IMG/VR virus record: IMGVR_UViG_3300037465_000050
Location: 1-58,281 of that record
Reading direction: 5' to 3' (one strand)
Source: a virus
Taxonomy: Duplodnaviria; Caudoviricetes
Length of the DNA: 58,281 bases
A program made the translations under genes and the position numbers. The notes under the pieces were generated by a model. The model had not been told where the DNA came from. It saw only the letters and a list, made by a program, of their open reading frames with translations, and did not search any database. Of the stretch, positions 1 through 58,281 are shown piece after piece. Numbering within the stretch: the stretch's first letter is position 1; every line of letters begins with the position of its first letter.

Positions 1-68
1 GTCGACGGGGCGCCGTCGGGCGAGATCGCGGAGGACTTCGGAACGGGCTTCGTCGCGGTCGTGGACAT
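1..68 (-). CDS. 5' part of hypothetical protein (MSTTATKPVPKSSAISPDGAPS...), runs off window start
   Basis: ATG at 68 preceded by strong SD (CGAAGGAGATC); frame open to position 1. Confidence 0.6.
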   Translation of the reverse strand, partial: MSTTATKPVPKSSAISPDGAPS

Positions 69-71
69 TGT

Positions 72-161
72 GATCTCCTTCGTTGTCGATCGGTTGTCGG
101 CCCTCTGCATCTTCTCCGGGCTTGGGACCGGCGACAGATCGCGCGATCTGTCGGCTGCATT
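72..161 (-). promoter_or_regulatory. Conserved early-gene leader, copy 1, with perfect 22-bp palindrome (132-153)
   Basis: Shares blocks GATCTCCTTCGTT, CCCTCTGC, CGGGCTTGGGACCG and GCYGCATT with 2583-2670; palindrome CGACAGATCGCGCGATCTGTCG. Confidence 0.6.
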
Positions 162-199
162 AGCAAGAGCGCCGGCAGGCCGGCGCTCTCGATCATCGA

Positions 200-781
200 T
201 CATGCGTCATGAACAATCTCGGGCTCGACGACCGTGCCGTGCACCACCTCGCCGCCGCGCACCTCCGCGCGGATCTCGCACTCCTCGGGAGTTGGCAGCC
301 GCCACGGGCACAGGCCTGCGAAGATGCGCAGTCCAGCACTCACATGCTTAGCCGAGATCCCGAGCCCGGCATTGATCGACCTGCCAGCCTCGATTGCGCC
401 CCGGGCCTTGAGCGACCCGCCAGCCTCGATCGTCCAGCCGGCTTCGATCGATCGACCAGATTCGATCGACCCGTCGGCTGCAATCGACCCGCCGGCCTTG
501 ATCGACTCGCCGACTGCAATCGACCAACCGGCTTGGATGGACCAGCCGGCCGCGAGCGAGCTGTGTGCCGTGATCGACATGCCGGCTTTGATCGCACCGC
601 CGGCATCGATCGCCGTACCAGCTCCGACCGCCAGCGGGCCCGCAGCTCTGATCGAGCCATCCACGTACACGGTGCCGAGGTGCGGGGCGAATGTGATCGC
701 GCCGTCGCACTCGATATCGCGCGAGTGCTTGTAGACGTTGTTCTCGTCGAGGTCGGCCTTGGTGATGAGTAGGTCGGTCAC
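200..781 (-). CDS. Hexapeptide-repeat (SIxAGx) beta-helix-like protein, paralog 1 (193 aa)
   Basis: GTG start overlaps upstream stop (GTGA) with GAGGAGG SD; N-cap TDLLITKADLD, repeats, C-cap RIFAGLCPWRLPTPEECEIRAEVRGG. Confidence 0.85.
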   Translation of the reverse strand: MTDLLITKADLDENNVYKHSRDIECDGAITFAPHLGTVYVDGSIRAAGPLAVGAGTAIDAGGAIKAGMSITAHSSLAAGWSIQAGWSIAVGESIKAGGSIAADGSIESGRSIEAGWTIEAGGSLKARGAIEAGRSINAGLGISAKHVSAGLRIFAGLCPWRLPTPEECEIRAEVRGGEVVHGTVVEPEIVHDA

Positions 782-1464
782 GGGGTCACCTCCTCGGGCT
801 CGACGACCGTCCCGTGCACCACCTCGCCGCTGCGCACCTCCGCGCGGATCTCGCACTCCTCGGGAGTTGGCAGCCGCCACGAGCACAGGCCTGCGAAGAT
901 GCGCAGCCCAGCACTCACACGCTGGGCTGTAATCTCGAATCCGGCGTGGATCGACCGGCCAGATCCAATCGACGAGCCGGCGCGGATCGCACAGGCGGCC
1001 TTGATCGACCTGCCGGCTTCGATCACTTTCGCGGCTGTGATCGACCCGTCGGCTGCGATCGACCTGCCGGACTTGATCGACCCGTCGGCCTTGATCCATT
1101 CACCGGCTTCGATCGATCGGCCGGCTTCGATCGATTGGCCGGCCTTGATCCATTGGCCGGCTTCGATCGATCGGCCGGCTTCGATCGATTGGCCGGCCTT
1201 GATCCATTGGCCGGCTTCGATCGATCGGCCGGCTTCGATCGATTGGCCGGCTTCGATCGACTCGCCGACCTTGATCGACTCGCCCACCGCGATCGATGTG
1301 CAAGCGCCAACAGTCAGCGAGCCCGCAGCGCGAATCGAGCCGTTCACGTACACGGTGCCGAGGTCTTCGGCGCACGTGATCGACCCGTCGCACTCGATGT
1401 TGCGCGAGTGCCGGTAGACGTTTTGCGCGTCCAGGTCCGCCTCGGTGATGAGTAGGTTGGTCAC
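778..1464 (-). CDS. Hexapeptide-repeat protein, paralog 2 (228 aa)
   Basis: Same caps and repeats; GTGA coupling; internal 54-bp tandem duplication. Confidence 0.85.
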   Translation of the reverse strand: MTNLLITEADLDAQNVYRHSRNIECDGSITCAEDLGTVYVNGSIRAAGSLTVGACTSIAVGESIKVGESIEAGQSIEAGRSIEAGQWIKAGQSIEAGRSIEAGQWIKAGQSIEAGRSIEAGEWIKADGSIKSGRSIAADGSITAAKVIEAGRSIKAACAIRAGSSIGSGRSIHAGFEITAQRVSAGLRIFAGLCSWRLPTPEECEIRAEVRSGEVVHGTVVEPEEVTP

Positions 1465-2237
1465 GGGGTCACCTCCTCGGGCTCGACGACCGCGCCGTGC
1501 ACCACCTCGCCGCCGCGCACCTCCGCACGGATCTGGTACTCCTCTGCCCTGGGCAGCCGCCACGGGCACAGGCCTGCGAAGATGCGCAGCCCAGCACTCA
1601 CCGATTGGGCCGAGATCCCGAGGCCGGCATTGATCGACCTGCCAGCCTCGATCGACCCGCGGGCCTTGATCGACCCGCCAGCCTCGATCGACCAGCCGGC
1701 TTCGATCGACCTGCCAGCATCGATCGACTTGCCGACTTCGATCGACCTGCCGGCTTCGATCGACCTGCCGGCCTTGAGCGACTTGCCGACTTCGATCGAC
1801 CTGCCGACTTCGATCGACCAGCCGGCCTTGAGCGACTCGCCGGCTTTGAGCGACTCGCCGGCCTTGATCGACCTGGCGGCTGTGATCGACTCGCCGGCTG
1901 CGATCGACTTGCTGGCTGCGATCGACCAGCCGGCTTCGATCGCCACGCCGGCCTTGATCGACTTGCCGACTTCGATCGACTCGCCTGCTCGGATGGACCA
2001 GCCGGCAGTGAGCGACCTGTCGGCGGTGATCGACATGCCGGCCTTGATCGACCTGGCGGCATCGATCGCCGTGCCAGCGCCGACCGCCAGCGGGCCAGCA
2101 ACCCTGATCGAGCCGTTCACGTACACGGTGCCGAGGTTCGCGCCGAATGTGATCGACCCGTCGCACTCGATGTCGCACGAGTGCTTGTAGACGTTGCGCT
2201 CGTCCAGGTCGGCCTTGGTGATGAGTAGGTCGGTCAC
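1461..2237 (-). CDS. Hexapeptide-repeat protein, paralog 3 (258 aa)
   Basis: Same caps; longest repeat tract; GTGA coupling. Confidence 0.85.
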   Translation of the reverse strand: MTDLLITKADLDERNVYKHSCDIECDGSITFGANLGTVYVNGSIRVAGPLAVGAGTAIDAARSIKAGMSITADRSLTAGWSIRAGESIEVGKSIKAGVAIEAGWSIAASKSIAAGESITAARSIKAGESLKAGESLKAGWSIEVGRSIEVGKSLKAGRSIEAGRSIEVGKSIDAGRSIEAGWSIEAGGSIKARGSIEAGRSINAGLGISAQSVSAGLRIFAGLCPWRLPRAEEYQIRAEVRGGEVVHGAVVEPEEVTP

Positions 2238-2578
2238 GGCCGTGCCTCCTCCCGCGCGGCCTCCCGCGCGGCCTGCCGCGCCTCGCACGCGGCGCGGCGC
2301 GCCGCCTCGCAGGCGTCGCAGACTTGCATCCCGTCGCCGTAGGCCGACGCCAGCAGGTACTCCTCGCCGGCACCGAGGTCGACGGGCCCGAGCAGGCGCC
2401 CGTCGCGGGTGCGGATCTCGCCGTCTAGCGTATCCACGATGACGCCGGGGCAGCCGCAGTCGGCGCACTGGTCGCGTTGCGCGGTCACGGCAGCACCGAG
2501 TTCGCTCGGTGACTCGACCGCGTGGACGGTTGCCGGTCCGCGATGAGGGACTTCGACGATCCAGATTCGCGTATTCAT
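2234..2578 (-). CDS. Hypothetical protein with CxxC motifs (MNTRIWIVEVP...)
   Basis: ATG 2578 with AAGGAG SD; CADC and CDAC; stop overlaps next start. Confidence 0.75.
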   Translation of the reverse strand: MNTRIWIVEVPHRGPATVHAVESPSELGAAVTAQRDQCADCGCPGVIVDTLDGEIRTRDGRLLGPVDLGAGEEYLLASAYGDGMQVCDACEAARRAACEARQAAREAAREEARP

Positions 2579-2582
2579 GTTC

Positions 2583-2670
2583 GATCTCCTTCGTTTCAAT
2601 CGGCTTGTGCCTCCCTCTGCGTCTACGGGCTTGGGACCGTTCGCGTCGCACGCGCGACGCGAGCCGCATT
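2583..2670 (-). promoter_or_regulatory. Conserved early-gene leader, copy 2, with near-perfect 22-bp palindrome (2641-2662)
   Basis: Same conserved blocks as 72-161, with a different palindromic sequence at the same offset. Confidence 0.6.
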
Positions 2671-2712
2671 GAGGCGCGGCGCGCGCTTCCTGGCGCGCGC
2701 CGCGATCGTCTA

Positions 2713-3945
2713 TCAGAACGCCAGCTCAATCACCTTGCCTGCCGCGCGGTCGATCTTGACCCGCTCGTCGGTGTGCGCAGTCTGCTGCGACATACGCGTC
2801 AGGCCTGAGGCTATACCCCAGGCGCTGAGCGGCGAAGCGCCGCGCAACTCCGGCATCCCAGTCACGCCGTCGATCGCCGCAACAAGCGTGCGCTGCGGCA
2901 GGCCGACCTTCTTCGCCAACGATTCGGCAACCTCGGCCGAATCGTCGCCGAGCACGAGTGCCATCGCGCGCTTCGTGCGCTCGATCTCCATTTGCGCGCT
3001 TGCACGCGCATAATCGCCGATCGCGATCGACGCATCGCGGAATCGATCTCCAGCGCGATCGCCGAGATGAATCACGCGGAACTGAGTCACGCCCCTCGCG
3101 CCCCAGACGATATGATTGCCGCAGATGCCATCGCAGAGGAAGCCGGTCAGCTCCAGCGAGATCCCGCCGACCTCGCTGTTATGGACCATCACGCCGCGCC
3201 ACAGTGGCGCAGCGCCGGGCAGCTCGATCGGGGTCCGCGGATCGACCAAAAACGCGAAGCAGTCGTGCATCGAACCGTACAGACCGGCCGGTGCGATCAG
3301 ATCGCCGACGTGTACCGCTGTGCCTCCGCCAGGCGCGATCGTCCCGAAAGCATCGACGTCTGCCTGCGTGGCCATGCGCGTCCCGCGCTGGCCTGGCCGC
3401 GCCGGTCGTGCGGGCGGCACGACCCAGCCGTTCTCTGCGAGCCGCCCGATAAAGTCGGCGATCTCGGCGTCCCAGATGCGCCCGTAGCGTGGACTCGTCG
3501 AGCCGCGCACGAGCAGGCCGGTCGAGGTCTCGACCATGAGCAGTGTGCGCTCTTGTGCGTTAGTGCGCTGCCGGTGCGCCTCGCCGAGTGCGGTTGCCGC
3601 GGTTTGCGGTGACAGTGTCCGGAGAAAAGCCGCCGGCGCTCCCACCGACTGGCACTCCTGCGTGAATGCGTGCGTGCTCATACGGGCCTCGGATCCGGTC
3701 GGACCGACGATCACGACCTCTTCGCCGCGCGCGGCGAATGCGAGGCGGTTCGCCGCGATGGGCTGCGTCACGATCGCCGCTTGGCGCTTGCCGCGCGCCC
3801 AGGCTGCCCACTCCTCGATGCTCCCGAAGCGCTCGTCATCGGGCCGCGTCGCCCATTGGGCCGACGCCTCCATCAGGTTGCCGCCGGGCAGCTTGCGCTG
3901 CTGGACCGCGCAGCGGCTGCCGTTCGTCGTTGTCATGCTGACCAT
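2713..3945 (-). CDS. DUF932/DUF945-like phage protein
   Basis: Motifs ASAQWATRPDDERF, SPRYGRIWDAEI, NSEVG, ICGNHIVWG; AAGGAG SD before ATG 3945. Confidence 0.75.
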   Translation of the reverse strand: MVSMTTTNGSRCAVQQRKLPGGNLMEASAQWATRPDDERFGSIEEWAAWARGKRQAAIVTQPIAANRLAFAARGEEVVIVGPTGSEARMSTHAFTQECQSVGAPAAFLRTLSPQTAATALGEAHRQRTNAQERTLLMVETSTGLLVRGSTSPRYGRIWDAEIADFIGRLAENGWVVPPARPARPGQRGTRMATQADVDAFGTIAPGGGTAVHVGDLIAPAGLYGSMHDCFAFLVDPRTPIELPGAAPLWRGVMVHNSEVGGISLELTGFLCDGICGNHIVWGARGVTQFRVIHLGDRAGDRFRDASIAIGDYARASAQMEIERTKRAMALVLGDDSAEVAESLAKKVGLPQRTLVAAIDGVTGMPELRGASPLSAWGIASGLTRMSQQTAHTDERVKIDRAAGKVIELAF

Positions 3946-4393
3946 ATTCGTTCTCCTTCTCGCCTGCGACCGTCCGTCGCGCGGCATCGTACCGCGCGTC
4001 CGCCCGGCACCACGCGGAGGTGGTCGCTTGCCAGGCTAGCGGGCGATGCTTGTCGCACCGTCCGCCGATCTCCTTCGCGCCGCTGCGCCGCCACTCGCCG
4101 GGCTCGGGGCCTCGGTCGCGGGAATCGCTTGCGTCGCCGGCTGTTCTGCTGTCGCCCTTCTTACTTCTTAGAGGCGCCAGCCGTCGGGCCGCCGGGGTCT
4201 GTTCCGGCCTCGGCCCTGCGCTCGCGTTGCCAACGGGACCAATATCCCAGGAATCGGGCATATAGGCCAGGGAAATCCGGGAACACACCGGATGCTGTAA
4301 CCTCCCACGGATCCCGGGTTTACGGCGATGCCCCCGGTTGCGGCTCCGGCCGGGGCTTGCCCGCCCAGGCAGCCTGCGGCGTAGGATGCCGGC

Positions 4394-4690
4394 ATGGCCC
4401 AGACGACACGATCGCGCGCGCTGCGTTCCGGACGCCGCCCCGCCCCCATTGCTCGCACCGCGGCGCGGTGCCCTAGCCTGCGGCTGCGGCGGCTGGCAGC
4501 CAAGTTGTCCGCTCAGGCGCTGGTCGATCTAGTCGCCGCACGTACCGGCTTCTCTATCTCCACATCGACGCTGTACGATTGGGAAGACGAACGGCTCGCG
4601 CTGCGCGTTCCGCTTGTCGCGCGCCGCGCAATCGCGCAGGTGCTCGGCTGCGACGAGTCCGATCTCACGCGCGTGGCGAGGTTGCGGTGA
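4394..4690 (+). CDS. XRE/Cro-like helix-turn-helix regulator
   Basis: LRLRRLAAKLSAQAL...ISTSTLYDWE...IAQVLGC pattern; first gene of rightward operon; start codon uncertain. Confidence 0.7.
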   Translation: MAQTTRSRALRSGRRPAPIARTAARCPSLRLRRLAAKLSAQALVDLVAARTGFSISTSTLYDWEDERLALRVPLVARRAIAQVLGCDESDLTRVARLR

Positions 4691-6120
4691 CAGCAGCCAT
4701 CGCCACGCGCCCAGCCCTATGGCCGCATCAGCGCGCGATGGTCGACCACGCGCGTGCGCGTACCGCTGCGTTGTGGCACTGCGGCATGGGAGTTGGCAAG
4801 ACTGCTGCGGCAATCCACCTTGCTGAGGAGACGTGCGCGCGACTCGTGCTGGTAGTTTGCCCATTGTCCGTCTGTTCGGTTTGGACGCACCAAGTTGCGC
4901 TTCATGGCGACGGTTCATCCGACGTGATCGAGCTTGGCCGCGGCTCTGTCAAGGACCGCGCACTAAGGCTGGCGCGAGCGATCGCATCCGCGAAATCGAA
5001 TCCTGCCCGAACGCTGTACGTCGTCGTCAACTACGACAGCGCATGGAGACCGGCGCTTGCGGCGCCGCTACTTGCGGCGCGCTGGGATCTATTGATCGCA
5101 GACGAATCGCATCGCGGCAAGTCTCCGATGGGCCGCGCATCGCGTTTCTTGGAACGTCTCGCGCCGCAATGCGTGCGCCGCATAGCTCTGACCGGCACGC
5201 CGATGCCACACTCGCCGCTCGACATCTTCGCGCAGTTTCGTTTCCTCGACAGCTCGATCTTCGGTCGCTCGTTCGTGCGCTTCCGGAATCAGTACGCGAT
5301 CGTCGACACGCGCCCTGGGTTTCCGGCTCTGCGCGGATGGCGGAATCAGGATGACCTTGCGCAGCGCATGGCGCGCATCACGTTCTCGGTCGGACGTGAG
5401 GTGCTGACGCTTCCGCCTGCGATCCATGACACGCGCGACGTGACGCTAGATCCAGCAACGCGCCGCGCATACGCGCAGATGGACGAGAACCTCGTAGCAC
5501 AGGTCGGCTCAGGCGTAGTCACAGCAGAGAACGGGCTCGTCCGACTGTTGCGTCTGCAACAGCTTACAAGCGGGTTCTGCTCCGTTGATGCGGATCCGAT
5601 GGACGCGCTCATCACCGGCGCGACTTCCAGCGTGACGAGGATCAGCACCGAGAAGGAAGACGTGCTTGCCGACCTGCTCGAAGACCTGCCGGACGACGAG
5701 CCGATAATCGTCGTATGCCGCTTTCGCCCAGACCTCGATAGCGTCCACGCTGCCGCTGCGCGTCTAAAGCGAGGATCGCTTGAGCTGTCCGGTCGACGCA
5801 AGGAACTTGCAGCATGGCAACAGCCCGGAGCTGCGCCGATCCTCGCACTACAGATTCAGTCGGGCGGTGTCGGAATCGATCTGACGCGCGCGCGCTACAT
5901 GGCGTTCTACTCGCTGGGATTCTCCCTCGGCGACTACGAGCAGGTTCTGGCGCGCGTTCACCGACCAGGCCAGCAGCGCACCGTCTTCTATTACCACCTT
6001 GTCGCGCGCGAAACGGTCGATGGCGTTGTGTATGGCGCGCTGCGTGCAAAGGCGCGCGTGATCGATGCGGTTATCTCGGACATGAAGCAGCGCGCCGAGG
6101 CGCGCGGAACTGGAGGATGA
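4687..6120 (+). CDS. SNF2-like (SF2) DEAD/DEXH helicase
   Basis: GMGVGKT, DESH, LTGTP, GGVGIDL, QVLARVHRPGQ; GTG overlaps HTH stop. Confidence 0.92.
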   Translation: MTAAIATRPALWPHQRAMVDHARARTAALWHCGMGVGKTAAAIHLAEETCARLVLVVCPLSVCSVWTHQVALHGDGSSDVIELGRGSVKDRALRLARAIASAKSNPARTLYVVVNYDSAWRPALAAPLLAARWDLLIADESHRGKSPMGRASRFLERLAPQCVRRIALTGTPMPHSPLDIFAQFRFLDSSIFGRSFVRFRNQYAIVDTRPGFPALRGWRNQDDLAQRMARITFSVGREVLTLPPAIHDTRDVTLDPATRRAYAQMDENLVAQVGSGVVTAENGLVRLLRLQQLTSGFCSVDADPMDALITGATSSVTRISTEKEDVLADLLEDLPDDEPIIVVCRFRPDLDSVHAAAARLKRGSLELSGRRKELAAWQQPGAAPILALQIQSGGVGIDLTRARYMAFYSLGFSLGDYEQVLARVHRPGQQRTVFYYHLVARETVDGVVYGALRAKARVIDAVISDMKQRAEARGTGG

Positions 6121-6124
6121 CTTA

Positions 6125-6631
6125 ATGGAACATGCACAGAGCATCGACGGCGCTGCCCGCGCGATCGAGCCGATGCGACGGCTCGCCGCGCTACACTTCC
6201 AAATCGAAGGCACCGAGGCGCAGCTCAAGGCGCTGAAAGCCGAGGCTGAGAGTTTGGAGCAAGTCTGCCTGGCGACGTTCGTCGAGATGGGCATCGACTC
6301 GCTACCGCTCGCGATCGACGGCCAGCCTGTAAGCGTGCACCTGCACCGCACGTTGCGCACGACGAAGGCCGATGGAGTCGAAATGCAGGCTGCCGTCGAC
6401 GCACTCAAGGATGCCGGACTAGGCTGGCTCGTGCGCGAGCAGTACGTCGCACAGACGCTCGGCAGCTGGGTGCGCGAAGAACTTGCAGCAGGTCGCGTGC
6501 TGCCGCCGACGTTGACGACGCTGTTCGACATCCGTGAGATAACCGATGTGCGTGTCACACGCACGACGAGGCAGGAATCCGCGAGTTCGCGCGCGGCGAA
6601 AACACTACGCGCGCAGTCGAAGACCGAGTAG
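6125..6631 (+). CDS. Hypothetical replication-module protein (N-terminal coiled coil)
   Basis: GGAGG SD; position between helicase and SSB-like gene. Confidence 0.75.
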   Translation: MEHAQSIDGAARAIEPMRRLAALHFQIEGTEAQLKALKAEAESLEQVCLATFVEMGIDSLPLAIDGQPVSVHLHRTLRTTKADGVEMQAAVDALKDAGLGWLVREQYVAQTLGSWVREELAAGRVLPPTLTTLFDIREITDVRVTRTTRQESASSRAAKTLRAQSKTE

Positions 6632-6649
6632 CCAGAAGGAGGACCCGTC

Positions 6650-7462
6650 ATGCCCGATATCGTTCCGTACAAGTCCACGCTTCCGCAGATCGCAGACGAC
6701 TCGGCTCCTACAGAGCTGATCGAGGCGATCGAATCGAACGCCGACATCGGCCTACGCGACCTGCCGCGCCTCAAGATCCCGCGCGGCGGATCAACGGTGT
6801 GGGAGGTCCGAACGGGCGAAGGCGTAGAGGCCGAGAAACACCTCGATGTCGTGTTGCTGGCCGTCTACGCCAAGCAACGCGCATGGTGGGCGCATGACGT
6901 CTCGGACGGCGATCTTACTCCGCCGGATTGTTCCTCGATCGATGGCCTGAATGGCATCGGCAACAATAGGCTCGATCTCGCGCCGGAAGGTGCCGGCGAG
7001 CACGACTGCATCACGTGCACGAACAGCGCGTGGGGAAGCTCACGCAAGGGCGGCCGTGGAAAGGACTGCTCCGAGTTCGCCATCGCACTCGTGCTGCATT
7101 CGCGCAACTTCCTGCCCACGTGGCTCAAGATCCCTCCGACGTCGCTCAAGGCGATGAAACAATATTCGCTCGACCTGATGAACCTGCGGCAGAAGTCGAC
7201 AGACGTGCTTACGCGCATCAAGGCGAAAGCTGTCGGTGACGGCCAGATTCAGTACGCCGTGCTGGAGTTCGCCGTCGCAGCTAGACTTTCTGCCGAGGAG
7301 TCCGCGCGCTCGCGCAGGCTGGCCGAGTCGTTGCGCGGACGGTTCGCACCGCGGCGCCTGGACATGGGAACGATAGCGCACGCCGAAACTGGCCGCGACA
7401 ACGAGCTGGGCGGATCGGTCGAGCGCCCGGCAACGATGGACGATCTCGGGCAGGAATCGTGA
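6650..7462 (+). CDS. Putative ssDNA-binding/annealing protein with Cys cluster
   Basis: LPRLKIPRGG, PPDCSSIDG, CITC..SAWGS, GKDC, IPPTSLK; acidic C-terminus; AGGAGG SD. Confidence 0.55.
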   Translation: MPDIVPYKSTLPQIADDSAPTELIEAIESNADIGLRDLPRLKIPRGGSTVWEVRTGEGVEAEKHLDVVLLAVYAKQRAWWAHDVSDGDLTPPDCSSIDGLNGIGNNRLDLAPEGAGEHDCITCTNSAWGSSRKGGRGKDCSEFAIALVLHSRNFLPTWLKIPPTSLKAMKQYSLDLMNLRQKSTDVLTRIKAKAVGDGQIQYAVLEFAVAARLSAEESARSRRLAESLRGRFAPRRLDMGTIAHAETGRDNELGGSVERPATMDDLGQES

Positions 7463-7477
7463 TCGACGGGCGCAGCC

Positions 7478-9304
7478 GTGCCGTCGCTCGCTACAGCTGA
7501 CTTCCTCGCCGAGATGTTCGGCGATCGCGTCGGAGAAGGGCACGAGATCGTGCTCTTTTCCGACAAGCGGTCTACATGGTGCCGCACGATTGGCGACGCA
7601 CTCAAGGCCATTCAACGCCTGAACGAGTCGAACGACACCTATTATCACGTCGCCTTGCATGACCGCGCCACGGCGATTGCAGAGGCTCGTGAGCGCGCTG
7701 CGCGTGAGCAACGACAGGAGCCGAAGTCTGTCAGCGCGACGCGCGGATGTTCGGAGTCAGCTCGCGCGCTGCCTGGAGTATGGGCCGATATCGACATCGC
7801 CGGAGTTGGGCACGAGAAACACGGACTAGCTCCGACGCGCGAGGCAGCGTTGGATGCTTTGGCGAAGATGCCGCTCGTTGCGACAACCGTGCTGTGGACT
7901 GGAGGCGGACTGCACGCATACTGGCGCTTCAGGGAGCTGGAGGACGTCGCGACTAGGGAAGCGCGCGCGATTGCGGCTAACCGCGGTCGCGGATGGCAGC
8001 AGCTCTATACGGCCATCTCGGGTTTCTCGATCGACGCCACGCACGACCTTGCGCGCGTGCTGCGGCTGCCTGGGCTGCGCTCGCACAAGCGCGACGTGAT
8101 CGTAGATGCAATCGTTAGAAATAACGTCGCGTACAATCCTAGCGACTTCGACGAGTACGCCGCATCGGGACCGGAGCCATGCGTGATCGCAGCCGGCTCG
8201 TTCACGCTGCGCGAAGTCGCGTTTCCTCCGCGCGAGAAACTGCGCGCGTTGCTTGATCTTGACGCGCGATTCACCGCGACGTGGATGCGCAAGCGGCGAG
8301 ACCTTCCATCGCAGTCGGAATACGACTTGTCGCTTGCATCGATGGCGTCGCGCGCAGGTTGGAGCGATCAGGAGATCGTAGACCTGCTAATAGCGCACCG
8401 TGCGATGCACGGACAGGAGCCGAAGTTGCGCACGGACTACTACCAGCTCACTCTGGGTCGCGCGCGCTCGGACAGCGCAGCTGATCGAGCTGTAGCGGCG
8501 TTGAACGATGCCGTCTCGCAACCGGCTCAAGCGGCGCAGGCTGGCCCTGTCCGCGCATCTAGTCATTCGCCAAAAGCAAACAGCCAGACTCGGGCCGCAA
8601 GCGCGCCTACGGCAATACAGGCCGCTAGCGGCAACTCTGCTTTTGACCGCGCTACGGCGTTGACGAACGTCTCGACGGTCGTCGGCGCGCGCGTCGAGCG
8701 CGTGCTGAAATACCGCGGCGATCCGCCTTCGTTCGCGATTGAGATCGACGGGATACACGTAACGCTTGGCAGCGTCGACGTGATCTTGAGACCGCGGCAG
8801 TTTCGATCGGTTATTGCCGCGACGTCCGGTCACGTGATGCGCTCGATGAAGGACTCCGCTTGGCAACCGGTCGCGCAGATGCTCCTGCGATTGGCCGAGG
8901 AACAGGACCTCGGTCCAGATTCGAAACCGAGCGATTTGGTGCGCGACTGGCTCGCCGGATACCTGTCGGCATATCCGGTCGAGACGCGAGAGGAGTATCG
9001 CGACGCGACGATCACAGCGCGCAATCCAGTCGAAATCAGCGGCGCGGTCGTGATCTTCCTTGAACCGTTCAGCCAGTGGGTCGTGGCGCACGGGCACCCG
9101 TCGCGCCAGCAGACTATGCGCTCGTGGCTTGCGAAGCACCTGCGCGTGCTTGGCGCGACGACCACGGTTCTCGCGTACTTGCGTCGGCACGGAGACGGCG
9201 AGCGGCACGACATGATGAGAACCACGGCTTTCGGCTGGGTATTGCCCGCCGGGCTGGTATCGACCCGAGAGAAGCGTCCGGCGCGGGCGGAGAGGGCACT
9301 ATGA
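7478..9304 (+). CDS. RepB-type (AEP superfamily) DNA primase / replication protein
   Basis: VWADID, TGGGLHAYW, DLARVLRLPG; helical SQSEYD domain. Confidence 0.85.
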   Translation: MPSLATADFLAEMFGDRVGEGHEIVLFSDKRSTWCRTIGDALKAIQRLNESNDTYYHVALHDRATAIAEARERAAREQRQEPKSVSATRGCSESARALPGVWADIDIAGVGHEKHGLAPTREAALDALAKMPLVATTVLWTGGGLHAYWRFRELEDVATREARAIAANRGRGWQQLYTAISGFSIDATHDLARVLRLPGLRSHKRDVIVDAIVRNNVAYNPSDFDEYAASGPEPCVIAAGSFTLREVAFPPREKLRALLDLDARFTATWMRKRRDLPSQSEYDLSLASMASRAGWSDQEIVDLLIAHRAMHGQEPKLRTDYYQLTLGRARSDSAADRAVAALNDAVSQPAQAAQAGPVRASSHSPKANSQTRAASAPTAIQAASGNSAFDRATALTNVSTVVGARVERVLKYRGDPPSFAIEIDGIHVTLGSVDVILRPRQFRSVIAATSGHVMRSMKDSAWQPVAQMLLRLAEEQDLGPDSKPSDLVRDWLAGYLSAYPVETREEYRDATITARNPVEISGAVVIFLEPFSQWVVAHGHPSRQQTMRSWLAKHLRVLGATTTVLAYLRRHGDGERHDMMRTTAFGWVLPAGLVSTREKRPARAERAL

Positions 9305-9317
9305 TCGAGTTGCGCCG

Positions 9318-9630
9318 CGCCAGGCGGCCTATACGCCAGAATCCCGCCAGGCGGCCTACGGCGCGCTGTGGCGCATCCTTGCCTGGGTACGCCTGGGAGG
9401 CCTACCGGGACTCCGCGCGCGCAGCCGCGGCCCTAGGGCGCGACGTAGGCCATCGTTCGTTTTGCGGCTCCAGTCGGCCTCGCGCGCGCGCGCGCGCGCC
9501 CCTACACATGCGCAAATCAACATCATGTATGCCTTCAAAAAACGGCTAAATATACTAAACGCTAAACAAAGCGGAAAAACCCGATAGAAACTGGCGTCAA
9601 GGGAAAAATGACACTAAAACCGCTATTTAT
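9318..9630. other. Putative replication origin (direct repeats, (CG)9 tract, A-rich unwinding region)
   Basis: CGCCAGGCGGCCTA at 9318 and 9345; (CG)9 at 9481-9498; A-rich 9536-9630; directly after primase. Confidence 0.5.
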
Positions 9631-9666
9631 GGCCGGGCCGCCTCCGGCAGAGTCCCAGGTGGGCCG

Positions 9667-11432
9667 ATGACGCGCCGAGAGTATCGCGTCATCGGTCCGC
9701 CTGGGACTTGAAGACCGGCAAAACGCATGACATGGCGCAGCGCGTCGAGCGTGCCGCCGAGAAGCACGGTGCAAACCGCGTGATGGCAGTCAGCTTCACG
9801 CGCTCTGCTGCCCGCGTCATCGCATCGCGCACAGAACTGCCGCGCGAGAACGTCGGAACGCTCCACGCTCTCGCATACCGCGCGCTCGGTAGACCGACTA
9901 TCGCAGAGACGAAAGCCGACGAGTGGAACGAGCACGTTGACCGCGATCCTGAACTCGCGCTTGATTCCAGCGGAGCGAAGGATGTCGATCTCGATGGAGA
10001 CCGAGTTATCGAGATGCATTACGGAGAAACTAAGACCGGATCCGAAAAGCTATCCGCGATCCAAACGCTGCGCGCGATCGACAGACCTGAACACCTGTGG
10101 CCGGTGGACCTGCTCGATTTCTGGTCGCGATGGAGATCGTGGAAACGTGAAGCGAACTACCTCGACTTCACCGACCTGATCGAAGTCGCCGCGGATATGT
10201 GTCCAACCGCGCCTGGTGATCCGGCGATTTTCTGCGCCGATGAGACGCAGGACTTATCGCCGCTCGAATGGAAGCTAGTGCGCGTATGGGGGGAAGCTGC
10301 TGAGACCGGATTGCTAGTCGCGGCTGACCCAGCCCAGTGCATCTACAACTGGAAAGGCGCATCACCGCGCTTGTTCTTCGAGCCGCCGATCCCAGCAGAG
10401 GACTATCGCGTGCTGCGCCAATCCTTCCGCGTTCCGCGCCGAGTCCACGCGCGCGCGGTGTCGTGGCTTGCACAATCGCAGAGCGACGTAATGCACGAGT
10501 ATCTGCCGCGTGACGCCGACGGAGCGGTGCGCAGGATGCCGAGCGGTGGACCGTCCGCGTCTACGTGGCAGTCACCGCGTGTTATCGCCGAGATCGCGGC
10601 TGCTGACGCTCGCAAGACTGGTCGTACGCATATGATCGTCGCGAGCTGCGCGTACATGCTCCAGCCGCTGCTGCGCGAACTACGCGAACTCGGCGAGCCG
10701 TTCCACAACCCGTATCGCCTTGCTGCCGGCGCCTGGAATCCGATGCGCGGAGCAACTGAACGCCTCGTTGACTTCCTAGGTCCAGTGCGTCCGGACCTAG
10801 TTCGAGCCGAATCTGCAACCCGTGCCCTGCCCATTTGGGCCGATAGCGACTCTTCTCAAAGCGCAAGAGAAGGCCAGGAGCAGCTAGGAAGACAACGCCT
10901 GTGGACCTGGACGGAACTGTGGAGCTGGGTGTCGGAGCTGCGTGCATCGGACACGATCAGGCACGGAGCAAAGGTCGAACTTGAAGAACGAGCGAAGGCC
11001 GACGCAAGGCGACCGATCGACGATCGTGATCCTGTCAGCGCATCCGAGCTTCGTCGCATCCTGGAGCCTGGGGCGCATGAGCAGCTCAAGCGCGATCTAC
11101 AGACCGACCGACCGTGGACATTCATCGCCGAGCGGCTTCTACCTTCACGCACGAAGCTGTGGAGATACGCACTCAACGTCGCTGATAAGCGCGGAGCTAG
11201 CGCGCTACTCGAACGGCCGAAACTGATTATAGGCACGATTCATAGCGTCAAAGGCGGCGAGGCCGACTGTGTATGGGTATGGCCTGACCTGTCTCCATCG
11301 GCGCACGCGCAATGGTCCGGCGGAGACGATGGCCGTGACGCAATCACGAGGACGTTCTACGTGGCGATGACCAGGGCGCGCGAGGAGCTTGTGCTCTGCG
11401 GTGCATCTGGACCGATGGCGGTGGACTGGTAG
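9667..11432 (+). CDS. UvrD/Rep-like SF1 helicase with Walker A interrupted by an 8-nt insert containing TGA
   Basis: MTRREYRVIGPPGT (9667-9708), stop, then TGKT in another frame; VSFTRSAA, GTLHALAY, DETQD, DPAQCIY, TIHSVKGGEAD, FYVAMTRARE. Confidence 0.85.
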
Positions 11433-11457
11433 AGATGGAACAAAAGGAGCGTGAATC

Positions 11458-12000
11458 GTGGTTTTATCTCTCGCCAAGTACCTGGACATGAGGCCGGACA
11501 CGCAACAACGGCTGAGATACTGGGAGTGGATCCGCCGCGGAGTCACCCAGGAGCAGGTCGCCAAGGCGCAGGAGGTCATCGGGAGATATACACCCGATGG
11601 CGTGCGCCGGCTGAAGGCCAATCTCCCGGAGTGGGCCGATGCAACGGACGTGCGCGACTACGTCGCAGCCGAGATCGCGCTGGCATTTGAGACGGAGGTG
11701 GACCGCGCCATCACGACCACGTCGACGTATGTCCGCGTCGCGAATGGCGGCCGGATCAGGTTCGCTGATCATCGCGGATCTGGCCGTCTGGCGCGGTCGC
11801 CGCACGACGTATTCGACGTCGCCCGCGACCTGGACCGCGCGGTGCGGGCGGCGCTGTCCGACACGCTGTCGTACGCGTGCGTGCTGTCCTGGCAGCAGAT
11901 CGAAGCACGGCTTCCGATCCGCGATGAAGAGGCCGCCGCCAGGGCGTCCGCGTTGATCGCGCAAGCACAGGGCGCGTCCACGCAGCCAACGGGCGGATAG
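11458..12000 (+). CDS. Hypothetical protein
   Basis: AAGGAG SD; 180-aa ORF with STYV...IRFADH motif. Confidence 0.65.
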   Translation: MVLSLAKYLDMRPDTQQRLRYWEWIRRGVTQEQVAKAQEVIGRYTPDGVRRLKANLPEWADATDVRDYVAAEIALAFETEVDRAITTTSTYVRVANGGRIRFADHRGSGRLARSPHDVFDVARDLDRAVRAALSDTLSYACVLSWQQIEARLPIRDEEAAARASALIAQAQGASTQPTGG

Positions 12001-12039
12001 CGTAATCAGTACACCTGCGGCTACCTCGCCGGCCTCGCC

Positions 12040-12084
12040 GAGGGGCTGCGTAGGGCGAATGACAACAAGGAGACCTGATGGACA
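12040..12084 (+). repeat. 45-bp direct repeat copy 1 (gene-junction sequence)
   Basis: GAGGGGCTGCGTAGGGCGAA-N4-AACAAGGAGACCTGATGGACA; 3 mismatches to 15397-15441. Confidence 0.9.
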
Positions 12085-12124
12085 TTCAGAGACCGCACGG
12101 CGTCTTCACGGAGCGCAGGAAGTT

Positions 12125-12268
12125 ATGACCACAACCCTATGCATCGGGCGCCTGCGCCAAGGCTGGAACCGCCTCGGCGATCACGTCGGCTGCCACCACT
12201 TCAAGACTGTCGGCACGCACATCGTCACCGCGCGCAGCATGGCGCTCAGGCCGGAGGACTACCTGTGA
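12125..12268 (+). CDS. Small hypothetical protein (MTTTLCIGRL...)
   Basis: ATGA/GTGA coupling on both sides. Confidence 0.45.
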   Translation: MTTTLCIGRLRQGWNRLGDHVGCHHFKTVGTHIVTARSMALRPEDYL

Positions 12269-12648
12269 GCGCCATCGAGGATTGCATCGCGCACGTCGCG
12301 CAGGGATCCACGGATCCGAACGGCGGCGCGCTGGCGAAGGAAGCGCTGGCCGAGCTGGCCGAGCTGCGACGGCGGATCGACTGGCTAGTGGCACAGGCTG
12401 CCACATCGGGTCCGCGCGCCGAATGGACCACCACCCCACCGACGGAGCACGGGTACTACTGGATGAGGCCGCGGATCGCGCGCGACCTTCCGTTCGTGGC
12501 TCAGTTATGCGATCAGGACGAACGCGGCCGGTACGGTGATCACTGGTGGTTGATGGCGCATACGCGCGCTAGTTCCGGGACCGACCTGAGCGATGCCGGA
12601 TTCGAATGGTGGCCTGAGCCCATCGCCCATCCCCGCACCCATACCTGA
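12265..12648 (+). CDS. Hypothetical phage protein
   Basis: GTG coupled to upstream stop, GGAGG SD; WTTTPPTEHGYYW...WWPEPI motif typical of phage accessory proteins. Confidence 0.7.
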   Translation: MSAIEDCIAHVAQGSTDPNGGALAKEALAELAELRRRIDWLVAQAATSGPRAEWTTTPPTEHGYYWMRPRIARDLPFVAQLCDQDERGRYGDHWWLMAHTRASSGTDLSDAGFEWWPEPIAHPRTHT

Positions 12649-12675
12649 TAGCGCTATCGCGCAGAAGGAAACCAC

Positions 12676-12972
12676 ATGAAGAAGAAACTTAAATACGTCA
12701 TCGTCCGAACATTCTCGGCCGGCGTGTTCGCTGGAGAACTGGAGTCGCGCAAAGGGCGCGAGGTCGTGCTCCGCAACGCCCGCCGAATCTGGTACTGGGC
12801 AGGGGCGGCTTCGCTGTCCGAGCTGGCGGTGCATGGCACGAGCAAGCCGGCAGAGTGCAAGTTCCCGGTGGCCGTCGATCGTATCGAGCTCCTCGAAGCC
12901 ATCGAAATCCTCGACGTGACGCCCGCCGCGCGCAAGTCGATCGAGGAGGTGCCGGTGTGGTCAGCGAAGTGA
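12676..12972 (+). CDS. DUF6948-like phage protein
   Basis: [14 protein letters not shown]...[20 protein letters not shown]; AAGGA SD. Confidence 0.8.
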
Positions 12973-13322
12973 AGGGCTCGGGCTGTGGCTCGGGCTGTGG
13001 CTCGGGCTCGGGCTTGGGCTCGGGCGATGAATCGGGCTCGGGCGATGGCTCAGGCTCGGGCTTGGGCTTGGGCTGGGGCTCGGGCTTGGGCTTGGGCTCG
13101 GGCGATGAATCGGGCTCGGGCGATCGCTCGGGCTGGGGCTCGGGCTCGGGCTGGGGCTCGGGTGATGACTCGGGCTGGGGCTCGGGCTCGGGCTCGGGCT
13201 CGGGCGATGGCTCGGGCTCGGGCTCGGGCTGGGGCTCGGGTGATGGCTGGGGCTCGGGTGATGGCTGGGGCTGGGGCTGGGGCTGGGGCTCGGGTAGCGG
13301 AACCGCGCAGGAGCAACCATGA
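12957..13322 (+). CDS. Gly/Ser/Trp/Asp low-complexity (G-X)n protein
   Basis: GAGGAGG SD before GTG 12957; GGCTCG/GGCTGG 6-bp repeats. Confidence 0.65.
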
Positions 13323-13627
13323 GCCGCGACGCGCTGCGCCAACTCGAAGCACCCTGCACGTGCGATACAGAACAACCGGGGCGTAGGCTAGGTGGAGCAG
13401 ACCAACCGCAGACGTGCGGCAGCGCAGGTTCGAGTCCTGCCGCCCCGACCATCAAGCAACTGCGCGCCAAGCTGCGCCGGCTCGATCGCGCGATTCAGCG
13501 CCTTGACGACCAGAGGCGACTTGACGATCTGCTGCGCGTCGAGGATGCGCGCGCTCGCCGAACACGCGCCTTCCGCGACGCCGCGCGCAAGCGCGTGAGG
13601 CTGGAGATCAAGAGGAGGAAGCCGTGA
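13319..13627 (+). CDS. Hypothetical protein (basic coiled-coil C-terminus), overlaps tRNA-like element
   Basis: AGGAG SD and ATGA coupling. Confidence 0.5.
13377..13451 (+). ncRNA. tRNA-like element (tRNA-Pro-like acceptor) with anticodon loop reduced to a 4-nt loop
   Basis: 7-bp acceptor CGGGGCG/CGCCCCG, U8A9, T-arm GCAGG-TTCGAGT-CCTGC, A discriminator plus CCA; anticodon stem CCGCA/TGCGG closes GACG. Confidence 0.7.
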
Positions 13628-13649
13628 CCCGCCTTGGAGGCCGCACGCC

Positions 13650-13847
13650 ATGAAGATCGCCAAGTGTCGTTGTCGTTGCATCCCCTGGTGCGTGACGACC
13701 TGGGGGCCAGACTTACCGAGGCGTACCGCGATCTGGTGTCGCTCTGGGTTGCTGCCTACTTGCGCCCTGACGAGGGTCGTCAAAGGACGGAAGGACGAGG
13801 CGATCAGAACGTGGAACCGCTTGATGGCGAGAAAGAGGAAGCCGTGA
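13650..13847 (+). CDS. Small Cys-rich protein (Lar-like zinc-finger pattern)
   Basis: GGAGG SD; CRC..C...C...C and EAIRTWNR ending. Confidence 0.6.
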   Translation: MKIAKCRCRCIPWCVTTWGPDLPRRTAIWCRSGLLPTCALTRVVKGRKDEAIRTWNRLMARKRKP

Positions 13848-14014
13848 CCCGCATCTGGACTGCCTCGAAGCTGCTTCTCGCCTGGGGCCTGTTCAAGCTC
13901 GACCGCAAGATCACGGTCGCGTGGTCCGCGCGAATCCTGCGGACGTGCGACGTGCCGGGACACGAACACGGCGTGACGATCCTCGCCGATAAACTGGAGG
14001 GCAGGAGACCATGA
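13844..14014 (+). CDS. Small hypothetical protein (VTRIWTASK...)
   Basis: GTGA and ATGA coupling on both ends. Confidence 0.55.
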   Translation: MTRIWTASKLLLAWGLFKLDRKITVAWSARILRTCDVPGHEHGVTILADKLEGRRP

Positions 14015-14484
14015 CCGACCTACTCATCACCAAGGCCGACCTCGACGAGAACAACGTCTACAAGCACTCGCGCGATATCGAGTGCGACGGCGCGATCACA
14101 TTCGCCCCGCACCTCGGCAACGTGATCGTGAATGGCTCGATCAGGGCTGCGGGATCGCTGGCGGTAAGCGCTGGTACGGCGATCGAGGCTAGCAGGTCGA
14201 TCAAGGCTGGCGAGTCGATCGAGGCTGGCTGGTCGATCAAGGCCGGCGAGTCGATCGAAGCCGGTTGGTCGATCGAAGCTGGCGGGTCGATCGAGGCTGG
14301 CTGGTCGATCAAGGCTGGCTTCACCGTGTCGGCCAAGTGGATTAGCGCGCGACTGCGCATCTTCGCAGGCCTGTGCTCGTGGCGGCTGCCAACTCCCGAG
14401 GAGTGCGAGATCCGCGCGGAGGTGCGCGGCGGCACGGTGGGACACGGGACGGTTGTGGTGCCCGCCGAGAAGGTGAAGCCGTGA
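14011..14484 (+). CDS. Hexapeptide-repeat protein, paralog 4 (157 aa)
   Basis: 14012-14119 is the exact reverse complement of 673-780; same C-cap. Confidence 0.88.
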   Translation: MTDLLITKADLDENNVYKHSRDIECDGAITFAPHLGNVIVNGSIRAAGSLAVSAGTAIEASRSIKAGESIEAGWSIKAGESIEAGWSIEAGGSIEAGWSIKAGFTVSAKWISARLRIFAGLCSWRLPTPEECEIRAEVRGGTVGHGTVVVPAEKVKP

Positions 14485-14627
14485 CCGCCCACGACCCGAT
14501 CGAGCTGGCGCGCGAGGCGCTGGACCTGAACTGTGACGGCACTCCGTACACCTTGCTCGCGCACGCGCAGACGAACTACGGCGTCATCTGCCGCGTACTG
14601 CTGATCGACGGGAAGAGGCCGCGATGA
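14481..14627 (+). CDS. Small hypothetical protein
   Basis: GTGA and ATGA coupling. Confidence 0.5.
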   Translation: MTAHDPIELAREALDLNCDGTPYTLLAHAQTNYGVICRVLLIDGKRPR

Positions 14628-15046
14628 CCACCTACTGCCCCCACGGCGCGCACGACGCCGCCGAGCGCACCAAGCGCGCCGACCCCCGCGTGGTCGCGGC
14701 TCTCGCACCCTGCACATGCGCCGTGGACTGGACCGATCGCGGCCTGTCGAGCCCGGATTGCGCGCTCTGCCAGCACGGGGATACTGTGCTCGACGCGCTC
14801 AAGGCCGAGCGACGGCGGGCGCTGGAGGACGCCTGCCGCACCGTCTGCGCGTCGTGCAATCTCGACGACTGGCCGGTGGAGCGGATAGAAAGGACCAACG
14901 TGACGACCGGCAAGACAACCCACGAATGGGAGCACGTCTGCCCCGACAACGTCGGCGATGACGAGGACGACGAGCCGCCGGAGTGGTGCGCCGCGACCGA
15001 GATCCGCGACCTGATCGCCGCGGAAGAAGAGCTCGATGAAGAGTAA
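14624..15046 (+). CDS. Cys-rich hypothetical protein
   Basis: Coupled start; several CxC/CxxC motifs; acidic C-terminus. Confidence 0.7.
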   Translation: MTTYCPHGAHDAAERTKRADPRVVAALAPCTCAVDWTDRGLSSPDCALCQHGDTVLDALKAERRRALEDACRTVCASCNLDDWPVERIERTNVTTGKTTHEWEHVCPDNVGDDEDDEPPEWCAATEIRDLIAAEEELDEE

Positions 15047-15122
15047 GCAAGCCGGCTGCGCGCCGTCGCCGCCGCGATGGGGATGTACCTGCAAGTGAGG
15101 CCGATCGAAGAGGAGAAGCCTG

Positions 15123-15335
15123 ATGCGCCCTGACGAGCTGCCCAAGTGCGAGTCCTGCGGGTCCTGGCACGACGCCATGTCCGGGGTGTCCGAGGTGTCC
15201 GAGGTGTACCTGTCGCGCGGACCCGGCAAGCGCGCGCTGTGGTGCAAGATGCTGTGCGACTCCTGCGCCGTCGCGCTGGCGCTGGCGGTCGATAGCCTGG
15301 CCGCGCGATTGAAGGAGAAGGTGGCCGATGGATGA
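15123..15335 (+). CDS. Small zinc-finger-like protein
   Basis: AAGGAG SD; CESC...LCDSC. Confidence 0.65.
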   Translation: MRPDELPKCESCGSWHDAMSGVSEVSEVYLSRGPGKRALWCKMLCDSCAVALALAVDSLAARLKEKVADG

Positions 15336-15435
15336 CTATGAACTGACCGACGAGGAGCGCGGCGCGATCGAGAAGTCGCGCGAGTGGGCGCGGCAGGAGG
15401 GGCTGCGTAGGGCGAAGTATAACAAGGAGACCTGA
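15328..15435 (+). CDS. Very small hypothetical protein (MDDYELTDEERGAIEK...NKET)
   Basis: AAGGAG SD; ends inside the 45-bp repeat. Confidence 0.45.
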   Translation: MDDYELTDEERGAIEKSREWARQEGLRRAKYNKET

Positions 15436-15441
15436 TGGACA
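15397..15441 (+). repeat. 45-bp direct repeat copy 2
   Basis: Matches 12040-12084. Confidence 0.9.
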
Positions 15442-15656
15442 CGCAACTACCGCACAGTATCGTTCCTGAGCCTTATACCTGTCCTGTCTGTGGCGCGATC
15501 TTCACGCCGAAGTCCCGCACTAGTCCTGGCGTCGTTAGGCTGTGCAGTAAGTCATGCCAGATCGAGTACGCCAAGCGAAAGAGCCGCGAGCGCGGATGGT
15601 CGAGCTACGGCAGGAAGAAAGGTTCTAGCGGCAGGTCGGCGCCTGAGATAGGCTGA
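15435..15656 (+). CDS. Small zinc-ribbon protein
   Basis: AAGGAG SD; CPVCG..F...CSKSC. Confidence 0.65.
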   Translation: MDTQLPHSIVPEPYTCPVCGAIFTPKSRTSPGVVRLCSKSCQIEYAKRKSRERGWSSYGRKKGSSGRSAPEIG

Positions 15657-15705
15657 TCGGCCGTGTGGGCAGCGGGAGCGTTCGAGTCTTACTAGGAGCA
15701 GTCAG

Positions 15706-17052
15706 ATGAACGTCAAGAAATCCGCCGGCATCCTCGCGGCAACCGTAGTTATATCCTGCTCAGCAAAGGCCGGCGAGCGCACGCTGACCGGAACGATCGT
15801 AGGACAGATCCAGACGTACAACTTGCGCGCGAACAACGCGCAAGGAGAGCCGATCGAGACCGACGTCGGAGTCCAGTACGCGGTTCCGCGCTGGGATGGA
15901 TACGACGAACACGGAACGTGGGTCGGCTGGGATAGGCTCCAACGCGTCGATGTCCAGACGCAGGCGTTCCTGTTCACGAATGGAGACTTCGAGAACGTCT
16001 CAGCCACACCGCTGTGGTGGGCAGTCGACCACGGAGCACGCGCGTGGTACTCGATCGGATCTCCAGCAGGAGGACCGACGCCGCATGGTGCGGCCGAGTT
16101 CGGCGGCGGGATCCAGGCGTATCTCTACGGCGCTAGCACCACGCCGGCCTTCGATGGCGTGCATGACTTCGACGGAAGCTCTGGCGGATGGTGGGGCGGA
16201 GCCGGACCTGTAGCCATAGTCGAGTCGTGGTACGTCGATGCGCGGCACGAACGCGTAATGCGGGCACTATGCGGGAACGGAATCGTTCCGGTTACGCTCA
16301 ACCTGCGATCGCACTTCGAGCATATTGAGTCGTCGCATTGGAGCTTTCGCGCACGTACGTATATCATTCCGCAAGAAATCCCTTACCAGCCGCAGCCGGC
16401 AACGATGATCCGCGTCACGTATACCTGGGCCGATCCAGGTCAGCAGGTCTACACGCATGAAGTGACGCCTTGGCAGGAAGTCGGGACGCTATGGTCGCCG
16501 ATGATGGCGACGCAGCAGCCGATGACTGGAACCGGCGTTGCCAACTACGATGGAACGCTGTTTCCTCCGGTCTGGACCACGTGGCCGCAGATCATGCCTG
16601 GCGCCGCGAGCGTCACGCTTGAAACCTCGTCGCGCAGCCTCGTCTGCTTCGGCGTCGAGAACGTCGATCCGCTACCGCAGTTCTGCAGCGGATGGGGCGT
16701 GCATTACGTCGATTGCGGTGCGCCGTTCTACAGCAACGGCATCGGCTACAACTTCGGCGTCGGATCGTCGCAACAAGACCTCGGCGCGTTCGATGGCGTG
16801 ATCGACTACCGAGGTGGAAGCGGCATCGACAGGTTCGCTGCTCAGGGTGGATCGTCATACCATCAGATGGATACGCTTTCGGCTCCGTGGCAGATCGCCC
16901 CGCTAGAAGCCGGGCCGACCGACTGCTACTGGCGCCTGCGCTCATGCAGCGCGGCGTTCGTTCCAGAGTTCCTCGATGCGCCGATATCGTGGTGGATGCG
17001 TAGCGGAATCCACGTCAGAGCACGTCTCGTCGTGCGAAAAACCCTTCCGTAA
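15706..17052 (+). CDS. Secreted protein with two choice-of-anchor-E-like repeats
   Basis: N-terminal signal-like segment; two copies of ENV...AFDGVxDxxGxSG (PAFDGVHDFDGSSG, GAFDGVIDYRGGSG); AGGAG SD. Confidence 0.6.
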   Translation: MNVKKSAGILAATVVISCSAKAGERTLTGTIVGQIQTYNLRANNAQGEPIETDVGVQYAVPRWDGYDEHGTWVGWDRLQRVDVQTQAFLFTNGDFENVSATPLWWAVDHGARAWYSIGSPAGGPTPHGAAEFGGGIQAYLYGASTTPAFDGVHDFDGSSGGWWGGAGPVAIVESWYVDARHERVMRALCGNGIVPVTLNLRSHFEHIESSHWSFRARTYIIPQEIPYQPQPATMIRVTYTWADPGQQVYTHEVTPWQEVGTLWSPMMATQQPMTGTGVANYDGTLFPPVWTTWPQIMPGAASVTLETSSRSLVCFGVENVDPLPQFCSGWGVHYVDCGAPFYSNGIGYNFGVGSSQQDLGAFDGVIDYRGGSGIDRFAAQGGSSYHQMDTLSAPWQIAPLEAGPTDCYWRLRSCSAAFVPEFLDAPISWWMRSGIHVRARLVVRKTLP

Positions 17053-17166
17053 TGGCGCAAAACGGGAAATCTGCAACCCGTGCCCCGGCCCTTGATTCCA
17101 ATCATGATGTATCGAATCTCCTGTTACAGTCGATGCGCGAGTCATGCGGGCTAGGCTGATCGTGCG

Positions 17167-18966
17167 ATGAGCAGCTCGGTCGTATCACTCGTGCTGTGGA
17201 ACGGGCGCACGATCAGCGTCCCGCTTCGCGAGGGATGGACGCACCTCGCGGGCCCGCTCGGTATACACGTAATGATCGAGTCGGACGGCACGATCTCGCT
17301 TCGGATTTCGTGCGGTGTGATCGATGCTCCAGATGGCGCGGGATCGGTCGTCATGCGGCGCGTGATCCTGCGAGCTGACTACGACTGCGATCCGTGGCCG
17401 CGCGCGCGCGCGTTGCGCAGGACGGCCGGCGCGAATGAGTGGACGATCGAGCACGGCGGCAAGGTTGGCGCACCGTGGGTCTTTACCGCGCGCTCGGCAT
17501 TGCGCCTGCGCTTGCGACCAGCCGGCTCCATGCAGTCGACGGAGGCTATCCTGGCCGCGCGCCTGCCCTGCACGCGCGCGCTGGCGATCGCCCCCGGTGT
17601 AGATGTTCCGGTCACGGCGCTCGCGCCAGAGGCCGCCGTAGGCCGCCTGGGGCGCATGCTAGCGGCGCTAGTGTCTGGCGCGGTCGATACCGGAGTCGGT
17701 ATTCAGAGCGCGGCCGGCGCTGTGCGGCATGGCTTAGGCTGGCCGCAGGCTGGATCACCAGGCGGTGACGGCCTGGATTTCCTGCCTGGGACGCTCGATC
17801 CACGTCTGGACCTGCTGACGGCGGCCCTGTGGGCGGACCGACATGCCGTCGACGCGCTGCGCTGCGGCAACGGCTGGCCGGTTGACGCGGCCGAGACGTT
17901 CGATGGCAGCTATTCAGGGGCGCGTGGATGGTACCGCGCTTCCAGTCTGCCGGCTTTTGCCTTGGCCGTCTTGCACGAGCAGCGTACTCGACCGAAGGCG
18001 TGGCCGTCGACCGATCAGGAATTGCTCGACACAACGATAGAGCGCGATATGCTCGTATCGCACGACCTGGGCATCGATTTCTGGTCGTCTCCGCAGCCTG
18101 TCGATCGGCAGCACGAGCGCCGCGTAACCGCGCCTCTAGAGGCGGCTGCCGTACTGTGGGGCGATCGCCTTGCTGGCGTTGATCTGCTGTCGTGCGCTGG
18201 AGATGCGGCGCTGGAATGGACAAGTAATGAGTGCTTCGGGCTGCTAGATTCTGCGCGCTCGGATCCTGGTCATGGATCGCCAGCATTCGGCCGCGCGACG
18301 TGGTGGGCGCTCGATACTCTGCGGCTAGGGAGTTTCGTAGATCGTGCAGATGTCATCGCTCAGGCAGCTAGGATCGCGGCGATGCCGAGCGGATTCTGGC
18401 AGCGAGCGCGGCCTGCTAATCAGCTCGTCGATCTTGCGAATAGCTTGCTGGCCTGGAATCCGGACCCGTACAAGATCGGGATTCCGACGACGGATGAAGT
18501 CGCGCAGACGATGGAGGGATTCATCGGAGCGTATGCGCTCGCGCGTGCAGGCTTCACGAGACCGGCGATCGAGTTCTCTGCGCGAGCGCTGATCGATCGG
18601 CCGAGGTTTCTACGCTCGTCGAGTCGGTCGATTTTGACGCGCTTCGGCCGCGTGCCGAAGTTCGTAGGCGTGGCGCGCGGTATTTGGGACAGTGCCGGCT
18701 ATGCGGAGGGTCCCGCTGCGCGCGAAGTGACGAGCGCGGCAGGCGGATGGGACTACTTTCCGTGGGTCGGCCTGGGCCTTGGGCTCTGGCTTGATGGCGG
18801 GAGGCAGGACCGTTGGCTCGATGCGGCGTACCGGGTGCCGGTGCCGGGTGCCGGAGTGACGCCTGAGCGCACTCAAGCGGCGCTCGCGGCAAGGATCTCT
18901 GGATCCGGTCTCGGAAAAGAGCAGACTGGTCTAGTGCTCGCATGGCTGCGGGCAAGGAGCGCGTGA
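17167..18966 (+). CDS. Large hypothetical protein (599 aa)
   Basis: Long ORF co-oriented and closely spaced with downstream genes; no recognised motif. Confidence 0.75.
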   Translation: MSSSVVSLVLWNGRTISVPLREGWTHLAGPLGIHVMIESDGTISLRISCGVIDAPDGAGSVVMRRVILRADYDCDPWPRARALRRTAGANEWTIEHGGKVGAPWVFTARSALRLRLRPAGSMQSTEAILAARLPCTRALAIAPGVDVPVTALAPEAAVGRLGRMLAALVSGAVDTGVGIQSAAGAVRHGLGWPQAGSPGGDGLDFLPGTLDPRLDLLTAALWADRHAVDALRCGNGWPVDAAETFDGSYSGARGWYRASSLPAFALAVLHEQRTRPKAWPSTDQELLDTTIERDMLVSHDLGIDFWSSPQPVDRQHERRVTAPLEAAAVLWGDRLAGVDLLSCAGDAALEWTSNECFGLLDSARSDPGHGSPAFGRATWWALDTLRLGSFVDRADVIAQAARIAAMPSGFWQRARPANQLVDLANSLLAWNPDPYKIGIPTTDEVAQTMEGFIGAYALARAGFTRPAIEFSARALIDRPRFLRSSSRSILTRFGRVPKFVGVARGIWDSAGYAEGPAAREVTSAAGGWDYFPWVGLGLGLWLDGGRQDRWLDAAYRVPVPGAGVTPERTQAALAARISGSGLGKEQTGLVLAWLRARSA

Positions 18967-18970
18967 GACG

Positions 18971-19366
18971 ATGGCCTTCGTAGCGTACCGAGCGACGACG
19001 TTCGATCTGACCGGCACAAACGACATACAGCGCGGGTCGACATTCGTCGCAATCTTTCAGGTCAAGGACGCAGCCGGTAATCCGCAGAACCTCTCTGAAT
19101 GGGTCGCGTACAGTGCGACTCCAGTTTGCCAGTTCAAGACCGACTACGATCCGCCTGGTGTTACCACAGGCTGCCCGCAGCCGACGATGAGCTACCTCAA
19201 CGGCGGAGTTGCCGGTGAAATCCAGATGGTGATCGATGCCTCTGCGACTGCCAGTGCCTCGGTATCGTCAGGGCGATACGACATCGAGATCAGGTATTCC
19301 TCCACGGAGCGCACGCGCGTCTTCGAGGGCGCGTGGACGATCGACAAGGAGGTCACTACGTCGTGA
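18971..19366 (+). CDS. BppU-N-like Ig-fold virion adaptor protein
   Basis: IQRGSTF...KDAAGNPQNLS...GEIQM...YDIEI...RVFEG...EVT pattern; AAGGAG SD. Confidence 0.65.
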   Translation: MAFVAYRATTFDLTGTNDIQRGSTFVAIFQVKDAAGNPQNLSEWVAYSATPVCQFKTDYDPPGVTTGCPQPTMSYLNGGVAGEIQMVIDASATASASVSSGRYDIEIRYSSTERTRVFEGAWTIDKEVTTS

Positions 19367-20970
19367 CGGAAGTTGTCAAGACCGAGACCGCTGGGACCGT
19401 GGTCGGTCCGCCGATTACGGCCGGCACCGTAACGTCGCTCGTCGAGACGCAGATCAATACCGCGGTGCGTCAGTCGGCCGAGCGCCTGAACGTCGTCGTG
19501 ATCCTGCTCGATGACGTCGGCCGCGAGGAGATCGGCTGGTACGGGCTCGGTGCTGACGTGGCGCCGACTCCGCGTCTCGATGGATTCCGAGCCAAGGGTG
19601 TGACGTTCACGAATGCTTATGCGTACCCTATTTGCGGTCCGACACGCGCGGCCGTCCATACAGGCGTGTACGGAAAAGGAACCGGCCTGGCGGCGAACAT
19701 CGAGGCGGATGATACGTGGTATCGGCTAGCGGACAGCAACGTCCTGCTTCCTGAGATTCTTTCAATAGGCTGTGGGGTCGGTCTCTACGCACGCGGTACA
19801 TTCGGCAAGTGGCATATGTGCGGGTATCAGGGACAGGACTCGCATCCGTTCGACAACGGTTACGCGAGGTTCTTCGGCTGTATCCCGAACGCGGGTAGCG
19901 ATGAATCGCTCGGATACTATAATGGGCACGGGCATTTCCGCTGGCGCAAGGTGACTGGTCCTACGGCGTCAGCTTACGTGCCTGCTGGCTACGATCCTGC
20001 CACGTACCCGGGATATCCAGACGCGTTTGCGTACGACTACACTACGTGGGACGCATCGACGAACGTGCGTGATGCGCTTGCATGGATCAACACGCGCACG
20101 ACGCCATTCATCTGCTACCTGCCGCTGAACCCGCCGCACTCGCCGTTCGAGCGTCCGCCGAACACGATCCTGGACAACGTCGGGGTTGGCGCGACTGGCA
20201 CGAACATCGATCTCGTCAGCTCGACGACGAAGACGGCGCTCGATGGAGCGGGGCTCGGCGTAGGCGAGGTCGCGGCGGTCGGTCAGGAGCGGCTCGTCTT
20301 CAAGGCGAATTTGGAGGCTGTCGACACGCTGATCGGCCTTCTGTACGACCGCATGGATCCGACGAAGCGCGCGTCAACTGTGTTCGTGGTCTGGGGAGAC
20401 AACGGCACGCCGGCGACGGTGATCCAGTCGCCGTACGATCCGTTACACGCCAAGCGGACGCTTTACGAGCAAGGTCTGTGGGTTCCGGCGTTGATCTTTT
20501 CTGACTCTCCGGTCATAACGGCGCCAAATCGGAACAGCTCGGCGCTCGTCCATGCAGTCGATCTGTGCCGTACGATCGGCGATCTGTGCCTCGTGGATTG
20601 GTCATTGCTTGACGAGACGGTCGCGCGCGACTCGATATCTCTTGTTCCGATCCTGCGCAACCCGTCAGCATCGTCGCCGCGCACGCGGATCTACGCTGAG
20701 TTATTTTCTCCGCTCGGCGGTCCGCCAGACTCGGATGCGTGGTACACGGTGCTTTCAGACGGCACGTACAAGGTATTTTTTTCGCCAGGTGGCACGATTC
20801 GTTTCTTCCGGATCGGTACCACGCCAGGCTTCTCGACCGGCCTGCCGGGCTATCGTGAGATGGACGCAGACGATTACATGACGGTATCGCAATCGACTTG
20901 GCCGGCTGCGGTACAGAGTGCATATGCGACGCTGTCGAGCGAGATTGTGGCAGTGATGGCCGAGCCCTGA
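19363..20970 (+). CDS. Formylglycine-dependent sulfatase with short N-terminal beta-rich extension
   Basis: NVVVILLDDVG, CGPTRAAVHTG (CxPxR), FGKWH, PHSP, GDNG, KRTLYEQG..VP; GTGA coupling to adaptor gene. Confidence 0.92.
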   Translation: MTEVVKTETAGTVVGPPITAGTVTSLVETQINTAVRQSAERLNVVVILLDDVGREEIGWYGLGADVAPTPRLDGFRAKGVTFTNAYAYPICGPTRAAVHTGVYGKGTGLAANIEADDTWYRLADSNVLLPEILSIGCGVGLYARGTFGKWHMCGYQGQDSHPFDNGYARFFGCIPNAGSDESLGYYNGHGHFRWRKVTGPTASAYVPAGYDPATYPGYPDAFAYDYTTWDASTNVRDALAWINTRTTPFICYLPLNPPHSPFERPPNTILDNVGVGATGTNIDLVSSTTKTALDGAGLGVGEVAAVGQERLVFKANLEAVDTLIGLLYDRMDPTKRASTVFVVWGDNGTPATVIQSPYDPLHAKRTLYEQGLWVPALIFSDSPVITAPNRNSSALVHAVDLCRTIGDLCLVDWSLLDETVARDSISLVPILRNPSASSPRTRIYAELFSPLGGPPDSDAWYTVLSDGTYKVFFSPGGTIRFFRIGTTPGFSTGLPGYREMDADDYMTVSQSTWPAAVQSAYATLSSEIVAVMAEP

Positions 20971-20973
20971 GCC

Positions 20974-21276
20974 GTGGTTAGCGATATCGACAATCTACTA
21001 GACCGTACGCAGAGGCGCCTCGCCAACAGCGCCGCGCGATCATCGGACCCAGAAGCGTTCGTGCTGATACAGGACTTGCAAGACGCGCTGGTCCTAGCGA
21101 GATGCCAGCTCAACGGACTGCTCGATCGGGCGATGTCCGTTGACGCACTGTGGGATGCGGATCACGCCGTTGTAATGTTGAACAGCCGCCAGGCGGACGG
21201 CCTGGTCGAGAACCGCTGGGTATTCGACAACCTGCGGAGTGCACTGGAAAAGATCGACGCTGGAGGCGCGCCGTGA
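20974..21276 (+). CDS. Hypothetical protein
   Basis: ORF filling the gap in the operon. Confidence 0.5.
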   Translation: MVSDIDNLLDRTQRRLANSAARSSDPEAFVLIQDLQDALVLARCQLNGLLDRAMSVDALWDADHAVVMLNSRQADGLVENRWVFDNLRSALEKIDAGGAP

Positions 21277-21331
21277 TTACGCTAGGAAAACGCGCGTGCT
21301 GGCCGACTCGCTGATACAGGAGCCTTGACCC

Positions 21332-22177
21332 GTGGCACGAATGACTGGACGCAGGCAGATCAAGGGAGAAATCGGCGACGGCGCGCCCGATGTCGTCGCC
21401 GGCTTGCAGATCGAGCGCGTGGCGATCGCGTCGCTGACGCTTGATCCGAAGAATGCGCGGCTGCATCCCGAGCGCAATATCGCTGCGATCGAGGCGTCGT
21501 TGGCGCGGTTCGGGCAGCGCAAGCCGATCGTCGTCGACAAGGACGGCGTGATCCTGGCCGGCAATGGGACCGTCGAGGCCGCGCGGCGTCTAGGCTGGTC
21601 CGAGATCGATGTTGTACGTACGGACCTTGCTGGTACCGAGGCGCGCGCGTATGCGCTAGCTGACAATCGGACTGCGGAGCTGGCGGAGTGGGATCTATCC
21701 GTACTCAAGTCTACATTGGAAACGTTCGACGATCAGACGCTGGATGAAATCGGATTCAGCGATGATATGCTTGCAGATCTAGTTTCCGAATACGAAGAAA
21801 AAGAGCTAAAGCAAGTATACTCATCTAAGGTTGACTCGCCGATCTATACGCCGAAGCGCGAGACTCCTCCGTCGATTAGCGAGTTATTCGATAGGTCAAA
21901 GACGCATAGCTTAATCGAGAAGATAGAAAATTCTCATCTGCCGCACGATGTGTCTGCTTTCCTGCGGTTTGCTGCTGAGAGGCATACTGTATTCCATTTC
22001 GCAAATATCGCAGAGTTCTATGCACACGCAGATAAGAATGTGCAGCGCCTCATGGAGGATTCTGGATTGGTGATCGTTGATTATAAGAAGGCGATCGAGA
22101 ACGGATTCGTCAGTATCATTAGTACTGTACGTCATTTGGCCGATATCGAGCTTGATCAAGTCGATGATGCGCAATGA
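21332..22177 (+). CDS. ParB-like nuclease domain fused to a C-terminal domain associated with phage glycosyltransferases
   Basis: DPKNARLH, FGQRKPIVVD, ILAGNG, LADNRTAELAEWD; C-terminal FLRFAAERHTVFHFANIAEFYAH. Confidence 0.8.
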   Translation: MARMTGRRQIKGEIGDGAPDVVAGLQIERVAIASLTLDPKNARLHPERNIAAIEASLARFGQRKPIVVDKDGVILAGNGTVEAARRLGWSEIDVVRTDLAGTEARAYALADNRTAELAEWDLSVLKSTLETFDDQTLDEIGFSDDMLADLVSEYEEKELKQVYSSKVDSPIYTPKRETPPSISELFDRSKTHSLIEKIENSHLPHDVSAFLRFAAERHTVFHFANIAEFYAHADKNVQRLMEDSGLVIVDYKKAIENGFVSIISTVRHLADIELDQVDDAQ

Positions 22178-23036
22178 TTTTGCCGCTTTGATCCTGACAC
22201 ACGGGCGACCTGACCGCGTCTACACCTATGACTCGTTGATGCGTTCTGGATATACTGGCAGGTGGTATATCGTTATTGATGACGAGGATAAAACAGCCGG
22301 TGGATATATTGAGAGGTTCGGAAAGGACCACGTTGTTGTATTCAGTAAGGCTGAAATCGCAGCACGGATCGATGAAGGCAATAACTTCCAGGACAGGCGA
22401 GCGATCGTTTACGCGCGCAATGCCTGTTGGGATATTGCAGAGAAAGTCGGAGTGCATTATTTTATGCAGCTAGATGATGATTACACAAACTTTCAATATC
22501 GGTCATCTAATAAAAAAGCTGTATGTGGGCAGCGAATATTGGTCACGATGGATAAGCTGCTATCTGCAATGATTGATTTTTTCGAGCAGACTCAAGCCCT
22601 TGCAGTCGCGATGTTGCAAGGTGGTGATTACATAGGATATGGCAATAAATCACACAAAATAGATCATGGTAGTATCCGCAAGTGCATGAATAGCTGGCTT
22701 TGCAGTGTTGATCGTAAGTTTTCATTTCAAGGCACAATGAATGAAGACGCCACCGCATATAGCCTTGGAGGCCTGCGCGGCAATCTATTCTTATCGATCC
22801 CGTTTACATGCATTGGTCAGGTGCAAACGCAGGCATCTGATGGAGTAATGAGCGAGGTTTACGCTAGGTACGGAACGTACGTCAAAACAATGTATTCCGT
22901 AATCGCTGCGCCGTCATGTTGCAAAGTATCGCTTCTGCGCGATCCGAGATCCAATAATGCGCCGCGCATTCATCACAGAATGATTTACGATGCTACATAT
23001 CCGAAGATCGTTCGAGAAGAGCTTGCAAAATCATGA
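22164..23036 (+). CDS. GREB1/TET-associated-type (TAGT-like) GT-A glycosyltransferase
   Basis: ILTHGRPD, YIVIDDED, YARNACW, QLDDDY, MNSW, MNED motifs; AT-richer than flanks. Confidence 0.75.
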   Translation: MMRNDFAALILTHGRPDRVYTYDSLMRSGYTGRWYIVIDDEDKTAGGYIERFGKDHVVVFSKAEIAARIDEGNNFQDRRAIVYARNACWDIAEKVGVHYFMQLDDDYTNFQYRSSNKKAVCGQRILVTMDKLLSAMIDFFEQTQALAVAMLQGGDYIGYGNKSHKIDHGSIRKCMNSWLCSVDRKFSFQGTMNEDATAYSLGGLRGNLFLSIPFTCIGQVQTQASDGVMSEVYARYGTYVKTMYSVIAAPSCCKVSLLRDPRSNNAPRIHHRMIYDATYPKIVREELAKS

Positions 23037-23830
23037 GCGCAAGTACAGCGACAGTCGTAGTACCGTGGCACCGCGACGAAGAGCGCGATAGCTTCCTGCG
23101 CGAGTGGAAGATCAAGCCAGATAATATCCCGGAGTGGCTGATCCTCCAGCACGATGAAAGGCGAGAAGGCTGCGGCGCAACGAAGAACCGCGGAATCAGC
23201 AAGGCAATGGTGCGCGGTGCTGATATTGTCGTCGTCCTCGATGGCGATTGCTATCCTGGTCCGGAGACTGCTAGCGAGAGCAATCCGTTAGAGCACCACG
23301 TCGCACGCCACGTTTCTGCTCTTAGTCCGCAGCCGGTTCGAATGTTCGAAGTTGTTACTCGTCCACCTTCGCGCGGAACACCGTATAGCCAGCTCGACAT
23401 AACGATGCCGGTTGCCATGAGTATCGGCATGTGGACGGATATCGGAGACTATTGCGCCGTGCGTCAACTTGCGCATAATGCAGTACCGATGCAACTGCTG
23501 CCGCAAATGATCTTCGGTCGATACTTTGCTCTATGCGGAATGAATATTGCATTCCGCCCTGCGGTCTGGCGCGAATGGGCGCAGTTTATCGAAGTTTCGC
23601 GATTCGACGATATCTGGATGGGATGGCTGTTGCAGCGCGAAGCGTATCGTCGTGGCTACTGCTTCAATCTGAACGGTCCGCTGGTAAGGCATTCTCGTCA
23701 GAGCAATGTATGGGCGAACCTCCATGATGAGGCGATATATCTCCAGGCGAGCGAGTCTCTCTGGGCTAGGATTGCTACGCATCCATCCGATGATTACGAG
23801 ACGCTTCGTGGGTTGCTTCCCGTCAGATGA
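23033..23830 (+). CDS. RGP/UDP-arabinopyranose-mutase (GT75)-like GT-A protein
   Basis: LDGDCYP, RGTPY, GMW, LCGMNIAFR, RFDDIWMG, HSRQSNVWANL resemble RGP family motifs. Confidence 0.7.
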   Translation: MSASTATVVVPWHRDEERDSFLREWKIKPDNIPEWLILQHDERREGCGATKNRGISKAMVRGADIVVVLDGDCYPGPETASESNPLEHHVARHVSALSPQPVRMFEVVTRPPSRGTPYSQLDITMPVAMSIGMWTDIGDYCAVRQLAHNAVPMQLLPQMIFGRYFALCGMNIAFRPAVWREWAQFIEVSRFDDIWMGWLLQREAYRRGYCFNLNGPLVRHSRQSNVWANLHDEAIYLQASESLWARIATHPSDDYETLRGLLPVR

Positions 23831-24768
23831 ACCGCCGCCCCTCTCGCGTCGAGCCCGACGCAACGCAGCATAACGGCCACCGTGTATGCGGCGCGCTATC
23901 GCACGTTAGGCGGCGAAAGTTCCCGAACGATCCCGACAAGTGGAGGTGCCTAGCGCGTCCTGCGCTCGGCAGCGGCAGATGCAGGCACCACGGGATCGGA
24001 TGCGATGGATCCGGCAACGTCAAGCATGGCGAGCGGAGCACGACGCTGCGATCGTTTCGCGATGTCTACCGTGCTGCGCTTGAGAAGCCTGATTACTCCG
24101 ACCCGCGTGCTGCGATGGCGTTGCTCGATGCGATCGCAGAGCGATTGACGGACCTCGTGGACGAGCGCGACACGCCGCAGTTTCGCAGGCGGGTACTCGA
24201 ACTAAAGCTAGGCATGGACAAGTTGCTCTCGGAAGCGACTCTTGCGCGTCGCGACAGCGATGCTGCCGACGCGCGCGCGCGCGACGCATTGCAACGCGCG
24301 GCCGACGCGCGCGCGGCAGGAGATGCCGTATCCGAAGACGAGGCGCGCGCACAGGCTGACCGCGCGCAGCGCGAGGCCGAGCGGTTCATGACGGATGCGC
24401 GCGAGAAGACGAAGGCTGCCAACGAGGCTAGTCGCGAGCTTACCGAGCTTGCGCAGCGCGGCGCATCCGAGGCCGACGCACTGGACAAACTGCGCGTCGC
24501 TGCCGACACGCTCGCTGGGCGCGTAGCTGAGCTGAATAAGATCCAGCTCGCGGCTCAGGATATTCTGACGAAGCAGGAAATGGTCGGCGTGATGAGCCGC
24601 ATCCTCGACGTGATCTACGAGGAAGCCGGGCCGCGCGCCGCGCAACGCATCGCGATCCGCGTCAGGAATAAGGTCTTCGGCGGCCTGGAAGCGATGAAAG
24701 AGATCGAGCAGATAGGGCAGAATCAGCAACGTGGCGAAGTGGAGCAGGTGGAAGCACCGTCCGGCTGA
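23827..24768 (+). CDS. terS: Terminase small subunit
   Basis: N-terminal CGA...C...GRCRHHG...KHG motif; immediately upstream of TerL. Confidence 0.7.
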   Translation: MNRRPSRVEPDATQHNGHRVCGALSHVRRRKFPNDPDKWRCLARPALGSGRCRHHGIGCDGSGNVKHGERSTTLRSFRDVYRAALEKPDYSDPRAAMALLDAIAERLTDLVDERDTPQFRRRVLELKLGMDKLLSEATLARRDSDAADARARDALQRAADARAAGDAVSEDEARAQADRAQREAERFMTDAREKTKAANEASRELTELAQRGASEADALDKLRVAADTLAGRVAELNKIQLAAQDILTKQEMVGVMSRILDVIYEEAGPRAAQRIAIRVRNKVFGGLEAMKEIEQIGQNQQRGEVEQVEAPSG

Positions 24769-26461
24769 CGAGGTGGACGAGTCCGCGCGCTGGTACAAGC
24801 ATTCAGGGGCTCTCAGCTCGTGGGAGAAGGCGATGCAGCGCCATTCTCCAGAGGAAGATGCGTCTGGTGGGGAGGCTCCGTACGCGCACTATCTCGGCCG
24901 GGAAGTAGCCTTCGCGCAGGAAGTCCTCGACGAACGCCTGTGGGCGTTCATGAAGGACGTTCTGGAGTCGCTGGCTCACGATCGTTTCGTGACCGTGCGT
25001 GCTGGCCGCAAGTCGTCGAAGACGGAGATCGCGGCGATTGCTGCGCTGACGTGGCTCTACACGCGCCGAGGAATCGTACTGACGTCAGCGCCTGGCGGCC
25101 GGCAGGTGCGCCGGCAGGTATGGGAGCGAATATCGATGATCCTAGCGCGCGCGCGCCGCCGGCATGTCTTGCCTGGAAAGATGGGCACGACGTCCCTGGA
25201 GATCGGACCCGAGCACTACGCGATGGGCTTAGCGACCGATGATCCTTCGCGGCAGCAGGGCTGGCACGCCGGTGTTGTCGTGCCTGACGATCCAGACCGT
25301 GAGCTGACCGAGGCCGATCTCAAGGTTCTGGCAGCGAAGACGGACGGTGGCGAGGCGCGCTCGATGCTCATCATTATCGACGAAGCATCCGGCTACGACG
25401 AGTCGCTATGGAACGCGATCGAGGGATCGCTGTCCGGATCGAACGTCTACGTGCTGATGCTGGCGAACCCGACGCGTCCGTACGGTGACGAGCATTTCTT
25501 CGGGCGCACGTTCCGTTCTGGCTCTGGATACAAACGTATTCGAGTCTCTGCGATCGCCCCGAAAGACGACGAGATCGACGAAGTTCCGTATGACGTCTGC
25601 TACGTCACTCCGAAGTGGCTGCTTGCTACGGAGTTTGTCGATCGTGCACGCAAGAACTGGAAGGTCGGATCGCCGATGTGGGCCGCCTACGTTTGCGGTC
25701 GATTTCCGTCGGTATCGCTGGAGCAGGTATTCGTCAGCACGGCGACGATTGCGTCCGCCGAGATTGCGTATGCTGCTGGTCGCGATGTCGACTGGTCGCT
25801 AGATCGGCGCCCTGGTCGCCATATCGGCGTCGACGTCGCGCGCAGCGGGAATGATGAGTGCGTGGCATCGCTCGTCGTCAGCGGAGTGCTGGCAGCGCAG
25901 CATTCCTGGCGCTCGACTGATCTGATGACGAGCGCTGGCATGGTGGCAAAGCTGATGCGCGACTGGGGCGAGAACGGACGAGCGATCGAAGCTCGCAACG
26001 TCCACGTTGACTCGATCGGGCTCGGGGCCGGCGTCGTTGACCGGCTGAGGCAGATGGGGCTGCGCGTCGATGCTGTCGACGTCGGCGCGAAGCCAGTCGG
26101 CGACTGGAAACGGCTCGTCGGAGAAACCGACTTTGCCAACCGCAAGGCCGAGCTGTTCTGGGTCGTGCGGCGCGCGATGGAGGAGGGACTGGCCGTGATC
26201 CCGGAGAAGTATGCAGATACGCGCAGGCAGGCAACGTGGTGCCGCTACGAGATCGTTGGTCGGTCCGGCGGCTCCGTCGTTGCCGTTCATCATGAGGACG
26301 GCAAAGAAGAGCTGCGCGGGCGGTACGGCAGATCGCCGGACCATTGGGAATCCTTCATGCTGGCGTTCAGTCGCGGATCGAGCGCCGGCGTGCCGGGCTA
26401 CACGGTTCTCGGCGCCAGTTCTGGAAGGCGCGGCCGGATCGCTCGGCTGCTTGGGCGCTAG
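24731..26461 (+). CDS. terL: Terminase large subunit (alternative start 24833)
   Basis: Walker A RAGRKSSKT, Walker B IIIDEA, LANP, nuclease GVDVARSGND, VDSIGLGAGVVD, RSPD. Confidence 0.93.
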   Translation: MAKWSRWKHRPADEVDESARWYKHSGALSSWEKAMQRHSPEEDASGGEAPYAHYLGREVAFAQEVLDERLWAFMKDVLESLAHDRFVTVRAGRKSSKTEIAAIAALTWLYTRRGIVLTSAPGGRQVRRQVWERISMILARARRRHVLPGKMGTTSLEIGPEHYAMGLATDDPSRQQGWHAGVVVPDDPDRELTEADLKVLAAKTDGGEARSMLIIIDEASGYDESLWNAIEGSLSGSNVYVLMLANPTRPYGDEHFFGRTFRSGSGYKRIRVSAIAPKDDEIDEVPYDVCYVTPKWLLATEFVDRARKNWKVGSPMWAAYVCGRFPSVSLEQVFVSTATIASAEIAYAAGRDVDWSLDRRPGRHIGVDVARSGNDECVASLVVSGVLAAQHSWRSTDLMTSAGMVAKLMRDWGENGRAIEARNVHVDSIGLGAGVVDRLRQMGLRVDAVDVGAKPVGDWKRLVGETDFANRKAELFWVVRRAMEEGLAVIPEKYADTRRQATWCRYEIVGRSGGSVVAVHHEDGKEELRGRYGRSPDHWESFMLAFSRGSSAGVPGYTVLGASSGRRGRIARLLGR

Positions 26462-26646
26462 GTCCTGCGCCGCACGGCGCGCGCGAGCAGCACGCGGATC
26501 AGCGTAGCCGGCCTGAGCTTCTCAGCCCTAGCTACGGCGTAGACCCGTTCTAGGGTCGATCGTCGTATGCGGGCGCGTATGACGACGTAAGGATCATGCG
26601 CCGGCTGCACGTGCGAACGTTCTAAGTCCTTGCTGCGCCCGGTCAT
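26458..26646 (-). CDS. Ribbon-helix-helix-like small DNA-binding protein
   Basis: VVIRARI-RRSTLERVYAVARAEKLRPATLIRVLL beta-alpha-alpha pattern. Confidence 0.5.
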   Translation of the reverse strand: MTGRSKDLERSHVQPAHDPYVVIRARIRRSTLERVYAVARAEKLRPATLIRVLLARAVRRRT

Positions 26647-26696
26647 GGATTACCGCTGGAGTCTACCATGTACCCGCGGAGTGGTATCTGTGTCTA

Positions 26697-28997
26697 TTGC
26701 TACTGGGGTTGGCTGGTGCGCTGAACGATTCCCGTGGTCGGACGCCGCCGTTCTATCGGAACGGCAGCTCGTCGAGCACGTTCGAGCTGCGGCGAGTTCA
26801 GATCGCTGGCAACGATGATAGAAGCGGGAATGAAGGTGAACGGCAGCTCAGGCGCGCAGAGGCGCGCCTGGGCATTCGCCGCGACGCAGCGCAGACGCTA
26901 GCAAATCTCGGTTTTATTTCGCTTACGCCGGTAGCGGGCGGGAAGGATGAGATCACCGAGCCGTTCCGCGACTCATGGGTCGTCTACGCCTGCGTCCGAG
27001 CCTGGAAGCGCGCGTTACGCGGGATCCCGATGGTTCTGCGGCGCGGGCAGGACCCGGACTCGCCCACAGTTGGTCCTGGCGATCAGCTGTTCGACTTGCT
27101 GAGCCGCCCGAACCCACGACGCGGCCTGACGTGGCCTGCGATGGTCGAGCAGGACATGACAAACCTGCTGCTGACCGGGGAGTCGTTCTGGTTTTTAGCC
27201 GATGCTATTGGGCGGCCAGTCGTTCCTGCGAAGGACTACGATTCCGACCAGTCGCGGCTGATTCCGCTTCCGATTCAGATTGTTCCGGTGATCGGCTCTA
27301 TGACGCAGATCGAGCTACGTCCAGCTGACGGGCTCCCGTGGGCGTATTCATTCGCGCGATCTGGCTCGGCCGAGCGAATCAAGTTCGCGCCTTCGAGCGT
27401 GGTGGCGCACGTCGAGTACGACCCGTACAACGCCTTCCGTGGGATCGGGCCGGCGGAGATCGCGGCGCGCGCTGCTTCCGTTGGTTTCCAGGCCGAGCGG
27501 TACAGCGAGGCCGTAATGCGTTCTGGCGGTCCTGGAGCGTTTTTGGTCTATCGACAGGAGGAGCTGTCGCCGGAAACCGAGTCCCAGTTGCAAGAGAAGA
27601 TCGACGAGGCGATCCATGCGCCCGATCGCACTGGCGGTTTGCAAGTTCTGACTGGCGATGTGGATGTCGTGCCGAATCCCGCGACGCCGAAGGAGATGCT
27701 GACGCGCGAGGCGCTGACGGAATCTCGTGATGCGATCTGCACAGTGATGGGCGTTCCGCCGCCGGTGATCGGGATCTACGACCGAGCGACGTACAACAAT
27801 ATCAGCGAAGCGTATCGACAGTTTTATACGAACGTGCGCGCGACGCTCGACGTATACGCGGAGACGATCAACATCCTCTTCATTCAGAGACTCGAAGATT
27901 ACAGACTCGCTGAATACAGAGTTTCCTTCGACTATTCGACAGTCAACTATCTGCGCGAGTCCGAGGATGACAAGATCAAGCTGTCCGCGGACGTGGCCGC
28001 GAAGCGAGTTGGTCTATCGTTCAACGATGTAGCGCGCCTTGCTGGAGTTCGCGGCGAGCTTCCTGCAAGCGGCGAAGAAGTTGCCAAGGCCGACACAGAG
28101 CAGGTCATCGACGTCGATAGCGAGGACGAAGAGCGCGCGTTGTCGTCACAGGCCGCACGCGAGGCATACGTCGAGCAATACCACGCGCGCGTTACTGCGC
28201 CGTTCGAGCGCGAGCTTGGCCTAGGCGTAATGGGTTGGCTGCGTGGTTACGAGCGCGCAGTAATCCGCCGCGTGCGTCGCTTTGCCGAGATCGGGCCGCA
28301 CGAGGACGAGAAGACGGCGCTGAGCGAGACGCGAGATAGGCCGAACGTCACGCGTGAATTGTTAACTGTCGAACAGATCGACGAGCTGCTCGGTGCGAAT
28401 CACCGGAAATGGGCGCAGCTTCTCGAAGCAGCAGCGTCTAGCGCCCTGGATGGCGTATATGCTGCGGCGCTGGCAGATATGGCTGCTGAGCTGGCAGTTA
28501 TCCAGATCCCGATGACGTCGCCGTTGGTCCAGTCGTTCCTGGCGACGCAGAAAATCCGCCTTGCTGAGGGAGTCGAGTCAACGATTGCAGCGCGCGTGCG
28601 CGGTGCGCTGCTCGAAGTCCTTTCGGAAGCATCAACCGGAACAGACCTCCAGGCCGCAGTTCGGGAGGTATTGCCCGAGCTGACTGACGAGCTGCGGCGC
28701 GTTTTCGGGTCGAAGGAAGCCCGCGCTGCGACGATCGCGCGCACCGAGGTAAGCAAGGCGGCCAGCAACGCGCGCGCGCGACAGATGACCGAGGCAAACG
28801 TTGGCGCAATCGAGTGGTTGACGATGCGCGACGGTCATGTACGGCCGGCACACATTGCGCTCGACGGGCAGATCCGTGCCAATGGTCAGGAGTTTTTGCC
28901 CGGCCTGCGTTGGCCGCACGACGAGAACTGCCAGGATGCGAGCCTGGTCGTGAACTGTCGTTGTATCCCGTTACCAGTTCTGAGCACCACGCCATGA
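26697..28997 (+). CDS. HK97-type portal protein fused to MuF/SPP1 gp7-like minor head domain
   Basis: VYACV, LLSRPNP, LLLTGESF, RGIGP, MGVPPPVIG..ATYNN; C-terminal IARTEV, WLTMRDGHVRPAH..LDG, VNCRC; start uncertain. Confidence 0.88.
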   Translation: MLLGLAGALNDSRGRTPPFYRNGSSSSTFELRRVQIAGNDDRSGNEGERQLRRAEARLGIRRDAAQTLANLGFISLTPVAGGKDEITEPFRDSWVVYACVRAWKRALRGIPMVLRRGQDPDSPTVGPGDQLFDLLSRPNPRRGLTWPAMVEQDMTNLLLTGESFWFLADAIGRPVVPAKDYDSDQSRLIPLPIQIVPVIGSMTQIELRPADGLPWAYSFARSGSAERIKFAPSSVVAHVEYDPYNAFRGIGPAEIAARAASVGFQAERYSEAVMRSGGPGAFLVYRQEELSPETESQLQEKIDEAIHAPDRTGGLQVLTGDVDVVPNPATPKEMLTREALTESRDAICTVMGVPPPVIGIYDRATYNNISEAYRQFYTNVRATLDVYAETINILFIQRLEDYRLAEYRVSFDYSTVNYLRESEDDKIKLSADVAAKRVGLSFNDVARLAGVRGELPASGEEVAKADTEQVIDVDSEDEERALSSQAAREAYVEQYHARVTAPFERELGLGVMGWLRGYERAVIRRVRRFAEIGPHEDEKTALSETRDRPNVTRELLTVEQIDELLGANHRKWAQLLEAAASSALDGVYAAALADMAAELAVIQIPMTSPLVQSFLATQKIRLAEGVESTIAARVRGALLEVLSEASTGTDLQAAVREVLPELTDELRRVFGSKEARAATIARTEVSKAASNARARQMTEANVGAIEWLTMRDGHVRPAHIALDGQIRANGQEFLPGLRWPHDENCQDASLVVNCRCIPLPVLSTTP

Positions 28998-30052
28998 CGA
29001 CGATCATCGCCAAGGATACGCACCTCGCCGCGGTTGCAGCTAGGATCCTGCACGGCGTCGCGACGCGGCAGGATCTTGACTCCATCGGCCGTGACAACGT
29101 GCTGGCGGTCAAGACCGACAACAGCGCCGTGCACTATGTCTACTCTGACCTCGGTTTCGAGAAGGCTGACGGCGAGAAGCGCGAGCGCGGCCGGAAGTTC
29201 ATCGCTTCAAGCGAGCGCCGCGACCGAATGGGCGATGTGATCGTTCAACGTGGCTGGCGCTTCGATAACTTCGCGCGCAACCCGATCGCGCTGGCGTACC
29301 ACGACCACGGCCGGCCGATTGGGACGGTCTACGACTGGAAGGTCGGCCGAAAGGACGGCGTCGCCGTGCTGCGCGAGTCGATCGACTTCGCCACGGCCGA
29401 CGTGCTGCCGCTGGGCGACGAGCTGCTGCGTGCGGTCGACGCGAAGGTCCTGCGTGCGACGTCGGTCGGGTTCCTGCCGATCAAGGCGCACTGGATGGAC
29501 GACTCCGACCGCGAGAAGTACGGGATCGAGGACGGCGACAACCCGTACGGAACCGTCTTTGAGGAGAGCGACCAGCTCGAACTGAGCGTATGCACGGTTC
29601 CAGCACACCCTGACGCGCTGGCCGATGGCAAGGCGTTGGTACGGCGGATGGAAAGCGAGACCTGGGCGCTGGCCGAGCGCGGTGAGATCAGCGATGCGAC
29701 GGCGCGGATGCTATGCGAGATGACCGCGAAGGCGCTCGACGTTTCGACGCGCACCGTAGTCACGGTGCCTAAGATCGCGAAGGAAGCGGCTGCTGATATT
29801 CCGGCGGACAACGCTGGGGCGGGCGCTAATCGCGTGGGACATGGCGACGTCGAAGCGACGAAGCTCGCTGTTGAGGCGCTGCTTGCGCGCGTGGATGCGC
29901 TGGAGAAGCGTGTATTGGATACGGAGACGAAGGTCGCGCAGATCGCCGAGCGCGCGACGAACGATGAGGCAACGGCCCAGGGCGGCGACCGCGCCATGCC
30001 CAGGCACGATTACTACGAGCACGTCTTTGCCGAAGTGGCGGGGATGCTCTGA
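28994..30052 (+). CDS. Prohead maturation protease (HK97 family)
   Basis: ASSERRDRMGDVI, NPIALAYHDH..PIG, TSVGFLP, ELSVCTVPAHPDA. Confidence 0.88.
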   Translation: MTTIIAKDTHLAAVAARILHGVATRQDLDSIGRDNVLAVKTDNSAVHYVYSDLGFEKADGEKRERGRKFIASSERRDRMGDVIVQRGWRFDNFARNPIALAYHDHGRPIGTVYDWKVGRKDGVAVLRESIDFATADVLPLGDELLRAVDAKVLRATSVGFLPIKAHWMDDSDREKYGIEDGDNPYGTVFEESDQLELSVCTVPAHPDALADGKALVRRMESETWALAERGEISDATARMLCEMTAKALDVSTRTVVTVPKIAKEAAADIPADNAGAGANRVGHGDVEATKLAVEALLARVDALEKRVLDTETKVAQIAERATNDEATAQGGDRAMPRHDYYEHVFAEVAGML

Positions 30053-30079
30053 GGCGCGGGTCACAAAAGGACGCAGGAC

Positions 30080-31303
30080 ATGGAAGCTATCAACGACGCC
30101 CAGGCGAAGCAGCTCGCGGAGAAGCTCATCGCCCACCTCAAGGCGCCCCTGGAGCGCCGCGAGACTGATCTGATCGAGAAGATGACCAGGCAGTTTCACG
30201 AGCACGTCGACGGCAAGATGCGCGACATGGAGCGCAAACGTGCCGAGGTCGTGATCCCGGGTTGGGGCGACGATCAGACGAAGAACTACAGCTTCGAGCG
30301 CCTCGTGCGCGGCGTGATCCAGAAGAACGTGCCGAAGATTGCGCCGCTGGAATACGAGGCGCACCTCGCCACGAAGTCGTTGTTCGACCACGGCCGCGAG
30401 CTGACGCCTGAGATGCGCGATATGGTCGCCGGAACGGACTCGGCCGGTGGATTCCTCGTTCCGCCGCAAGTGCTGGAAGCCGAGATCATCCCGCTGCTGC
30501 GTGATGCGATGGTCGCATTCAAGGCAGGCGTGACACGCCTGCCTGGTCTGGTCGGTGCTCCGATCCCGATCCCGAAGATCGTTTCGACGGTTACGCCGGA
30601 GTCGGTCGAGGAAACCGAAGCGCACACGCCGACCGACATCACGCTCGGGCAGATCAATATGTACCCGCACGACATCTTCGCCGGCACGGTTCTATCGAAC
30701 CGCCTGCTGCGGATGTCGATGCCCGGAGCCGAGGGCCTGGTGCGCAGCGAGCTGGTGCGTGAAGTCGGCATCCGCGCCGACAAGCTCGTATTCCAGGGCG
30801 CCGGCGCATCGAATGAGCCGCTCGGGATCCTGCTACATCCCGATCTGAACGAGCTGGCGGCGTTCGGCGATGTCGACGTTGCCGCGGCGTACGACAAGCT
30901 GATCGAGCTGGAGTACCTCATCATCGAGGACAACGCGCTCTCGATCGGCTCGCCTCCTCGCTGGGTAATGCACCCCAAGGTCTTCCGTGAGATTAGGAAG
31001 ATGAAGGATCCGACGGACAACTCGCAGCCGAAGGCGAGGCGTCTGCTGGAGGACAAGGGACCGCTCAATCTGCTCGGATACGAGTACGTGATGAGCACGC
31101 ACCTGCCGACGGATAAGTTCCTGCTGGGTGTTTTCTCAACGGTCCTGTTCGGCGAGTGGGGCACGATGGTGATCGCATCGAGCGACGTCGCCGGCAACAA
31201 CTTCCGCAACCGCACGACTGAGGTCATCGTCGGGATGACGATGGACGTTGCCGTGCGCCAGCCGACCGCGCTCGCGCGCGCTATCGGTGTGACTTACACC
31301 TGA
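30080..31303 (+). CDS. Major capsid protein (HK97 fold)
   Basis: AGGFLVPPQ, GAGASNEPLGI, WVMHP, LLGYEY, DVAVRQPTA. Confidence 0.92.
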   Translation: MEAINDAQAKQLAEKLIAHLKAPLERRETDLIEKMTRQFHEHVDGKMRDMERKRAEVVIPGWGDDQTKNYSFERLVRGVIQKNVPKIAPLEYEAHLATKSLFDHGRELTPEMRDMVAGTDSAGGFLVPPQVLEAEIIPLLRDAMVAFKAGVTRLPGLVGAPIPIPKIVSTVTPESVEETEAHTPTDITLGQINMYPHDIFAGTVLSNRLLRMSMPGAEGLVRSELVREVGIRADKLVFQGAGASNEPLGILLHPDLNELAAFGDVDVAAAYDKLIELEYLIIEDNALSIGSPPRWVMHPKVFREIRKMKDPTDNSQPKARRLLEDKGPLNLLGYEYVMSTHLPTDKFLLGVFSTVLFGEWGTMVIASSDVAGNNFRNRTTEVIVGMTMDVAVRQPTALARAIGVTYT

Positions 31304-31334
31304 TCCAACGCCGCACAGCACGGAGGACAAGAAC

Positions 31335-31772
31335 ATGCAAGGCAATGCACAAACCCATGTCGACGTGGCGGTCGGTATCGAATCCGGTCTGTACGCGACT
31401 ACGCAAAACGGCACGATGCGCGATCGCCAGGGTTTTCACGAAGCTCTCGTGATCGTGAACTGCGGTGCCGCAGCCGGAGACGGCTCGGTCGTCGTCAAGA
31501 TCCAGCACGGCGCCGCTTCGGACGGCACCGGCGCGGCCGACATCACAGGGGCCGCATTCGCGGCTCTGACGACTTCAACCGACCATGCGCGCTACGTCGG
31601 CCGGATCAAGCTGTCCGGCGCAAACCGCTACGTGCGCGCTGTCGGTACTTACTCTGGTAGCGGCGCGTCGAACGAGGTGAACTACTCGGTCGAGTTCGTG
31701 TTCCTTTCGGCGCACGACACAGCACGCACGGATGGGATGGCGGCCTACGTATTCAACGTCACGAACGTCTGA
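31335..31772 (+). CDS. Capsid cement/decoration-like protein A
   Basis: Follows MCP; VKIQ...RYVRAV beta-sandwich pattern; GGAGG SD. Confidence 0.6.
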   Translation: MQGNAQTHVDVAVGIESGLYATTQNGTMRDRQGFHEALVIVNCGAAAGDGSVVVKIQHGAASDGTGAADITGAAFAALTTSTDHARYVGRIKLSGANRYVRAVGTYSGSGASNEVNYSVEFVFLSAHDTARTDGMAAYVFNVTNV

Positions 31773-31782
31773 ATCTGATGAC

Positions 31783-31830
31783 GCCCGCGCGCGGCGATGC
31801 GGCGCAAGCCGCGCGCGGGCTCTCTCCTTC
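31783..31830 (+). terminator. GC hairpin with pyrimidine tail after capsid genes
   Basis: 13-bp stem GCCCGCGCGCGGC/GCCGCGCGCGGGC then TCTCTCCTTC; no true U-tract. Confidence 0.4.
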
Positions 31831-31855
31831 GCGCCGATGACTGGAGCGATTTACG

Positions 31856-32254
31856 ATGCCGAAGCCGAAGACGATCGAACTGACCGGGCTGTGCAAGGTC
31901 TCGAAGGGCTGGATCCTTGTGGTCCCGCCTGAGATCCGCGACCGCACCGAGCAAAAGGCGTGGATGCTGGCAGGCGGCGTGATCGATATGAGCGATCCTT
32001 TCACGCGATCGATCGTTGCAGGGCAGGAGTCGCGGCTGGAGCCAGCGCCGGCTGGCGCTGCCGTATCGACGATTCGGCATCCTGGGATCATCGGTCTGCG
32101 TAATGCCTGGGAAATTAGGCACGGCCGCCGCAAAGCGGAGCAGACGAAGGCGGATGCCATCGCTGAGAAAGCCGGCGAGGCAGCGGCACAGGCCGTCGAT
32201 GGCGGCGTACAGAAGCCTGACGAAGTTCGGAGGCAACCGCCGCTGCGGAGGTGA
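31856..32254 (+). CDS. Hypothetical head-region protein
   Basis: GGAG SD; operon position. Confidence 0.7.
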   Translation: MPKPKTIELTGLCKVSKGWILVVPPEIRDRTEQKAWMLAGGVIDMSDPFTRSIVAGQESRLEPAPAGAAVSTIRHPGIIGLRNAWEIRHGRRKAEQTKADAIAEKAGEAAAQAVDGGVQKPDEVRRQPPLRR

Positions 32255-32257
32255 GCT

Positions 32258-32656
32258 ATGCCGTTCGGTGCATGGAAGAATACTGTCGGCTTTGGCGTCT
32301 TGAAAAAGCCGGCGTCAACGGCGTCGTTCGTATCTCCGTCGTTCCAGTCAAGCGGCTATCGTTTCGCGATCGTGCTAGTCGTGGCCGATATAACTGGAGG
32401 CGACACGCTAGCGATCCAGATACAGGACTCGGCGGACAACTCGATATTCGCGACGGTTTCGGACCTCGGAACCGTCTCAGGAGATCCAGGTGAGATCAAG
32501 CGAGCGATCCTGGTCGACTTCCAGCAGGTTCGTCGGTACGTGAGGCTGACTATGCAAGGAACCGGTAGTCCGCCGGCATCGGCCGCCGTGATCTATCTCG
32601 ATCCTCTGAGCACGCGGGCTACGACTTCGTTCGATGCTCTGCTGGTACAGGACTGA
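32258..32656 (+). CDS. Capsid cement/decoration-like protein B
   Basis: IQIQDSAD...RRYVRL, similar to 31335-31772; GGAGG SD. Confidence 0.55.
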   Translation: MPFGAWKNTVGFGVLKKPASTASFVSPSFQSSGYRFAIVLVVADITGGDTLAIQIQDSADNSIFATVSDLGTVSGDPGEIKRAILVDFQQVRRYVRLTMQGTGSPPASAAVIYLDPLSTRATTSFDALLVQD

Positions 32657-32665
32657 GAGCGCGTC

Positions 32666-33280
32666 GTGGACCTGACGACGATCGCGAGAGTCAAGGCGAT
32701 GATCGGAGAAACGACCGTCGACAATGACGTACTTCTCTCGCGGCTTGTTTCCGAGGTCTCTGCAGACGCGCAAAGGTATATGGCGCTCGATCTTGGCCGC
32801 GCCGAGCGCGTGGACGTGATCCAGGTGCAAAGACACGAGCGGCTTATCTTGCTGCCATCGCGACCTGTCGATGACACACAGACCTTCCAGGTACGCGAGT
32901 CGTGGAAACGTACGTTCTCTTCGGTAACGCCGCTTACCGCAGGATCGCACTACGTTCTTGATGCACAGGGCGGCGCGCTGCGCTTGATGTATACGCCGAC
33001 GTTTCCGATCAACGCGGAGACGGGACGCGTGTCTGGACCGACGTTCATTCAAGTCACATACACGGCTGGCGTCGCCGCAACGCCTGATGCTTTCGTGGTC
33101 GCTTGGCCTGACGTTGCAGGCGCGGTCGAGATGCAAGTCGTGCATATGTTTCGGCGTCTGTCGAATCCTGGCGGCAGTACGAAGCTCGGCGACAGCGCCT
33201 CGTTCTACGAGGATCCGTACAAGCTGCTGCCGGCAACGATCGCAACGCTGAACCGCCGCCGGCGCAGGAGCGTTGCGTGA
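32666..33280 (+). CDS. Head-tail connector/adaptor (gp6-like)
   Basis: DLTTIARVKA...DVLLSRLV, LPSRPV, VTYTAG, PDVAGAV. Confidence 0.75.
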   Translation: MDLTTIARVKAMIGETTVDNDVLLSRLVSEVSADAQRYMALDLGRAERVDVIQVQRHERLILLPSRPVDDTQTFQVRESWKRTFSSVTPLTAGSHYVLDAQGGALRLMYTPTFPINAETGRVSGPTFIQVTYTAGVAATPDAFVVAWPDVAGAVEMQVVHMFRRLSNPGGSTKLGDSASFYEDPYKLLPATIATLNRRRRRSVA

Positions 33281-33972
33281 GCTACATCGATTTCAGCGCG
33301 ACGACAGGGGCTGGCATCTACAAGCTGACGCGGTTTCAGATCGAGATGCGACGCCAAGCCGCAATCGCTCTCAAGCAGAGTGGCGAGGAGTTCGTGCGCA
33401 CGATGACGCTGCTGCGGTTCCGTGGATACACTGGGACGAAGGGCGATCGACTTCAAAGCCGGTCCGGGAGACTGCAACAGTCGCTCGGGTATCAACTGCT
33501 GGATTCTCCGGTTGCGTCGAACCGCTCGCTGACCGGCCTGGGGCTCGCGGTGTTCAGCGCTGGAGTGCCGTACGCGAAGATGCAGGAATACGGCGGCATT
33601 CAGAAACCGAAGGCTGACCGGAAGTACCTCGTGATTCCTCTTGAGGCTGCGCTGACGCCTGCTGGTAGGGCGCGCTATCCGACCGGACGACCGGCTAGCT
33701 ATCTGCGGCAGGTATATCCGGGCCGCACGTTCGTGCTCAAGACCAAGCGCGGAGATTTGTTCATTGTCTCGCGTGGCCGACCTGAGAAGCCTAAGCCGAT
33801 AGGCAAGGGTACGAAAGCGCGCGAGCTGGTATTCCTGTTCCGGATCGTAAAGCAGGTCACGATCCCACCGCGCTTGAAGTTCCGCAAGACTTGGCATTCT
33901 CTGCGCGCGCAGCGCATGCGCCGTCTGCGCATAGCCATCAAAGCAGCTGCGGCTGCGGCAGGAGTCAACTGA
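33277..33972 (+). CDS. Neck/virion morphogenesis protein (HK97 gp10-like)
   Basis: RSGRLQQSL, VPYAKMQEYGG, VTIPPR. Confidence 0.7.
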   Translation: MSYIDFSATTGAGIYKLTRFQIEMRRQAAIALKQSGEEFVRTMTLLRFRGYTGTKGDRLQSRSGRLQQSLGYQLLDSPVASNRSLTGLGLAVFSAGVPYAKMQEYGGIQKPKADRKYLVIPLEAALTPAGRARYPTGRPASYLRQVYPGRTFVLKTKRGDLFIVSRGRPEKPKPIGKGTKARELVFLFRIVKQVTIPPRLKFRKTWHSLRAQRMRRLRIAIKAAAAAAGVN

Positions 33973-33973
33973 C

Positions 33974-34306
33974 GTGGCAGAGACGTTGACCATCTGTGCC
34001 GAGTCAGTCGAGCGCATCGACAGGCGTGCATCGATCCGTGCCGGCGTGCCGGGCCATTCGCGCGCGCGAGCCGTGTACGAACGCACGCGCCGACGCTGGA
34101 GGCTCGGCTGGCGCTCGATGAAGCATCAGGAATTCTCCGAGCTGGACAGGATGCTAAACGCGGTGGGCGCGTTCCTGTCCTTTGACTGGGTGCCGCCAGA
34201 CGAAAGTGCGCCGATCAGCGCGCGCGTGGTATCAGGAACGCTGCGCACGCGGCCAGTAAGCGCGGCCGAAATCGAGGTCGAGCTGGAAGTCGAGGAGGTT
34301 CTGTAG
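33974..34306 (+). CDS. Small gpM/Dit-like protein
   Basis: RRRWRLGW...FDWVPP...ARVVSGTL...EVEEV mirrors the C-terminus of 41620-43617. Confidence 0.55.
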   Translation: MAETLTICAESVERIDRRASIRAGVPGHSRARAVYERTRRRWRLGWRSMKHQEFSELDRMLNAVGAFLSFDWVPPDESAPISARVVSGTLRTRPVSAAEIEVELEVEEVL

Positions 34307-34310
34307 CGCC

Positions 34311-34778
34311 ATGCCCTACAGTCCCTCAACCCTGACCGTGAAGGACTCGATCCTCGACAATCTGGTCGCCTCGATTCAGGCGATCGCACCGCCGTCGTAT
34401 GGAACGAATATGTCAGGCCGAACGGTTCGTATCTGGAACGGAGATCCGTTCGACCTGCCGAGCTACCCGGCCGTGCTTGTGCTGCCGATCGGAGAACGTA
34501 CGCACGACCAGCGTCTACGGCTCCTAAGCCACGAGCTAGAGGTTGCCGTTGTCGCGTGCGTCAAGGACCAGCGATGGCCGGATCTCCTTGACCGGCTGTT
34601 AGCCGATCTGCGCGTGGCGATGCTCGCGGACTGGACGCGCGGAGGAAAAGCCGTCACGACGCGCATCGAGGAGACCACGTACTGGGACGCAGAAGCAAGC
34701 AAGCCGGTCGGTGCGGCCCAGGTTATGCTTCGAATCATCTACCGCACGGTCTACGACGACCCAACGACCGCAGCCTGA
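34311..34778 (+). CDS. Tail terminator/completion protein
   Basis: ILDNLVASIQAI, YPAVLV, DWTRGGKA, IIYRT..DDP; position before tail tube. Confidence 0.7.
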   Translation: MPYSPSTLTVKDSILDNLVASIQAIAPPSYGTNMSGRTVRIWNGDPFDLPSYPAVLVLPIGERTHDQRLRLLSHELEVAVVACVKDQRWPDLLDRLLADLRVAMLADWTRGGKAVTTRIEETTYWDAEASKPVGAAQVMLRIIYRTVYDDPTTAA

Positions 34779-34793
34779 CCAGGAGAACACACA

Positions 34794-36275
34794 ATGTCGC
34801 TGACCCAACTCCAACAGATCGCAATGGCCGAGGAGGCCACCGAAGGCACGCAACTCGCTTTCTCGTCACTACTGACCGCTGCCAATGCGAAGTACCTCGT
34901 CATCGAACCGTCGTTGACATATTCGCCTGATCTGTACGAGCGCAAGATCAAGCGCGGGACGCTGACTCCGCTCCAACCGCTGACGGGAGCGAAGCGCGGT
35001 TCTGTGCGGTTTCAACTGGAGATGGCGAGCGAAGCCGATGCGATCGGCTCTCCGCCGCTATGGGATCTGCCGCTCAAGGCGTGCGGATGGGCGAGTGTGT
35101 CGTGCGCTCGCCTGACAACTGGCGCGATCACCGGCGGTCCGCTGCTGCACGGTGAGACGATCACGTTCTCTGGTGGCGCGACGCGCGTTGTCGTAGGGGA
35201 CACCTACACCGGCATGACGACGCTGTTCGTGACCAACAGCTTTGGACTCGGCAACACGACTGCGATCGGCGCGACCGACACATACACCGGTGCTACGAGC
35301 GGCGCGACGGGAACCCTGAGCGCCGCAGCCGCGAACAAGGCGCGCGCATGGTGGCCGTGGAGCTATCCGCTGACGCGCCTCAAGTGGGACGCGACGACCG
35401 GCCTGACGACATCTCTGCTCGCCGGTGACTTGCTCCAGGGAGCGACTAGTGGCGCGATCGCGCAAGTATACTACGACAAGGCTACCGACGCAGGCCATGC
35501 GGAAGAGGTCTACGTCCGCCGCATACGTGGACACTTCGCCGCAAGCGAGGTGATGAAGATCATCGCGCCTGTCGCGCGCATCGATTCCGATATTGGCACA
35601 CTGCACGCCACGAACTTCGAGATCCAGGCGCACGTCCCGACGATCTCAATCGCGATGCTCAAGGACGGCGTCGTCGAGGCGCTGTTCGGATGCCGTGGCT
35701 CGGTGTCGTTCCAAGGCAACATCGGCGAGCCGATGCTGATGAGCTTCGAGTTCACCGGCGCGCAGCACACAGAATCTCCGACGGACGCGGCGAATCTAAC
35801 CGGTGTCCAGGTGTCGACGCGCGTCCCGCCCGTGCTGCTCGGTGCTTCGATGTCGATCGGCAAGATCACGGACACTTTCGCGCAGGAGATTTCGCCGTGC
35901 ATCACGCAGCTCTCACTCAACGGCAACGCGACGGTTTCGTACCGCCGCTGCATGTCGGCTGCGAGCGGTCTGCTGGAGACGCTGGTTACGGCGCGCAACC
36001 TCCAGGGTGCGCTCGACCCCGAGATGGCGGCCGAATCCGTGTTCCCGTATCTCGGCCAGTTCCTGAACAACGCCGACAACCGCCTGCGGTTCAACGTGGG
36101 AACGACAATCCCCGATAAGTTCGAGATGCGGATGCACCACCTGTCGTTCCGCGCGAGCGCGGACGGAGACCGCGAAGGGATCGCCACGCGGCAGCTCGAT
36201 TACAATCTTCACTCGGGATCGACGAACGTCGGCACCGGGGACAACGAGATGTGCATCATTTGGGAAGTCACGTAA
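34794..36275 (+). CDS. Major tail (tube) protein with inserted repeat domains
   Basis: E.TEGT N-terminus, PLKACG, GCRGSV, FEFTG, DREG; AGGAG SD. Confidence 0.8.
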   Translation: MSLTQLQQIAMAEEATEGTQLAFSSLLTAANAKYLVIEPSLTYSPDLYERKIKRGTLTPLQPLTGAKRGSVRFQLEMASEADAIGSPPLWDLPLKACGWASVSCARLTTGAITGGPLLHGETITFSGGATRVVVGDTYTGMTTLFVTNSFGLGNTTAIGATDTYTGATSGATGTLSAAAANKARAWWPWSYPLTRLKWDATTGLTTSLLAGDLLQGATSGAIAQVYYDKATDAGHAEEVYVRRIRGHFAASEVMKIIAPVARIDSDIGTLHATNFEIQAHVPTISIAMLKDGVVEALFGCRGSVSFQGNIGEPMLMSFEFTGAQHTESPTDAANLTGVQVSTRVPPVLLGASMSIGKITDTFAQEISPCITQLSLNGNATVSYRRCMSAASGLLETLVTARNLQGALDPEMAAESVFPYLGQFLNNADNRLRFNVGTTIPDKFEMRMHHLSFRASADGDREGIATRQLDYNLHSGSTNVGTGDNEMCIIWEVT

Positions 36276-36312
36276 GCCCGGCGGATCCTCCAGTCTCTGT
36301 CGCGGCCTGCGG

Positions 36313-36351
36313 CCCGCATCGTAGACACGCGATGCGGGTCGTTCTATTCTT
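36313..36351 (+). terminator. Putative intrinsic terminator after tail tube gene
   Basis: Stem CCCGCATCG/CGATGCGGG followed by T-rich TTCTATTCTT. Confidence 0.45.
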
Positions 36352-36375
36352 GTCCTCCATAGGAGGACTCTGCCG

Positions 36376-36786
36376 ATGATCGTTACGGATCCCAGGAAGA
36401 CCAGGACTATCCAGCTCGATGGCGCGACGTTCACGCTCGGTCAGCTCACCGCGAGCGATCGAGTCGTACTGGCTGCGCTGATGAGGCCGCGTCCTCCGGA
36501 AGGCGCTCCAGCCGAGGCTGCGGACCTGACTCCGATCGAGACGCGCAGGGCGTCGCTCGACGCGATGATCGAGACGGTGCGGCGTGCGCTGCGCGGATGG
36601 TCTGGCGTCCTGTACCCTGACGGTGCTGCTGTCCCGTTCGTCTACGAATCCGGTCGTGCCTGCGCATCGCTCGAAACGGTCGGCGTTCTGTCGCTGCTGG
36701 CGATCTCGCAGCTATTCGACGAGGTCGTGAAGGACTTGACCATCACACCATCCGACCACTCCAAAAGTCCTAGCAGCGGCGGCTGA
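36376..36786 (+). CDS. Tail assembly chaperone (gpG-like)
   Basis: Between tail tube and TMP; LRGWSGV motif; AGGAGG SD. Confidence 0.75.
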   Translation: MIVTDPRKTRTIQLDGATFTLGQLTASDRVVLAALMRPRPPEGAPAEAADLTPIETRRASLDAMIETVRRALRGWSGVLYPDGAAVPFVYESGRACASLETVGVLSLLAISQLFDEVVKDLTITPSDHSKSPSSGG

Positions 36787-37210
36787 GCGTTACGGCAGCC
36801 AGAATGCGCGCTGCCCGCGTTGCAGGCGGGATCCCATGCTGCGCAAAGCCTGGGGCTGCGACGCGCCAGCCACGGCTCCGGTGTTCGTGACGGCCTGCCC
36901 TCAATGCCTAGGCTGGGATCCTGCCTGTTCGACATGCGGCGGTCGTGGCGAGGTGCGACACTGGCGCTGTCCGCCATCGCAGACGGGTCCGGAAGCGCGT
37001 TTCGTGGTTGACGTCTACGACGCGCTGGAGGCCGGAGTCCTACCCTTTGACGGGCTCGGCTGGGCCGAGCTACCTGACGCGCTGGTACGGGCGCTCCGCG
37101 TGGTAGGCTTAGAGCGCGCGCGGATCGCCGCGGAGGAGGCACGTCGGCGAGAGGCGCAGCAGCGGGCAGAGGCCGCAGCGCGCAGTGGTAGATCAAGCTC
37201 GGGACGCTGA
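36764..37210 (+). CDS. Tail assembly chaperone extension (gpT-like), probably reached by frameshift
   Basis: Frame is open upstream of ATG 36836 and includes CPRC; GVLPFDGLGW motif; overlaps gpG end in the +1 frame. Confidence 0.55.
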   Translation, partial: KVLAAAAERYGSQNARCPRCRRDPMLRKAWGCDAPATAPVFVTACPQCLGWDPACSTCGGRGEVRHWRCPPSQTGPEARFVVDVYDALEAGVLPFDGLGWAELPDALVRALRVVGLERARIAAEEARRREAQQRAEAAARSGRSSSGR

Positions 37211-40200
37211 ACTTTCCATCCAGGCGAGGCTGGTCGATCTAGCCAGCCCGGCGCTTGACGCGCTGATCGCGAAGGTCCGCGCTGCTGGCGGGCAGATTCA
37301 GGCGTCGCTGGCCGGCGCGACGTCGGCCACGCCAGCTGCGGTCGTCAGTCCCGAGGTATTCGCGTCGCTGGCCCGTATGGAGGACCAGATCGGGCGCCTG
37401 GTCGCGGCGTTGGCAACGGTCCAGTTCCCGCCGGCCGTCGCCGTTGGCGCCACGGGCGCTGCCGTGGCCCTGGGTGAGGTTTCTGCCGCGGCTGGGGCAG
37501 CCGGAGCTGCCGTCTCCCGGATCGTTCCTGCGGCCACTGAGGCTGCGACCGGGGTCGCCGCTGTCGGAGCAGCTACCGTCGAAGCCGGCGCGGTCGGCGG
37601 GACCGCGATGTTGGAGCTGCAGGCCGGCGTCGAGGCTTTGCGGGTGTCCGAGCAAAAGCTGGTCGCTCAAACTCTGGAGCTGACGGCAGGGCTAGGGGCC
37701 GCCCAGGCGCGCGCGGCTGCACTGGAGGCGGAGGTTGCTCGGCTGCATGCTGCTTCCACAGCACCGCCGCTGGCTGGGCCTGCTGGCGCCACTGGGGGGG
37801 GCGCCGGGATCTTGGGATTGCTTGGATCGCCGGCTGCGATAGCCGGACTTGCCGTTGCTGGAGTGGCGATCGGCGGCATTGTCTCGGCCGCATCGAAGCT
37901 GACGGCGCAGCTCGACGCGAGCGTGGAACGTTCTGGCAAGTTCGGTCTGGCGATGGCACAGGTTGCCACGATCGCCGGCAAGACTGCCGAGGAGATTGAG
38001 GCGCTGCGCGGCGCGCTTGTTCGCGTGGCGGTTGAGCAGGGCACGAGTCCGCTTGAATCCGCCGAAGGCTTCTACCTCGCAGTGTCGTCTGGGATCGAGG
38101 CGAGCGCGAAAGGCGTCGAGTTCTTCGCGCAGGCAAACAAGCTCGCCGTCGCCACGCTGTCGGAGTCGAAGGTCGCTGTCGACGTGCTCACGTCGGCGAT
38201 CAATGCCTACGGCTTCGAGATCAGTGAGGCTGCGCGTCTATCGGACGTGCTGTTCAAGACGGTCGAGCTGGGCAAGGTCCTACTGCCGGATCTCGCGGCC
38301 GAGCTCGGCCAGGTGTTCCCGATCGCCGCTCAGCTCGGGATTTCGTTTGAGGAGGTCAACGCCGCAGTCGTCACGCTAACGCAGGCAGGGCTCACGGCTG
38401 GCGAGGCTACGACTCAAGCTCGTGCCGGGCTCGTTGCTCTGCTGCGCAATATCGAAGCGATCAGAGCTGCATTCGCAGCGGCCGGTCAAGAGTTCGATAT
38501 TCAGTCCATTCGTACGCTCGGCATGGCCGGTACTTTCACTGCGCTGCGCGATGCCGTAGAAGGGGACGAGGAAGCACTCGTTTCACTGCTCGGGCGTGTG
38601 GAGGCCGTCAACTTCCTGCTCGGAATCACCGGGAAGAATGCCGATCGGTTCGCAGCCGCGATAAAGGGCGTACAGGAGCAGGGTGGGACAGAACGCGCGT
38701 TCGAGCTGGTCAAGGCCGACGACGTCAAGCGCGGCGAGCGCGCGATAAATGCGCTCAATACTGTGCTCGATGAGACGTTTGGCCGTGCGAAGCTGGCCGC
38801 GATTGCAGAGTTCCAGAGCCAGCTACATCAGATTGCAGGGCTAGACTTCAAGTCGTTGCGCGAGCTTAGCGTGACGCTGCGCGGTCTTGGCATCGAAGTC
38901 GGCCGTAGCTTATCGGATACGGTGCGAGTTGTGCGCGATCTCGCCGACGCGATAAGCGACATTTCAGAAGAGGTCGGAGGACGCGGACTACGAAGCATAG
39001 TTGAAAACCTACTTTCAATCGAAAGCCTGGCTCGGCTTGCAGTGAAGCCGATCGCCGACCTCGGCAACACCGCGCGAGCCGTGTCGACGCACATACGACT
39101 TATCGGGATCGCATCTGATGATGCTCGTCCGGCGATAGACCGCGTTGCTGCGGCTGTGGCCGCGATGTTCCCTGGCCGCGTTCTACTCAACGCAGCACAG
39201 TTCGCGATCGACCTGTTGTTCGAGTTCGGCGCCGAGATCGTTCAGCTGTCTGCTCGCGTTGTAGCGGATATCACGCGCAACATTTCATCGTCTGCGCGTT
39301 CGATGGCGCTTGTCCTCCAGCCGCTGTCCGCAAGCGCGGCGGCCGTGGCCGGCGCAATCGCCGAGTCGGCCGAGAAGGTGCTGCGCGTCGCTGAGTTCGG
39401 TCCCGCGATCGCTGACGGCCTGCGCGCCTCGAAGCCGGATCTCCTAGCCGCTGTTGTGCGTGTAACGCACGAGGCTTTCGATAGAGCGGACACGCGCGCT
39501 GCCGTCGATCATGGCAAGAAGCTTGGTACTGGAATCGCTGGCGGCGTGGCCGCATCGATCAATGCCGCGCTAAATGTGTCGGCATTGCTCGGACGCACGA
39601 TTGCGAAAGATGTAATCAGCGATGCAGACCTGAACGAAGCTCAGCGTCGCGTTCGCGTCGCGATCACGGAGCTGGCGTTGGAGGCGAAGCGCGCAGGCGG
39701 CGAGGCTCAGCTCCCGTCACCTGTGGCGAAGGCGCTCGAAGAGCTACGGTCTCTGGCCGAGAATCCGGTCAGGTTCAACTTGCTGACTGAGATCAGCGAG
39801 AAGACTGAGAAATCCGTCTCGACGATAGAGCTGTTCACGCGCGCGCTACGGGCCAGCGAGGCGCAGCTACTCGATCTATTCGGAGCGGCGGCAGAAGGGC
39901 CCATCGATCGCGCAGAGATCGAAGTCGAGCGCCTGCGTGAGCGCGTCGAAGCGACCATTCGAGAGCTGTCGGCTGTTGGCGTTCCACAACAAACGCTTGA
40001 TGCGATCGCTGGTGGACTAGGCGCTGCGATCGAGAAGGTACGTCAGGAAGGCCGTGATGCGGTTGCCAAGCAACAGGCCGAGGTGATCGGTGACTTCCAG
40101 GCACTGATCGACAAAGCGCGTGAGGCTGACGAGGCGATTACACGTGCGCGTGCCGACGCGCTTGCTGGCGTGCTGGATTTGGAGGCAGAGACACTCGGCG

Positions 40201-41615
40201 ACACCGCGAAGCGCGTGGCTGACGTCGAGTCCAGGGTTGGCAAGCTAGTTTCAGAGCTTGAGCAGTTCCGGGATAGGCGTGCAGCGGCCTTTGACGTCAC
40301 CGAAGATGAGCTTTCCGGAATTGACGCGCTGATCGAGCGCGCCATTGCTGCCGGGATCGCCATCCAGGCTATTGAGGTTGACGACGGGGCACGCCGCGAG
40401 GCCGAGGCCCTGGCTGAATCGGTTGAAGCCATCGCTCGCGCTGCGGTTGATTCGTTGCCTCCGGTCATGCGCGGCGTGGCTGGAGTTGCCGCGTCGTTCG
40501 AGACCTCGCGGCTGGCCGCCGAACGATTGGCCGAGGAGCAGACTCGGTCGCTTGGCCTCGCCGGCGATGCAGCCGAGCAGCTCCGCAATCGGATCGTCGA
40601 CGCCGCAGAGAAGGCGCAGCAGGCCGCTGCCAGCGGTGCTGCGTTCGACCTCGTTCTGACGCCAGAAATCGAGATCGAGGAGCAGTTCATCGAGGCTGAA
40701 CTGATCGAGAAGATCGGTCCGGCGCTAGAGGAGTTCACACAGCAGTTCAACCTGCTGCTCAAGGACGGACTTTCGCATGACGAGTTCGAGCGCATCAAGG
40801 CCGACCTGCGCGCGCTTCGCGAGGAGGCCGTTTCCGTTCAGGAAACGATCCGCAACTCCGATGCCGCATTTGCCGCCGGCTTTTCGTCCACGCTGTCGGA
40901 TCGCGTGCGCGCGACGTTCGACGCTTTCGCTGATGGGGCAAAGCTGGCTGGGACGGCATTCGACTCGTTCGGATCCGGACTTGGAGATGCAATCGCAGAC
41001 GTCGTGCTCGGCCTCAAGAGCGGCAAGGACGCCATGCGCGAGTTCGTCCGAGCGTTCGTCGCAGATATCGCGCGCGCTATTTCGCAGATCATCGCATTCC
41101 GTATCGCGTCGCAGGCACTAGGCTTGTTCGGAATCGGTGGAGGAGGCACAGAGATTCCAGGACCAGGGCAGGAACTCCAGTTCGCACACGGAGGTGTGAT
41201 GCCAGGAAAGATGCTTGGAGCCGGTGTGGCAGCCTTCGCCTACGGGGGGGTGATGGATGGACGCATGATCGGCCGCGCCGGCTCTCTACCTATCCGTGCC
41301 TACGACTTCGGAGGCGTTGCAACGTCACCGCAGATGGCGCTATTCGGCGAAGGGCCTGGAGCCGAGGCGTTCGTGCCGCTTCCCGGACCTGGCCGCGGAA
41401 TCCCTGTCGAGTTCACAGGAGGCGGAGGTCGCGCGCTGACGGTTCAGGTTACGTATGCGCCGACGATTCAGGCACTGGATGGAGAAAGCGCGCGGAACGT
41501 GCTGGTGCGAGAGGCGCGCGTCATCGGCGATATCGTGGCCGAGCAGGTCGTCACAAACTCGCACCGTGGCTTGAGTCAAGCCGTCAACGGACGCGGCGAC
41601 TCTATACGGACGTAG
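37185..41615 (+). CDS. Tape measure protein (TP901-like core)
   Basis: 1476 aa Ala-rich; AMAQVATI, FYLAVSSG, LTSAINAYG, FKTVELGK; C-terminal FAHGGV and FGEGPGAEAFVPL. Confidence 0.92.
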   Translation: MVDQARDAELSIQARLVDLASPALDALIAKVRAAGGQIQASLAGATSATPAAVVSPEVFASLARMEDQIGRLVAALATVQFPPAVAVGATGAAVALGEVSAAAGAAGAAVSRIVPAATEAATGVAAVGAATVEAGAVGGTAMLELQAGVEALRVSEQKLVAQTLELTAGLGAAQARAAALEAEVARLHAASTAPPLAGPAGATGGGAGILGLLGSPAAIAGLAVAGVAIGGIVSAASKLTAQLDASVERSGKFGLAMAQVATIAGKTAEEIEALRGALVRVAVEQGTSPLESAEGFYLAVSSGIEASAKGVEFFAQANKLAVATLSESKVAVDVLTSAINAYGFEISEAARLSDVLFKTVELGKVLLPDLAAELGQVFPIAAQLGISFEEVNAAVVTLTQAGLTAGEATTQARAGLVALLRNIEAIRAAFAAAGQEFDIQSIRTLGMAGTFTALRDAVEGDEEALVSLLGRVEAVNFLLGITGKNADRFAAAIKGVQEQGGTERAFELVKADDVKRGERAINALNTVLDETFGRAKLAAIAEFQSQLHQIAGLDFKSLRELSVTLRGLGIEVGRSLSDTVRVVRDLADAISDISEEVGGRGLRSIVENLLSIESLARLAVKPIADLGNTARAVSTHIRLIGIASDDARPAIDRVAAAVAAMFPGRVLLNAAQFAIDLLFEFGAEIVQLSARVVADITRNISSSARSMALVLQPLSASAAAVAGAIAESAEKVLRVAEFGPAIADGLRASKPDLLAAVVRVTHEAFDRADTRAAVDHGKKLGTGIAGGVAASINAALNVSALLGRTIAKDVISDADLNEAQRRVRVAITELALEAKRAGGEAQLPSPVAKALEELRSLAENPVRFNLLTEISEKTEKSVSTIELFTRALRASEAQLLDLFGAAAEGPIDRAEIEVERLRERVEATIRELSAVGVPQQTLDAIAGGLGAAIEKVRQEGRDAVAKQQAEVIGDFQALIDKAREADEAITRARADALAGVLDLEAETLGDTAKRVADVESRVGKLVSELEQFRDRRAAAFDVTEDELSGIDALIERAIAAGIAIQAIEVDDGARREAEALAESVEAIARAAVDSLPPVMRGVAGVAASFETSRLAAERLAEEQTRSLGLAGDAAEQLRNRIVDAAEKAQQAAASGAAFDLVLTPEIEIEEQFIEAELIEKIGPALEEFTQQFNLLLKDGLSHDEFERIKADLRALREEAVSVQETIRNSDAAFAAGFSSTLSDRVRATFDAFADGAKLAGTAFDSFGSGLGDAIADVVLGLKSGKDAMREFVRAFVADIARAISQIIAFRIASQALGLFGIGGGGTEIPGPGQELQFAHGGVMPGKMLGAGVAAFAYGGVMDGRMIGRAGSLPIRAYDFGGVATSPQMALFGEGPGAEAFVPLPGPGRGIPVEFTGGGGRALTVQVTYAPTIQALDGESARNVLVREARVIGDIVAEQVVTNSHRGLSQAVNGRGDSIRT

Positions 41616-41619
41616 AGTC

Positions 41620-43617
41620 GTGGCTATACCTGTCGCCGATAGTTTCGACGCTGGATCGACCGCCTACGATTCGGTTCTTACCGGATCCTATGTTCGGTTC
41701 ATCGGTTGGTCGACCGATATGGCTACTGGAAAGTCGATTGCATGGACGAAGTACGGCAAGGCGTACACTGGACACTGGGGCTTTGACGGAGCTGGACAAA
41801 AGCCGCTCGTATCGACCACTGGATCGCAGTTCGGTGCGAATGTTGGAACGTCAATGCCGACTGGATGGCTGCTGCGCGATTTCGAAGATGACGACGTGTC
41901 TGTCGAGCTTGGGTTCCGCATCGGCATGTCGGATACGTCACTTGTTGGCGGCATGACCATTAGGATCGGCGTCGCCGCGCGCGTGCGAGCACAGACTCTA
42001 ACGGACGGCGGAACAGCCACAGCTCACCTGCTGAATGGCGAAGGGTATTACTTCCTGTTTGCATGTGATCTATCGCAAGCGCCGAACGGCGCGCGGTTCT
42101 ACCTCGTGCGCGTCAATGCTGGAGCGACCACTGTGCTAGTCGCTTCTCCTGCCGTCGGCACAGGAGATTTCCTTGCATGGTACTCGAATAATGCAGCGAA
42201 ACAGATGCGCCTGCGTGTTCGCACGAATGGCGGTAACGTCGAGCTGGAAGGATACACTCGTACCGGAAGCGGGCAGGAGGTACTGCTGCTATCGGCTACG
42301 GACAGCTCAGGCGGTAAGATTACAGCGGCGGGCCGTTGCGGGTTCTTCTGTTCAAACGAGTTCTTGGAATCAGTGCGAGCGATTGCACCACGAGTGAGCT
42401 TCTTCGCCGTGGCAACGTGGGCCGGAGTGCTTCATTCGTACGACGATTGGACAAGGTATGCCGCGAGCATGGCAGCGTCAGTCGCTCAGACGTTCACAGG
42501 TGCGGCCTACACTTCGTTCTCGTTTGACGGATACGACCTCACGTCTGGATGGTTCGGCGACCTAACGAGCCTGTCGACATACTCTTCGCGCATCGCCAGG
42601 TCTGGCGATCGCATACAGTTCGATTCTTCCGTATCTGACAAAAGCGGTTTCTACCTGTCGCGGCGTATGGAAGACCACGACAGGACGCAGGATCGAAAGA
42701 TCGATTTCGAGTTTGCGTCTGGCTCGATGGGGGCGTCAGGCGTTACCCGTAAGGCCGGAGTAGCCGTGAGGTGTTCGACGCTTCGCCAGGTTCCCGGCAT
42801 GACGCCGGATACGTGCTATTACGCAACGGCCGAGCTGATCGAGGACTCGCTTGCCGCCAGCATCAAGCTATGGCGCGTGCGAGGAACGACTGTTCTTCTC
42901 GCTCACAAGATCACAGGCGTAACGATCACGAGGGGGGTCGTGTACGAGCTGCGGCTGGCTGTCGCGACGCTTGCGGTTCCCGACCCCGTGGAAGGCTTCG
43001 CACGTCTCAAGGTGTTCCTAGATGGCGTGCAGGTCGTTCTTGTCGACCCGACATCTCCGATCACCGGAGTATTCGTCGCGGCAGACGGGACCGTCACGGA
43101 CCAGTCCAGCTCGCGCGTCACGTCTGGCTGGGGAGCCGGCGTGTACATCGGGTCGAAGGTCGGCGCCAATGCGCACATTCTGCTGAATGACTGGGATGTT
43201 GGAGATACGGCAGGATCGTCGTCGACGGAACAGAGTCAAGCTACGATCGCCGTCTCCGCTTCGGATGATGGCGTGACCGGCACGTTCTCGGTCCCGTATG
43301 ACTGGTCTACCCCGATCGAGGCAGACCTTATATCGATCCGGCATGAGCACGAAGATGGTGGAGCATACACTGCGCGCGCTCGGTCGGTTCGCGCGCGACG
43401 CTGGTTACTCGGTTGCTCTGCGGCGACGGAAGCCGAAGTAGACAGCCTAGTCTCGTTCTTCGACGACCACGACGGAGACGCCATACCGTTCACATTTGCT
43501 CCGCCGATCGGGCCCGACGTGACTGCTAGGTTCGTCGGCGGTACGCTTCAGGCCGAAAAAAAGGACGCCGGAGTCTACGCCTGGAGCGTTGTCGTGGAGG
43601 AGGTTGCCAGTGGCTGA
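41620..43617 (+). CDS. Distal tail protein (gpM/Dit-like C-terminus) with two large N-terminal beta-sandwich domains
   Basis: After TMP; C-terminal RRW...FFDDHDG..PFTF..P...ARF; repeated GVAARVR/GVAVRC modules. Confidence 0.65.
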   Translation: MAIPVADSFDAGSTAYDSVLTGSYVRFIGWSTDMATGKSIAWTKYGKAYTGHWGFDGAGQKPLVSTTGSQFGANVGTSMPTGWLLRDFEDDDVSVELGFRIGMSDTSLVGGMTIRIGVAARVRAQTLTDGGTATAHLLNGEGYYFLFACDLSQAPNGARFYLVRVNAGATTVLVASPAVGTGDFLAWYSNNAAKQMRLRVRTNGGNVELEGYTRTGSGQEVLLLSATDSSGGKITAAGRCGFFCSNEFLESVRAIAPRVSFFAVATWAGVLHSYDDWTRYAASMAASVAQTFTGAAYTSFSFDGYDLTSGWFGDLTSLSTYSSRIARSGDRIQFDSSVSDKSGFYLSRRMEDHDRTQDRKIDFEFASGSMGASGVTRKAGVAVRCSTLRQVPGMTPDTCYYATAELIEDSLAASIKLWRVRGTTVLLAHKITGVTITRGVVYELRLAVATLAVPDPVEGFARLKVFLDGVQVVLVDPTSPITGVFVAADGTVTDQSSSRVTSGWGAGVYIGSKVGANAHILLNDWDVGDTAGSSSTEQSQATIAVSASDDGVTGTFSVPYDWSTPIEADLISIRHEHEDGGAYTARARSVRARRWLLGCSAATEAEVDSLVSFFDDHDGDAIPFTFAPPIGPDVTARFVGGTLQAEKKDAGVYAWSVVVEEVASG

Positions 43618-44299
43618 GAATGTCGGCAACATCATTCGATCGCGGTCGCGTCAGCTAGAAGAGGAGTGGCCGTTTATCTGGTTGCTCAGCGTGGAAGTTC
43701 CAACCAATCCGGCCACTAGGTATCGACTTACGAACTACGATACAGCCGTCGAGCACGACTTTTCGTCTCTAGGCGTGCCGCTAGTATGGTCTCCGTTTCC
43801 GATTGTTCACGGTCCGATCAGGCTTGATGGCCGAGGCGAGCTTCCGCGCATGGAGTTCCAGATATCGAACTCGTCGCTGGAGTTGGTACAAGTTCTCGAT
43901 GACTACGACGGGCTTGACGGGCAGCCTGTTTCGATCAAGTTTATTTCTGTCCTAGAGCTGGCTGATCCCGGCGCTGGCCTACGGTTCGATGGACAGGTAG
44001 CAGCATGTCGCAGCACCAGCGATCGCGTTACGTTCGACGTGTCCGCTGCAAACCTGGAGCGCGCGGTTGCTCCGGCAGAGCGTTATATGCGATTCCACTG
44101 TAGGTACTCCGACTATGGCGGACCGAGATGCGGATACGATCTGACTAATGCAACACTAGAATCTGCATTCCCTACTTGCCAGAAGACGCTCGCAGCTTGT
44201 CGTGCGCACGGTGATGCAGAGGTTGCGGCCGGTCTTCCTAGACTGCATCCACGGCGCGGCGGTTTCTATCCAGGCATTCCGAGGGTGTCTCGCACATGA
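43610..44299 (+). CDS. Minor tail protein L-like (4-Cys cluster)
   Basis: HCRY..YGGPRCGY...CQKTLAAC...GGFYPGI; lambda gpL position. Confidence 0.75.
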   Translation: MAENVGNIIRSRSRQLEEEWPFIWLLSVEVPTNPATRYRLTNYDTAVEHDFSSLGVPLVWSPFPIVHGPIRLDGRGELPRMEFQISNSSLELVQVLDDYDGLDGQPVSIKFISVLELADPGAGLRFDGQVAACRSTSDRVTFDVSAANLERAVAPAERYMRFHCRYSDYGGPRCGYDLTNATLESAFPTCQKTLAACRAHGDAEVAAGLPRLHPRRGGFYPGIPRVSRT

Positions 44300-44742
44300 T
44301 CGCTCGCGAAGGATATCGGTTCTATTACGACCTGCTCAACGTCAGGTATCTGCTCGGCGGTCGTGATCCAGCCGACGGACTTGATTGTATCGGAGTCGCG
44401 ATGGAGTTGCTGCGACGCGCACGCGGAAGCGTACCATTCGAGGCGTTTCCGTCTTCGAGAACGTACTCAAACGACCTTGTGGCCGCTAAGAGTCTAAGCG
44501 CAAATGACTGGTGGGATCGCATAGGAGACCGGCCAGGATCCGCCAAGCAGATCGGCGACGTTATCGTCACACTTCATCCGCCTAACTATGTTCCGCACGT
44601 TACGGTTCTGGCAGGCTCTCGCGAGCCGCGCGTCGTGCTATCCACGCGACCTAATCGCGGAGTGTATGCGGTTCCTTTGGCGCGCGTATCTTCGTGGGGA
44701 GAATGCGCCGGCGTGTATCGGCTGCGGAGTGCGGCGCCATGA
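44296..44742 (+). CDS. NlpC/P60 tail assembly protein (gpK-like)
   Basis: YLLGGRD..GLDCIG, GDVI, HV. Confidence 0.78.
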   Translation: MIAREGYRFYYDLLNVRYLLGGRDPADGLDCIGVAMELLRRARGSVPFEAFPSSRTYSNDLVAAKSLSANDWWDRIGDRPGSAKQIGDVIVTLHPPNYVPHVTVLAGSREPRVVLSTRPNRGVYAVPLARVSSWGECAGVYRLRSAAP

Positions 44743-47700
44743 TCCGCGCCAAGTATATCAGCAACGTGTTCGACCCTGGCCGCAGCGCCGTCGAAGTGGT
44801 CGAGGTATTTCGCGACGGAATGGTCGCGGCTGATCTTGCTCCGCGCGGGTGGGATGGCCTGGCGCGCTACTTCTTAGGGCTGCGTGAGGTTCAGGCCGAT
44901 CATGCGCTATCTGACGGCGATGGGCTGGTCGTTGTGGCCGTTCCTGCAGGCTTCACAGTTCCGCAATTGCTCACGTACGTCGCGTTGTTAGCCTCGTCGT
45001 ACTTCATTTCCCGCGCGCTGATGCCGAAGCCGCCGCGCCAGCGCGACGACGCGACCAGCCCAACGTATGGATTCCAGGGCATCCGTACGAATCGAGTCGA
45101 AGGTGAGCCGATCCAGGCTTACTACGGCAAGATTCGAGCTGGCGGTCAGATCATCAACGAGTACGTCGAGTCACGCGGACAGCTCGGCAGCTTCTACAAT
45201 GCGCTGATCTCGTACGGCCACGGCCCAATCCGCTCGATCATGGGCCTAACGGCAGATACTCCGGTCGATACGCCGCTGAGGACGGGCAGCGGCACGAGCG
45301 AGATGCCGCGCGGGTATCTGTGGATCAACGAGATGGACGCCGCAGACATCGAAGGCGCAGAGGTCCATGTACGCCTCGGATCACTTGAGCAGGAGCCCGT
45401 GATCGGATTCGAGTTCACGTCTCAGACAATCACTATTGACAGCAGTATCAGAGGCCCAGTAGCAGCAGATGACGGCAGCCCGGAATGGGTCTTCGCTGGA
45501 TATAACCGTATTCCGCAGCTTGCAGACGACGGGATTACAAGCTCTGACGGGTTGTGGGAGGCTTACGGCGAATCGTACGACATGCAGGCCAGCGAGTTGG
45601 CTGATGAGTTCACCGTCGTCGTCGAGTTTCCGCTCGGCCTATCGAGGATCGACGACAACACCGGCGCAGTGCAGGACTGGTTTTCAGCTCTGGCTGTGCG
45701 CTACATCGAGCTAGACGGAAACGGTAATCCGATCACGACTGGCGGGCCGGAAGGCGACGGATACGTGCGGTTACGCGCATGGCCGACATTCACAGCAACA
45801 ATCCAGGTTCCATTCACGAACGAATGGCGCTTTCCTTTCTACGATCCGCAGCTCTACACATACACGACGCTTGGCAAGGTGTACCGTGCTTGGCACCTAC
45901 ACTCGGCGCTTCCAGATGCAGAAGCGTACGCTCAGCGCACTGAATTCCTTCCGACTCCACTACAGGAAGTCACTGACGGCACGCGAATGGGAGACTTCTC
46001 GCTGGAGTGCTGGGTCCAACTTCGACCGACAGATCCGCGCATCGTATCGACTGGCGGCAACGATCTTCCGGACACGGACCTGACGTCTCCATCCAGGCTT
46101 GTGCACTGGATGAAGACCACGCCCGGCGGGCAGCGTGGCGGCTTCGCTCTAGCATTCGACCTGCGCACGTTCACGGCTTCGCCTGGACACACGCGGCAGC
46201 GAATCGTCCCGGTGCTGCGCTTGTGCGATTCATCAGGTACAGAGTACGTCATCTTCGAGAAGCAGAACGAGCTGGGTTTACCATCGGGTGTCTTGCACCT
46301 GGCGGAGCAAGGAGATTCGGCCGGAGCGTATGCGCGCGCAGAGACGTGGAAGCAGGTGATCGTTACTTATAAGCGACACGCTATCGGTACGGTTGACCGT
46401 GCGCGCATTTACGTCGACGGCGTAATGTCGATCGAGGAGTACGGCGTATTCGATGTCGGGTTTCCTGCGGCAAGCACTGGTCCGCTCGTTGGGACGACGT
46501 TTTATCTCGGCCGCAATCCTAACAACTCGGCCCACAACTTCCACGGGTGGGCTGACGAGCTGGTGCTATGGTCTGGCGAGATGAACGCCGATGACGTACG
46601 GCGCGCATATGCTGGTGGGGCTGGTCGTCCTGCGCCGGCAAATCCTGTCCTGAACATAGACGGCAGCACGCGGTTGACTCGCGTCGTGCGTTGGTCGTTC
46701 GACTCTGGCGGTGGAACCGGAGGAGATCAGACAATCCCAGGCTTTGACGATTCGCAGGTCAACACCTATGCGCTGACCACGGTCTACGCTGGCAGTGCTC
46801 CGGCAGCCGCTGCGATGAGTGCGTGTCAGATGCAAGGATTCATCGATACGTTGGGGTCGACGAATACGCATAAGAAGGGGAGATACCGCGTCGAGGTCAT
46901 GCGCGGTCTTCGGAATCAGACGACCGCGAGCAAGCCGGATACGATGCGCTGGCGCAATCTGATCCTGCACACTAATGACCTGCTCGCGTACCCGGAGACT
47001 GCTCTAATAGGAGTAAAGATTCCAGCGTCGTCGCAGGTGAACGGCGCTCTGCCGAATATTACCGCGCTGATCGAAGGTCGCATTGTGAAGGTATGGGATC
47101 AAAACTCGGTAGAGAATCCGACCTTCCTGAATGAATACTCTGACAACCCAGCGTGGTGCGCTGTTGACTTGCTGTTATCTCCGACGTTCGGAATCGGATG
47201 GGCTGTCAAGAACCGCCATCTGATAGTGCAATCTTTCCAGGACGCGGCCGACTATTTCAACGAGCCGGTGTATGACCAGCGCGGCCGACGGCTGGAGTAC
47301 CCGTTGTGGTCGAACATGCGCTATTCGGCCACACTGATCTCCGGGCTATATCCAGGCATCGAGATCAGCATGTCGCTAGTCGATCTTCCGAAACACTGGA
47401 AGGTCGGAGGATTCATCGCATGGTACGGAACTCCTGCAATCACCGCCGGTGGCGGCCCGTTCCAGGATACGAACGTCGCCGACGCATCAGCTCCTGGAGG
47501 ATACGAGATCGCCAAGATTACAAAGTTGTTCACGGCTGCATTCGTGCAGGTGCGTTGGACTGGATCGCTTCCGCCTTGGAATGAAGGTCAGTATTTGTCG
47601 ACTCAGATTACTGGAGGGCTTGCTGGTACGATCGAGGGTCGCGAACGAAGGTTCGTCACATCGTGGGCGCTCGACTCGGCCGGATCTGCATGGGAAAAAC

Positions 47701-49811
47701 TGATCGAGCTGCTATTGCCTGCGCGCACGGTTCCTCGCCGCGTCGGATCGCAGATCAAGCTGATCGTCGATAGACCGAGGGATGCTATCGACCTAATCAC
47801 GCTTGCGCAGGTTGAGCCAGGATCGTTTCAGGTTGCGTACGAAAGTTCGCGCACGAAGGTAAACGCCATCGACGTTCAGTTCCTCGACGAGGACTTGAAC
47901 TTCGAGCGATCGTTAGTTCCGTACGAAGACCCGGAGATTCAGTCGTCAGCCGATTTGTCGAAGATCCGAAGGCGCAGCGTATCGATCGACTCGTGCTCGC
48001 GTCGAAGTCAGATTCTACGACACGCCATGTTCCTCGTACGGCGTGAGGCAGCTCAGAAACGCAGGATCAAACTACGCGGGTCGATGGATCTTATCGGATA
48101 CGAGCCCGGAGACGTAATCGTCGTTTCTCATGACGTGATGGCACGCGGCATCGGCGGACGGATTCTTGAAGACTCAGCAGACACAACACACGTGAAGCTG
48201 GATCGGTCGGTAACGATCGAGGCTGGCATTTCGTACAAGTTACTCGTGCGTCGAGCCTCAATGCATGATGGCGTTCCGCCGGAGTCAGCCGACGTCGATG
48301 AGGCAGCTACTGGAATCGGCGTACATCCGATCGGCGACACGATTACGCTAGCATCCCCGTTCGCGCGCGAGCCGGCAAAGAACGACGTATATATCTTCTA
48401 TGCAGTCGGGTCAGACTTGCAAGTTACTATCGACTCGATCACGACCACGCCAGATATGCGCCGCGAAATCGAGGCGTCCCAGTACGACGCGACCGTGTAC
48501 GACGTTGAAGGTATCGACATATCGCCAAACTTCGAAGATGAGTTCGATACAGAAGGACTTGCCACAGGGCGCGGATCTCCGCCAGGGGCTCCTCGATCCC
48601 TGCGAGTATCCGAGACGCGCGTTACCTCGGCTAGCGGCGGAACCGTTCCAGGTGCTGCGCTGTCCTGGGAACCGCCCGATAGCGAGTCGCCGATCGGAGG
48701 GTACGACGTCTATATCGGGCGCTCACGCGGGGGCTGGCGGCGGGCCGCGCGATCAGGTCCGGAAGAAACGCGCGCGATCGTTTCGCTTGAATCGTTCCCG
48801 GCTGGGGCGCGCGCCGATCTCTCCGTCGTCGCTGTGTCTCCGCTCGGAGCTGCGCGCGCTCCTGATTCCGGCGCGTTGGCATGGATGACTATATCCGCGC
48901 GCGAGGCCGCGCCACCGGCGCCGTCGTCGTTGTGGCCTTCGATGATCGGAGACCTTGCAACGTACAGGCTTGTATCTGGGTCGGCATCCAGAACAATCAC
49001 ACATCAGCTTCGCCGCGGCGGCTGGATTGTCGGACAGGTTATCGGATCGATCACGCACGGCGGCAGCGAACTAGGTCCTACATCGGACTGGGTAAGCGCA
49101 TCGAACTCGTTGACACAAACGGATGCGGCGCCGATCTACGCCAGAGCGCGATCCGATGGCGGCTCATGGAGCCACTACGCGCGGCAGGAATGGGCGCCGC
49201 GCGCTATCTCCAGTGCTAGCGTCTCCGATCTGACCGCCGACTACTCGGTAGCGTGGGAAGACTTTGGTGACGGCTGGCGATGGACTGGGCCTATTATTCC
49301 GAATACAACGCTCGACGGATTGCAGGTCGATTCGGACAATGTGATGAGGTTCTCTGGATCTGTGTTAACGGGAACGTATACAACTGCCGTCCCGGTTACA
49401 CTGAAAAACGGGATGGCAGAGCCATTCTACGTCTCAGCGTTCGCCGTCGCCGATCAAGTCTCTCCGGTAACTTGGGAAGAAAGCCCGGCAACATGGAACG
49501 AATCGCATCAGCACACCTGGGAAGGCGCTCTTGATGAAGTTGAAGACGGTCAAAACCAAGGCAGATGCACACTTACCATCCAGGTCAAGTACCTCGAAGG
49601 CGATATGGTCTGGTCTGACTGGCGCGACTACTCGCCGTCGCGCACGACCTGCGTCGCGGCGCAGTTCCGGATCGTCGTCACACGCCCGACGAGCGCGTGG
49701 GACGTGGTGATTTCGCGGTTCTCGACCGAGCTGCTCCGGGCTCCACAAGGGCGCTGGGAGGAATCCCCCTTGCAATCGTGGGCACGAGCGCGTGTCCTAA
49801 GAAGGGGCTAA
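44739..49811 (+). CDS. Central tail fibre / host specificity protein J (gpI-J fusion) with LamG insertion
   Basis: SPTYGF, GEPIQAYYGKIRAGG, YSDNPAW, FLDEDLNF, EPGDVI; LamG-like FSLECWV...IYVDG...LGR..FHGWADEL; FN3-like WEPP. Confidence 0.88.
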   Translation: MIRAKYISNVFDPGRSAVEVVEVFRDGMVAADLAPRGWDGLARYFLGLREVQADHALSDGDGLVVVAVPAGFTVPQLLTYVALLASSYFISRALMPKPPRQRDDATSPTYGFQGIRTNRVEGEPIQAYYGKIRAGGQIINEYVESRGQLGSFYNALISYGHGPIRSIMGLTADTPVDTPLRTGSGTSEMPRGYLWINEMDAADIEGAEVHVRLGSLEQEPVIGFEFTSQTITIDSSIRGPVAADDGSPEWVFAGYNRIPQLADDGITSSDGLWEAYGESYDMQASELADEFTVVVEFPLGLSRIDDNTGAVQDWFSALAVRYIELDGNGNPITTGGPEGDGYVRLRAWPTFTATIQVPFTNEWRFPFYDPQLYTYTTLGKVYRAWHLHSALPDAEAYAQRTEFLPTPLQEVTDGTRMGDFSLECWVQLRPTDPRIVSTGGNDLPDTDLTSPSRLVHWMKTTPGGQRGGFALAFDLRTFTASPGHTRQRIVPVLRLCDSSGTEYVIFEKQNELGLPSGVLHLAEQGDSAGAYARAETWKQVIVTYKRHAIGTVDRARIYVDGVMSIEEYGVFDVGFPAASTGPLVGTTFYLGRNPNNSAHNFHGWADELVLWSGEMNADDVRRAYAGGAGRPAPANPVLNIDGSTRLTRVVRWSFDSGGGTGGDQTIPGFDDSQVNTYALTTVYAGSAPAAAAMSACQMQGFIDTLGSTNTHKKGRYRVEVMRGLRNQTTASKPDTMRWRNLILHTNDLLAYPETALIGVKIPASSQVNGALPNITALIEGRIVKVWDQNSVENPTFLNEYSDNPAWCAVDLLLSPTFGIGWAVKNRHLIVQSFQDAADYFNEPVYDQRGRRLEYPLWSNMRYSATLISGLYPGIEISMSLVDLPKHWKVGGFIAWYGTPAITAGGGPFQDTNVADASAPGGYEIAKITKLFTAAFVQVRWTGSLPPWNEGQYLSTQITGGLAGTIEGRERRFVTSWALDSAGSAWEKLIELLLPARTVPRRVGSQIKLIVDRPRDAIDLITLAQVEPGSFQVAYESSRTKVNAIDVQFLDEDLNFERSLVPYEDPEIQSSADLSKIRRRSVSIDSCSRRSQILRHAMFLVRREAAQKRRIKLRGSMDLIGYEPGDVIVVSHDVMARGIGGRILEDSADTTHVKLDRSVTIEAGISYKLLVRRASMHDGVPPESADVDEAATGIGVHPIGDTITLASPFAREPAKNDVYIFYAVGSDLQVTIDSITTTPDMRREIEASQYDATVYDVEGIDISPNFEDEFDTEGLATGRGSPPGAPRSLRVSETRVTSASGGTVPGAALSWEPPDSESPIGGYDVYIGRSRGGWRRAARSGPEETRAIVSLESFPAGARADLSVVAVSPLGAARAPDSGALAWMTISAREAAPPAPSSLWPSMIGDLATYRLVSGSASRTITHQLRRGGWIVGQVIGSITHGGSELGPTSDWVSASNSLTQTDAAPIYARARSDGGSWSHYARQEWAPRAISSASVSDLTADYSVAWEDFGDGWRWTGPIIPNTTLDGLQVDSDNVMRFSGSVLTGTYTTAVPVTLKNGMAEPFYVSAFAVADQVSPVTWEESPATWNESHQHTWEGALDEVEDGQNQGRCTLTIQVKYLEGDMVWSDWRDYSPSRTTCVAAQFRIVVTRPTSAWDVVISRFSTELLRAPQGRWEESPLQSWARARVLRRG

Positions 49812-49814
49812 GGC

Positions 49815-50192
49815 ATGGCAACCGCAGTCGGGATGTTCGAGCTGCTATCCGGATCCGGCGACGCTACGACGGACGGTCGCCACGTCGACATTGCTGCGAC
49901 GGCGACTCCTGGAACGCTGCTTCACACCGCATCGATCGGAACCGACTACTGGGACATCATTACGATCGAGCTGGCGAACCGCGATACCGTCCAGAGGACT
50001 GTAACGATCGAATGGGGCGGAACTACAGCAGCCGATCAGCTGGTCTACACGTTACCAGCCGGACTCGGTGCGGTAGTTGCCATTGACCGCCGCAGGCTTC
50101 GAGATTCGCACGTTGTGCGCGCGTTCTCCGACTCGGCGAATAAGGTTTCGGCATACATCGAGGTCGATCGTTACAGGGCGCAGGTGACATGA
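49815..50192 (+). CDS. Tail-associated hypothetical protein
   Basis: Beta-rich ORF between gpJ and fibre gene. Confidence 0.65.
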   Translation: MATAVGMFELLSGSGDATTDGRHVDIAATATPGTLLHTASIGTDYWDIITIELANRDTVQRTVTIEWGGTTAADQLVYTLPAGLGAVVAIDRRRLRDSHVVRAFSDSANKVSAYIEVDRYRAQVT

Positions 50193-51907
50193 GCGGAGCC
50201 AAGAGATTTCTAACGATGATAGGGCTTGGCCGCGCGCTGCGTCTTACACCATCGTATGCAGGCGAGAACGGTCTGGAGATCGTCGAGGGCACTAGCGGAA
50301 ATGCTCCGGTGCTACAGCCGTTTGCGAACGGGTCCGATACCGATCTGAATCTGTACCTGTTCGGGCTCGGTGTAACCGGCAAGGTGTACGTCAACGGAAC
50401 TATTCCGGCTTCCGCAACGCATGCCACAACGCATGAAGACGGCGGCTCTGACCCATTAGACGTTACCGACCTTGCCGGATTCCCTGGCGGAGGTACGACA
50501 TTTCTTCGTGACGATGCGACCTGGGGAGTGCCTACGCCTGGAGCGCACGCCACGTCGCACCAGCATGGCGGATCGGACGAGATTGCGACGGCGACGGCTG
50601 GAGCCAACGCGATCCCGAAGGCTGGAGCTGGCGGCAAGCTCGCCGCAGGCTGGGTGCAGGAGGTACTCGCACTTGCGGACCTAACCGACGTGACCGCAAT
50701 CACCGGTGCTGGGACGGTCGTGGTGATGAGCGAAAGCCCGACGATCAACACGCCGACGCTGAATGCTCCGGCCATCGCCGACTTCACCAACGCGCAGCAT
50801 ACGCACGCCAGCGCGGGGCAGGGTGGGCAGCTTGGAACAAGCGCACTGTCCAACGATGCGGTGACGTACGCAAAGATTCAGAACGTCAGCGCCACGGATA
50901 AGGTGCTCGGGCGGGCATCAGGTGGTGCAGGCGACGTGGAGGAGATCGATTGCACGGCCGCCGGGCGCGCGCTACTGGACGATGCCGACGCTGCAGCGCA
51001 GAGGACGACCCTTGGCCTCGGCACGCTCTCCACGCAGAGCGGGACCGAAACCGACTACGTCAAGATCGACGGCACGCGCGCGATGACCGGCGCGTTCAAC
51101 GCTGGCGGGCTCGCATTGACGAACGTGCTCCAGATCAGCGGGATCAACGGCAGCGTCGTATTCGACCTGCTGAATACCGAAAGCTCGGTCAACTACTTGC
51201 GGGCCATGTCGCAGGCGGCCAGCGGCGGCCCGCGTCTCCAGACGATCGGCAGCGACACCGACATCGACCTGATCCTTGAAACGAAGGGCGCCGGTGTCGT
51301 CAAGACGCGCTACTCGGGCAGCGCGGTCGAGGTAGTGAACCTGTCGAAGGCGCAGAGCCTCACGAACAAGACCTTCGACTCGACAAGCACGATCCCGGCC
51401 GCCTCGATCACGAGCGGGACGATCGCAACGGCTCGGCTCGGCTCGGGCACCGCCGACAAGACGACCGTCCTTCGCGGCGACCAGACGTACGCGCCCGTGC
51501 AGATGGCGGTCTGGTTCTACGCCGTCGCCAGTGCGACCGCTACCTGGACCAACATGCCGGCCGCCGACACCTTGTTTCTCGGGAACGCCAGGCACATCAC
51601 GAAGGCCGACCTGACCTACTTCTCGCAGGTGCGGCTCTGCTGCAACAAGATCGGCACGGCGGCGCATGCCGGGGCCACGCTGCACCTGCGCTACCACACG
51701 GTATTCAGCTCAACCGTCAGCGACTTCGTCATCATCGGTTCGAGCGCGGTTTCCGTGGCAGTTGACGCATCGAACACGTACCTGGACTCAGGTTGGATCA
51801 ACCTCGTCTCCGGTGCCAAGGCCGACGTCTTCCTTGCCCTGGTCGGCAATGGCGGGAACGGCGCCGTAAACCCGCAGTTCGGGGCCACAGTTGCGTACTT
51901 TCGCTGA
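50189..51907 (+). CDS. Tail fibre protein
   Basis: HATTHEDGGSD/HATSHQHGGSD repeats, TFLRDDATW, AVTYAKIQNV, AQRTTLGLG, QSLTNKT, VLRGDQTY. Confidence 0.85.
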   Translation: MSGAKRFLTMIGLGRALRLTPSYAGENGLEIVEGTSGNAPVLQPFANGSDTDLNLYLFGLGVTGKVYVNGTIPASATHATTHEDGGSDPLDVTDLAGFPGGGTTFLRDDATWGVPTPGAHATSHQHGGSDEIATATAGANAIPKAGAGGKLAAGWVQEVLALADLTDVTAITGAGTVVVMSESPTINTPTLNAPAIADFTNAQHTHASAGQGGQLGTSALSNDAVTYAKIQNVSATDKVLGRASGGAGDVEEIDCTAAGRALLDDADAAAQRTTLGLGTLSTQSGTETDYVKIDGTRAMTGAFNAGGLALTNVLQISGINGSVVFDLLNTESSVNYLRAMSQAASGGPRLQTIGSDTDIDLILETKGAGVVKTRYSGSAVEVVNLSKAQSLTNKTFDSTSTIPAASITSGTIATARLGSGTADKTTVLRGDQTYAPVQMAVWFYAVASATATWTNMPAADTLFLGNARHITKADLTYFSQVRLCCNKIGTAAHAGATLHLRYHTVFSSTVSDFVIIGSSAVSVAVDASNTYLDSGWINLVSGAKADVFLALVGNGGNGAVNPQFGATVAYFR

Positions 51908-52102
51908 CGCGTCGGTCATGGTTCACCTAACGGACGGCGGCCTACGCCTTGTATTCTCGGGCAAGCACGCGGTAGCGTGCCTGTCGCGGCGAGTCAGGAG
52001 GGTTTCGTGATCCGCATGGGGGCCAACGCTATGCCTGCGACGATGATGTGGAGCTTCTCGGTGCACGTCGTCTGGGCCGAGGTGCCCAGCTGCTAAAATA
52101 TC

Positions 52103-52489
52103 ATGGCGACACGTACCTCGATCATCACGTCTCTCTCTGGACAAGATCGCGTATCCGATTCTCGGGTTGTCTTGAATGAGTCGATCACGAATCGGCATTC
52201 GCTCGATCGCGTCGATATTACGTTCGCGGACACGCCGTTCACCGCGCTCGTTACAGACCATGCCGTTATCGTCAACGGAGCTGGTGGCGCAGTCACTGTC
52301 AACCTGCCAGCTGCGGCCGACGCAGAGAACCTAGTCATCACGATCGTTGCGACTAGCATCGCTGGAGGAAACGTCACGATCGACGGCAGCGGCGCTGAAA
52401 CGATCGATGGCTCGGCGACTAAGGTGCTCTCTTCCGCATACACGCCAGCGCGACTGTTCAGCAATGGGACGGAGTGGATTTCTGTATGA
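52103..52489 (+). CDS. Tail fibre-associated small protein
   Basis: AVTVNLPAA, NVTIDGSGAETIDG, SNGTEW fibre-type motifs. Confidence 0.65.
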   Translation: MATRTSIITSLSGQDRVSDSRVVLNESITNRHSLDRVDITFADTPFTALVTDHAVIVNGAGGAVTVNLPAAADAENLVITIVATSIAGGNVTIDGSGAETIDGSATKVLSSAYTPARLFSNGTEWISV

Positions 52490-52994
52490 CCAGTCCCGCT
52501 ACCAGTCCCGCTATGCGCTGGGCCGAACGCTTCGCGGCGTACCTGCTTCTGGTCGCCCTGCTTGTCGTGCTCTGGGTTGCATGCACGTCCTGCGAAGCGG
52601 TAACGCCGGATGAGTTCCGCGCTGACTACGGGCGCGGGATCGGCTCGCTCGCCACGACGGGCGGGCGCGGGATCGAGCTGGACGACGAGACCCAGTGGGC
52701 GTCGGTCGGCTTCACCTGGCACCTGAGCCAGCGGGAGGTCGTATACGCGCCGCAGCCCGTGCCGCGTGACCTGTGGCCGCTGCCTGAACCGCGCGGCGAA
52801 GATGTGCCCTGGGAGCTGCCCGAGACGACGCCGTTCCCGGACGCGCCAGTGCCAGAGCCGGAGCCGAGTTCTGGGTCGCGCTCGGCACGCTCGTTACCGC
52901 CATCGCCACCTACATCCAGCGGCAGACGATCTTGCAAGGCGTCGGCGCACTCAAGCGCCGCTTCACGAAGGACGAAACTCCATGCGATACCTGA
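52486..52994 (+). CDS. Membrane/lipoprotein (u-spanin-like topology), apparently frameshifted near 52865
   Basis: N-terminal TM plus ACTSC; the -1 frame encodes EFWVALGTLVTAIATYIQRQ...DT* ending at the next gene start. Confidence 0.5.
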
Positions 52995-53272
52995 TCCTGG
53001 CTCTTTTCTGCTCATCGTGCCTCGCCACAACGAGCGATCTGCGCGACATGGCCGACGCGCTCCGCAAGGACGGTAAGGAGTCCGCCGCGAAGATCGTCGA
53101 CGCCAAGGCCGAGGAGATCGAGGAGCGCGCCGCCAGCATGGCGAATGATCTCACGGACCCGATGAACCTGCTCAACATCGGGCTCGCGGCGCTGCTCGGC
53201 GGCGCCGGCGTGAACTTCCACCGCAACCGCACGCGCAAGCGGGCGCTCGCCGGGCTGGCGGCGAAGACGTGA
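52982..53272 (+). CDS. Putative lipoprotein with C-terminal TM segment (lysis-region protein)
   Basis: MRYLILALFCSSC signal; helical middle; LLNIGLAALLGGAGV then basic tail; AAGGA SD. Confidence 0.65.
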   Translation: MRYLILALFCSSCLATTSDLRDMADALRKDGKESAAKIVDAKAEEIEERAASMANDLTDPMNLLNIGLAALLGGAGVNFHRNRTRKRALAGLAAKT

Positions 53273-53748
53273 TGAGCCTCGCTGGGCTCATCGTGCTGGC
53301 TGGCGGGCTGACCGACTCCAGCGCGACGTTCGCGCTGCCGGATCCGCCGCCCTGGGCGCGGTCGGTCGAGATGTACGTCACGCACACGCTATCGGTGCGC
53401 TTCGCCTGGGAGGCGTGGGGCGAGCACGCCACCTGGGAGTCGTGGGCGCGGGTCGTCGGGGGTTGGGACTTGGGCCAGATCCACGATCGCGCCAGCGCCC
53501 AGACGCAGCAGCAGGGCGTGTGTCATGCCCCGGACGGGGCACTGGACTTCTCCGACGGCGAGGTTGCATTCGACCGCGTCTCGACCGGGAGCGGCTCGAT
53601 GTCGCTCCAGCCGAGCTACACGCTGACGACCCGCGCGCGGTCGTGGTGGACGCAGACGACCACGGTGAGTCCCCCGGGCTGGGGCCAGCTTGCCTGGCTG
53701 CACGAGACGCGCTGGAGCGCCATCGTCGAGTACCTATGGAGGCCCTAA
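53269..53748 (+). CDS. Hypothetical protein, distant choice-of-anchor-E-like motif
   Basis: GTGA coupling; PDGALDFSDG resembles the FDGVxDF motif of 15706-17052. Confidence 0.55.
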   Translation: MMSLAGLIVLAGGLTDSSATFALPDPPPWARSVEMYVTHTLSVRFAWEAWGEHATWESWARVVGGWDLGQIHDRASAQTQQQGVCHAPDGALDFSDGEVAFDRVSTGSGSMSLQPSYTLTTRARSWWTQTTTVSPPGWGQLAWLHETRWSAIVEYLWRP

Positions 53749-53749
53749 G

Positions 53750-53953
53750 ATGAAACTCTGCTTCTGGAGGAAGCCGAAGTACAGGATCGAGACGTTCACC
53801 GGCGCAGCCGGTAGCCCGTGTTGGCGCATCGTGAGCGCGGTCAACGGACAGATCCTTGCACACAGCGAGAGCTACTCCGATGCCGCCAAGCGCGACCAGA
53901 CAGCTACAGCTGTGGCCCGTGATGCGGGTTGGGAGATTCGCAAGGAATCCTGA
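53750..53953 (+). CDS. YegP/DUF1508-like protein
   Basis: WRIVSAVNGQILAHSESYS; GGAGG SD. Confidence 0.75.
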   Translation: MKLCFWRKPKYRIETFTGAAGSPCWRIVSAVNGQILAHSESYSDAAKRDQTATAVARDAGWEIRKES

Positions 53954-54000
53954 CCCGCTGCGCGCTCCCGGGCTCGGAATCCACCGGGGGCGGCGCGAAC

Positions 54001-54345
54001 ATGGCGCGCAACATGGAACAGCGACTTGAACGCCTCGAAGAGACCGACCGCCAGCTTGCCTTGCAGCTCGCGGAGACCGCGCAGACGCTCGCGCTGATCC
54101 AGCAGCGCCTGGAGCTGCTCTACGAGCGCGCCGAGGAGACGCACTCCCGGCAGGACGCCTCCATCCTGAAGCTCGACGCGGTCGTCCTGGGCACGCACGA
54201 CAAGGACGGCCTGCATGTCCGCGTGGACCGTATCGAGAACGCCATCCTGTTCTTGCGCTGGATCTTCGGCGGCGGGCTGGTCGCAGCCGGGACCACAATT
54301 GCCTTCCTGTGGCGGATCATGGACCAGCTGGGCAATACTCCGTGA
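54001..54345 (+). CDS. XhlA-like holin candidate
   Basis: Coiled coil EQRLERLE..., GLHVRVDRIE, then a single C-terminal TM segment. Confidence 0.55.
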   Translation: MARNMEQRLERLEETDRQLALQLAETAQTLALIQQRLELLYERAEETHSRQDASILKLDAVVLGTHDKDGLHVRVDRIENAILFLRWIFGGGLVAAGTTIAFLWRIMDQLGNTP

Positions 54346-54623
54346 CAGCTTTCGCGCACGACGACTGGATGACGCTAGGCCGAATTGTCGTCGCTCACGG
54401 CGGAGTCATCATCACGGCGCGCGATGCGCGAACAGTGGACCTCGTGCGCGTCCGCCGCCTGGAGCTGGCTGGCCTAGTCTCGTCGCGCTGGGTCGGGCCT
54501 GCGCAGGCCTGGGCGCTGCGCCCGACGCGGGCCGGCCGGCGGGCCTGGAAATTATGGCTGGCATGGCAGGCAGAGGAGATCGCCGATGCCGTCCGGGCGG
54601 CCTGGGCGCGGCATCCAGCCTAG
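54342..54623 (+). CDS. Small winged-helix-like protein
   Basis: RVRRLELAGLV...WALRPTRAGR; GTGA coupling. Confidence 0.5.
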   Translation: MTAFAHDDWMTLGRIVVAHGGVIITARDARTVDLVRVRRLELAGLVSSRWVGPAQAWALRPTRAGRRAWKLWLAWQAEEIADAVRAAWARHPA

Positions 54624-54656
54624 CCGTCTGGCAGGCGCCTAGGGCGCGTCCGGCTG

Positions 54657-55262
54657 CTAGATGGGCTGGCAGCCAGTCCCGTAGCCAAAACGCTCTTGGG
54701 AGGGCCCAAGGGCCCCCAGGGAACCGCCTGTCGTAGCAGCAGGCCTACCGCCGTGCGCGTGAACCCGCCGCGCTGCCTCAGCGATCAGAGCCGCGTCGGC
54801 CATTCCGCTGTCAGCCTTTGTGCGGAGCCGCAGCGAGGGCCACAGCTCAGACGCTGCCAGGACGGCCGTCTGCTTGATGTCGCGGCGCGGCCTGCCGGCG
54901 AGGACGAGCCGTTGCCAGCCCTTCGGCGCGATCCGCAGCGTCGGCAATTTAAGCGCCGCTGTAATCCCGAGCCATAGCCCGAAGCCGACGCCGAAGGAGA
55001 ACATCGACGCGACGCCCTGACCCGGTATCGAGTGGACGTCCTCGATGGCGACGCGCGGCTCCCAGTCGTTCGCGATTGCTTGGTCCATCATGTCGCGGAG
55101 CAGGCGGGAGCACTCCGCGACGTTGTGCTGCGTGCGGCCTTTCGTAGCCGGCACGACTGGAGTACGTTCCACGTGGAACATCGACCCTTCCGGTCGCAGT
55201 GCCACGACTGCTCCGCCGAGGCCGGGATCGATGCCGATCCAGGAAACCGGCGCTGCGCTCAT
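54657..55262 (-). CDS. RuvC-like Holliday junction resolvase
   Basis: WIGIDPGLGGA, IEDVHSIPGQGVASMFSFG, PKGW, ADAALIA. Confidence 0.88.
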   Translation of the reverse strand: MSAAPVSWIGIDPGLGGAVVALRPEGSMFHVERTPVVPATKGRTQHNVAECSRLLRDMMDQAIANDWEPRVAIEDVHSIPGQGVASMFSFGVGFGLWLGITAALKLPTLRIAPKGWQRLVLAGRPRRDIKQTAVLAASELWPSLRLRTKADSGMADAALIAEAARRVHAHGGRPAATTGGSLGALGPSQERFGYGTGCQPI

Positions 55263-55471
55263 TTCGGCGACTGGTCGCGCACGAGCGTCATGCCGCCATC
55301 GGCGCGCTCGACAATCCTACCGATCGGCGGTCGGTCGCGGACTTCCTGGCGCGCGGCTGACGCCTCGCGTAGCAGCTTCTCGCGATCGGCGGTCGACAGC
55401 GTTCGCAGGAACGCTCCCCAATCACGTCGTGTTGATGACGGCGAGGAGCATAGCGGGCAGCGATTCTGCAT
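55259..55471 (-). CDS. Small hypothetical protein
   Basis: GGAG SD; ATGA coupling to resolvase. Confidence 0.5.
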   Translation of the reverse strand: MQNRCPLCSSPSSTRRDWGAFLRTLSTADREKLLREASAARQEVRDRPPIGRIVERADGGMTLVRDQSPK

Positions 55472-55640
55472 CGGGCGGGTCTCCGTTGCAGGTAGGCGGG
55501 GCGCCCGGTTGCCGGACCCGCCGGGTCCGGGCGCCCCTTGAGGAGTCGAAGGAGATCAGCGGGTCCACCGTAGGGCAGCCGCCGTCGATAGAGACCCTAG
55601 AGCCTGGAATCGACGGCTGCAACACCGCGGCCAGTTTCGG

Positions 55641-57158
55641 TCAGACGTCGCCGAACGGAACCGCGCGCAGCTCACCCTCGGTCGCTTGCGCGGTCAGGAC
55701 CACTACGCCGGCCTCCTTAGCGCGGCGAGCGACCTCGGCCTTGTGCTCAGGATCGAGACCTTCCCAGGCTTCCTGACGGTACGGAAGCAGCCCGCCTCGA
55801 CCGACGGCAGCAATCGCGGCCTGGAGCGCGATCGTGTCGCGCTCGCCCTTCGACAGCTCGCCGAACAGCTCCTCACCGCGGTCGGCGGTCACGAGGTAGA
55901 TCCGCCCGTCGCGCAGGAACAGGCCGCTCGGACGTACGGCATCGACCAGCTCGGCGACGCGCGGCCAGACCTCGGCCGCAGCTTCGCGGTACGCATCGGC
56001 CTTCGCCTTCTCTCGCGCAGCCTGTTCCGAAACCTCGAACGCTTCGGCCTGCTTCGTCAGTGCGGCCCGCACGACGGCGCCGCGTTCCTGCCGCTTGCGG
56101 CAGGACTCGACCTCAGCGCGAAGCACGGCGAGTTCGCCATCGCTCGGCCCAGGATCACCCTCGCCGGCTTCTACGATCACGCGCACGGACTCAACCGAGC
56201 GCGCGGCAGACTTCGCCGATTCGAGCGCAGCCGTGGCGGTACGCAAAGCTGATGCGCAGGCTTCCGCCTCCGCGCGGCGCGCGGCCTCATAGACCTCTGC
56301 CTCGTGCAGCGCGCGCTTGGCTTCGGCCGTGCGCGTGGCGGATTCATCGCGCGCACGATCGGCATTCGCCGACGCGATCGATGCAGCGTCGAAGGCGCGG
56401 AATGCAGAATCGACGTCGCCGATCGCTTGAGAGCGATCAAGCGTTGCCTTCGCCGCCGACCACGCCGCCCTACGCTCGCGTGCGTTCTTCGCATCCGCCT
56501 CTGCGCGCGCCAGCACCCGCAGGGACGTCTCCGTCGCCTGTGCGAGCGCAGCCTCGTCATGCGGTTCATTGAGGTCGATACCATCGAGCGACTGGGCGAG
56601 CGCGTGCGCCTTCGCGCGCATCGTGTCCGCGACCATTTCCTGACGCCGCGCCTCGACCTCGATTGCACGCTTGAGAGCGGCGGCCATCTCAGGCATCGAT
56701 TTCGCGGCAAGCGTCTTGGCGTCGGCCAATTTGATGACGTCGACACCGCAGCCGACGCCGACCGTGCGCAGCGAATCGATTGCGGCCTGCACGCCGGCGA
56801 GCGCGCACAGCACGCGCGCACGCTCCATGTCGGCGGCCTCTGGATCCTTGATCCCTGGATCCGCGAGCACGGACGGGTCGAGGTCGCAGTCGAGTGACTC
56901 CACGGTCAGTGCGCCAGCGCGTGTACGTCGCCGGCTAACGACGAGCCGCGCGCCAAGCCCAGCGACCTCGCCCTCTGACCGGCCATCGCGTACAGGCAAC
57001 TCGTCCTTGCCGCCAGCGAGAGCGTGGACCGCGGCGATCGCGGTCGATTTGCCGGATCCGTTCGGGCCTTCGAGCACGACCACGCCACCGTCAGGCGGCA
57101 GATCGATCTTGAGTCGGTCGATAGGACCGACGTCCTTGATTGCGATTTCTCGCGACAT
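55641..57158 (-). CDS. Rad50/SbcC/SMC-like ABC ATPase with coiled coil
   Basis: IKDVGPI..L.I, GPNGSGKS, long Ala-rich coiled coil, ELSKGER signature, EGLDP. Confidence 0.82.
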   Translation of the reverse strand: MSREIAIKDVGPIDRLKIDLPPDGGVVVLEGPNGSGKSTAIAAVHALAGGKDELPVRDGRSEGEVAGLGARLVVSRRRTRAGALTVESLDCDLDPSVLADPGIKDPEAADMERARVLCALAGVQAAIDSLRTVGVGCGVDVIKLADAKTLAAKSMPEMAAALKRAIEVEARRQEMVADTMRAKAHALAQSLDGIDLNEPHDEAALAQATETSLRVLARAEADAKNARERRAAWSAAKATLDRSQAIGDVDSAFRAFDAASIASANADRARDESATRTAEAKRALHEAEVYEAARRAEAEACASALRTATAALESAKSAARSVESVRVIVEAGEGDPGPSDGELAVLRAEVESCRKRQERGAVVRAALTKQAEAFEVSEQAAREKAKADAYREAAAEVWPRVAELVDAVRPSGLFLRDGRIYLVTADRGEELFGELSKGERDTIALQAAIAAVGRGGLLPYRQEAWEGLDPEHKAEVARRAKEAGVVVLTAQATEGELRAVPFGDV

Positions 57159-57218
57159 GATCTCCAGTCTCCTTCGCTTCACAGCACATCCGCGGACTAT
57201 CCGCAAACGGTGTACGTT

Positions 57219-57584
57219 TCAACGCGTGCGCAGCCAGGACGCGAGTCGCGCGAGCAGCGTCTCGAATGTCGGCGCATCCCAGGAGGCAACCTGCCTCGCC
57301 GCACCGTCGCGCACAATCAGCGTGGCGCGCGCCTCTGTCGGTCGCGCTCCAGTTCGACCAGAAATCAGGCCCCAGCGCAACGACGCTACGCGCTCCATCG
57401 CCTGCACGGAGCACGTCGTGGTCATCCCGTTAGGCGCCGCGAGGACTTCTGCCAGGTGCTGCGCTTGACCTGCGGACAGGCGCCCAGCAGCGGCGCGCGC
57501 GACTTCCCAGCGTGCCAGGAGGTCGCGCGCGCGCTCAGCAGCGCGGGCAGCGTAGGGCTCATCGCGTGTAATCACGCAACCCAT
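57219..57584 (-). CDS. Hypothetical protein
   Basis: ORF in leftward operon; AGGA before ATG 57584. Confidence 0.55.
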   Translation of the reverse strand: MGCVITRDEPYAARAAERARDLLARWEVARAAAGRLSAGQAQHLAEVLAAPNGMTTTCSVQAMERVASLRWGLISGRTGARPTEARATLIVRDGAARQVASWDAPTFETLLARLASWLRTR

Positions 57585-57591
57585 CCTACCA

Positions 57592-57837
57592 TCAGCTCGC
57601 CGACTGCCAGTCCTGCGCCATCTCGGCATCGGGCGGAATCCAGGTCGAGCGAGCCGCGTCCTCGCGGATCAGTGCTCGGTGGTGCTCATCGCATAGCCGC
57701 GCTCCGTCCTTCCAGCCGCGCTCGCGGCATAGTGCCGCGCCGGGCTGGTAGCGGACTTCCCATTCCGACTGGCACGCACGCACATCGCACAGGTACGGGT
57801 GCGCCTGAAACCGCAGCACCAGCCGCGAAGGCGTCAC
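57592..57837 (-). CDS. Small Cys-rich hypothetical protein
   Basis: GTGA coupling, AGGAGG SD; C..C...LCDEH. Confidence 0.6.
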   Translation of the reverse strand: MTPSRLVLRFQAHPYLCDVRACQSEWEVRYQPGAALCRERGWKDGARLCDEHHRALIREDAARSTWIPPDAEMAQDWQSAS

Positions 57838-57935
57838 GGCTTCCTCCTTGCGCAGTAAATCGGCGTAAAGGCGAGCACCGCGAACAGCGCAGCAACAGCT
57901 GCGAAGATCATCCAGGCTAGGATCGCTTCGAGCAT
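57834..57935 (-). CDS. 33-aa single-TM peptide (MLEAILAWMIFAAVAALFAVLAFTPIYCARRKP)
   Basis: AAGGA SD; hydrophobic helix; coupled to next gene; not in the supplied ORF track. Confidence 0.6.
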   Translation of the reverse strand: MLEAILAWMIFAAVAALFAVLAFTPIYCARRKP

Positions 57936-58071
57936 CTTATCCTTGTCTTTCTTCCACGCTCTCGGTTGCACGGCCCTTCGCCGCGCGTGCAGGGTCCGCC
58001 GCGTGCAGGCGGCGTGGAATCGGATCCCGTCCGCTACCGGCGCGCGTTAGGTGCGCGCCGGCAGCGCGTCG

Positions 58072-58281
58072 TTAGCTTCGCATCCGCAGACCTCTGACTT
58101 CCGCGATCAGATCGCGCGCCGCGTCTTCGAGCGCGATCGAGATGTTGGCGTCCTCGCCGCTCTGATCGACCGGCATCGCGATCCGCACGGTTTCGGCGAG
58201 CTGAAGGATGAGCTTCTCGACCTTCTTCGCGTCGGACCAGAGCGGATTCAACTTCCGCTCGATCGCGTCTTCGTCATGAGT
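58072..58281 (-). CDS. 3' part of hypothetical protein (THDEDAIERKLNPLW...RMRS*), start outside window
   Basis: 70 codons open from the window end to TAA. Confidence 0.6.
   Translation of the reverse strand, partial: THDEDAIERKLNPLWSDAKKVEKLILQLAETVRIAMPVDQSGEDANISIALEDAARDLIAEVRGLRMRS

What the first reader, a model, noticed from the sequence alone, without database searches (positions are those of the whole stretch)
9667..9725. Candidate programmed translational bypass (stop-hop) inside the helicase Walker A motif
Seen: ATG 9667 reads MTRREYRVIGPPGT, ending in ACT (9706-9708), then TGA-AG, then ACC (9714-9716) GGC AAA ACG and about 570 further intact codons with all other SF1 motifs. Moving the ribosome from Thr codon ACT to Thr codon ACC (+8 nt) restores exactly GPPGTGKT. 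A simple -1 shift would give GPPGTLKTGKT and break the P-loop. Established: matched take-off and landing codons with a stop right after take-off is the signature of T4 gene 60 bypassing. Inference: a minimal bypass element gating helicase synthesis. Alternatives are a recent inactivating 8-bp insertion (GAC-TTGAA-GAC), the footprint of a lost intron/intein, or an assembly error.
Basis: partly seen in the sequence, partly recalled or inferred. Interest (0 to 1): 0.85.

Follow-up and report, generated by a model that had tools for sequence, protein, structure and literature searches.

The report
Ribosome-hop gap in phage helicase gene
The only break in this freshwater phage's UvrD-like helicase gene is eight extra bases starting with a stop codon inside the ATP-binding loop, just after a very strong RNA hairpin, and because related phages carry similar short gaps at the same place, ribosomes most likely hop over it, a way of reading genes that is very rare in nature.

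Summary
ATG 9667 reads MTRREYRVIGPPGT, then TGA. The helicase continues in the -1/+2 frame from ACC 9714 for 572 codons. The closest intact homologue reads MTHKEVRLIGPPGTGKT.

It holds the Shine-Dalgarno sequence and the AUG, and it ends exactly at the take-off codon.

I fetched 237 homologous loci with queries that lack the P-loop. Of these, 208 are intact, 2 carry an intein in the P-loop, and 12 carry a 4-15-nt insert inside GPPGxGKT. In 13 of 13 cases, counting the window, a stop codon directly follows the last correct codon. Upstream hairpins are far stronger than in intact genes (z <= -3.4 in 7/13 versus 0/189).

Two carriers share one insert. They have diverged to 67% protein identity, with dN/dS 0.11 and compensatory changes in the hairpin. 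Another cassette sits in three non-sister genes, so it moves horizontally. HNH endonuclease genes lie directly upstream of two carriers.

Best reading (0.6): a short, hairpin-assisted translational hop ACU->ACC. Its likely origin is protection against homing endonucleases. No bench test exists. This scan has noted similar stop-led gaps in other phage ATPase genes.

The parts
9650..9674 (+). 5' arm of the hairpin. It contains the Shine-Dalgarno-like AGGTGGG (9657-9663) and the start codon ATG (9667-9669).
   Evidence: There are 25 pairs with 9685-9709: 22 Watson-Crick and 3 G.U. The G.U pairs form only in RNA of the + strand.
9675..9684 (+). Hairpin loop.
9685..9709 (+). 3' arm of the hairpin. 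It covers codons 7-14 (CGC GTC ATC GGT CCG CCT GGG ACT) plus the T of TGA, so the helix ends at the junction of take-off codon and stop.
   Evidence: Region 9640-9730 folds at -57.9 kcal/mol, z -7.27, and 0 of 200 shuffles fold as well.
9667..9708 (+). ORF1: 14 codons, MTRREYRVIGPPGT (strand beta-1 and the first five P-loop residues).
   Evidence: It aligns with the N-termini of P0002 and P0004.
9706..9708 (+). Take-off codon ACT (Thr).
   Evidence: ACT makes up 12.9% of Thr codons in 14 genes of the window.
9709..9713 (+). Coding gap TGAAG. TGA (9709-9711) would lie in the A site at take-off.
   Evidence: TGA ends 8 of 14 long genes of this phage, so it is a real stop here.
9714..9716 (+). 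Landing codon ACC (Thr). By the standard wobble rule (my knowledge) it is read by the same GGU-anticodon tRNA as ACT.
9717..11432 (+). ORF2: GKT and the rest of the UvrD-like SF1 helicase, through the stop TAG.
   Evidence: phrog_1967 DNA helicase.
9644..9648 (+). Outer 5-bp helix (CCGGC) predicted to pair with 9713 and 9715-9718. This leaves the gap bases 9710-9712 as a bulge.
   Evidence: This is a prediction only, and the helix is short and weak.

Best explanation
The helicase gene carries a miniature translational-bypass cassette. Ribosomes start at AUG 9667 and translate 14 codons. They pause with peptidyl-tRNA-Thr on ACU 9706-9708 and the stop UGA in the A site. The 25-nt stretch just translated is complementary to the 25 nt that have already left the ribosome. 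As the hairpin zips up behind the ribosome, it pulls the mRNA forward. The tRNA lets go of ACU, where the third position pairs as G.U, and re-pairs 8 nt downstream on ACC, where it pairs as G-C. Decoding then resumes at GGC AAA ACG, giving a helicase with the canonical GPPGTGKT loop. The DNA insert itself most likely arose, and in relatives spreads, because it breaks the recognition site of homing endonucleases or inteins that target the conserved P-loop codons. Shown here: the anatomy; recurrence of such inserts at the same site; the link between insert, stop and hairpin; and conservation under purifying selection in one pair of relatives. Inferred: the hop itself, its efficiency, the pulling role of the hairpin and the endonuclease-protection origin.
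For: (1) Anatomy. Take-off and landing are matched Thr codons, a stop follows take-off immediately, and skipping the gap restores GPPGTGKT exactly as in P0002.

(2) Recurrence in unbiased samples. Queries without the P-loop fetched 237 loci. Of these, 208 were intact, 12 were interrupted inside GPPGxGKT, 2 carried an intein at GPPG|TGK, and 15 could not be scored. Elsewhere in the roughly 530-codon gene, the first 160 loci held about 5 lesions (L107, L140, L167, L218, L227). That is roughly 70-fold enrichment per codon in the P-loop.

(3) In 13 of 13 cases, which represent 10 cassette types, the codon right after the last correct codon is a stop. Chance gives 3/64 per case.

(4) The inserts are 4, 5, 5, 6, 6, 6, 7, 8, 10, 10, 11, 13 and 15 nt long. 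They fall in all three frames, and three are in frame with a stop. Only an exact skip gives a canonical P-loop in every case.

(5) Take-off and landing codons match perfectly in WIN, L198 and L211. They match at 2 of 3 positions in seven more.

(6) The 70 nt ending at the take-off codon fold with median z -3.4 in the 13 carriers, against -0.5 in 189 distinct intact controls, each control scored at its best of three possible end points. Mann-Whitney p is 8.8e-8. z <= -3.4 occurs in 7/13 carriers and 0/189 controls. The one apparent control outlier in the first round (L190) turned out to be interrupted.

(7) L245 and L246 share the insert CCG|TAGCG. Their helicases are 66.7% identical with dN/dS 0.11, and both ORFs are open. 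The cassette region has diverged about as much as the gene body (77% versus 65-70%). All 17 predicted pairs hold, through 4 one-sided changes and 1 compensatory change. A clade of these two is not rejected (p-AU 0.30).

(8) An HNH gene lies directly upstream of L167 and L245. That is 2 of 4 scanned short upstream ORFs of carriers against 0 of 58 from other loci. Inteins sit in the same P-loop in L217 and L302.

(9) All other long genes of the window are open.
Against: There is no protein, ribosome-profiling or reporter evidence. No RNA run is listed.

No relative carries the window's own insert. The degenerate pattern found 0 matches in the viral collection.

Carriers are scattered on the helicase tree, with 12 changes needed for 12 carriers. 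Most have closer intact relatives, so most inserts could be recent. An open downstream frame is then weak evidence.

L167 also has an in-frame TGA at a conserved Trp and may be decaying.

The gene is sometimes broken elsewhere (L107, L140, L218, L227), so it may be dispensable.

Take-off and landing codons match poorly in the L190/L291/L298 cassette (CCU versus ACA).

The nascent chain is only 14 residues, too short for a gene 60-type tunnel signal.

A 25-bp perfect helix covering the SD and the AUG should hinder initiation. From my own knowledge, it could also be an RNase III substrate.

The window lacks the small take-off stem-loop with the stop in its loop that L167, L183, L245 and L246 have.
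Confidence: 0.6

Rival explanations
1. The allele is dead or dying. The short insert is a scar or protection mark left where homing endonucleases or inteins cut the P-loop codons. It spreads by gene conversion and knocks out a dispensable helicase. The open downstream frame only reflects recent origin.
For: Carriers are scattered, and most have closer intact relatives. One cassette sits in three non-sister genes, where a clade is rejected at p-AU 4e-46 and only the segment of about 34 nt plus the insert differs from intact kin. L167 has a second stop. Other lesions occur in the family. HNH genes and inteins sit at this site.
Against: A scar has no reason to begin with an in-frame stop in 13 of 13 cases. 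It has no reason to be joined to a strong sense-strand RNA hairpin with G.U pairs and compensatory changes. It also has no reason to keep 2-3 matching codon positions. L245 and L246 have diverged beyond saturation of silent sites with dN/dS 0.11 and still carry the insert. Twelve of 13 carriers have no other lesion.
Confidence: 0.2
2. Termination at UGA is followed by re-initiation at the overlapping UUG 9708 (or at AUG 9732). This would give a helicase without strand beta-1 and without the first half of the P-loop. Alternatively, -1 frameshifting would give GPPGTLKTGKT.
For: UUG 9708 overlaps the stop (T-TGA) and opens the 574-codon frame. GTLKTGKT fits the minimal GxxxxGK[ST] pattern.
Against: There is no slippery heptamer at the site. 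A protein that starts inside the P-loop lacks the conserved EYRVxGPPG that all 208 intact relatives keep. Neither route explains the relatives with in-frame stops (L191, L198, L212, L298, L319) or with 4-15-nt inserts in other frames.
Confidence: 0.08
3. DNA-level on/off switch or population mixture. The 8 bases lie between 3-nt direct repeats (GAC...GAC). A minority of genomes lose them precisely, and those genomes supply the helicase.
For: The direct repeat GAC-TTGAA-GAC is at 9705-9715. Contigs drop rare variants, so a minority form cannot be excluded.
Against: Only the interrupted form is seen in the one run available. A 3-nt repeat is a poor substrate for frequent precise excision (my own knowledge). 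This reading does not explain the hairpin or the stop-first rule.
Confidence: 0.07
4. Sequencing or assembly artefact.
For: The window is a single metagenomic contig at modest depth.
Against: Two assemblers give the same sequence at depth of about 8. An 8-nt non-repetitive insertion is not a usual error type. Twelve other loci from other samples carry analogous inserts, and two MAGs share an identical one.
Confidence: 0.03

Closest known systems
Phage T4 gene 60 bypass with the mobA homing-endonuclease cassette (Manning & Atkins preprint 10.1101/2022.08.31.505936, passages read; Atkins et al. 2016 review PMC5009743, passages read; Wills et al. preprint 10.1101/2024.12.09.627546, abstract read)
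   Same: Take-off and landing codons are read by one tRNA. A stop follows take-off directly. [quoted passage not shown] In some relatives there is a link to an HNH endonuclease and to horizontal spread of the cassette.
   Different: The gap is 5 nt (an 8-nt move) rather than 50. There is no sequence homology to gene 60. The window has no take-off stem-loop. No long nascent-peptide signal is possible with a 14-residue chain. The 5' hairpin is much longer and swallows the SD and the AUG. No endonuclease gene was found in the window.
Synthetic 'stop-hops' in E. coli (matched codons flanking a stop; Weiss et al. 1987 as cited in PMC5009743, passages read)
   Same: A short-range hop over a stop codon between matched codons. 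Relative L198 (CCU UGA CCU) has exactly this form.
   Different: Those were engineered and inefficient. The review says no natural in-frame stop-hop is known. Here the elements are natural, come with a dedicated hairpin, and mostly change frame.
Byp elements of Magnusiomyces capitatus mitochondria (as described in PMC5009743, passages read)
   Same: They are inserts that are read across by translation. [quoted passage not shown] They are mobile.
   Different: Byps are 27-55 nt (recalled). They sit at 81 sites in many genes, rely on an unused codon in the A site, and depend on mitochondrial ribosomes.
Candidate bypass in the terminase of Streptomyces phage Hau3 (as described in PMC5009743, passages read)
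   Same: A short candidate coding gap in a phage ATPase gene, not tested at the bench.
   Different: It involves a different gene, a UUA hungry codon rather than a stop, and a different host group.

Membership tests
Programmed translational bypassing (gene 60 type) | Take-off and landing codons are decodable by the same peptidyl-tRNA, and coding resumes at the next codon. | tested here: met
   The hop ACT 9706-9708 to ACC 9714-9716, followed by GGC AAA ACG, restores GPPGTGKT as in P0002.
Programmed translational bypassing (gene 60 type) | [quoted passage not shown] | tested here: met
   TGA is at 9709-9711. The same holds in 13 of 13 carriers.
Programmed translational bypassing (gene 60 type) | [quoted passage not shown] | tested here: met
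   A 25-bp stem at 9650-9674/9685-9709 gives z -7.27. It is enriched in carriers against 189 controls.
Programmed translational bypassing (gene 60 type) | A take-off stem-loop with the stop codon in or near its loop. | tested here: not met
   None is predicted in the window. It is present in L167, L183, L245 and L246.
Programmed translational bypassing (gene 60 type) | A nascent-peptide signal in the exit tunnel. | tested here: not met
   Only 14 residues have been made at take-off. A Pro-Pro-Gly stalling motif is present, but its role is inference from my own knowledge.
Programmed translational bypassing (gene 60 type) | Homology to the gene 60 50-nt cassette. | tested here: not met
   The gap is 5 nt. 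The preprint on gene 60 homologues mentions no helicase, Walker or P-loop case (term search of its main text, 0 occurrences).
Programmed translational bypassing (gene 60 type) | The joined protein is actually made. | not testable with these tools
   This needs a reporter assay or mass spectrometry.
UvrD/PcrA-like SF1 helicase | The UvrD N-terminal and C-terminal domains, with a Walker A motif at the N-terminus. | tested here: met
   PF00580 E 9.5e-14, PF13245, PF13538 and PF13361 all match. The Walker A is complete only if the gap is skipped.
-1 programmed ribosomal frameshift site | A slippery heptamer X XXY YYZ at the shift site. | tested here: not met
   The sequence CCT GGG ACT TGA holds no such heptamer.
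Free-standing homing-endonuclease cassette (mobA-like) | An endonuclease gene beside the interrupted target. | tested here: not met
   No HNH, GIY-YIG or LAGLIDADG family matched at E <= 1e-4 in 107 window ORFs. The record is estimated to be 61% complete. The feature is met in relatives L167 and L245.

The most novel reading that the evidence does not exclude
Phage UvrD-like helicase genes host a family of tiny mobile recoding cassettes. Each consists of a sense-strand hairpin ending at the take-off codon, a stop codon and a 1-12-nt gap. The cassettes protect the P-loop codons against homing endonucleases and inteins, and hairpin-driven ribosome hops of 4-15 nt read across them. Together with the stop-led gaps this scan has noted in other phage ATPase genes, this would make short natural stop-hops a general and overlooked decoding mode of phages.
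Probability: 0.4. Interest if true: 0.92.

Novelty: new variant of a known kind. Interest (0 to 1): 0.8.

Why it matters
Natural translational bypassing is known from very few systems. The 2016 review read here states that short-range counterparts of gene 60 have 'long been presumed' and that no natural in-frame stop-hop is known (PMC5009743).

This case offers a compact test object of about 90 nt with ten natural variants. Between them they vary gap length, frame, codon match and hairpin strength. That makes the question of what drives forward movement of a hopping ribosome directly testable.

It also matters for annotation. Gene callers truncate these helicases: the database entry starts at Met 9732. 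Such genes may therefore be miscounted as pseudogenes.

Tried and rejected
- A megablast of 9400-11500 against 50,697 phage records found no match.
- A single-protein scan of viral contigs found one distant locus (L003, 32% identity), which lies at a contig edge and cannot be scored.
- A scan with P0003 found nothing.
- The first alignment scan (A1) used GPPG[TC]GKT itself as a search pattern. Its 77 loci were therefore biased towards intact P-loops and were left out of all counts.
- Sequencing runs: one DNA holder, which is the probable source and is kept only as contigs. No RNA holder is listed.
- Exact-pattern scans found 0 matches for the window-type insert. The L190-type scan found only L190's own contig.
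- The E-[YF]-R-x-F-G-P-P-stop pattern gave 5 matches. Three are helicases (L190, L198 and the new L319). Two are unrelated ORF ends (L321, L322) with no helicase downstream.
- The promoter and terminator scan of 9250-9800 found nothing.
- The window's only tRNA is Leu-CAG, so there is no special tRNA.
- Reassignment of TGA was rejected. TGA ends 8 of 14 long genes, and reading it as sense does not rejoin the frames.
- I first took L217 and L302 for decayed P-loops. They are inteins inserted at GPPG|TGK.
- Proteins P0003, P0006, P0036 and P0108 lack or have odd N-termini and may be further cases.
- Earlier-findings look-ups by sequence and by a second word set returned nothing.
Full report
**What is there.** The window is a 58,281-bp viral metagenome record from fresh water, estimated to be 61% complete. 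It looks like a tailed phage. It encodes an SNF2-type helicase, a UvrD-like helicase, a ParB-like protein, terminase, portal, major capsid protein, tape measure and a J-like tail protein. All of these are open.

At the finding, ATG 9667 reads MTRREYRVIGPPGT and stops at TGA 9709-9711. The frame that starts at 9708/9714 reads (L K) T G K T H... and stays open to TAG 11430-11432. It matches UvrD-helicase, AAA_19 and UvrD_C_2. The nearest intact homologues begin MTHKEVRLIGPPGTGKTF (P0002, 63% identity) and MSHLEYRTIGPPGCGKS (P0004). So the window has 8 extra bases inside the Walker A codons. A hop from ACT to ACC restores the motif exactly.

A contig built by another assembler from the probable source run is identical over 9300-10300 at depth of about 8. 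The insert therefore stands in the reads, although this is not independent data.

Bases 9650-9674 pair with 9685-9709 in a 25-bp helix of 22 Watson-Crick and 3 G.U pairs. Region 9640-9730 folds at -57.9 kcal/mol, z -7.27, and 0 of 200 dinucleotide shuffles fold as well. The 5' arm holds the Shine-Dalgarno-like AGGTGGG and the AUG. The 3' arm is codons 7-14 and ends on the take-off codon plus the U of UGA. A weak outer helix (9644-9648 with 9713 and 9715-9718) would leave part of the gap as a bulge.

**Is the break a one-off?** I needed relatives chosen without regard to the P-loop. I therefore built an alignment of eight homologues that lack the N-terminus (A2). I used it to scan metagenome contigs, viral contigs and species genomes. 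The tool drew its search patterns from later motifs. Together with L003 this gave 237 loci. I scored them with a family HMM in three frames and by eye:

| Class | Loci |
|---|---|
| Intact G[PASV][PAS]GxGK[STN] | 208 |
| Short insert inside those eight codons | 12 |
| Intein inserted at GPPG\|TGK (L217, L302) | 2 |
| Not scorable (contig edges) | 15 |

An earlier scan (A1) was left out because its search pattern was the P-loop itself.

The inserts, written take-off | gap | landing next:

| Locus | Take-off \| gap \| landing, next codon | Insert length |
|---|---|---|
| WIN | ACT\|TGAAG\|ACC GGC | 8 |
| L167 | ACC\|TGAAGGT\|GCC GGA | 10 |
| L183 | CCG\|TGAC\|TCG GGG | 7 |
| L190 | CCT\|TGACGGAAAG\|ACA GGG | 13 |
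| L191 | CCA\|TAA\|CTA GGT | 6 |
| L198 | CCT\|TGA\|CCT GGT | 6 |
| L211 | CCG\|TAAGAGT\|CCG GGT | 10 |
| L212 | GGT\|TGA\|AGC CCA | 6 |
| L219 | GGT\|T\|GAC CCA | 4 |
| L245, L246 | CCG\|TA\|GCG GG. | 5 |
| L291 | CCT\|TGACGGAG\|ACA GGA | 11 |
| L298 | CCT\|TGACGGAAGGGA\|ACA GGA | 15 |

A pattern scan added L319 (CCT|TGA|CTT GGA). It is not counted in the frequencies.

**Four regularities argue against plain damage.**
- *Position.* Outside the P-loop, the first 160 loci hold about five lesions in roughly 530 codons: L107 nonsense, L140 and L218 frameshifts, L227 a 2-nt duplication, and L167 a TGA. Against that, 8 of those loci have a lesion in just eight codons.
- *Stop first.* In 13 of 13 carriers, which represent ten cassette types, the codon right after the last correct codon is a stop: UGA 9, UAA 2, UAG 2. 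Chance gives 3/64 per case.
- *One common solution.* The inserts fall in all three frames, and three are in frame with a stop. No frameshift or readthrough rule serves them all. An exact skip gives the canonical loop every time.
- *Codon match.* The landing codon equals the take-off codon, allowing wobble, in three cases. It shares two of three positions in seven more. The match is poor only in the L190/L291/L298 cassette.

**The hairpin goes with the insert.** I folded the 70 nt ending at the take-off codon of each carrier. As controls I folded the same span of intact loci at three possible end points and kept the best one. Carriers (n=13) have median z -3.4 and median energy -31.5 kcal/mol. 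The 189 distinct controls have -0.5 and -17.6. Mann-Whitney p is 8.8e-8 for z and 2.5e-5 for energy. z <= -3.4 occurs in 7 of 13 carriers and 0 of 189 controls. In the first round the only control with z -7.1 was L190. On inspection it was an interrupted gene that my pattern had misread.

In most carriers the 3' arm ends within a few bases of the take-off codon. L167, L183, L245 and L246 also have a small stem-loop with the stop in its loop, for example GGCACC-UGAA-GGUGCC and CCCCG-UAG-CGGGG.

**Is an interrupted gene kept alive?** L245 and L246 come from two MAGs. They share the same 5-nt insert and the same hairpin, but their helicases are only 66.7% identical (dN 0.26, dS 2.4, dN/dS 0.11), and both frames are open. 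Their cassette region is 77% identical against 65-70% for the gene body, so it diverged along with the gene. All 17 predicted pairs hold through four one-sided changes (G-C/G.U and A-U/G.U) and one compensatory change (U-A to G-C). G.U pairs mean the selection acts on sense-strand RNA. A clade of these two is not rejected (p-AU 0.30), and the trio with intact L179 is unresolved. This is the strongest sign that such genes are translated across the gap.

**The cassette also moves.** L190, L291 and L298 share an almost identical hairpin and the start CCT TGA CGGA, but their gaps are 13, 11 and 15 nt. One compensatory pair is seen. Their helicases are only 60-65% identical, with dN/dS 0.21-0.29, and they are not sisters. 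L291 is 80% identical to intact L312, and holding the three together is rejected at p-AU 4e-46. In the DNA alignment only a segment of about 34 nt (the 5' arm and loop) plus the insert differs from the intact kin. The flanks follow the intact kin. So the cassette is passed between genes by recombination. Over all 156 rows the tree needs 12 changes for 12 carriers.

**Why the P-loop?** An HNH endonuclease gene lies directly upstream of the helicase in L167 (HNH_3, E 6.7e-9) and in L245 (HNH, E 7e-4, with the motif visible in the translation). That is 2 of the 4 carriers' short upstream ORFs scanned, against 0 of 58 from other loci. Upstream ORFs over about 330 residues at the other loci were not scanned, apart from four carrier ORFs. 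Two loci have inteins at GPPG|TGK.

Conserved P-loop DNA is thus a target of homing nucleases in this family. A short insert would block cutting, as was proposed for the gene 60 insert (PMC5009743, passages read; preprint 10.1101/2022.08.31.505936, passages read). In the window itself no endonuclease family was found among 107 ORFs.

**Mechanism proposed (inferred).** The ribosome is slowed by Pro-Pro-Gly; that this motif stalls ribosomes is recalled knowledge, not tested here. It reaches ACU with UGA in the A site. About nine bases of the 3' arm have left the ribosome and can pair with the free 5' arm, and each base of forward slip adds a pair. The tRNA-Thr leaves ACU, where the third position pairs as G.U, and lands on ACC, where it pairs as G-C. 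Take-off on a U-ending codon and landing on a C-ending codon is also reported for gene 60 homologues. Pairing of mRNA that exits the ribosome has been proposed as the driver of forward bypassing in gene 60 (title and abstract of 10.1101/2024.12.09.627546).

**What speaks against it.** Nothing has been tested at the bench. The window's insert has no known relative. Most carriers could be recent, which fits a selfish knock-out that is lost again. L167 has a second stop at a conserved Trp. The helicase is sometimes broken elsewhere. The landing codon of one cassette does not match its take-off codon. A 25-bp helix over the SD and the AUG should hamper initiation once it has formed. I put the hop at 0.6, a dead or dying allele at 0.2, and the remaining readings together at about 0.2.

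**Literature and earlier notes.** Four full-text searches found no paper describing short bypass gaps in helicase or Walker A codons of phages. The review PMC5009743 (passages read) says that no natural in-frame stop-hop is known and lists the Hau3 terminase as a candidate.

This scan's earlier notes describe similar stop-led gaps of 4-16 nt in SNF2, UvsW and terminase genes of other phages, several of them beside endonuclease cassettes. Those are unchecked AI notes. They led me to test for HNH genes here. Nothing had been noted on this helicase family.

Noticed in passing
L302:57-2558 and L217:1968-2579: Inteins are inserted in the same P-loop, between GPPG and TGK[ST]. They begin CLA... and end ...IVHN, with Thr as the +1 residue. 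L302's intein is about 280 residues with an HNH-like stretch. L217's is a mini-intein of about 150 residues.
   Followed up: partly
L217 about 2530-2560: An 8-nt tandem duplication (ATAAAGTT twice) lies 20 codons after the P-loop. It shifts the frame between two GTT codons, with no stop after the first. It may be plain damage or another hop over a rare ATA codon.
   Followed up: no
L167 about 2845 (120 codons after GKT): An in-frame TGA stands where the family has a conserved Trp (..REI*PASV against ..xxWPxxV). It is a second lesion in a carrier that also has an HNH gene upstream.
   Followed up: partly
L246, L184/L186, L261/L265: Helicase matches span about 2400 nt instead of about 1550, and the L246 ORF has 814 codons. 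This suggests a further insertion of roughly 280 residues, possibly an intein, elsewhere in the gene.
   Followed up: no
window 21332-23827: A ParB-like nuclease/partition protein, a TET-associated glycosyltransferase (PF20691, E 7e-30) and an RGP-like glycosyltransferase lie in a row. The set hints at DNA base hypermodification. A sulfatase-family protein lies just upstream at 19333-20967.
   Followed up: no
window 12855-13451: A low-complexity repeat that reads Gly/Ser-rich on + and Pro/Glu-rich on - lies directly before the only tRNA gene, tRNA-Leu(CAG) at 13377-13451.
   Followed up: no
proteins P0003, P0006, P0027, P0036, P0108: These database homologues start just after the P-loop, inside it (MPGTGKT...), or with an out-of-frame-looking leader before AGKT. 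They may be further interrupted genes that gene callers truncated. Their DNA could not be fetched.
   Followed up: no
window 9305-9666: A 362-nt stretch without a convincing ORF lies between the primase-like gene and the helicase start. It has an A+T-rich part around 9520-9625 in a 63% G+C genome. No consensus promoter or terminator was found.
   Followed up: partly

Follow-up and report, generated by a model that had tools for sequence, protein, structure and literature searches.

Genes and base composition of the locus

The window analysed here is the whole 58,281-nucleotide stretch of a Caudoviricetes record in IMG/VR (IMGVR_UViG_3300037465_000050), a linear fragment with a CheckV completeness of 61%. 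Ahead of the packaging and capsid genes of this virus lies a cassette encoding a ParB/Srx-like protein, a TAGT-family glycosyltransferase and a short GT75/RGP-like protein (Table 1). The initial annotation had described three overlapping genes coupled directly to terS, and the open reading frame coordinates and the sequence confirmed this arrangement, on the plus strand, through to TerL. Direct reading of the sequence places the stop codon of the ParB-like gene (TGA, 22175-22177) 14 nt into the TAGT gene. ATGA overlaps join the TAGT gene to the GT75-like gene (23033-23036) and the GT75-like gene to the terS-like frame (23827-23830), which overlaps its upstream neighbour by 4 nt and TerL by 38 nt. 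The second open reading frame spans 22077-23036, and its family matches begin at residue 31, corresponding to the ATG at 22164 and a protein of 290 aa. The ParB-like gene has an alternative ATG at 21341 that gives the 278-aa form present in protein collections. The putative terS product returned no match in Pfam, PHROG or NCBIfam, and no promoter or terminator signal was found in the interior of the cassette.

Table 1 Features of the cassette and of the adjoining packaging and capsid genes (positions in the window)
Feature	Position	Strand	Size and basis of assignment
ParB/Srx-like protein (putative adaptor)	21332-22177	+	281 aa; phrog_620 and fold comparison
Low-GC island	21690-23830	.	GC 0.45 rising to 0.55 in a 0.63-GC phage
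ParB C-terminal domain (ParB_C)	21815-22174	+	profile A5; within the low-GC part
TAGT-family GT-A glycosyltransferase	22164-23036	+	290 aa; PF20691, phrog_842
Short GT75/RGP-like protein	23033-23830	+	265 aa; PF03214, fold, residues
Putative small terminase subunit (terS)	23827-24768	+	313 aa; position only
Large terminase subunit (TerL)	24731-26461	+	phrog_2, E 8.4e-23
Portal-MuF fusion	26697-28997		downstream of TerL
Major capsid protein	30080-31303		downstream of TerL

The first 120 codons of the ParB-like gene have a GC content of 0.63-0.68, and from nucleotide 21692 onward the value falls to 0.37-0.53. The TAGT gene has a GC content of 0.457, the GT75-like gene 0.553 and the terS-like frame 0.650. 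Across 574 windows of 900 nt the mean is 0.630 (sd 0.041), and all 12 with a GC content below 0.52 start between 21501 and 22601, the sole such trough in the whole stretch; the lowest value among 58 one-kb windows is that of 22001-23000. These figures bear out the earlier observation of a GC drop beginning in the middle of the ParB gene, from about 0.65 to 0.45 at codon ~120. The left edge of the island coincides with the boundary between the N-domain and the C-domain, and an unrelated high-GC contig (L061) displays the same break within its ParB gene. The earlier suggestion that a cassette was swapped in behind the ParB domain fits both the break and its recurrence in the second contig, and we read the cassette as a mobile unit, traded through recombination to the rear of a conserved ParB N-domain.

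The three cassette proteins

The ParB-like protein comprises a ParB/Srx domain (residues ~22-116), helices at 122-162, a disordered linker, a helical C-domain (~189-250) and a long terminal helix. It matches phrog_620 over the whole profile (E 1.4e-48), and its residues 25-163 match phrog_498, a ParB-DNA methyltransferase family (E 6.9e-36); its score against Pfam ParB_N, 15.9 bits, lies below the curated cut-off of 26.3. In the AF2 model (pLDDT 81.6), residues 22-116 resemble KorB (Z 12.7, rmsd 1.9, 88 aligned), PadC (Z 12.4), pNOB8 ParB (Z 12.3) and sulfiredoxin (Z 11.2), and a Foldseek comparison with ParB/Noc gave E ~1e-6. The same domain also resembles the small-molecule kinases free serine kinase (Z 9.1) and SbnI (Z 8.0). 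Canonical segregation ParBs carry an arginine-rich nucleotide (CTP)-binding motif, and at its position an alignment of 33 ParB-like sequences (A2), which has invariant residues in both domains, holds A76-G77-N78-G79-T80. The linker contains a conserved Y-x-K-I-x-x-P-I-Y-x-P motif whose Y163, P170 and Y172 are invariant within the disordered stretch. The protein is acidic (pI 4.9; family median 4.6), and residues 121-281, a part barely probed, gave no helix-turn-helix match. DNA binding by this family is not evident because its members are strongly acidic and have no recognisable helix-turn-helix. The term ParB fusion used in the initial annotation captures a real N-domain plus C-domain layout, but one that is not peculiar to this phage, since phrog_620 and at least 566 IMG/VR stretches matched by the ParB_C profile A5 share it.

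The TAGT-like assignment of the second gene product held when examined by HMM. The PF20691 match covers profile positions 4-199 of 205 with 104.9 bits (cut-off 27.5) and E 7.2e-30, and a six-frame search places it at 22188-22829 (E 6.7e-32). The protein also matches phrog_842 (E 1.4e-59) and has at least 1969 relatives. An alignment of 27 TAGT sequences retains D39, D40, D42 and the motif Q102-x-D104-D105-D106-Y107 without exception; DxD motifs mark GT-A enzymes. The TAGT fold is described as GT-A (PMC13216743). The protein is basic (pI 8.6; family median 8.7) and soluble by hydropathy, and none of the three cassette proteins has a membrane segment. The beta-glucosyl-HMC-alpha-glucosyltransferase of T2/T6, likewise a phage-encoded GT-A enzyme, belongs to the same Pfam family (TAGT, PF20691) and the same phrog_842, and the invariant DDD motif of our alignment is of the GT-A type found in that enzyme. 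According to the accounts consulted, the T2/T6 enzyme acts on glucosyl-5hmC in DNA, extending an existing glucose, and T-even phages with this enzyme make 5hmC and carry an alpha- or beta-glucosyltransferase (PMC13216743, PMC13390438). In the present phage, by contrast, no hydroxymethylase, Tet/JBP enzyme or alpha/beta-glucosyltransferase was found and TAGT is tied to ParB_C. The 34 phage records matched to TAGT at E <= 1e-5 include no T-even phage, and solitary TAGT homologues of undefined function are reported for 288 of 753 phages (PMC13216743).

The third gene product had been proposed to be an RGP/GT75-like mutase, with a generic GT2 enzyme devoid of RGP similarity as the alternative. The generic GT2 alternative fails because HMM, fold and catalytic residues all place the protein in the GT75/RGP family. 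PF03214 (RGP) matches at 27.2 bits (cut-off 23.8, E 2.8e-6), although only over profile positions 91-276 of 342, and GT2 reaches only E 0.033. Each of the 18 relatives scanned hits PF03214 at E <= 1e-3, and 17 exceed the cut-off. The profile of the family recognises rice UAM2 (8cid) with E 3.6e-36 and MtdL with E 1e-33. With the AF2 model (pLDDT 96.3) as the query, Foldseek ranks 1-7 are all GT75 structures, including 8cid (E 7e-11) and MtdL (7xps, 7xpt and 7yua, E ~3e-10) and extending to 1e-9 with TMq 0.66-0.71, followed by a tier of generic GT-A structures at E >= 5.7e-6. The Pfam RGP family and the closest structures are therefore common to this protein and the GT75 mutases (MtdL, Hyg20 and the plant UDP-arabinopyranose mutases/RGPs).

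Comparison with MtdL, for which the roles of the Mn2+ site and the sugar aspartates are established (PMC9937993), elaborated on this relationship. Alignment A1 (36 sequences) has D70, D72, R114, D139, D193 and H220 invariant. The Mn2+ site is kept, with D70, D72 and H220 corresponding to D109-D111 and H287 of MtdL, and so is the self-glycosylated arginine (R114, equivalent to MtdL R159 and OsUAM1 R158), which forms an invariant R114-G115 within an S-R-G-T-P-Y motif aligned with P-R-G-F-P-F of MtdL. Further equivalents are D139 (D195), R190 (R257), D193 (D260) and R222 (R289). In MtdL the sugar-surrounding D87, D195 and D260 are each needed for mutase activity, and mutation of D87 abolishes it (PMC9937993). 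The equivalent of D87 is absent here, the position being G48 in this protein and Gly or Ala across the short clade; beside it stands Cys here, where the long bacterial homologues in A1 have Asp. Also absent are a core insert (A1 columns 73-120) along with the helix domain at the C-terminus (the C-terminal ~60-90 residues of long members), and the protein has 265 aa compared with the 340-376 aa of characterised GT75 mutases. In its G-M-N motif it follows the plant type (S-G-I-N) and not that of MtdL (S-Q-N). The setting differs as well, with phage ParB-TAGT cassettes here and antibiotic or cell-wall pathways for the known mutases. Judged from sequence and model, the protein is probably a metal-dependent enzyme, either a mutase that interconverts the pyranose and furanose forms of an NDP-sugar or one that glycosylates an arginine of its own. 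The family part of the earlier proposal thus stands on HMM, fold and catalytic residues, whereas the term mutase is likely but not secure because one sugar-pocket aspartate and two domains of the characterised enzymes are missing.

Distribution of the cassette and related systems

No named family covers ParB_C, a domain specific to viruses. Its fold, in a barely probed part of the protein, gave no clear match, and its atlas neighbours are unnamed viral clusters. A TAGT gene follows ParB_C in every one of the 78 IMG/VR loci with at least 900 nt downstream, at a distance of -60 to +100 nt in 77 and of 974 nt in one. The coupling of ParB_C and TAGT is not chance adjacency, because it holds in 78 of 78 loci. 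Loci retrieved with the TAGT protein have a ParB gene directly upstream in 17 of 17 cases. E. coli, Lactobacillus and Nocardia phages carry the pair ahead of their terminase genes, as does the archaeal virus HHTV-2, and the pair is present in phages with unrelated terminases and capsids. One locus (L167) has ParB_C after N6/N4 methylase genes and without ParB_N.

The GT75-like gene is rare in these loci (2/78). Among GT75-like metagenome loci, TAGT lies upstream in 26 of the 30 with at least 1 kb of upstream sequence, being absent in the other 4, and ParB_N in 16 of the 18 with at least 2.5 kb. Elsewhere the position directly after TAGT is occupied by a flavin UDP-galactopyranose mutase (L117; PF03275, E 6e-30) or an epimerase/GDP-mannose-dehydratase (L033, L137), and a sulfotransferase (L044) and methyltransferases (L062, L085) occur in or directly after ParB-TAGT cassettes. 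Going by these family assignments, putative enzymes for tailoring sugar nucleotides gather in the slot, among them pyranose-furanose mutases of two unrelated kinds. A homologue of the GT75-like protein with 61% identity occurs in a surface-carbohydrate locus of a bacterium, the setting one would expect for a sugar-nucleotide enzyme. Methyltransferase genes were also seen beside GT75-like genes in two loci (L075, L076) where TAGT upstream is absent or the sequence is too short to tell. A scan of 133 representative proteins around ParB_C-TAGT pairs (E <= 1e-5) identified C5 DNA methylase, N6/N4 methylases, MT-A70, PAPS reductases and amidoligase with GATase. Other neighbours seen are a UDG-superfamily gene and a ParB-PAPS-reductase.

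Three other systems share parts of this architecture. The phrog_498 ParB-DNA methyltransferase fusions match the present ParB N-domain through their N-terminal part, as given above, and phage fusions of this kind also sit ahead of packaging genes; the catalytic partner here is a separate glycosyltransferase gene connected through ParB_C and not a fused methylase. The E. coli Rac-type prophage gene ynaK (ParB/Srx family) and its neighbour, annotated as a GREB1-related protein, have the same two-gene architecture and sit between lysis genes/trkG and terS. The prophage TAGT is 49% identical to the one described here and the ParB proteins match in both domains, but the GT75-like gene is absent there. 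Of 5,426 complete E. coli genomes, 889 carry at least 80% of the pair, and the ynaK/ydaY literature found, as far as its available text goes, consists of genome-announcement, deletion and screening papers. The third system is ParB176/5mYOX176, whose ParB runs from a nucleotide-binding domain through a short helical segment and a disordered linker to a C-terminal domain, the same layout as that predicted by the model here. The available account describes this ParB type as having no obvious DNA-binding domain and as encoded beside a DNA-modifying enzyme, often near terminases and glycosyltransferases, and reports that on dsDNA a ParB of this layout activates a phage thymine dioxygenase (O'Toole et al., PNAS 2026, PMC13229309). 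The N-domain motifs in Dataset S11 of that report resemble alignment A2 by eye only. The partner of the present ParB is a glycosyltransferase and not a dioxygenase, and its C-domain is different and TAGT-linked; the search for a cognate 5-methylpyrimidine dioxygenase (Tet_JBP) beside ParB found none in the window or around the 78 ParB_C-TAGT pairs.

Candidate function and its alternatives

The initial annotation had proposed a hitherto undescribed glycosylation, perhaps with a furanose, and this is kept here as a candidate. We give about even credence to a cassette that glycosylates phage DNA late in infection, with ParB assisting and with a tailored donor that is possibly a furanose. We infer every step of this scheme; family memberships and gene linkages are what was observed. 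The cassette would be late-expressed and translationally coupled to the packaging genes, and would most likely act on the phage's own replicated DNA. The acidic ParB/Srx-like protein would be an adaptor or activator whose C-domain pairs with the basic TAGT and whose N-domain is the module that is fused to phage DNA methyltransferases and activates thymine dioxygenases on double-stranded DNA; it may recruit the transferase to DNA or open the duplex to it. TAGT would then use an NDP-sugar to glycosylate the acceptor. Tailoring of the donor would fall to the GT75-like enzyme, whose Arg/Asp/His-Mn centre would most likely turn an NDP-pyranose into an NDP-furanose, a role suggested by the mutase and epimerase genes that occupy the slot after TAGT and by the retained GT75 catalytic set. 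The modified DNA would be packaged and be harder for host nucleases to cut.

By analogy with related systems, the context favours DNA over the capsid as the target. This preference is due to the match of the ParB N-domain to the ParB part of phage DNA methyltransferases (phrog_498), the reported activation of a thymine dioxygenase on dsDNA by a ParB of the same layout (PMC13229309), the reported action of the characterised T2/T6 TAGT on glucosyl-5hmC in DNA, the DNA methylases, PAPS reductases and amidoligase with GATase among ParB_C-TAGT neighbours, and the basic nature of the TAGT family together with three proteins that lack membrane segments. The same neighbours, of which the amidoligase and GATase are of hypermodification type, are not capsid-decoration genes. 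They make it unlikely that TAGT modifies a virion or packaging protein, or the Tyr/Thr/Lys-rich ParB linker, with the GT75-like protein supplying or relaying the sugar. The service of the ParB/Srx module to DNA-modifying enzymes elsewhere (phrog_498; PMC13229309) and the spread of the ParB-TAGT pair over phages with unrelated terminases and capsids also argue against a protein target. Nevertheless, the eukaryotic TAGT-family member GREB1 glycosylates a protein, by a reported O-GlcNAcylation (PMC7968844), and GT75 enzymes self-glycosylate an arginine (PMC9937993) that is invariant here as R114. The cassette also adjoins structural genes, the disordered linker keeps its invariant Y163, P170 and Y172, and the acidity of the ParB-like family is unlike that of a DNA binder.

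If DNA is the target, the classical route would be glycosylation of 5-hydroxymethyl-uracil or -cytosine, its maker enzyme lying in the missing 39% of the genome or being too divergent to recognise. A base-modifying enzyme could sit in the missing part because the window is only 61% complete. The phage TAGT or GT-A DNA enzymes characterised in the sources consulted all use 5hm-pyrimidines, and glycosyltransferases (31%), ParBs (27%) and terminases (19%) are the commonest neighbours reported from phage 5mYOX profile searches (PMC13229309). We regard the classical route as quite improbable in view of the searches for such an enzyme. The initial annotation had recognised no TET/JBP oxygenase, and a six-frame search of the 61%-complete window with PF12851 agreed, being empty at E <= 1. 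This profile found nothing in 16 records (the window, 10 from IMG/VR, one of them 93% complete, and 5 phage records, four of which are complete genomes), a result whose sensitivity for divergent phage dioxygenases is uncalibrated. The thymidylate-synthase-type PF00303 was found in 0 of 5 records, and neither Tet_JBP nor thymidylate-synthase proteins occurred among the 133 ParB_C-TAGT neighbours (E <= 1e-5). Moreover, HHTV-2 is described, in the available text of PMC7911831, as having no replicase of its own. A hydroxymethyl-pyrimidine handle appears not to be made by these phages.

Close GT75-like homologues do occur in two sugar loci that do not look phage-derived, one with TIGR04396, an FkbM methyltransferase and a NeuB-like synthase (L034) and the other with GT2 and DUF707 (L084). 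In soil virome work, viral GT75 is classed among cell-wall auxiliary metabolic genes (PMC11032446), and 4 of the 30 GT75-like loci lack TAGT upstream. These observations would suit auxiliary genes that change the envelope polysaccharide of the host, whether for lysogenic conversion, superinfection exclusion or carbon metabolism, with ParB merely adjacent. Such a role is very improbable given the ParB_C-TAGT coupling in all 78 loci, the overlap of the genes with each other and with packaging genes in a cassette without internal promoter or terminator signal, the lack of membrane segments, and the finding of no lipid-carrier or flippase genes near the cassette. The viral GT75 auxiliary metabolic genes of soil viromes may instead be parts of modification cassettes and not cell-wall genes. 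Least probable of all is the modification of a small molecule, either a nucleotide or a signalling compound, which might for instance disarm an immune signal of the host, a role for ParB/Srx plus transferase for which we know of no precedent and for which the kinase-like fold matches, the acidic ParB-like family and the nucleoside 2-deoxyribosyltransferase-family genes after the GT75-like gene in three loci (L038, L049, L051) speak less strongly than the better fold matches to DNA-associated ParB, KorB and PadC (Z > 12), the late packaging operon position and the DNA-methylase neighbours, which point to DNA.

DNA glycosylation, the reading preferred here, is a major route by which phages escape restriction, CRISPR and glycosylase-type defences. 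To our knowledge, all characterised phage DNA glycosylation routes start from a hydroxymethyl or hydroxy pyrimidine, and we know of no glycosyltransferase that glycosylates unmodified DNA. The cassette belongs to a very large ParB-TAGT family (at least 566 IMG/VR stretches; 889/5,426 E. coli genomes) that appears without the starting enzyme. A bolder proposal, which we hold tentatively and consider doubtful, is that the ParB_C-TAGT pair glycosylates canonical, unmodified DNA directly on base or backbone without such a handle, ParB opening or presenting the duplex and the furanose here coming from a minimal GT75 mutase. The ParB_C-TAGT linkage, the tailoring slot and the recombination behind the ParB N-domain make the question testable with cloned genes. 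If direct glycosylation of canonical DNA is true, it would represent a new DNA modification chemistry in hundreds of phages and in about one-sixth of complete E. coli genomes.

Gene layout and protein families

The window is an entire linear record of 58,281 nt, 61% complete by CheckV, from a freshwater metagenome; a single run contains it, as contigs, and no RNA run is listed. The cassette lies between a replication block and the packaging and structural block, in which TerL is followed by a portal-MuF fusion, a capsid protein, a tail tube, a tape measure and tail proteins. The best relative of TerL among 50,697 phage records is at most 28% identical. The ORF coordinates bear out the three overlapping genes coupled to terS that the initial annotation had described, with terS being a positional name for a 313-aa ORF that matches no family of Pfam, PHROGs or NCBIfam. 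NCBIfam also holds no model for the ParB-like, TAGT or GT75-like protein. An Rfam scan gave no match, a promoter/terminator scan returned fewer sites than shuffled sequence, and a TcdA_TcdB_pore row in Pfam (E 0.072) was dismissed as chance.

Just upstream of the cassette, a sulfatase-family gene and two long ORFs ahead of it make up an unusual cargo at the junction of the replication and packaging modules (15706-20970). The window ends (1-4500 and 53000-58281) have a GC of 0.66-0.69, higher than the rest, and minus-strand ORFs, with weak FapA-like beta-solenoid matches on the left and an ATPase gene on the right. These ends could be prophage host flanks or additional phage genes.

Features of the window and of related loci (L numbers are retrieved IMG/VR or metagenome contigs)
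Feature	Position	Strand	Remark
SNF2 helicase	4579-6120		Replication block
Pam3 gp33-like DUF7307	6125-6631		E 1e-13; small phage domain
UvrD-like helicase	9708-11432		Replication block
DUF6948	12676-12972		E 4e-33; small phage domain
448-aa ORF	15706-17052		Signal-peptide-like N-terminus; no family
599-aa ORF	17167-18966		No family
Sulfatase-family gene	19333-20970		PF00884 E 2e-22
ParB-like gene	21332-22177	+
TAGT gene	22164-23036	+	ATG start, 14 nt inside ParB gene
GT75-like gene	23033-23830	+	ATGA overlap with TAGT
terS-like ORF	23827-24768	+	ATGA overlap with GT75-like gene; overlaps TerL
TerL	24731-26461		Opens packaging and structural block
SMC/AAA_23-type ATPase	55641-57206		Right window end
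ynaK and 'GREB1-related protein'	L001:4217-5933		Rac-type prophage pair
Triad	L061:2159-4780		Low-GC island
ParB_N-ParB_C-TAGT, then UDP-galactopyranose mutase	L117:1540-4254		Mutase directly after TAGT; flavin-type, PF03275 E 6e-30
NAD-dependent epimerase/GDP-mannose-dehydratase genes	L033, L137; L048		Behind TAGT; upstream
Radical-SAM/SPASM genes	L010/L053, L106
Sulfotransferase	L044:1545-2390		Inside related cassette
Amidoligase and GATase	L171:4294-6039		Flank ParB_C-TAGT
MT-A70 methylase and PAPS reductase	L126:1104-2530		Flank ParB_C-TAGT
Two N6/N4 methylases	L167:1006-2776		ParB_C without ParB_N
C5 DNA methylase	L114:7-1371		Flanks ParB_C-TAGT
Family X	L053:3002-3988; L044:709-1623; L046:2345-3220; L012:5117-5986
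Large MuF-like protein	L010:6796-9906; L053:4796-7816; L052:1399-3885; L081:568-3054
PF05014 gene	L038:2655-3041		29.7 bits, above cut-off of 28.8
PF05014 genes	L049:1587-2072; L051:5474-5959		25.1 bits each, below cut-off

The family calls made for all three genes were correct, TAGT by PF20691, the third gene by PF03214 and fold, and ParB by phrog_620. The TAGT assignment, for which the initial annotation had looked to an HMM, scores 104.9 bits against PF20691 (E 7.2e-30; cut-off 27.5 bits) and matches phrog_842 at E 1.4e-59. Its acidic GT-A motifs (D39/D40/D42 and Q102-x-D104-D105-D106) are invariant in the alignment, and a sequence search of the PDB gave no meaningful match. The match of phrog_620 covers the ParB-like protein in full (E 1.4e-48), its residues 25-163 resemble phage DNA methyltransferases in their ParB part (phrog_498, E 6.9e-36), and its score against Pfam ParB_N falls under the curated cut-off. 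In the structural model, residues 22-116 adopt a ParB/Srx fold (KorB Z 12.7, PadC 12.4, sulfiredoxin 11.2), beyond which the chain continues with helices, a linker that is conserved though disordered, and a small C-domain of helices. Residues 121-281 gave no fold match above helical noise (Z <= 4.5), whole-model searches being dominated by the N-domain. Atlas neighbours of the C-domain are unnamed viral clusters and one auto-named 'DNA methylase family protein' (0.90), which is a lead only.

The third gene had been called RGP-like, the contrary case being a generic GT2 without RGP similarity. That case is not borne out, as the Pfam RGP profile gives 27.2 bits (cut-off 23.8) and GT2 merely E 0.033. 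The protein falls in a tight clade of approximately 260 aa, with 532 relatives at E <= 1e-3, the best 120 of which are 55-66% identical, and 19 clusters at E <= 1e-30. The next-nearest relatives of this short clade are full-length PF03214 members of 320-400 aa (for example, E 1e-58). When short and long members are aligned, D70, D72, R114-G115, D139, D193 and H220 are invariant and R190 is nearly so. The seven best PDB matches of the model (pLDDT 96.3) are rice UAM2 and MtdL, the sole solved GT75 enzymes among the matches listed (E 7e-11 to 1e-9), with generic GT-A folds ranking behind them from E 6e-6. A profile of the family aligns with rice UAM2 (E 3.6e-36) and MtdL (E 1e-33) from end to end.

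The window residues were mapped onto the MtdL residue roles described in excerpts of PMC9937993. The protein keeps the Mn2+ site (D109/D111 of the MtdL DxD and H287, here D70/D72 and H220), the diphosphate-binding R257 and R289 (R190 and R222), the covalent-intermediate R159 (R114), the proposed catalytic base D260 (D193) and D195 of the sugar pocket (D139). D87, also of the sugar pocket, is lost (G48), and the absence of one essential Asp sets the clade apart from MtdL and is a weak point of the donor-tailoring reading. By this mapping, the protein is a minimal GT75-like enzyme in which the mutase machinery is mostly but not wholly kept.

Linkage and proposed exchange of the cassette genes

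A query with the TAGT protein matched 34 phage records; judged from the hit table or from five inspected regions, a ParB gene lies directly upstream of TAGT, and in most cases terminase genes lie just downstream. Carriers of the pair include prophage-type phages of E. coli, the Lactobacillus phages c5 and phi jlb1, Nocardia phage NTR1 and haloarchaeal virus HHTV-2, and a ParB gene abuts TAGT in 17 of 17 IMG/VR loci found via TAGT. An unbiased converse search with A5, a profile of the virus-specific ParB C-domain (ParB_C) alone, returned at least 566 IMG/VR stretches, of which the top 80 were analysed. Within these best 80, TAGT lies downstream of ParB_C in all 78 loci with at least 900 nt of downstream sequence; it starts within -60 to +100 nt of ParB_C in 77, a radical-SAM gene intervening in one. 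The N-terminal ParB/Srx domain (ParB_N) precedes ParB_C in 73 of the 78, and in at least one of the remaining five (L167) its place is taken by DNA methylase genes.

Of 5,426 complete E. coli genomes, 889 carry at least 80% of a pair formed by ynaK (ParB/Srx) and a 'GREB1-related protein' or hypothetical gene. This pair sits between trkG and terS in Rac-type prophages, and the K-12 derivative MC1061 carries only its first ~250 nt, with ydaY. A title-level literature search found no functional study of ynaK/ydaY.

The GT75-like gene is rare in the ParB_C set, occurring in two of 78 loci (L094 and L099). In the ten IMG/VR loci found with this gene, ParB and one to four TAGT genes precede it wherever upstream sequence exists. 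Among 56 metagenome loci, TAGT is present in 26 of the 30 with at least 1 kb upstream and ParB_N in 16 of the 18 with at least 2.5 kb, counts that are not fully independent because some of these loci duplicate IMG/VR contigs. The four exceptions among the 30 and the single genome match, 61% identical and from a Gemmatimonadales MAG, are surrounded by sugar methyltransferases, GT2, DUF707, a TIGR04396 surface-carbohydrate protein and a NeuB-like synthase. Judged by its own loci, the gene mostly belongs to cassettes; the family as a whole is therefore one of general sugar-pathway enzymes, recruited by phages. Soil virome work, in the sections available, tallies viral GT75 as a cell-wall AMG (PMC11032446), and literature on GT75 and bacteriophage yielded virome AMG tallies and unrelated work only. 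A chimera of a 'type 1' ParB_C-TAGT unit and a 'type 2' GT75-like gene is weakened by the same triad in L039, L061/L077, L066, L094 and L099. Some of the best protein matches of all three genes share one listed contig size (16,199 nt), which hints at a common contig.

The initial annotation had noted a GC drop from mid-ParB, and the drop is real and the single such trough in the window. Along the ParB gene, in-frame blocks give GC values of 0.63-0.68 through codon 120 and 0.37-0.53 thereafter, so the left edge lies inside the gene, at the domain boundary. GC is 0.457 in TAGT, 0.553 in the GT75-like gene and 0.650 in the terS-like ORF, and GC3 drops from 0.6-0.95 to 0.35-0.65. Among 574 windows of 900 nt (mean GC 0.630, sd 0.041), 12 fall below 0.52, and each of these starts within 21501-22601. 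The triad of a second high-GC phage contig, L061 (99.95% identical to L077 and counted with it as one phage), forms a low-GC island whose left edge is again in ParB at approximately codon 120. Its flanks have a GC of 0.68-0.74 and the first ~350 nt of its ParB gene 0.63-0.68, followed by 0.43-0.55 across ParB_C, TAGT and the GT75-like gene and a sharp rise past the last stop codon. Its gene order differs from that of the window, with an SNF2 helicase and YqaJ downstream. In L039 (GC ~0.66-0.71) and L066 (~0.41-0.44), the triad matches its surroundings.

These GC breaks fit the proposal that the cassette was swapped in behind the ParB domain; against it, per-domain identities of ParB to its relatives show no mosaic among the proteins, both domains being about equally distant, so that the swap is argued from composition only. 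The pattern fits recombination in the conserved N-domain, through which [ParB_C-TAGT-accessory] units would be exchanged. Alternatively, a single old event may be common to the window phage and the L061 phage.

Accessory genes of related cassettes

Sugar-nucleotide enzymes accumulate in the slot behind TAGT. In L117, this slot holds a UDP-galactopyranose mutase, a non-homologous counterpart of the GT75-like gene. That two unrelated kinds of pyranose-furanose mutase occupy one slot is our strongest reason to regard the GT75-like gene as the source of a furanose donor. Methyltransferase genes are also among the cassette neighbors.

In four cassettes, a conserved protein family, family X (289-328 aa, 47-59% identical, with many invariant His, Asp, Cys and Gln), separates TAGT from the GT75-like gene; it matches neither the TAGT profile (hhalign probability 0.3) nor PDB, Pfam or PHROGs entries and is a candidate for a further pathway step. 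Four loci have a large MuF-like protein directly after the GT75-like gene, with a Hint/intein segment and a HipA/PI3K-like kinase domain, and in some loci a homing-type endonuclease (MTES_1575/DUF559). In three loci, the GT75-like gene is followed at a short distance by genes of the nucleoside 2-deoxyribosyltransferase family (PF05014).

The neighbors of ParB_C-TAGT pairs also include genes of DNA-modification type, namely a C5 DNA methylase, N6/N4 and MT-A70 methylases, PAPS reductases (one fused to ParB), a UDG-superfamily gene and an amidoligase with a GATase, which argues for DNA as the target. Large or small terminase genes make up at least 21 of 133 representative neighbors, a set that covers 173 ORFs 170 aa or longer lying no more than 3 kb from the 80 pairs.

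A proposed role in DNA glycosylation

We propose that the ParB-like protein would act as adaptor or activator, TAGT as the transferase and the GT75-like enzyme as the tailor of the sugar donor, and that the target would be DNA shortly before packaging. The ParB family is acidic (median pI 4.6), the TAGT family basic (8.7), and genes of the two always occur together. A thymine dioxygenase is activated on dsDNA by the phage ParB homologue encoded next to it, a protein comprising a nucleotide-binding domain, a linker and a C-terminal domain, in the available portions of O'Toole et al. 2026 (PMC13229309), where GTs, ParBs and terminases are also the commonest neighbors of such dioxygenases. ParB-like genes are likewise listed among DNA glycosyltransferase neighbors in parts of Pyle et al. 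(bioRxiv 10.1101/2023.12.21.572611). Against a DNA target, a strongly acidic ParB without HTH is no obvious DNA binder, and the TAGT family includes the protein modifier GREB1, according to the accessible text of PMC7968844.

Genes for a hydroxymethyl-pyrimidine handle were sought around the cassette and its relatives. Tet_JBP (PF12851), a profile uncalibrated on divergent phage dioxygenases, had no match in the incomplete window, in ten IMG/VR records (one 93% complete) or in five phage records, four of which are complete genomes (NTR1, HHTV-2, c5 and phi jlb1). PF00303 had none in five records, and neither profile matched any of the 133 representative neighbors at a strict E <= 1e-5. Direct glycosylation of unmodified DNA with a furanose is an improbable reading. 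Our literature searches found no link of ParB with TAGT without a dioxygenase, none of GT75 or reversibly glycosylated proteins with phage DNA modification, and, in the portions available on HHTV-2, no mention of DNA modification. Solitary TAGT homologues are reported in 288 of 753 phages in an excerpt of PMC13216743, which calls their function undefined. The window cassette is probably a variant of known phage DNA-glycosylation systems. ParB_C-TAGT modules form a very large, uncharacterised family, to which this cassette belongs with the GT75-like gene as a rare addition.
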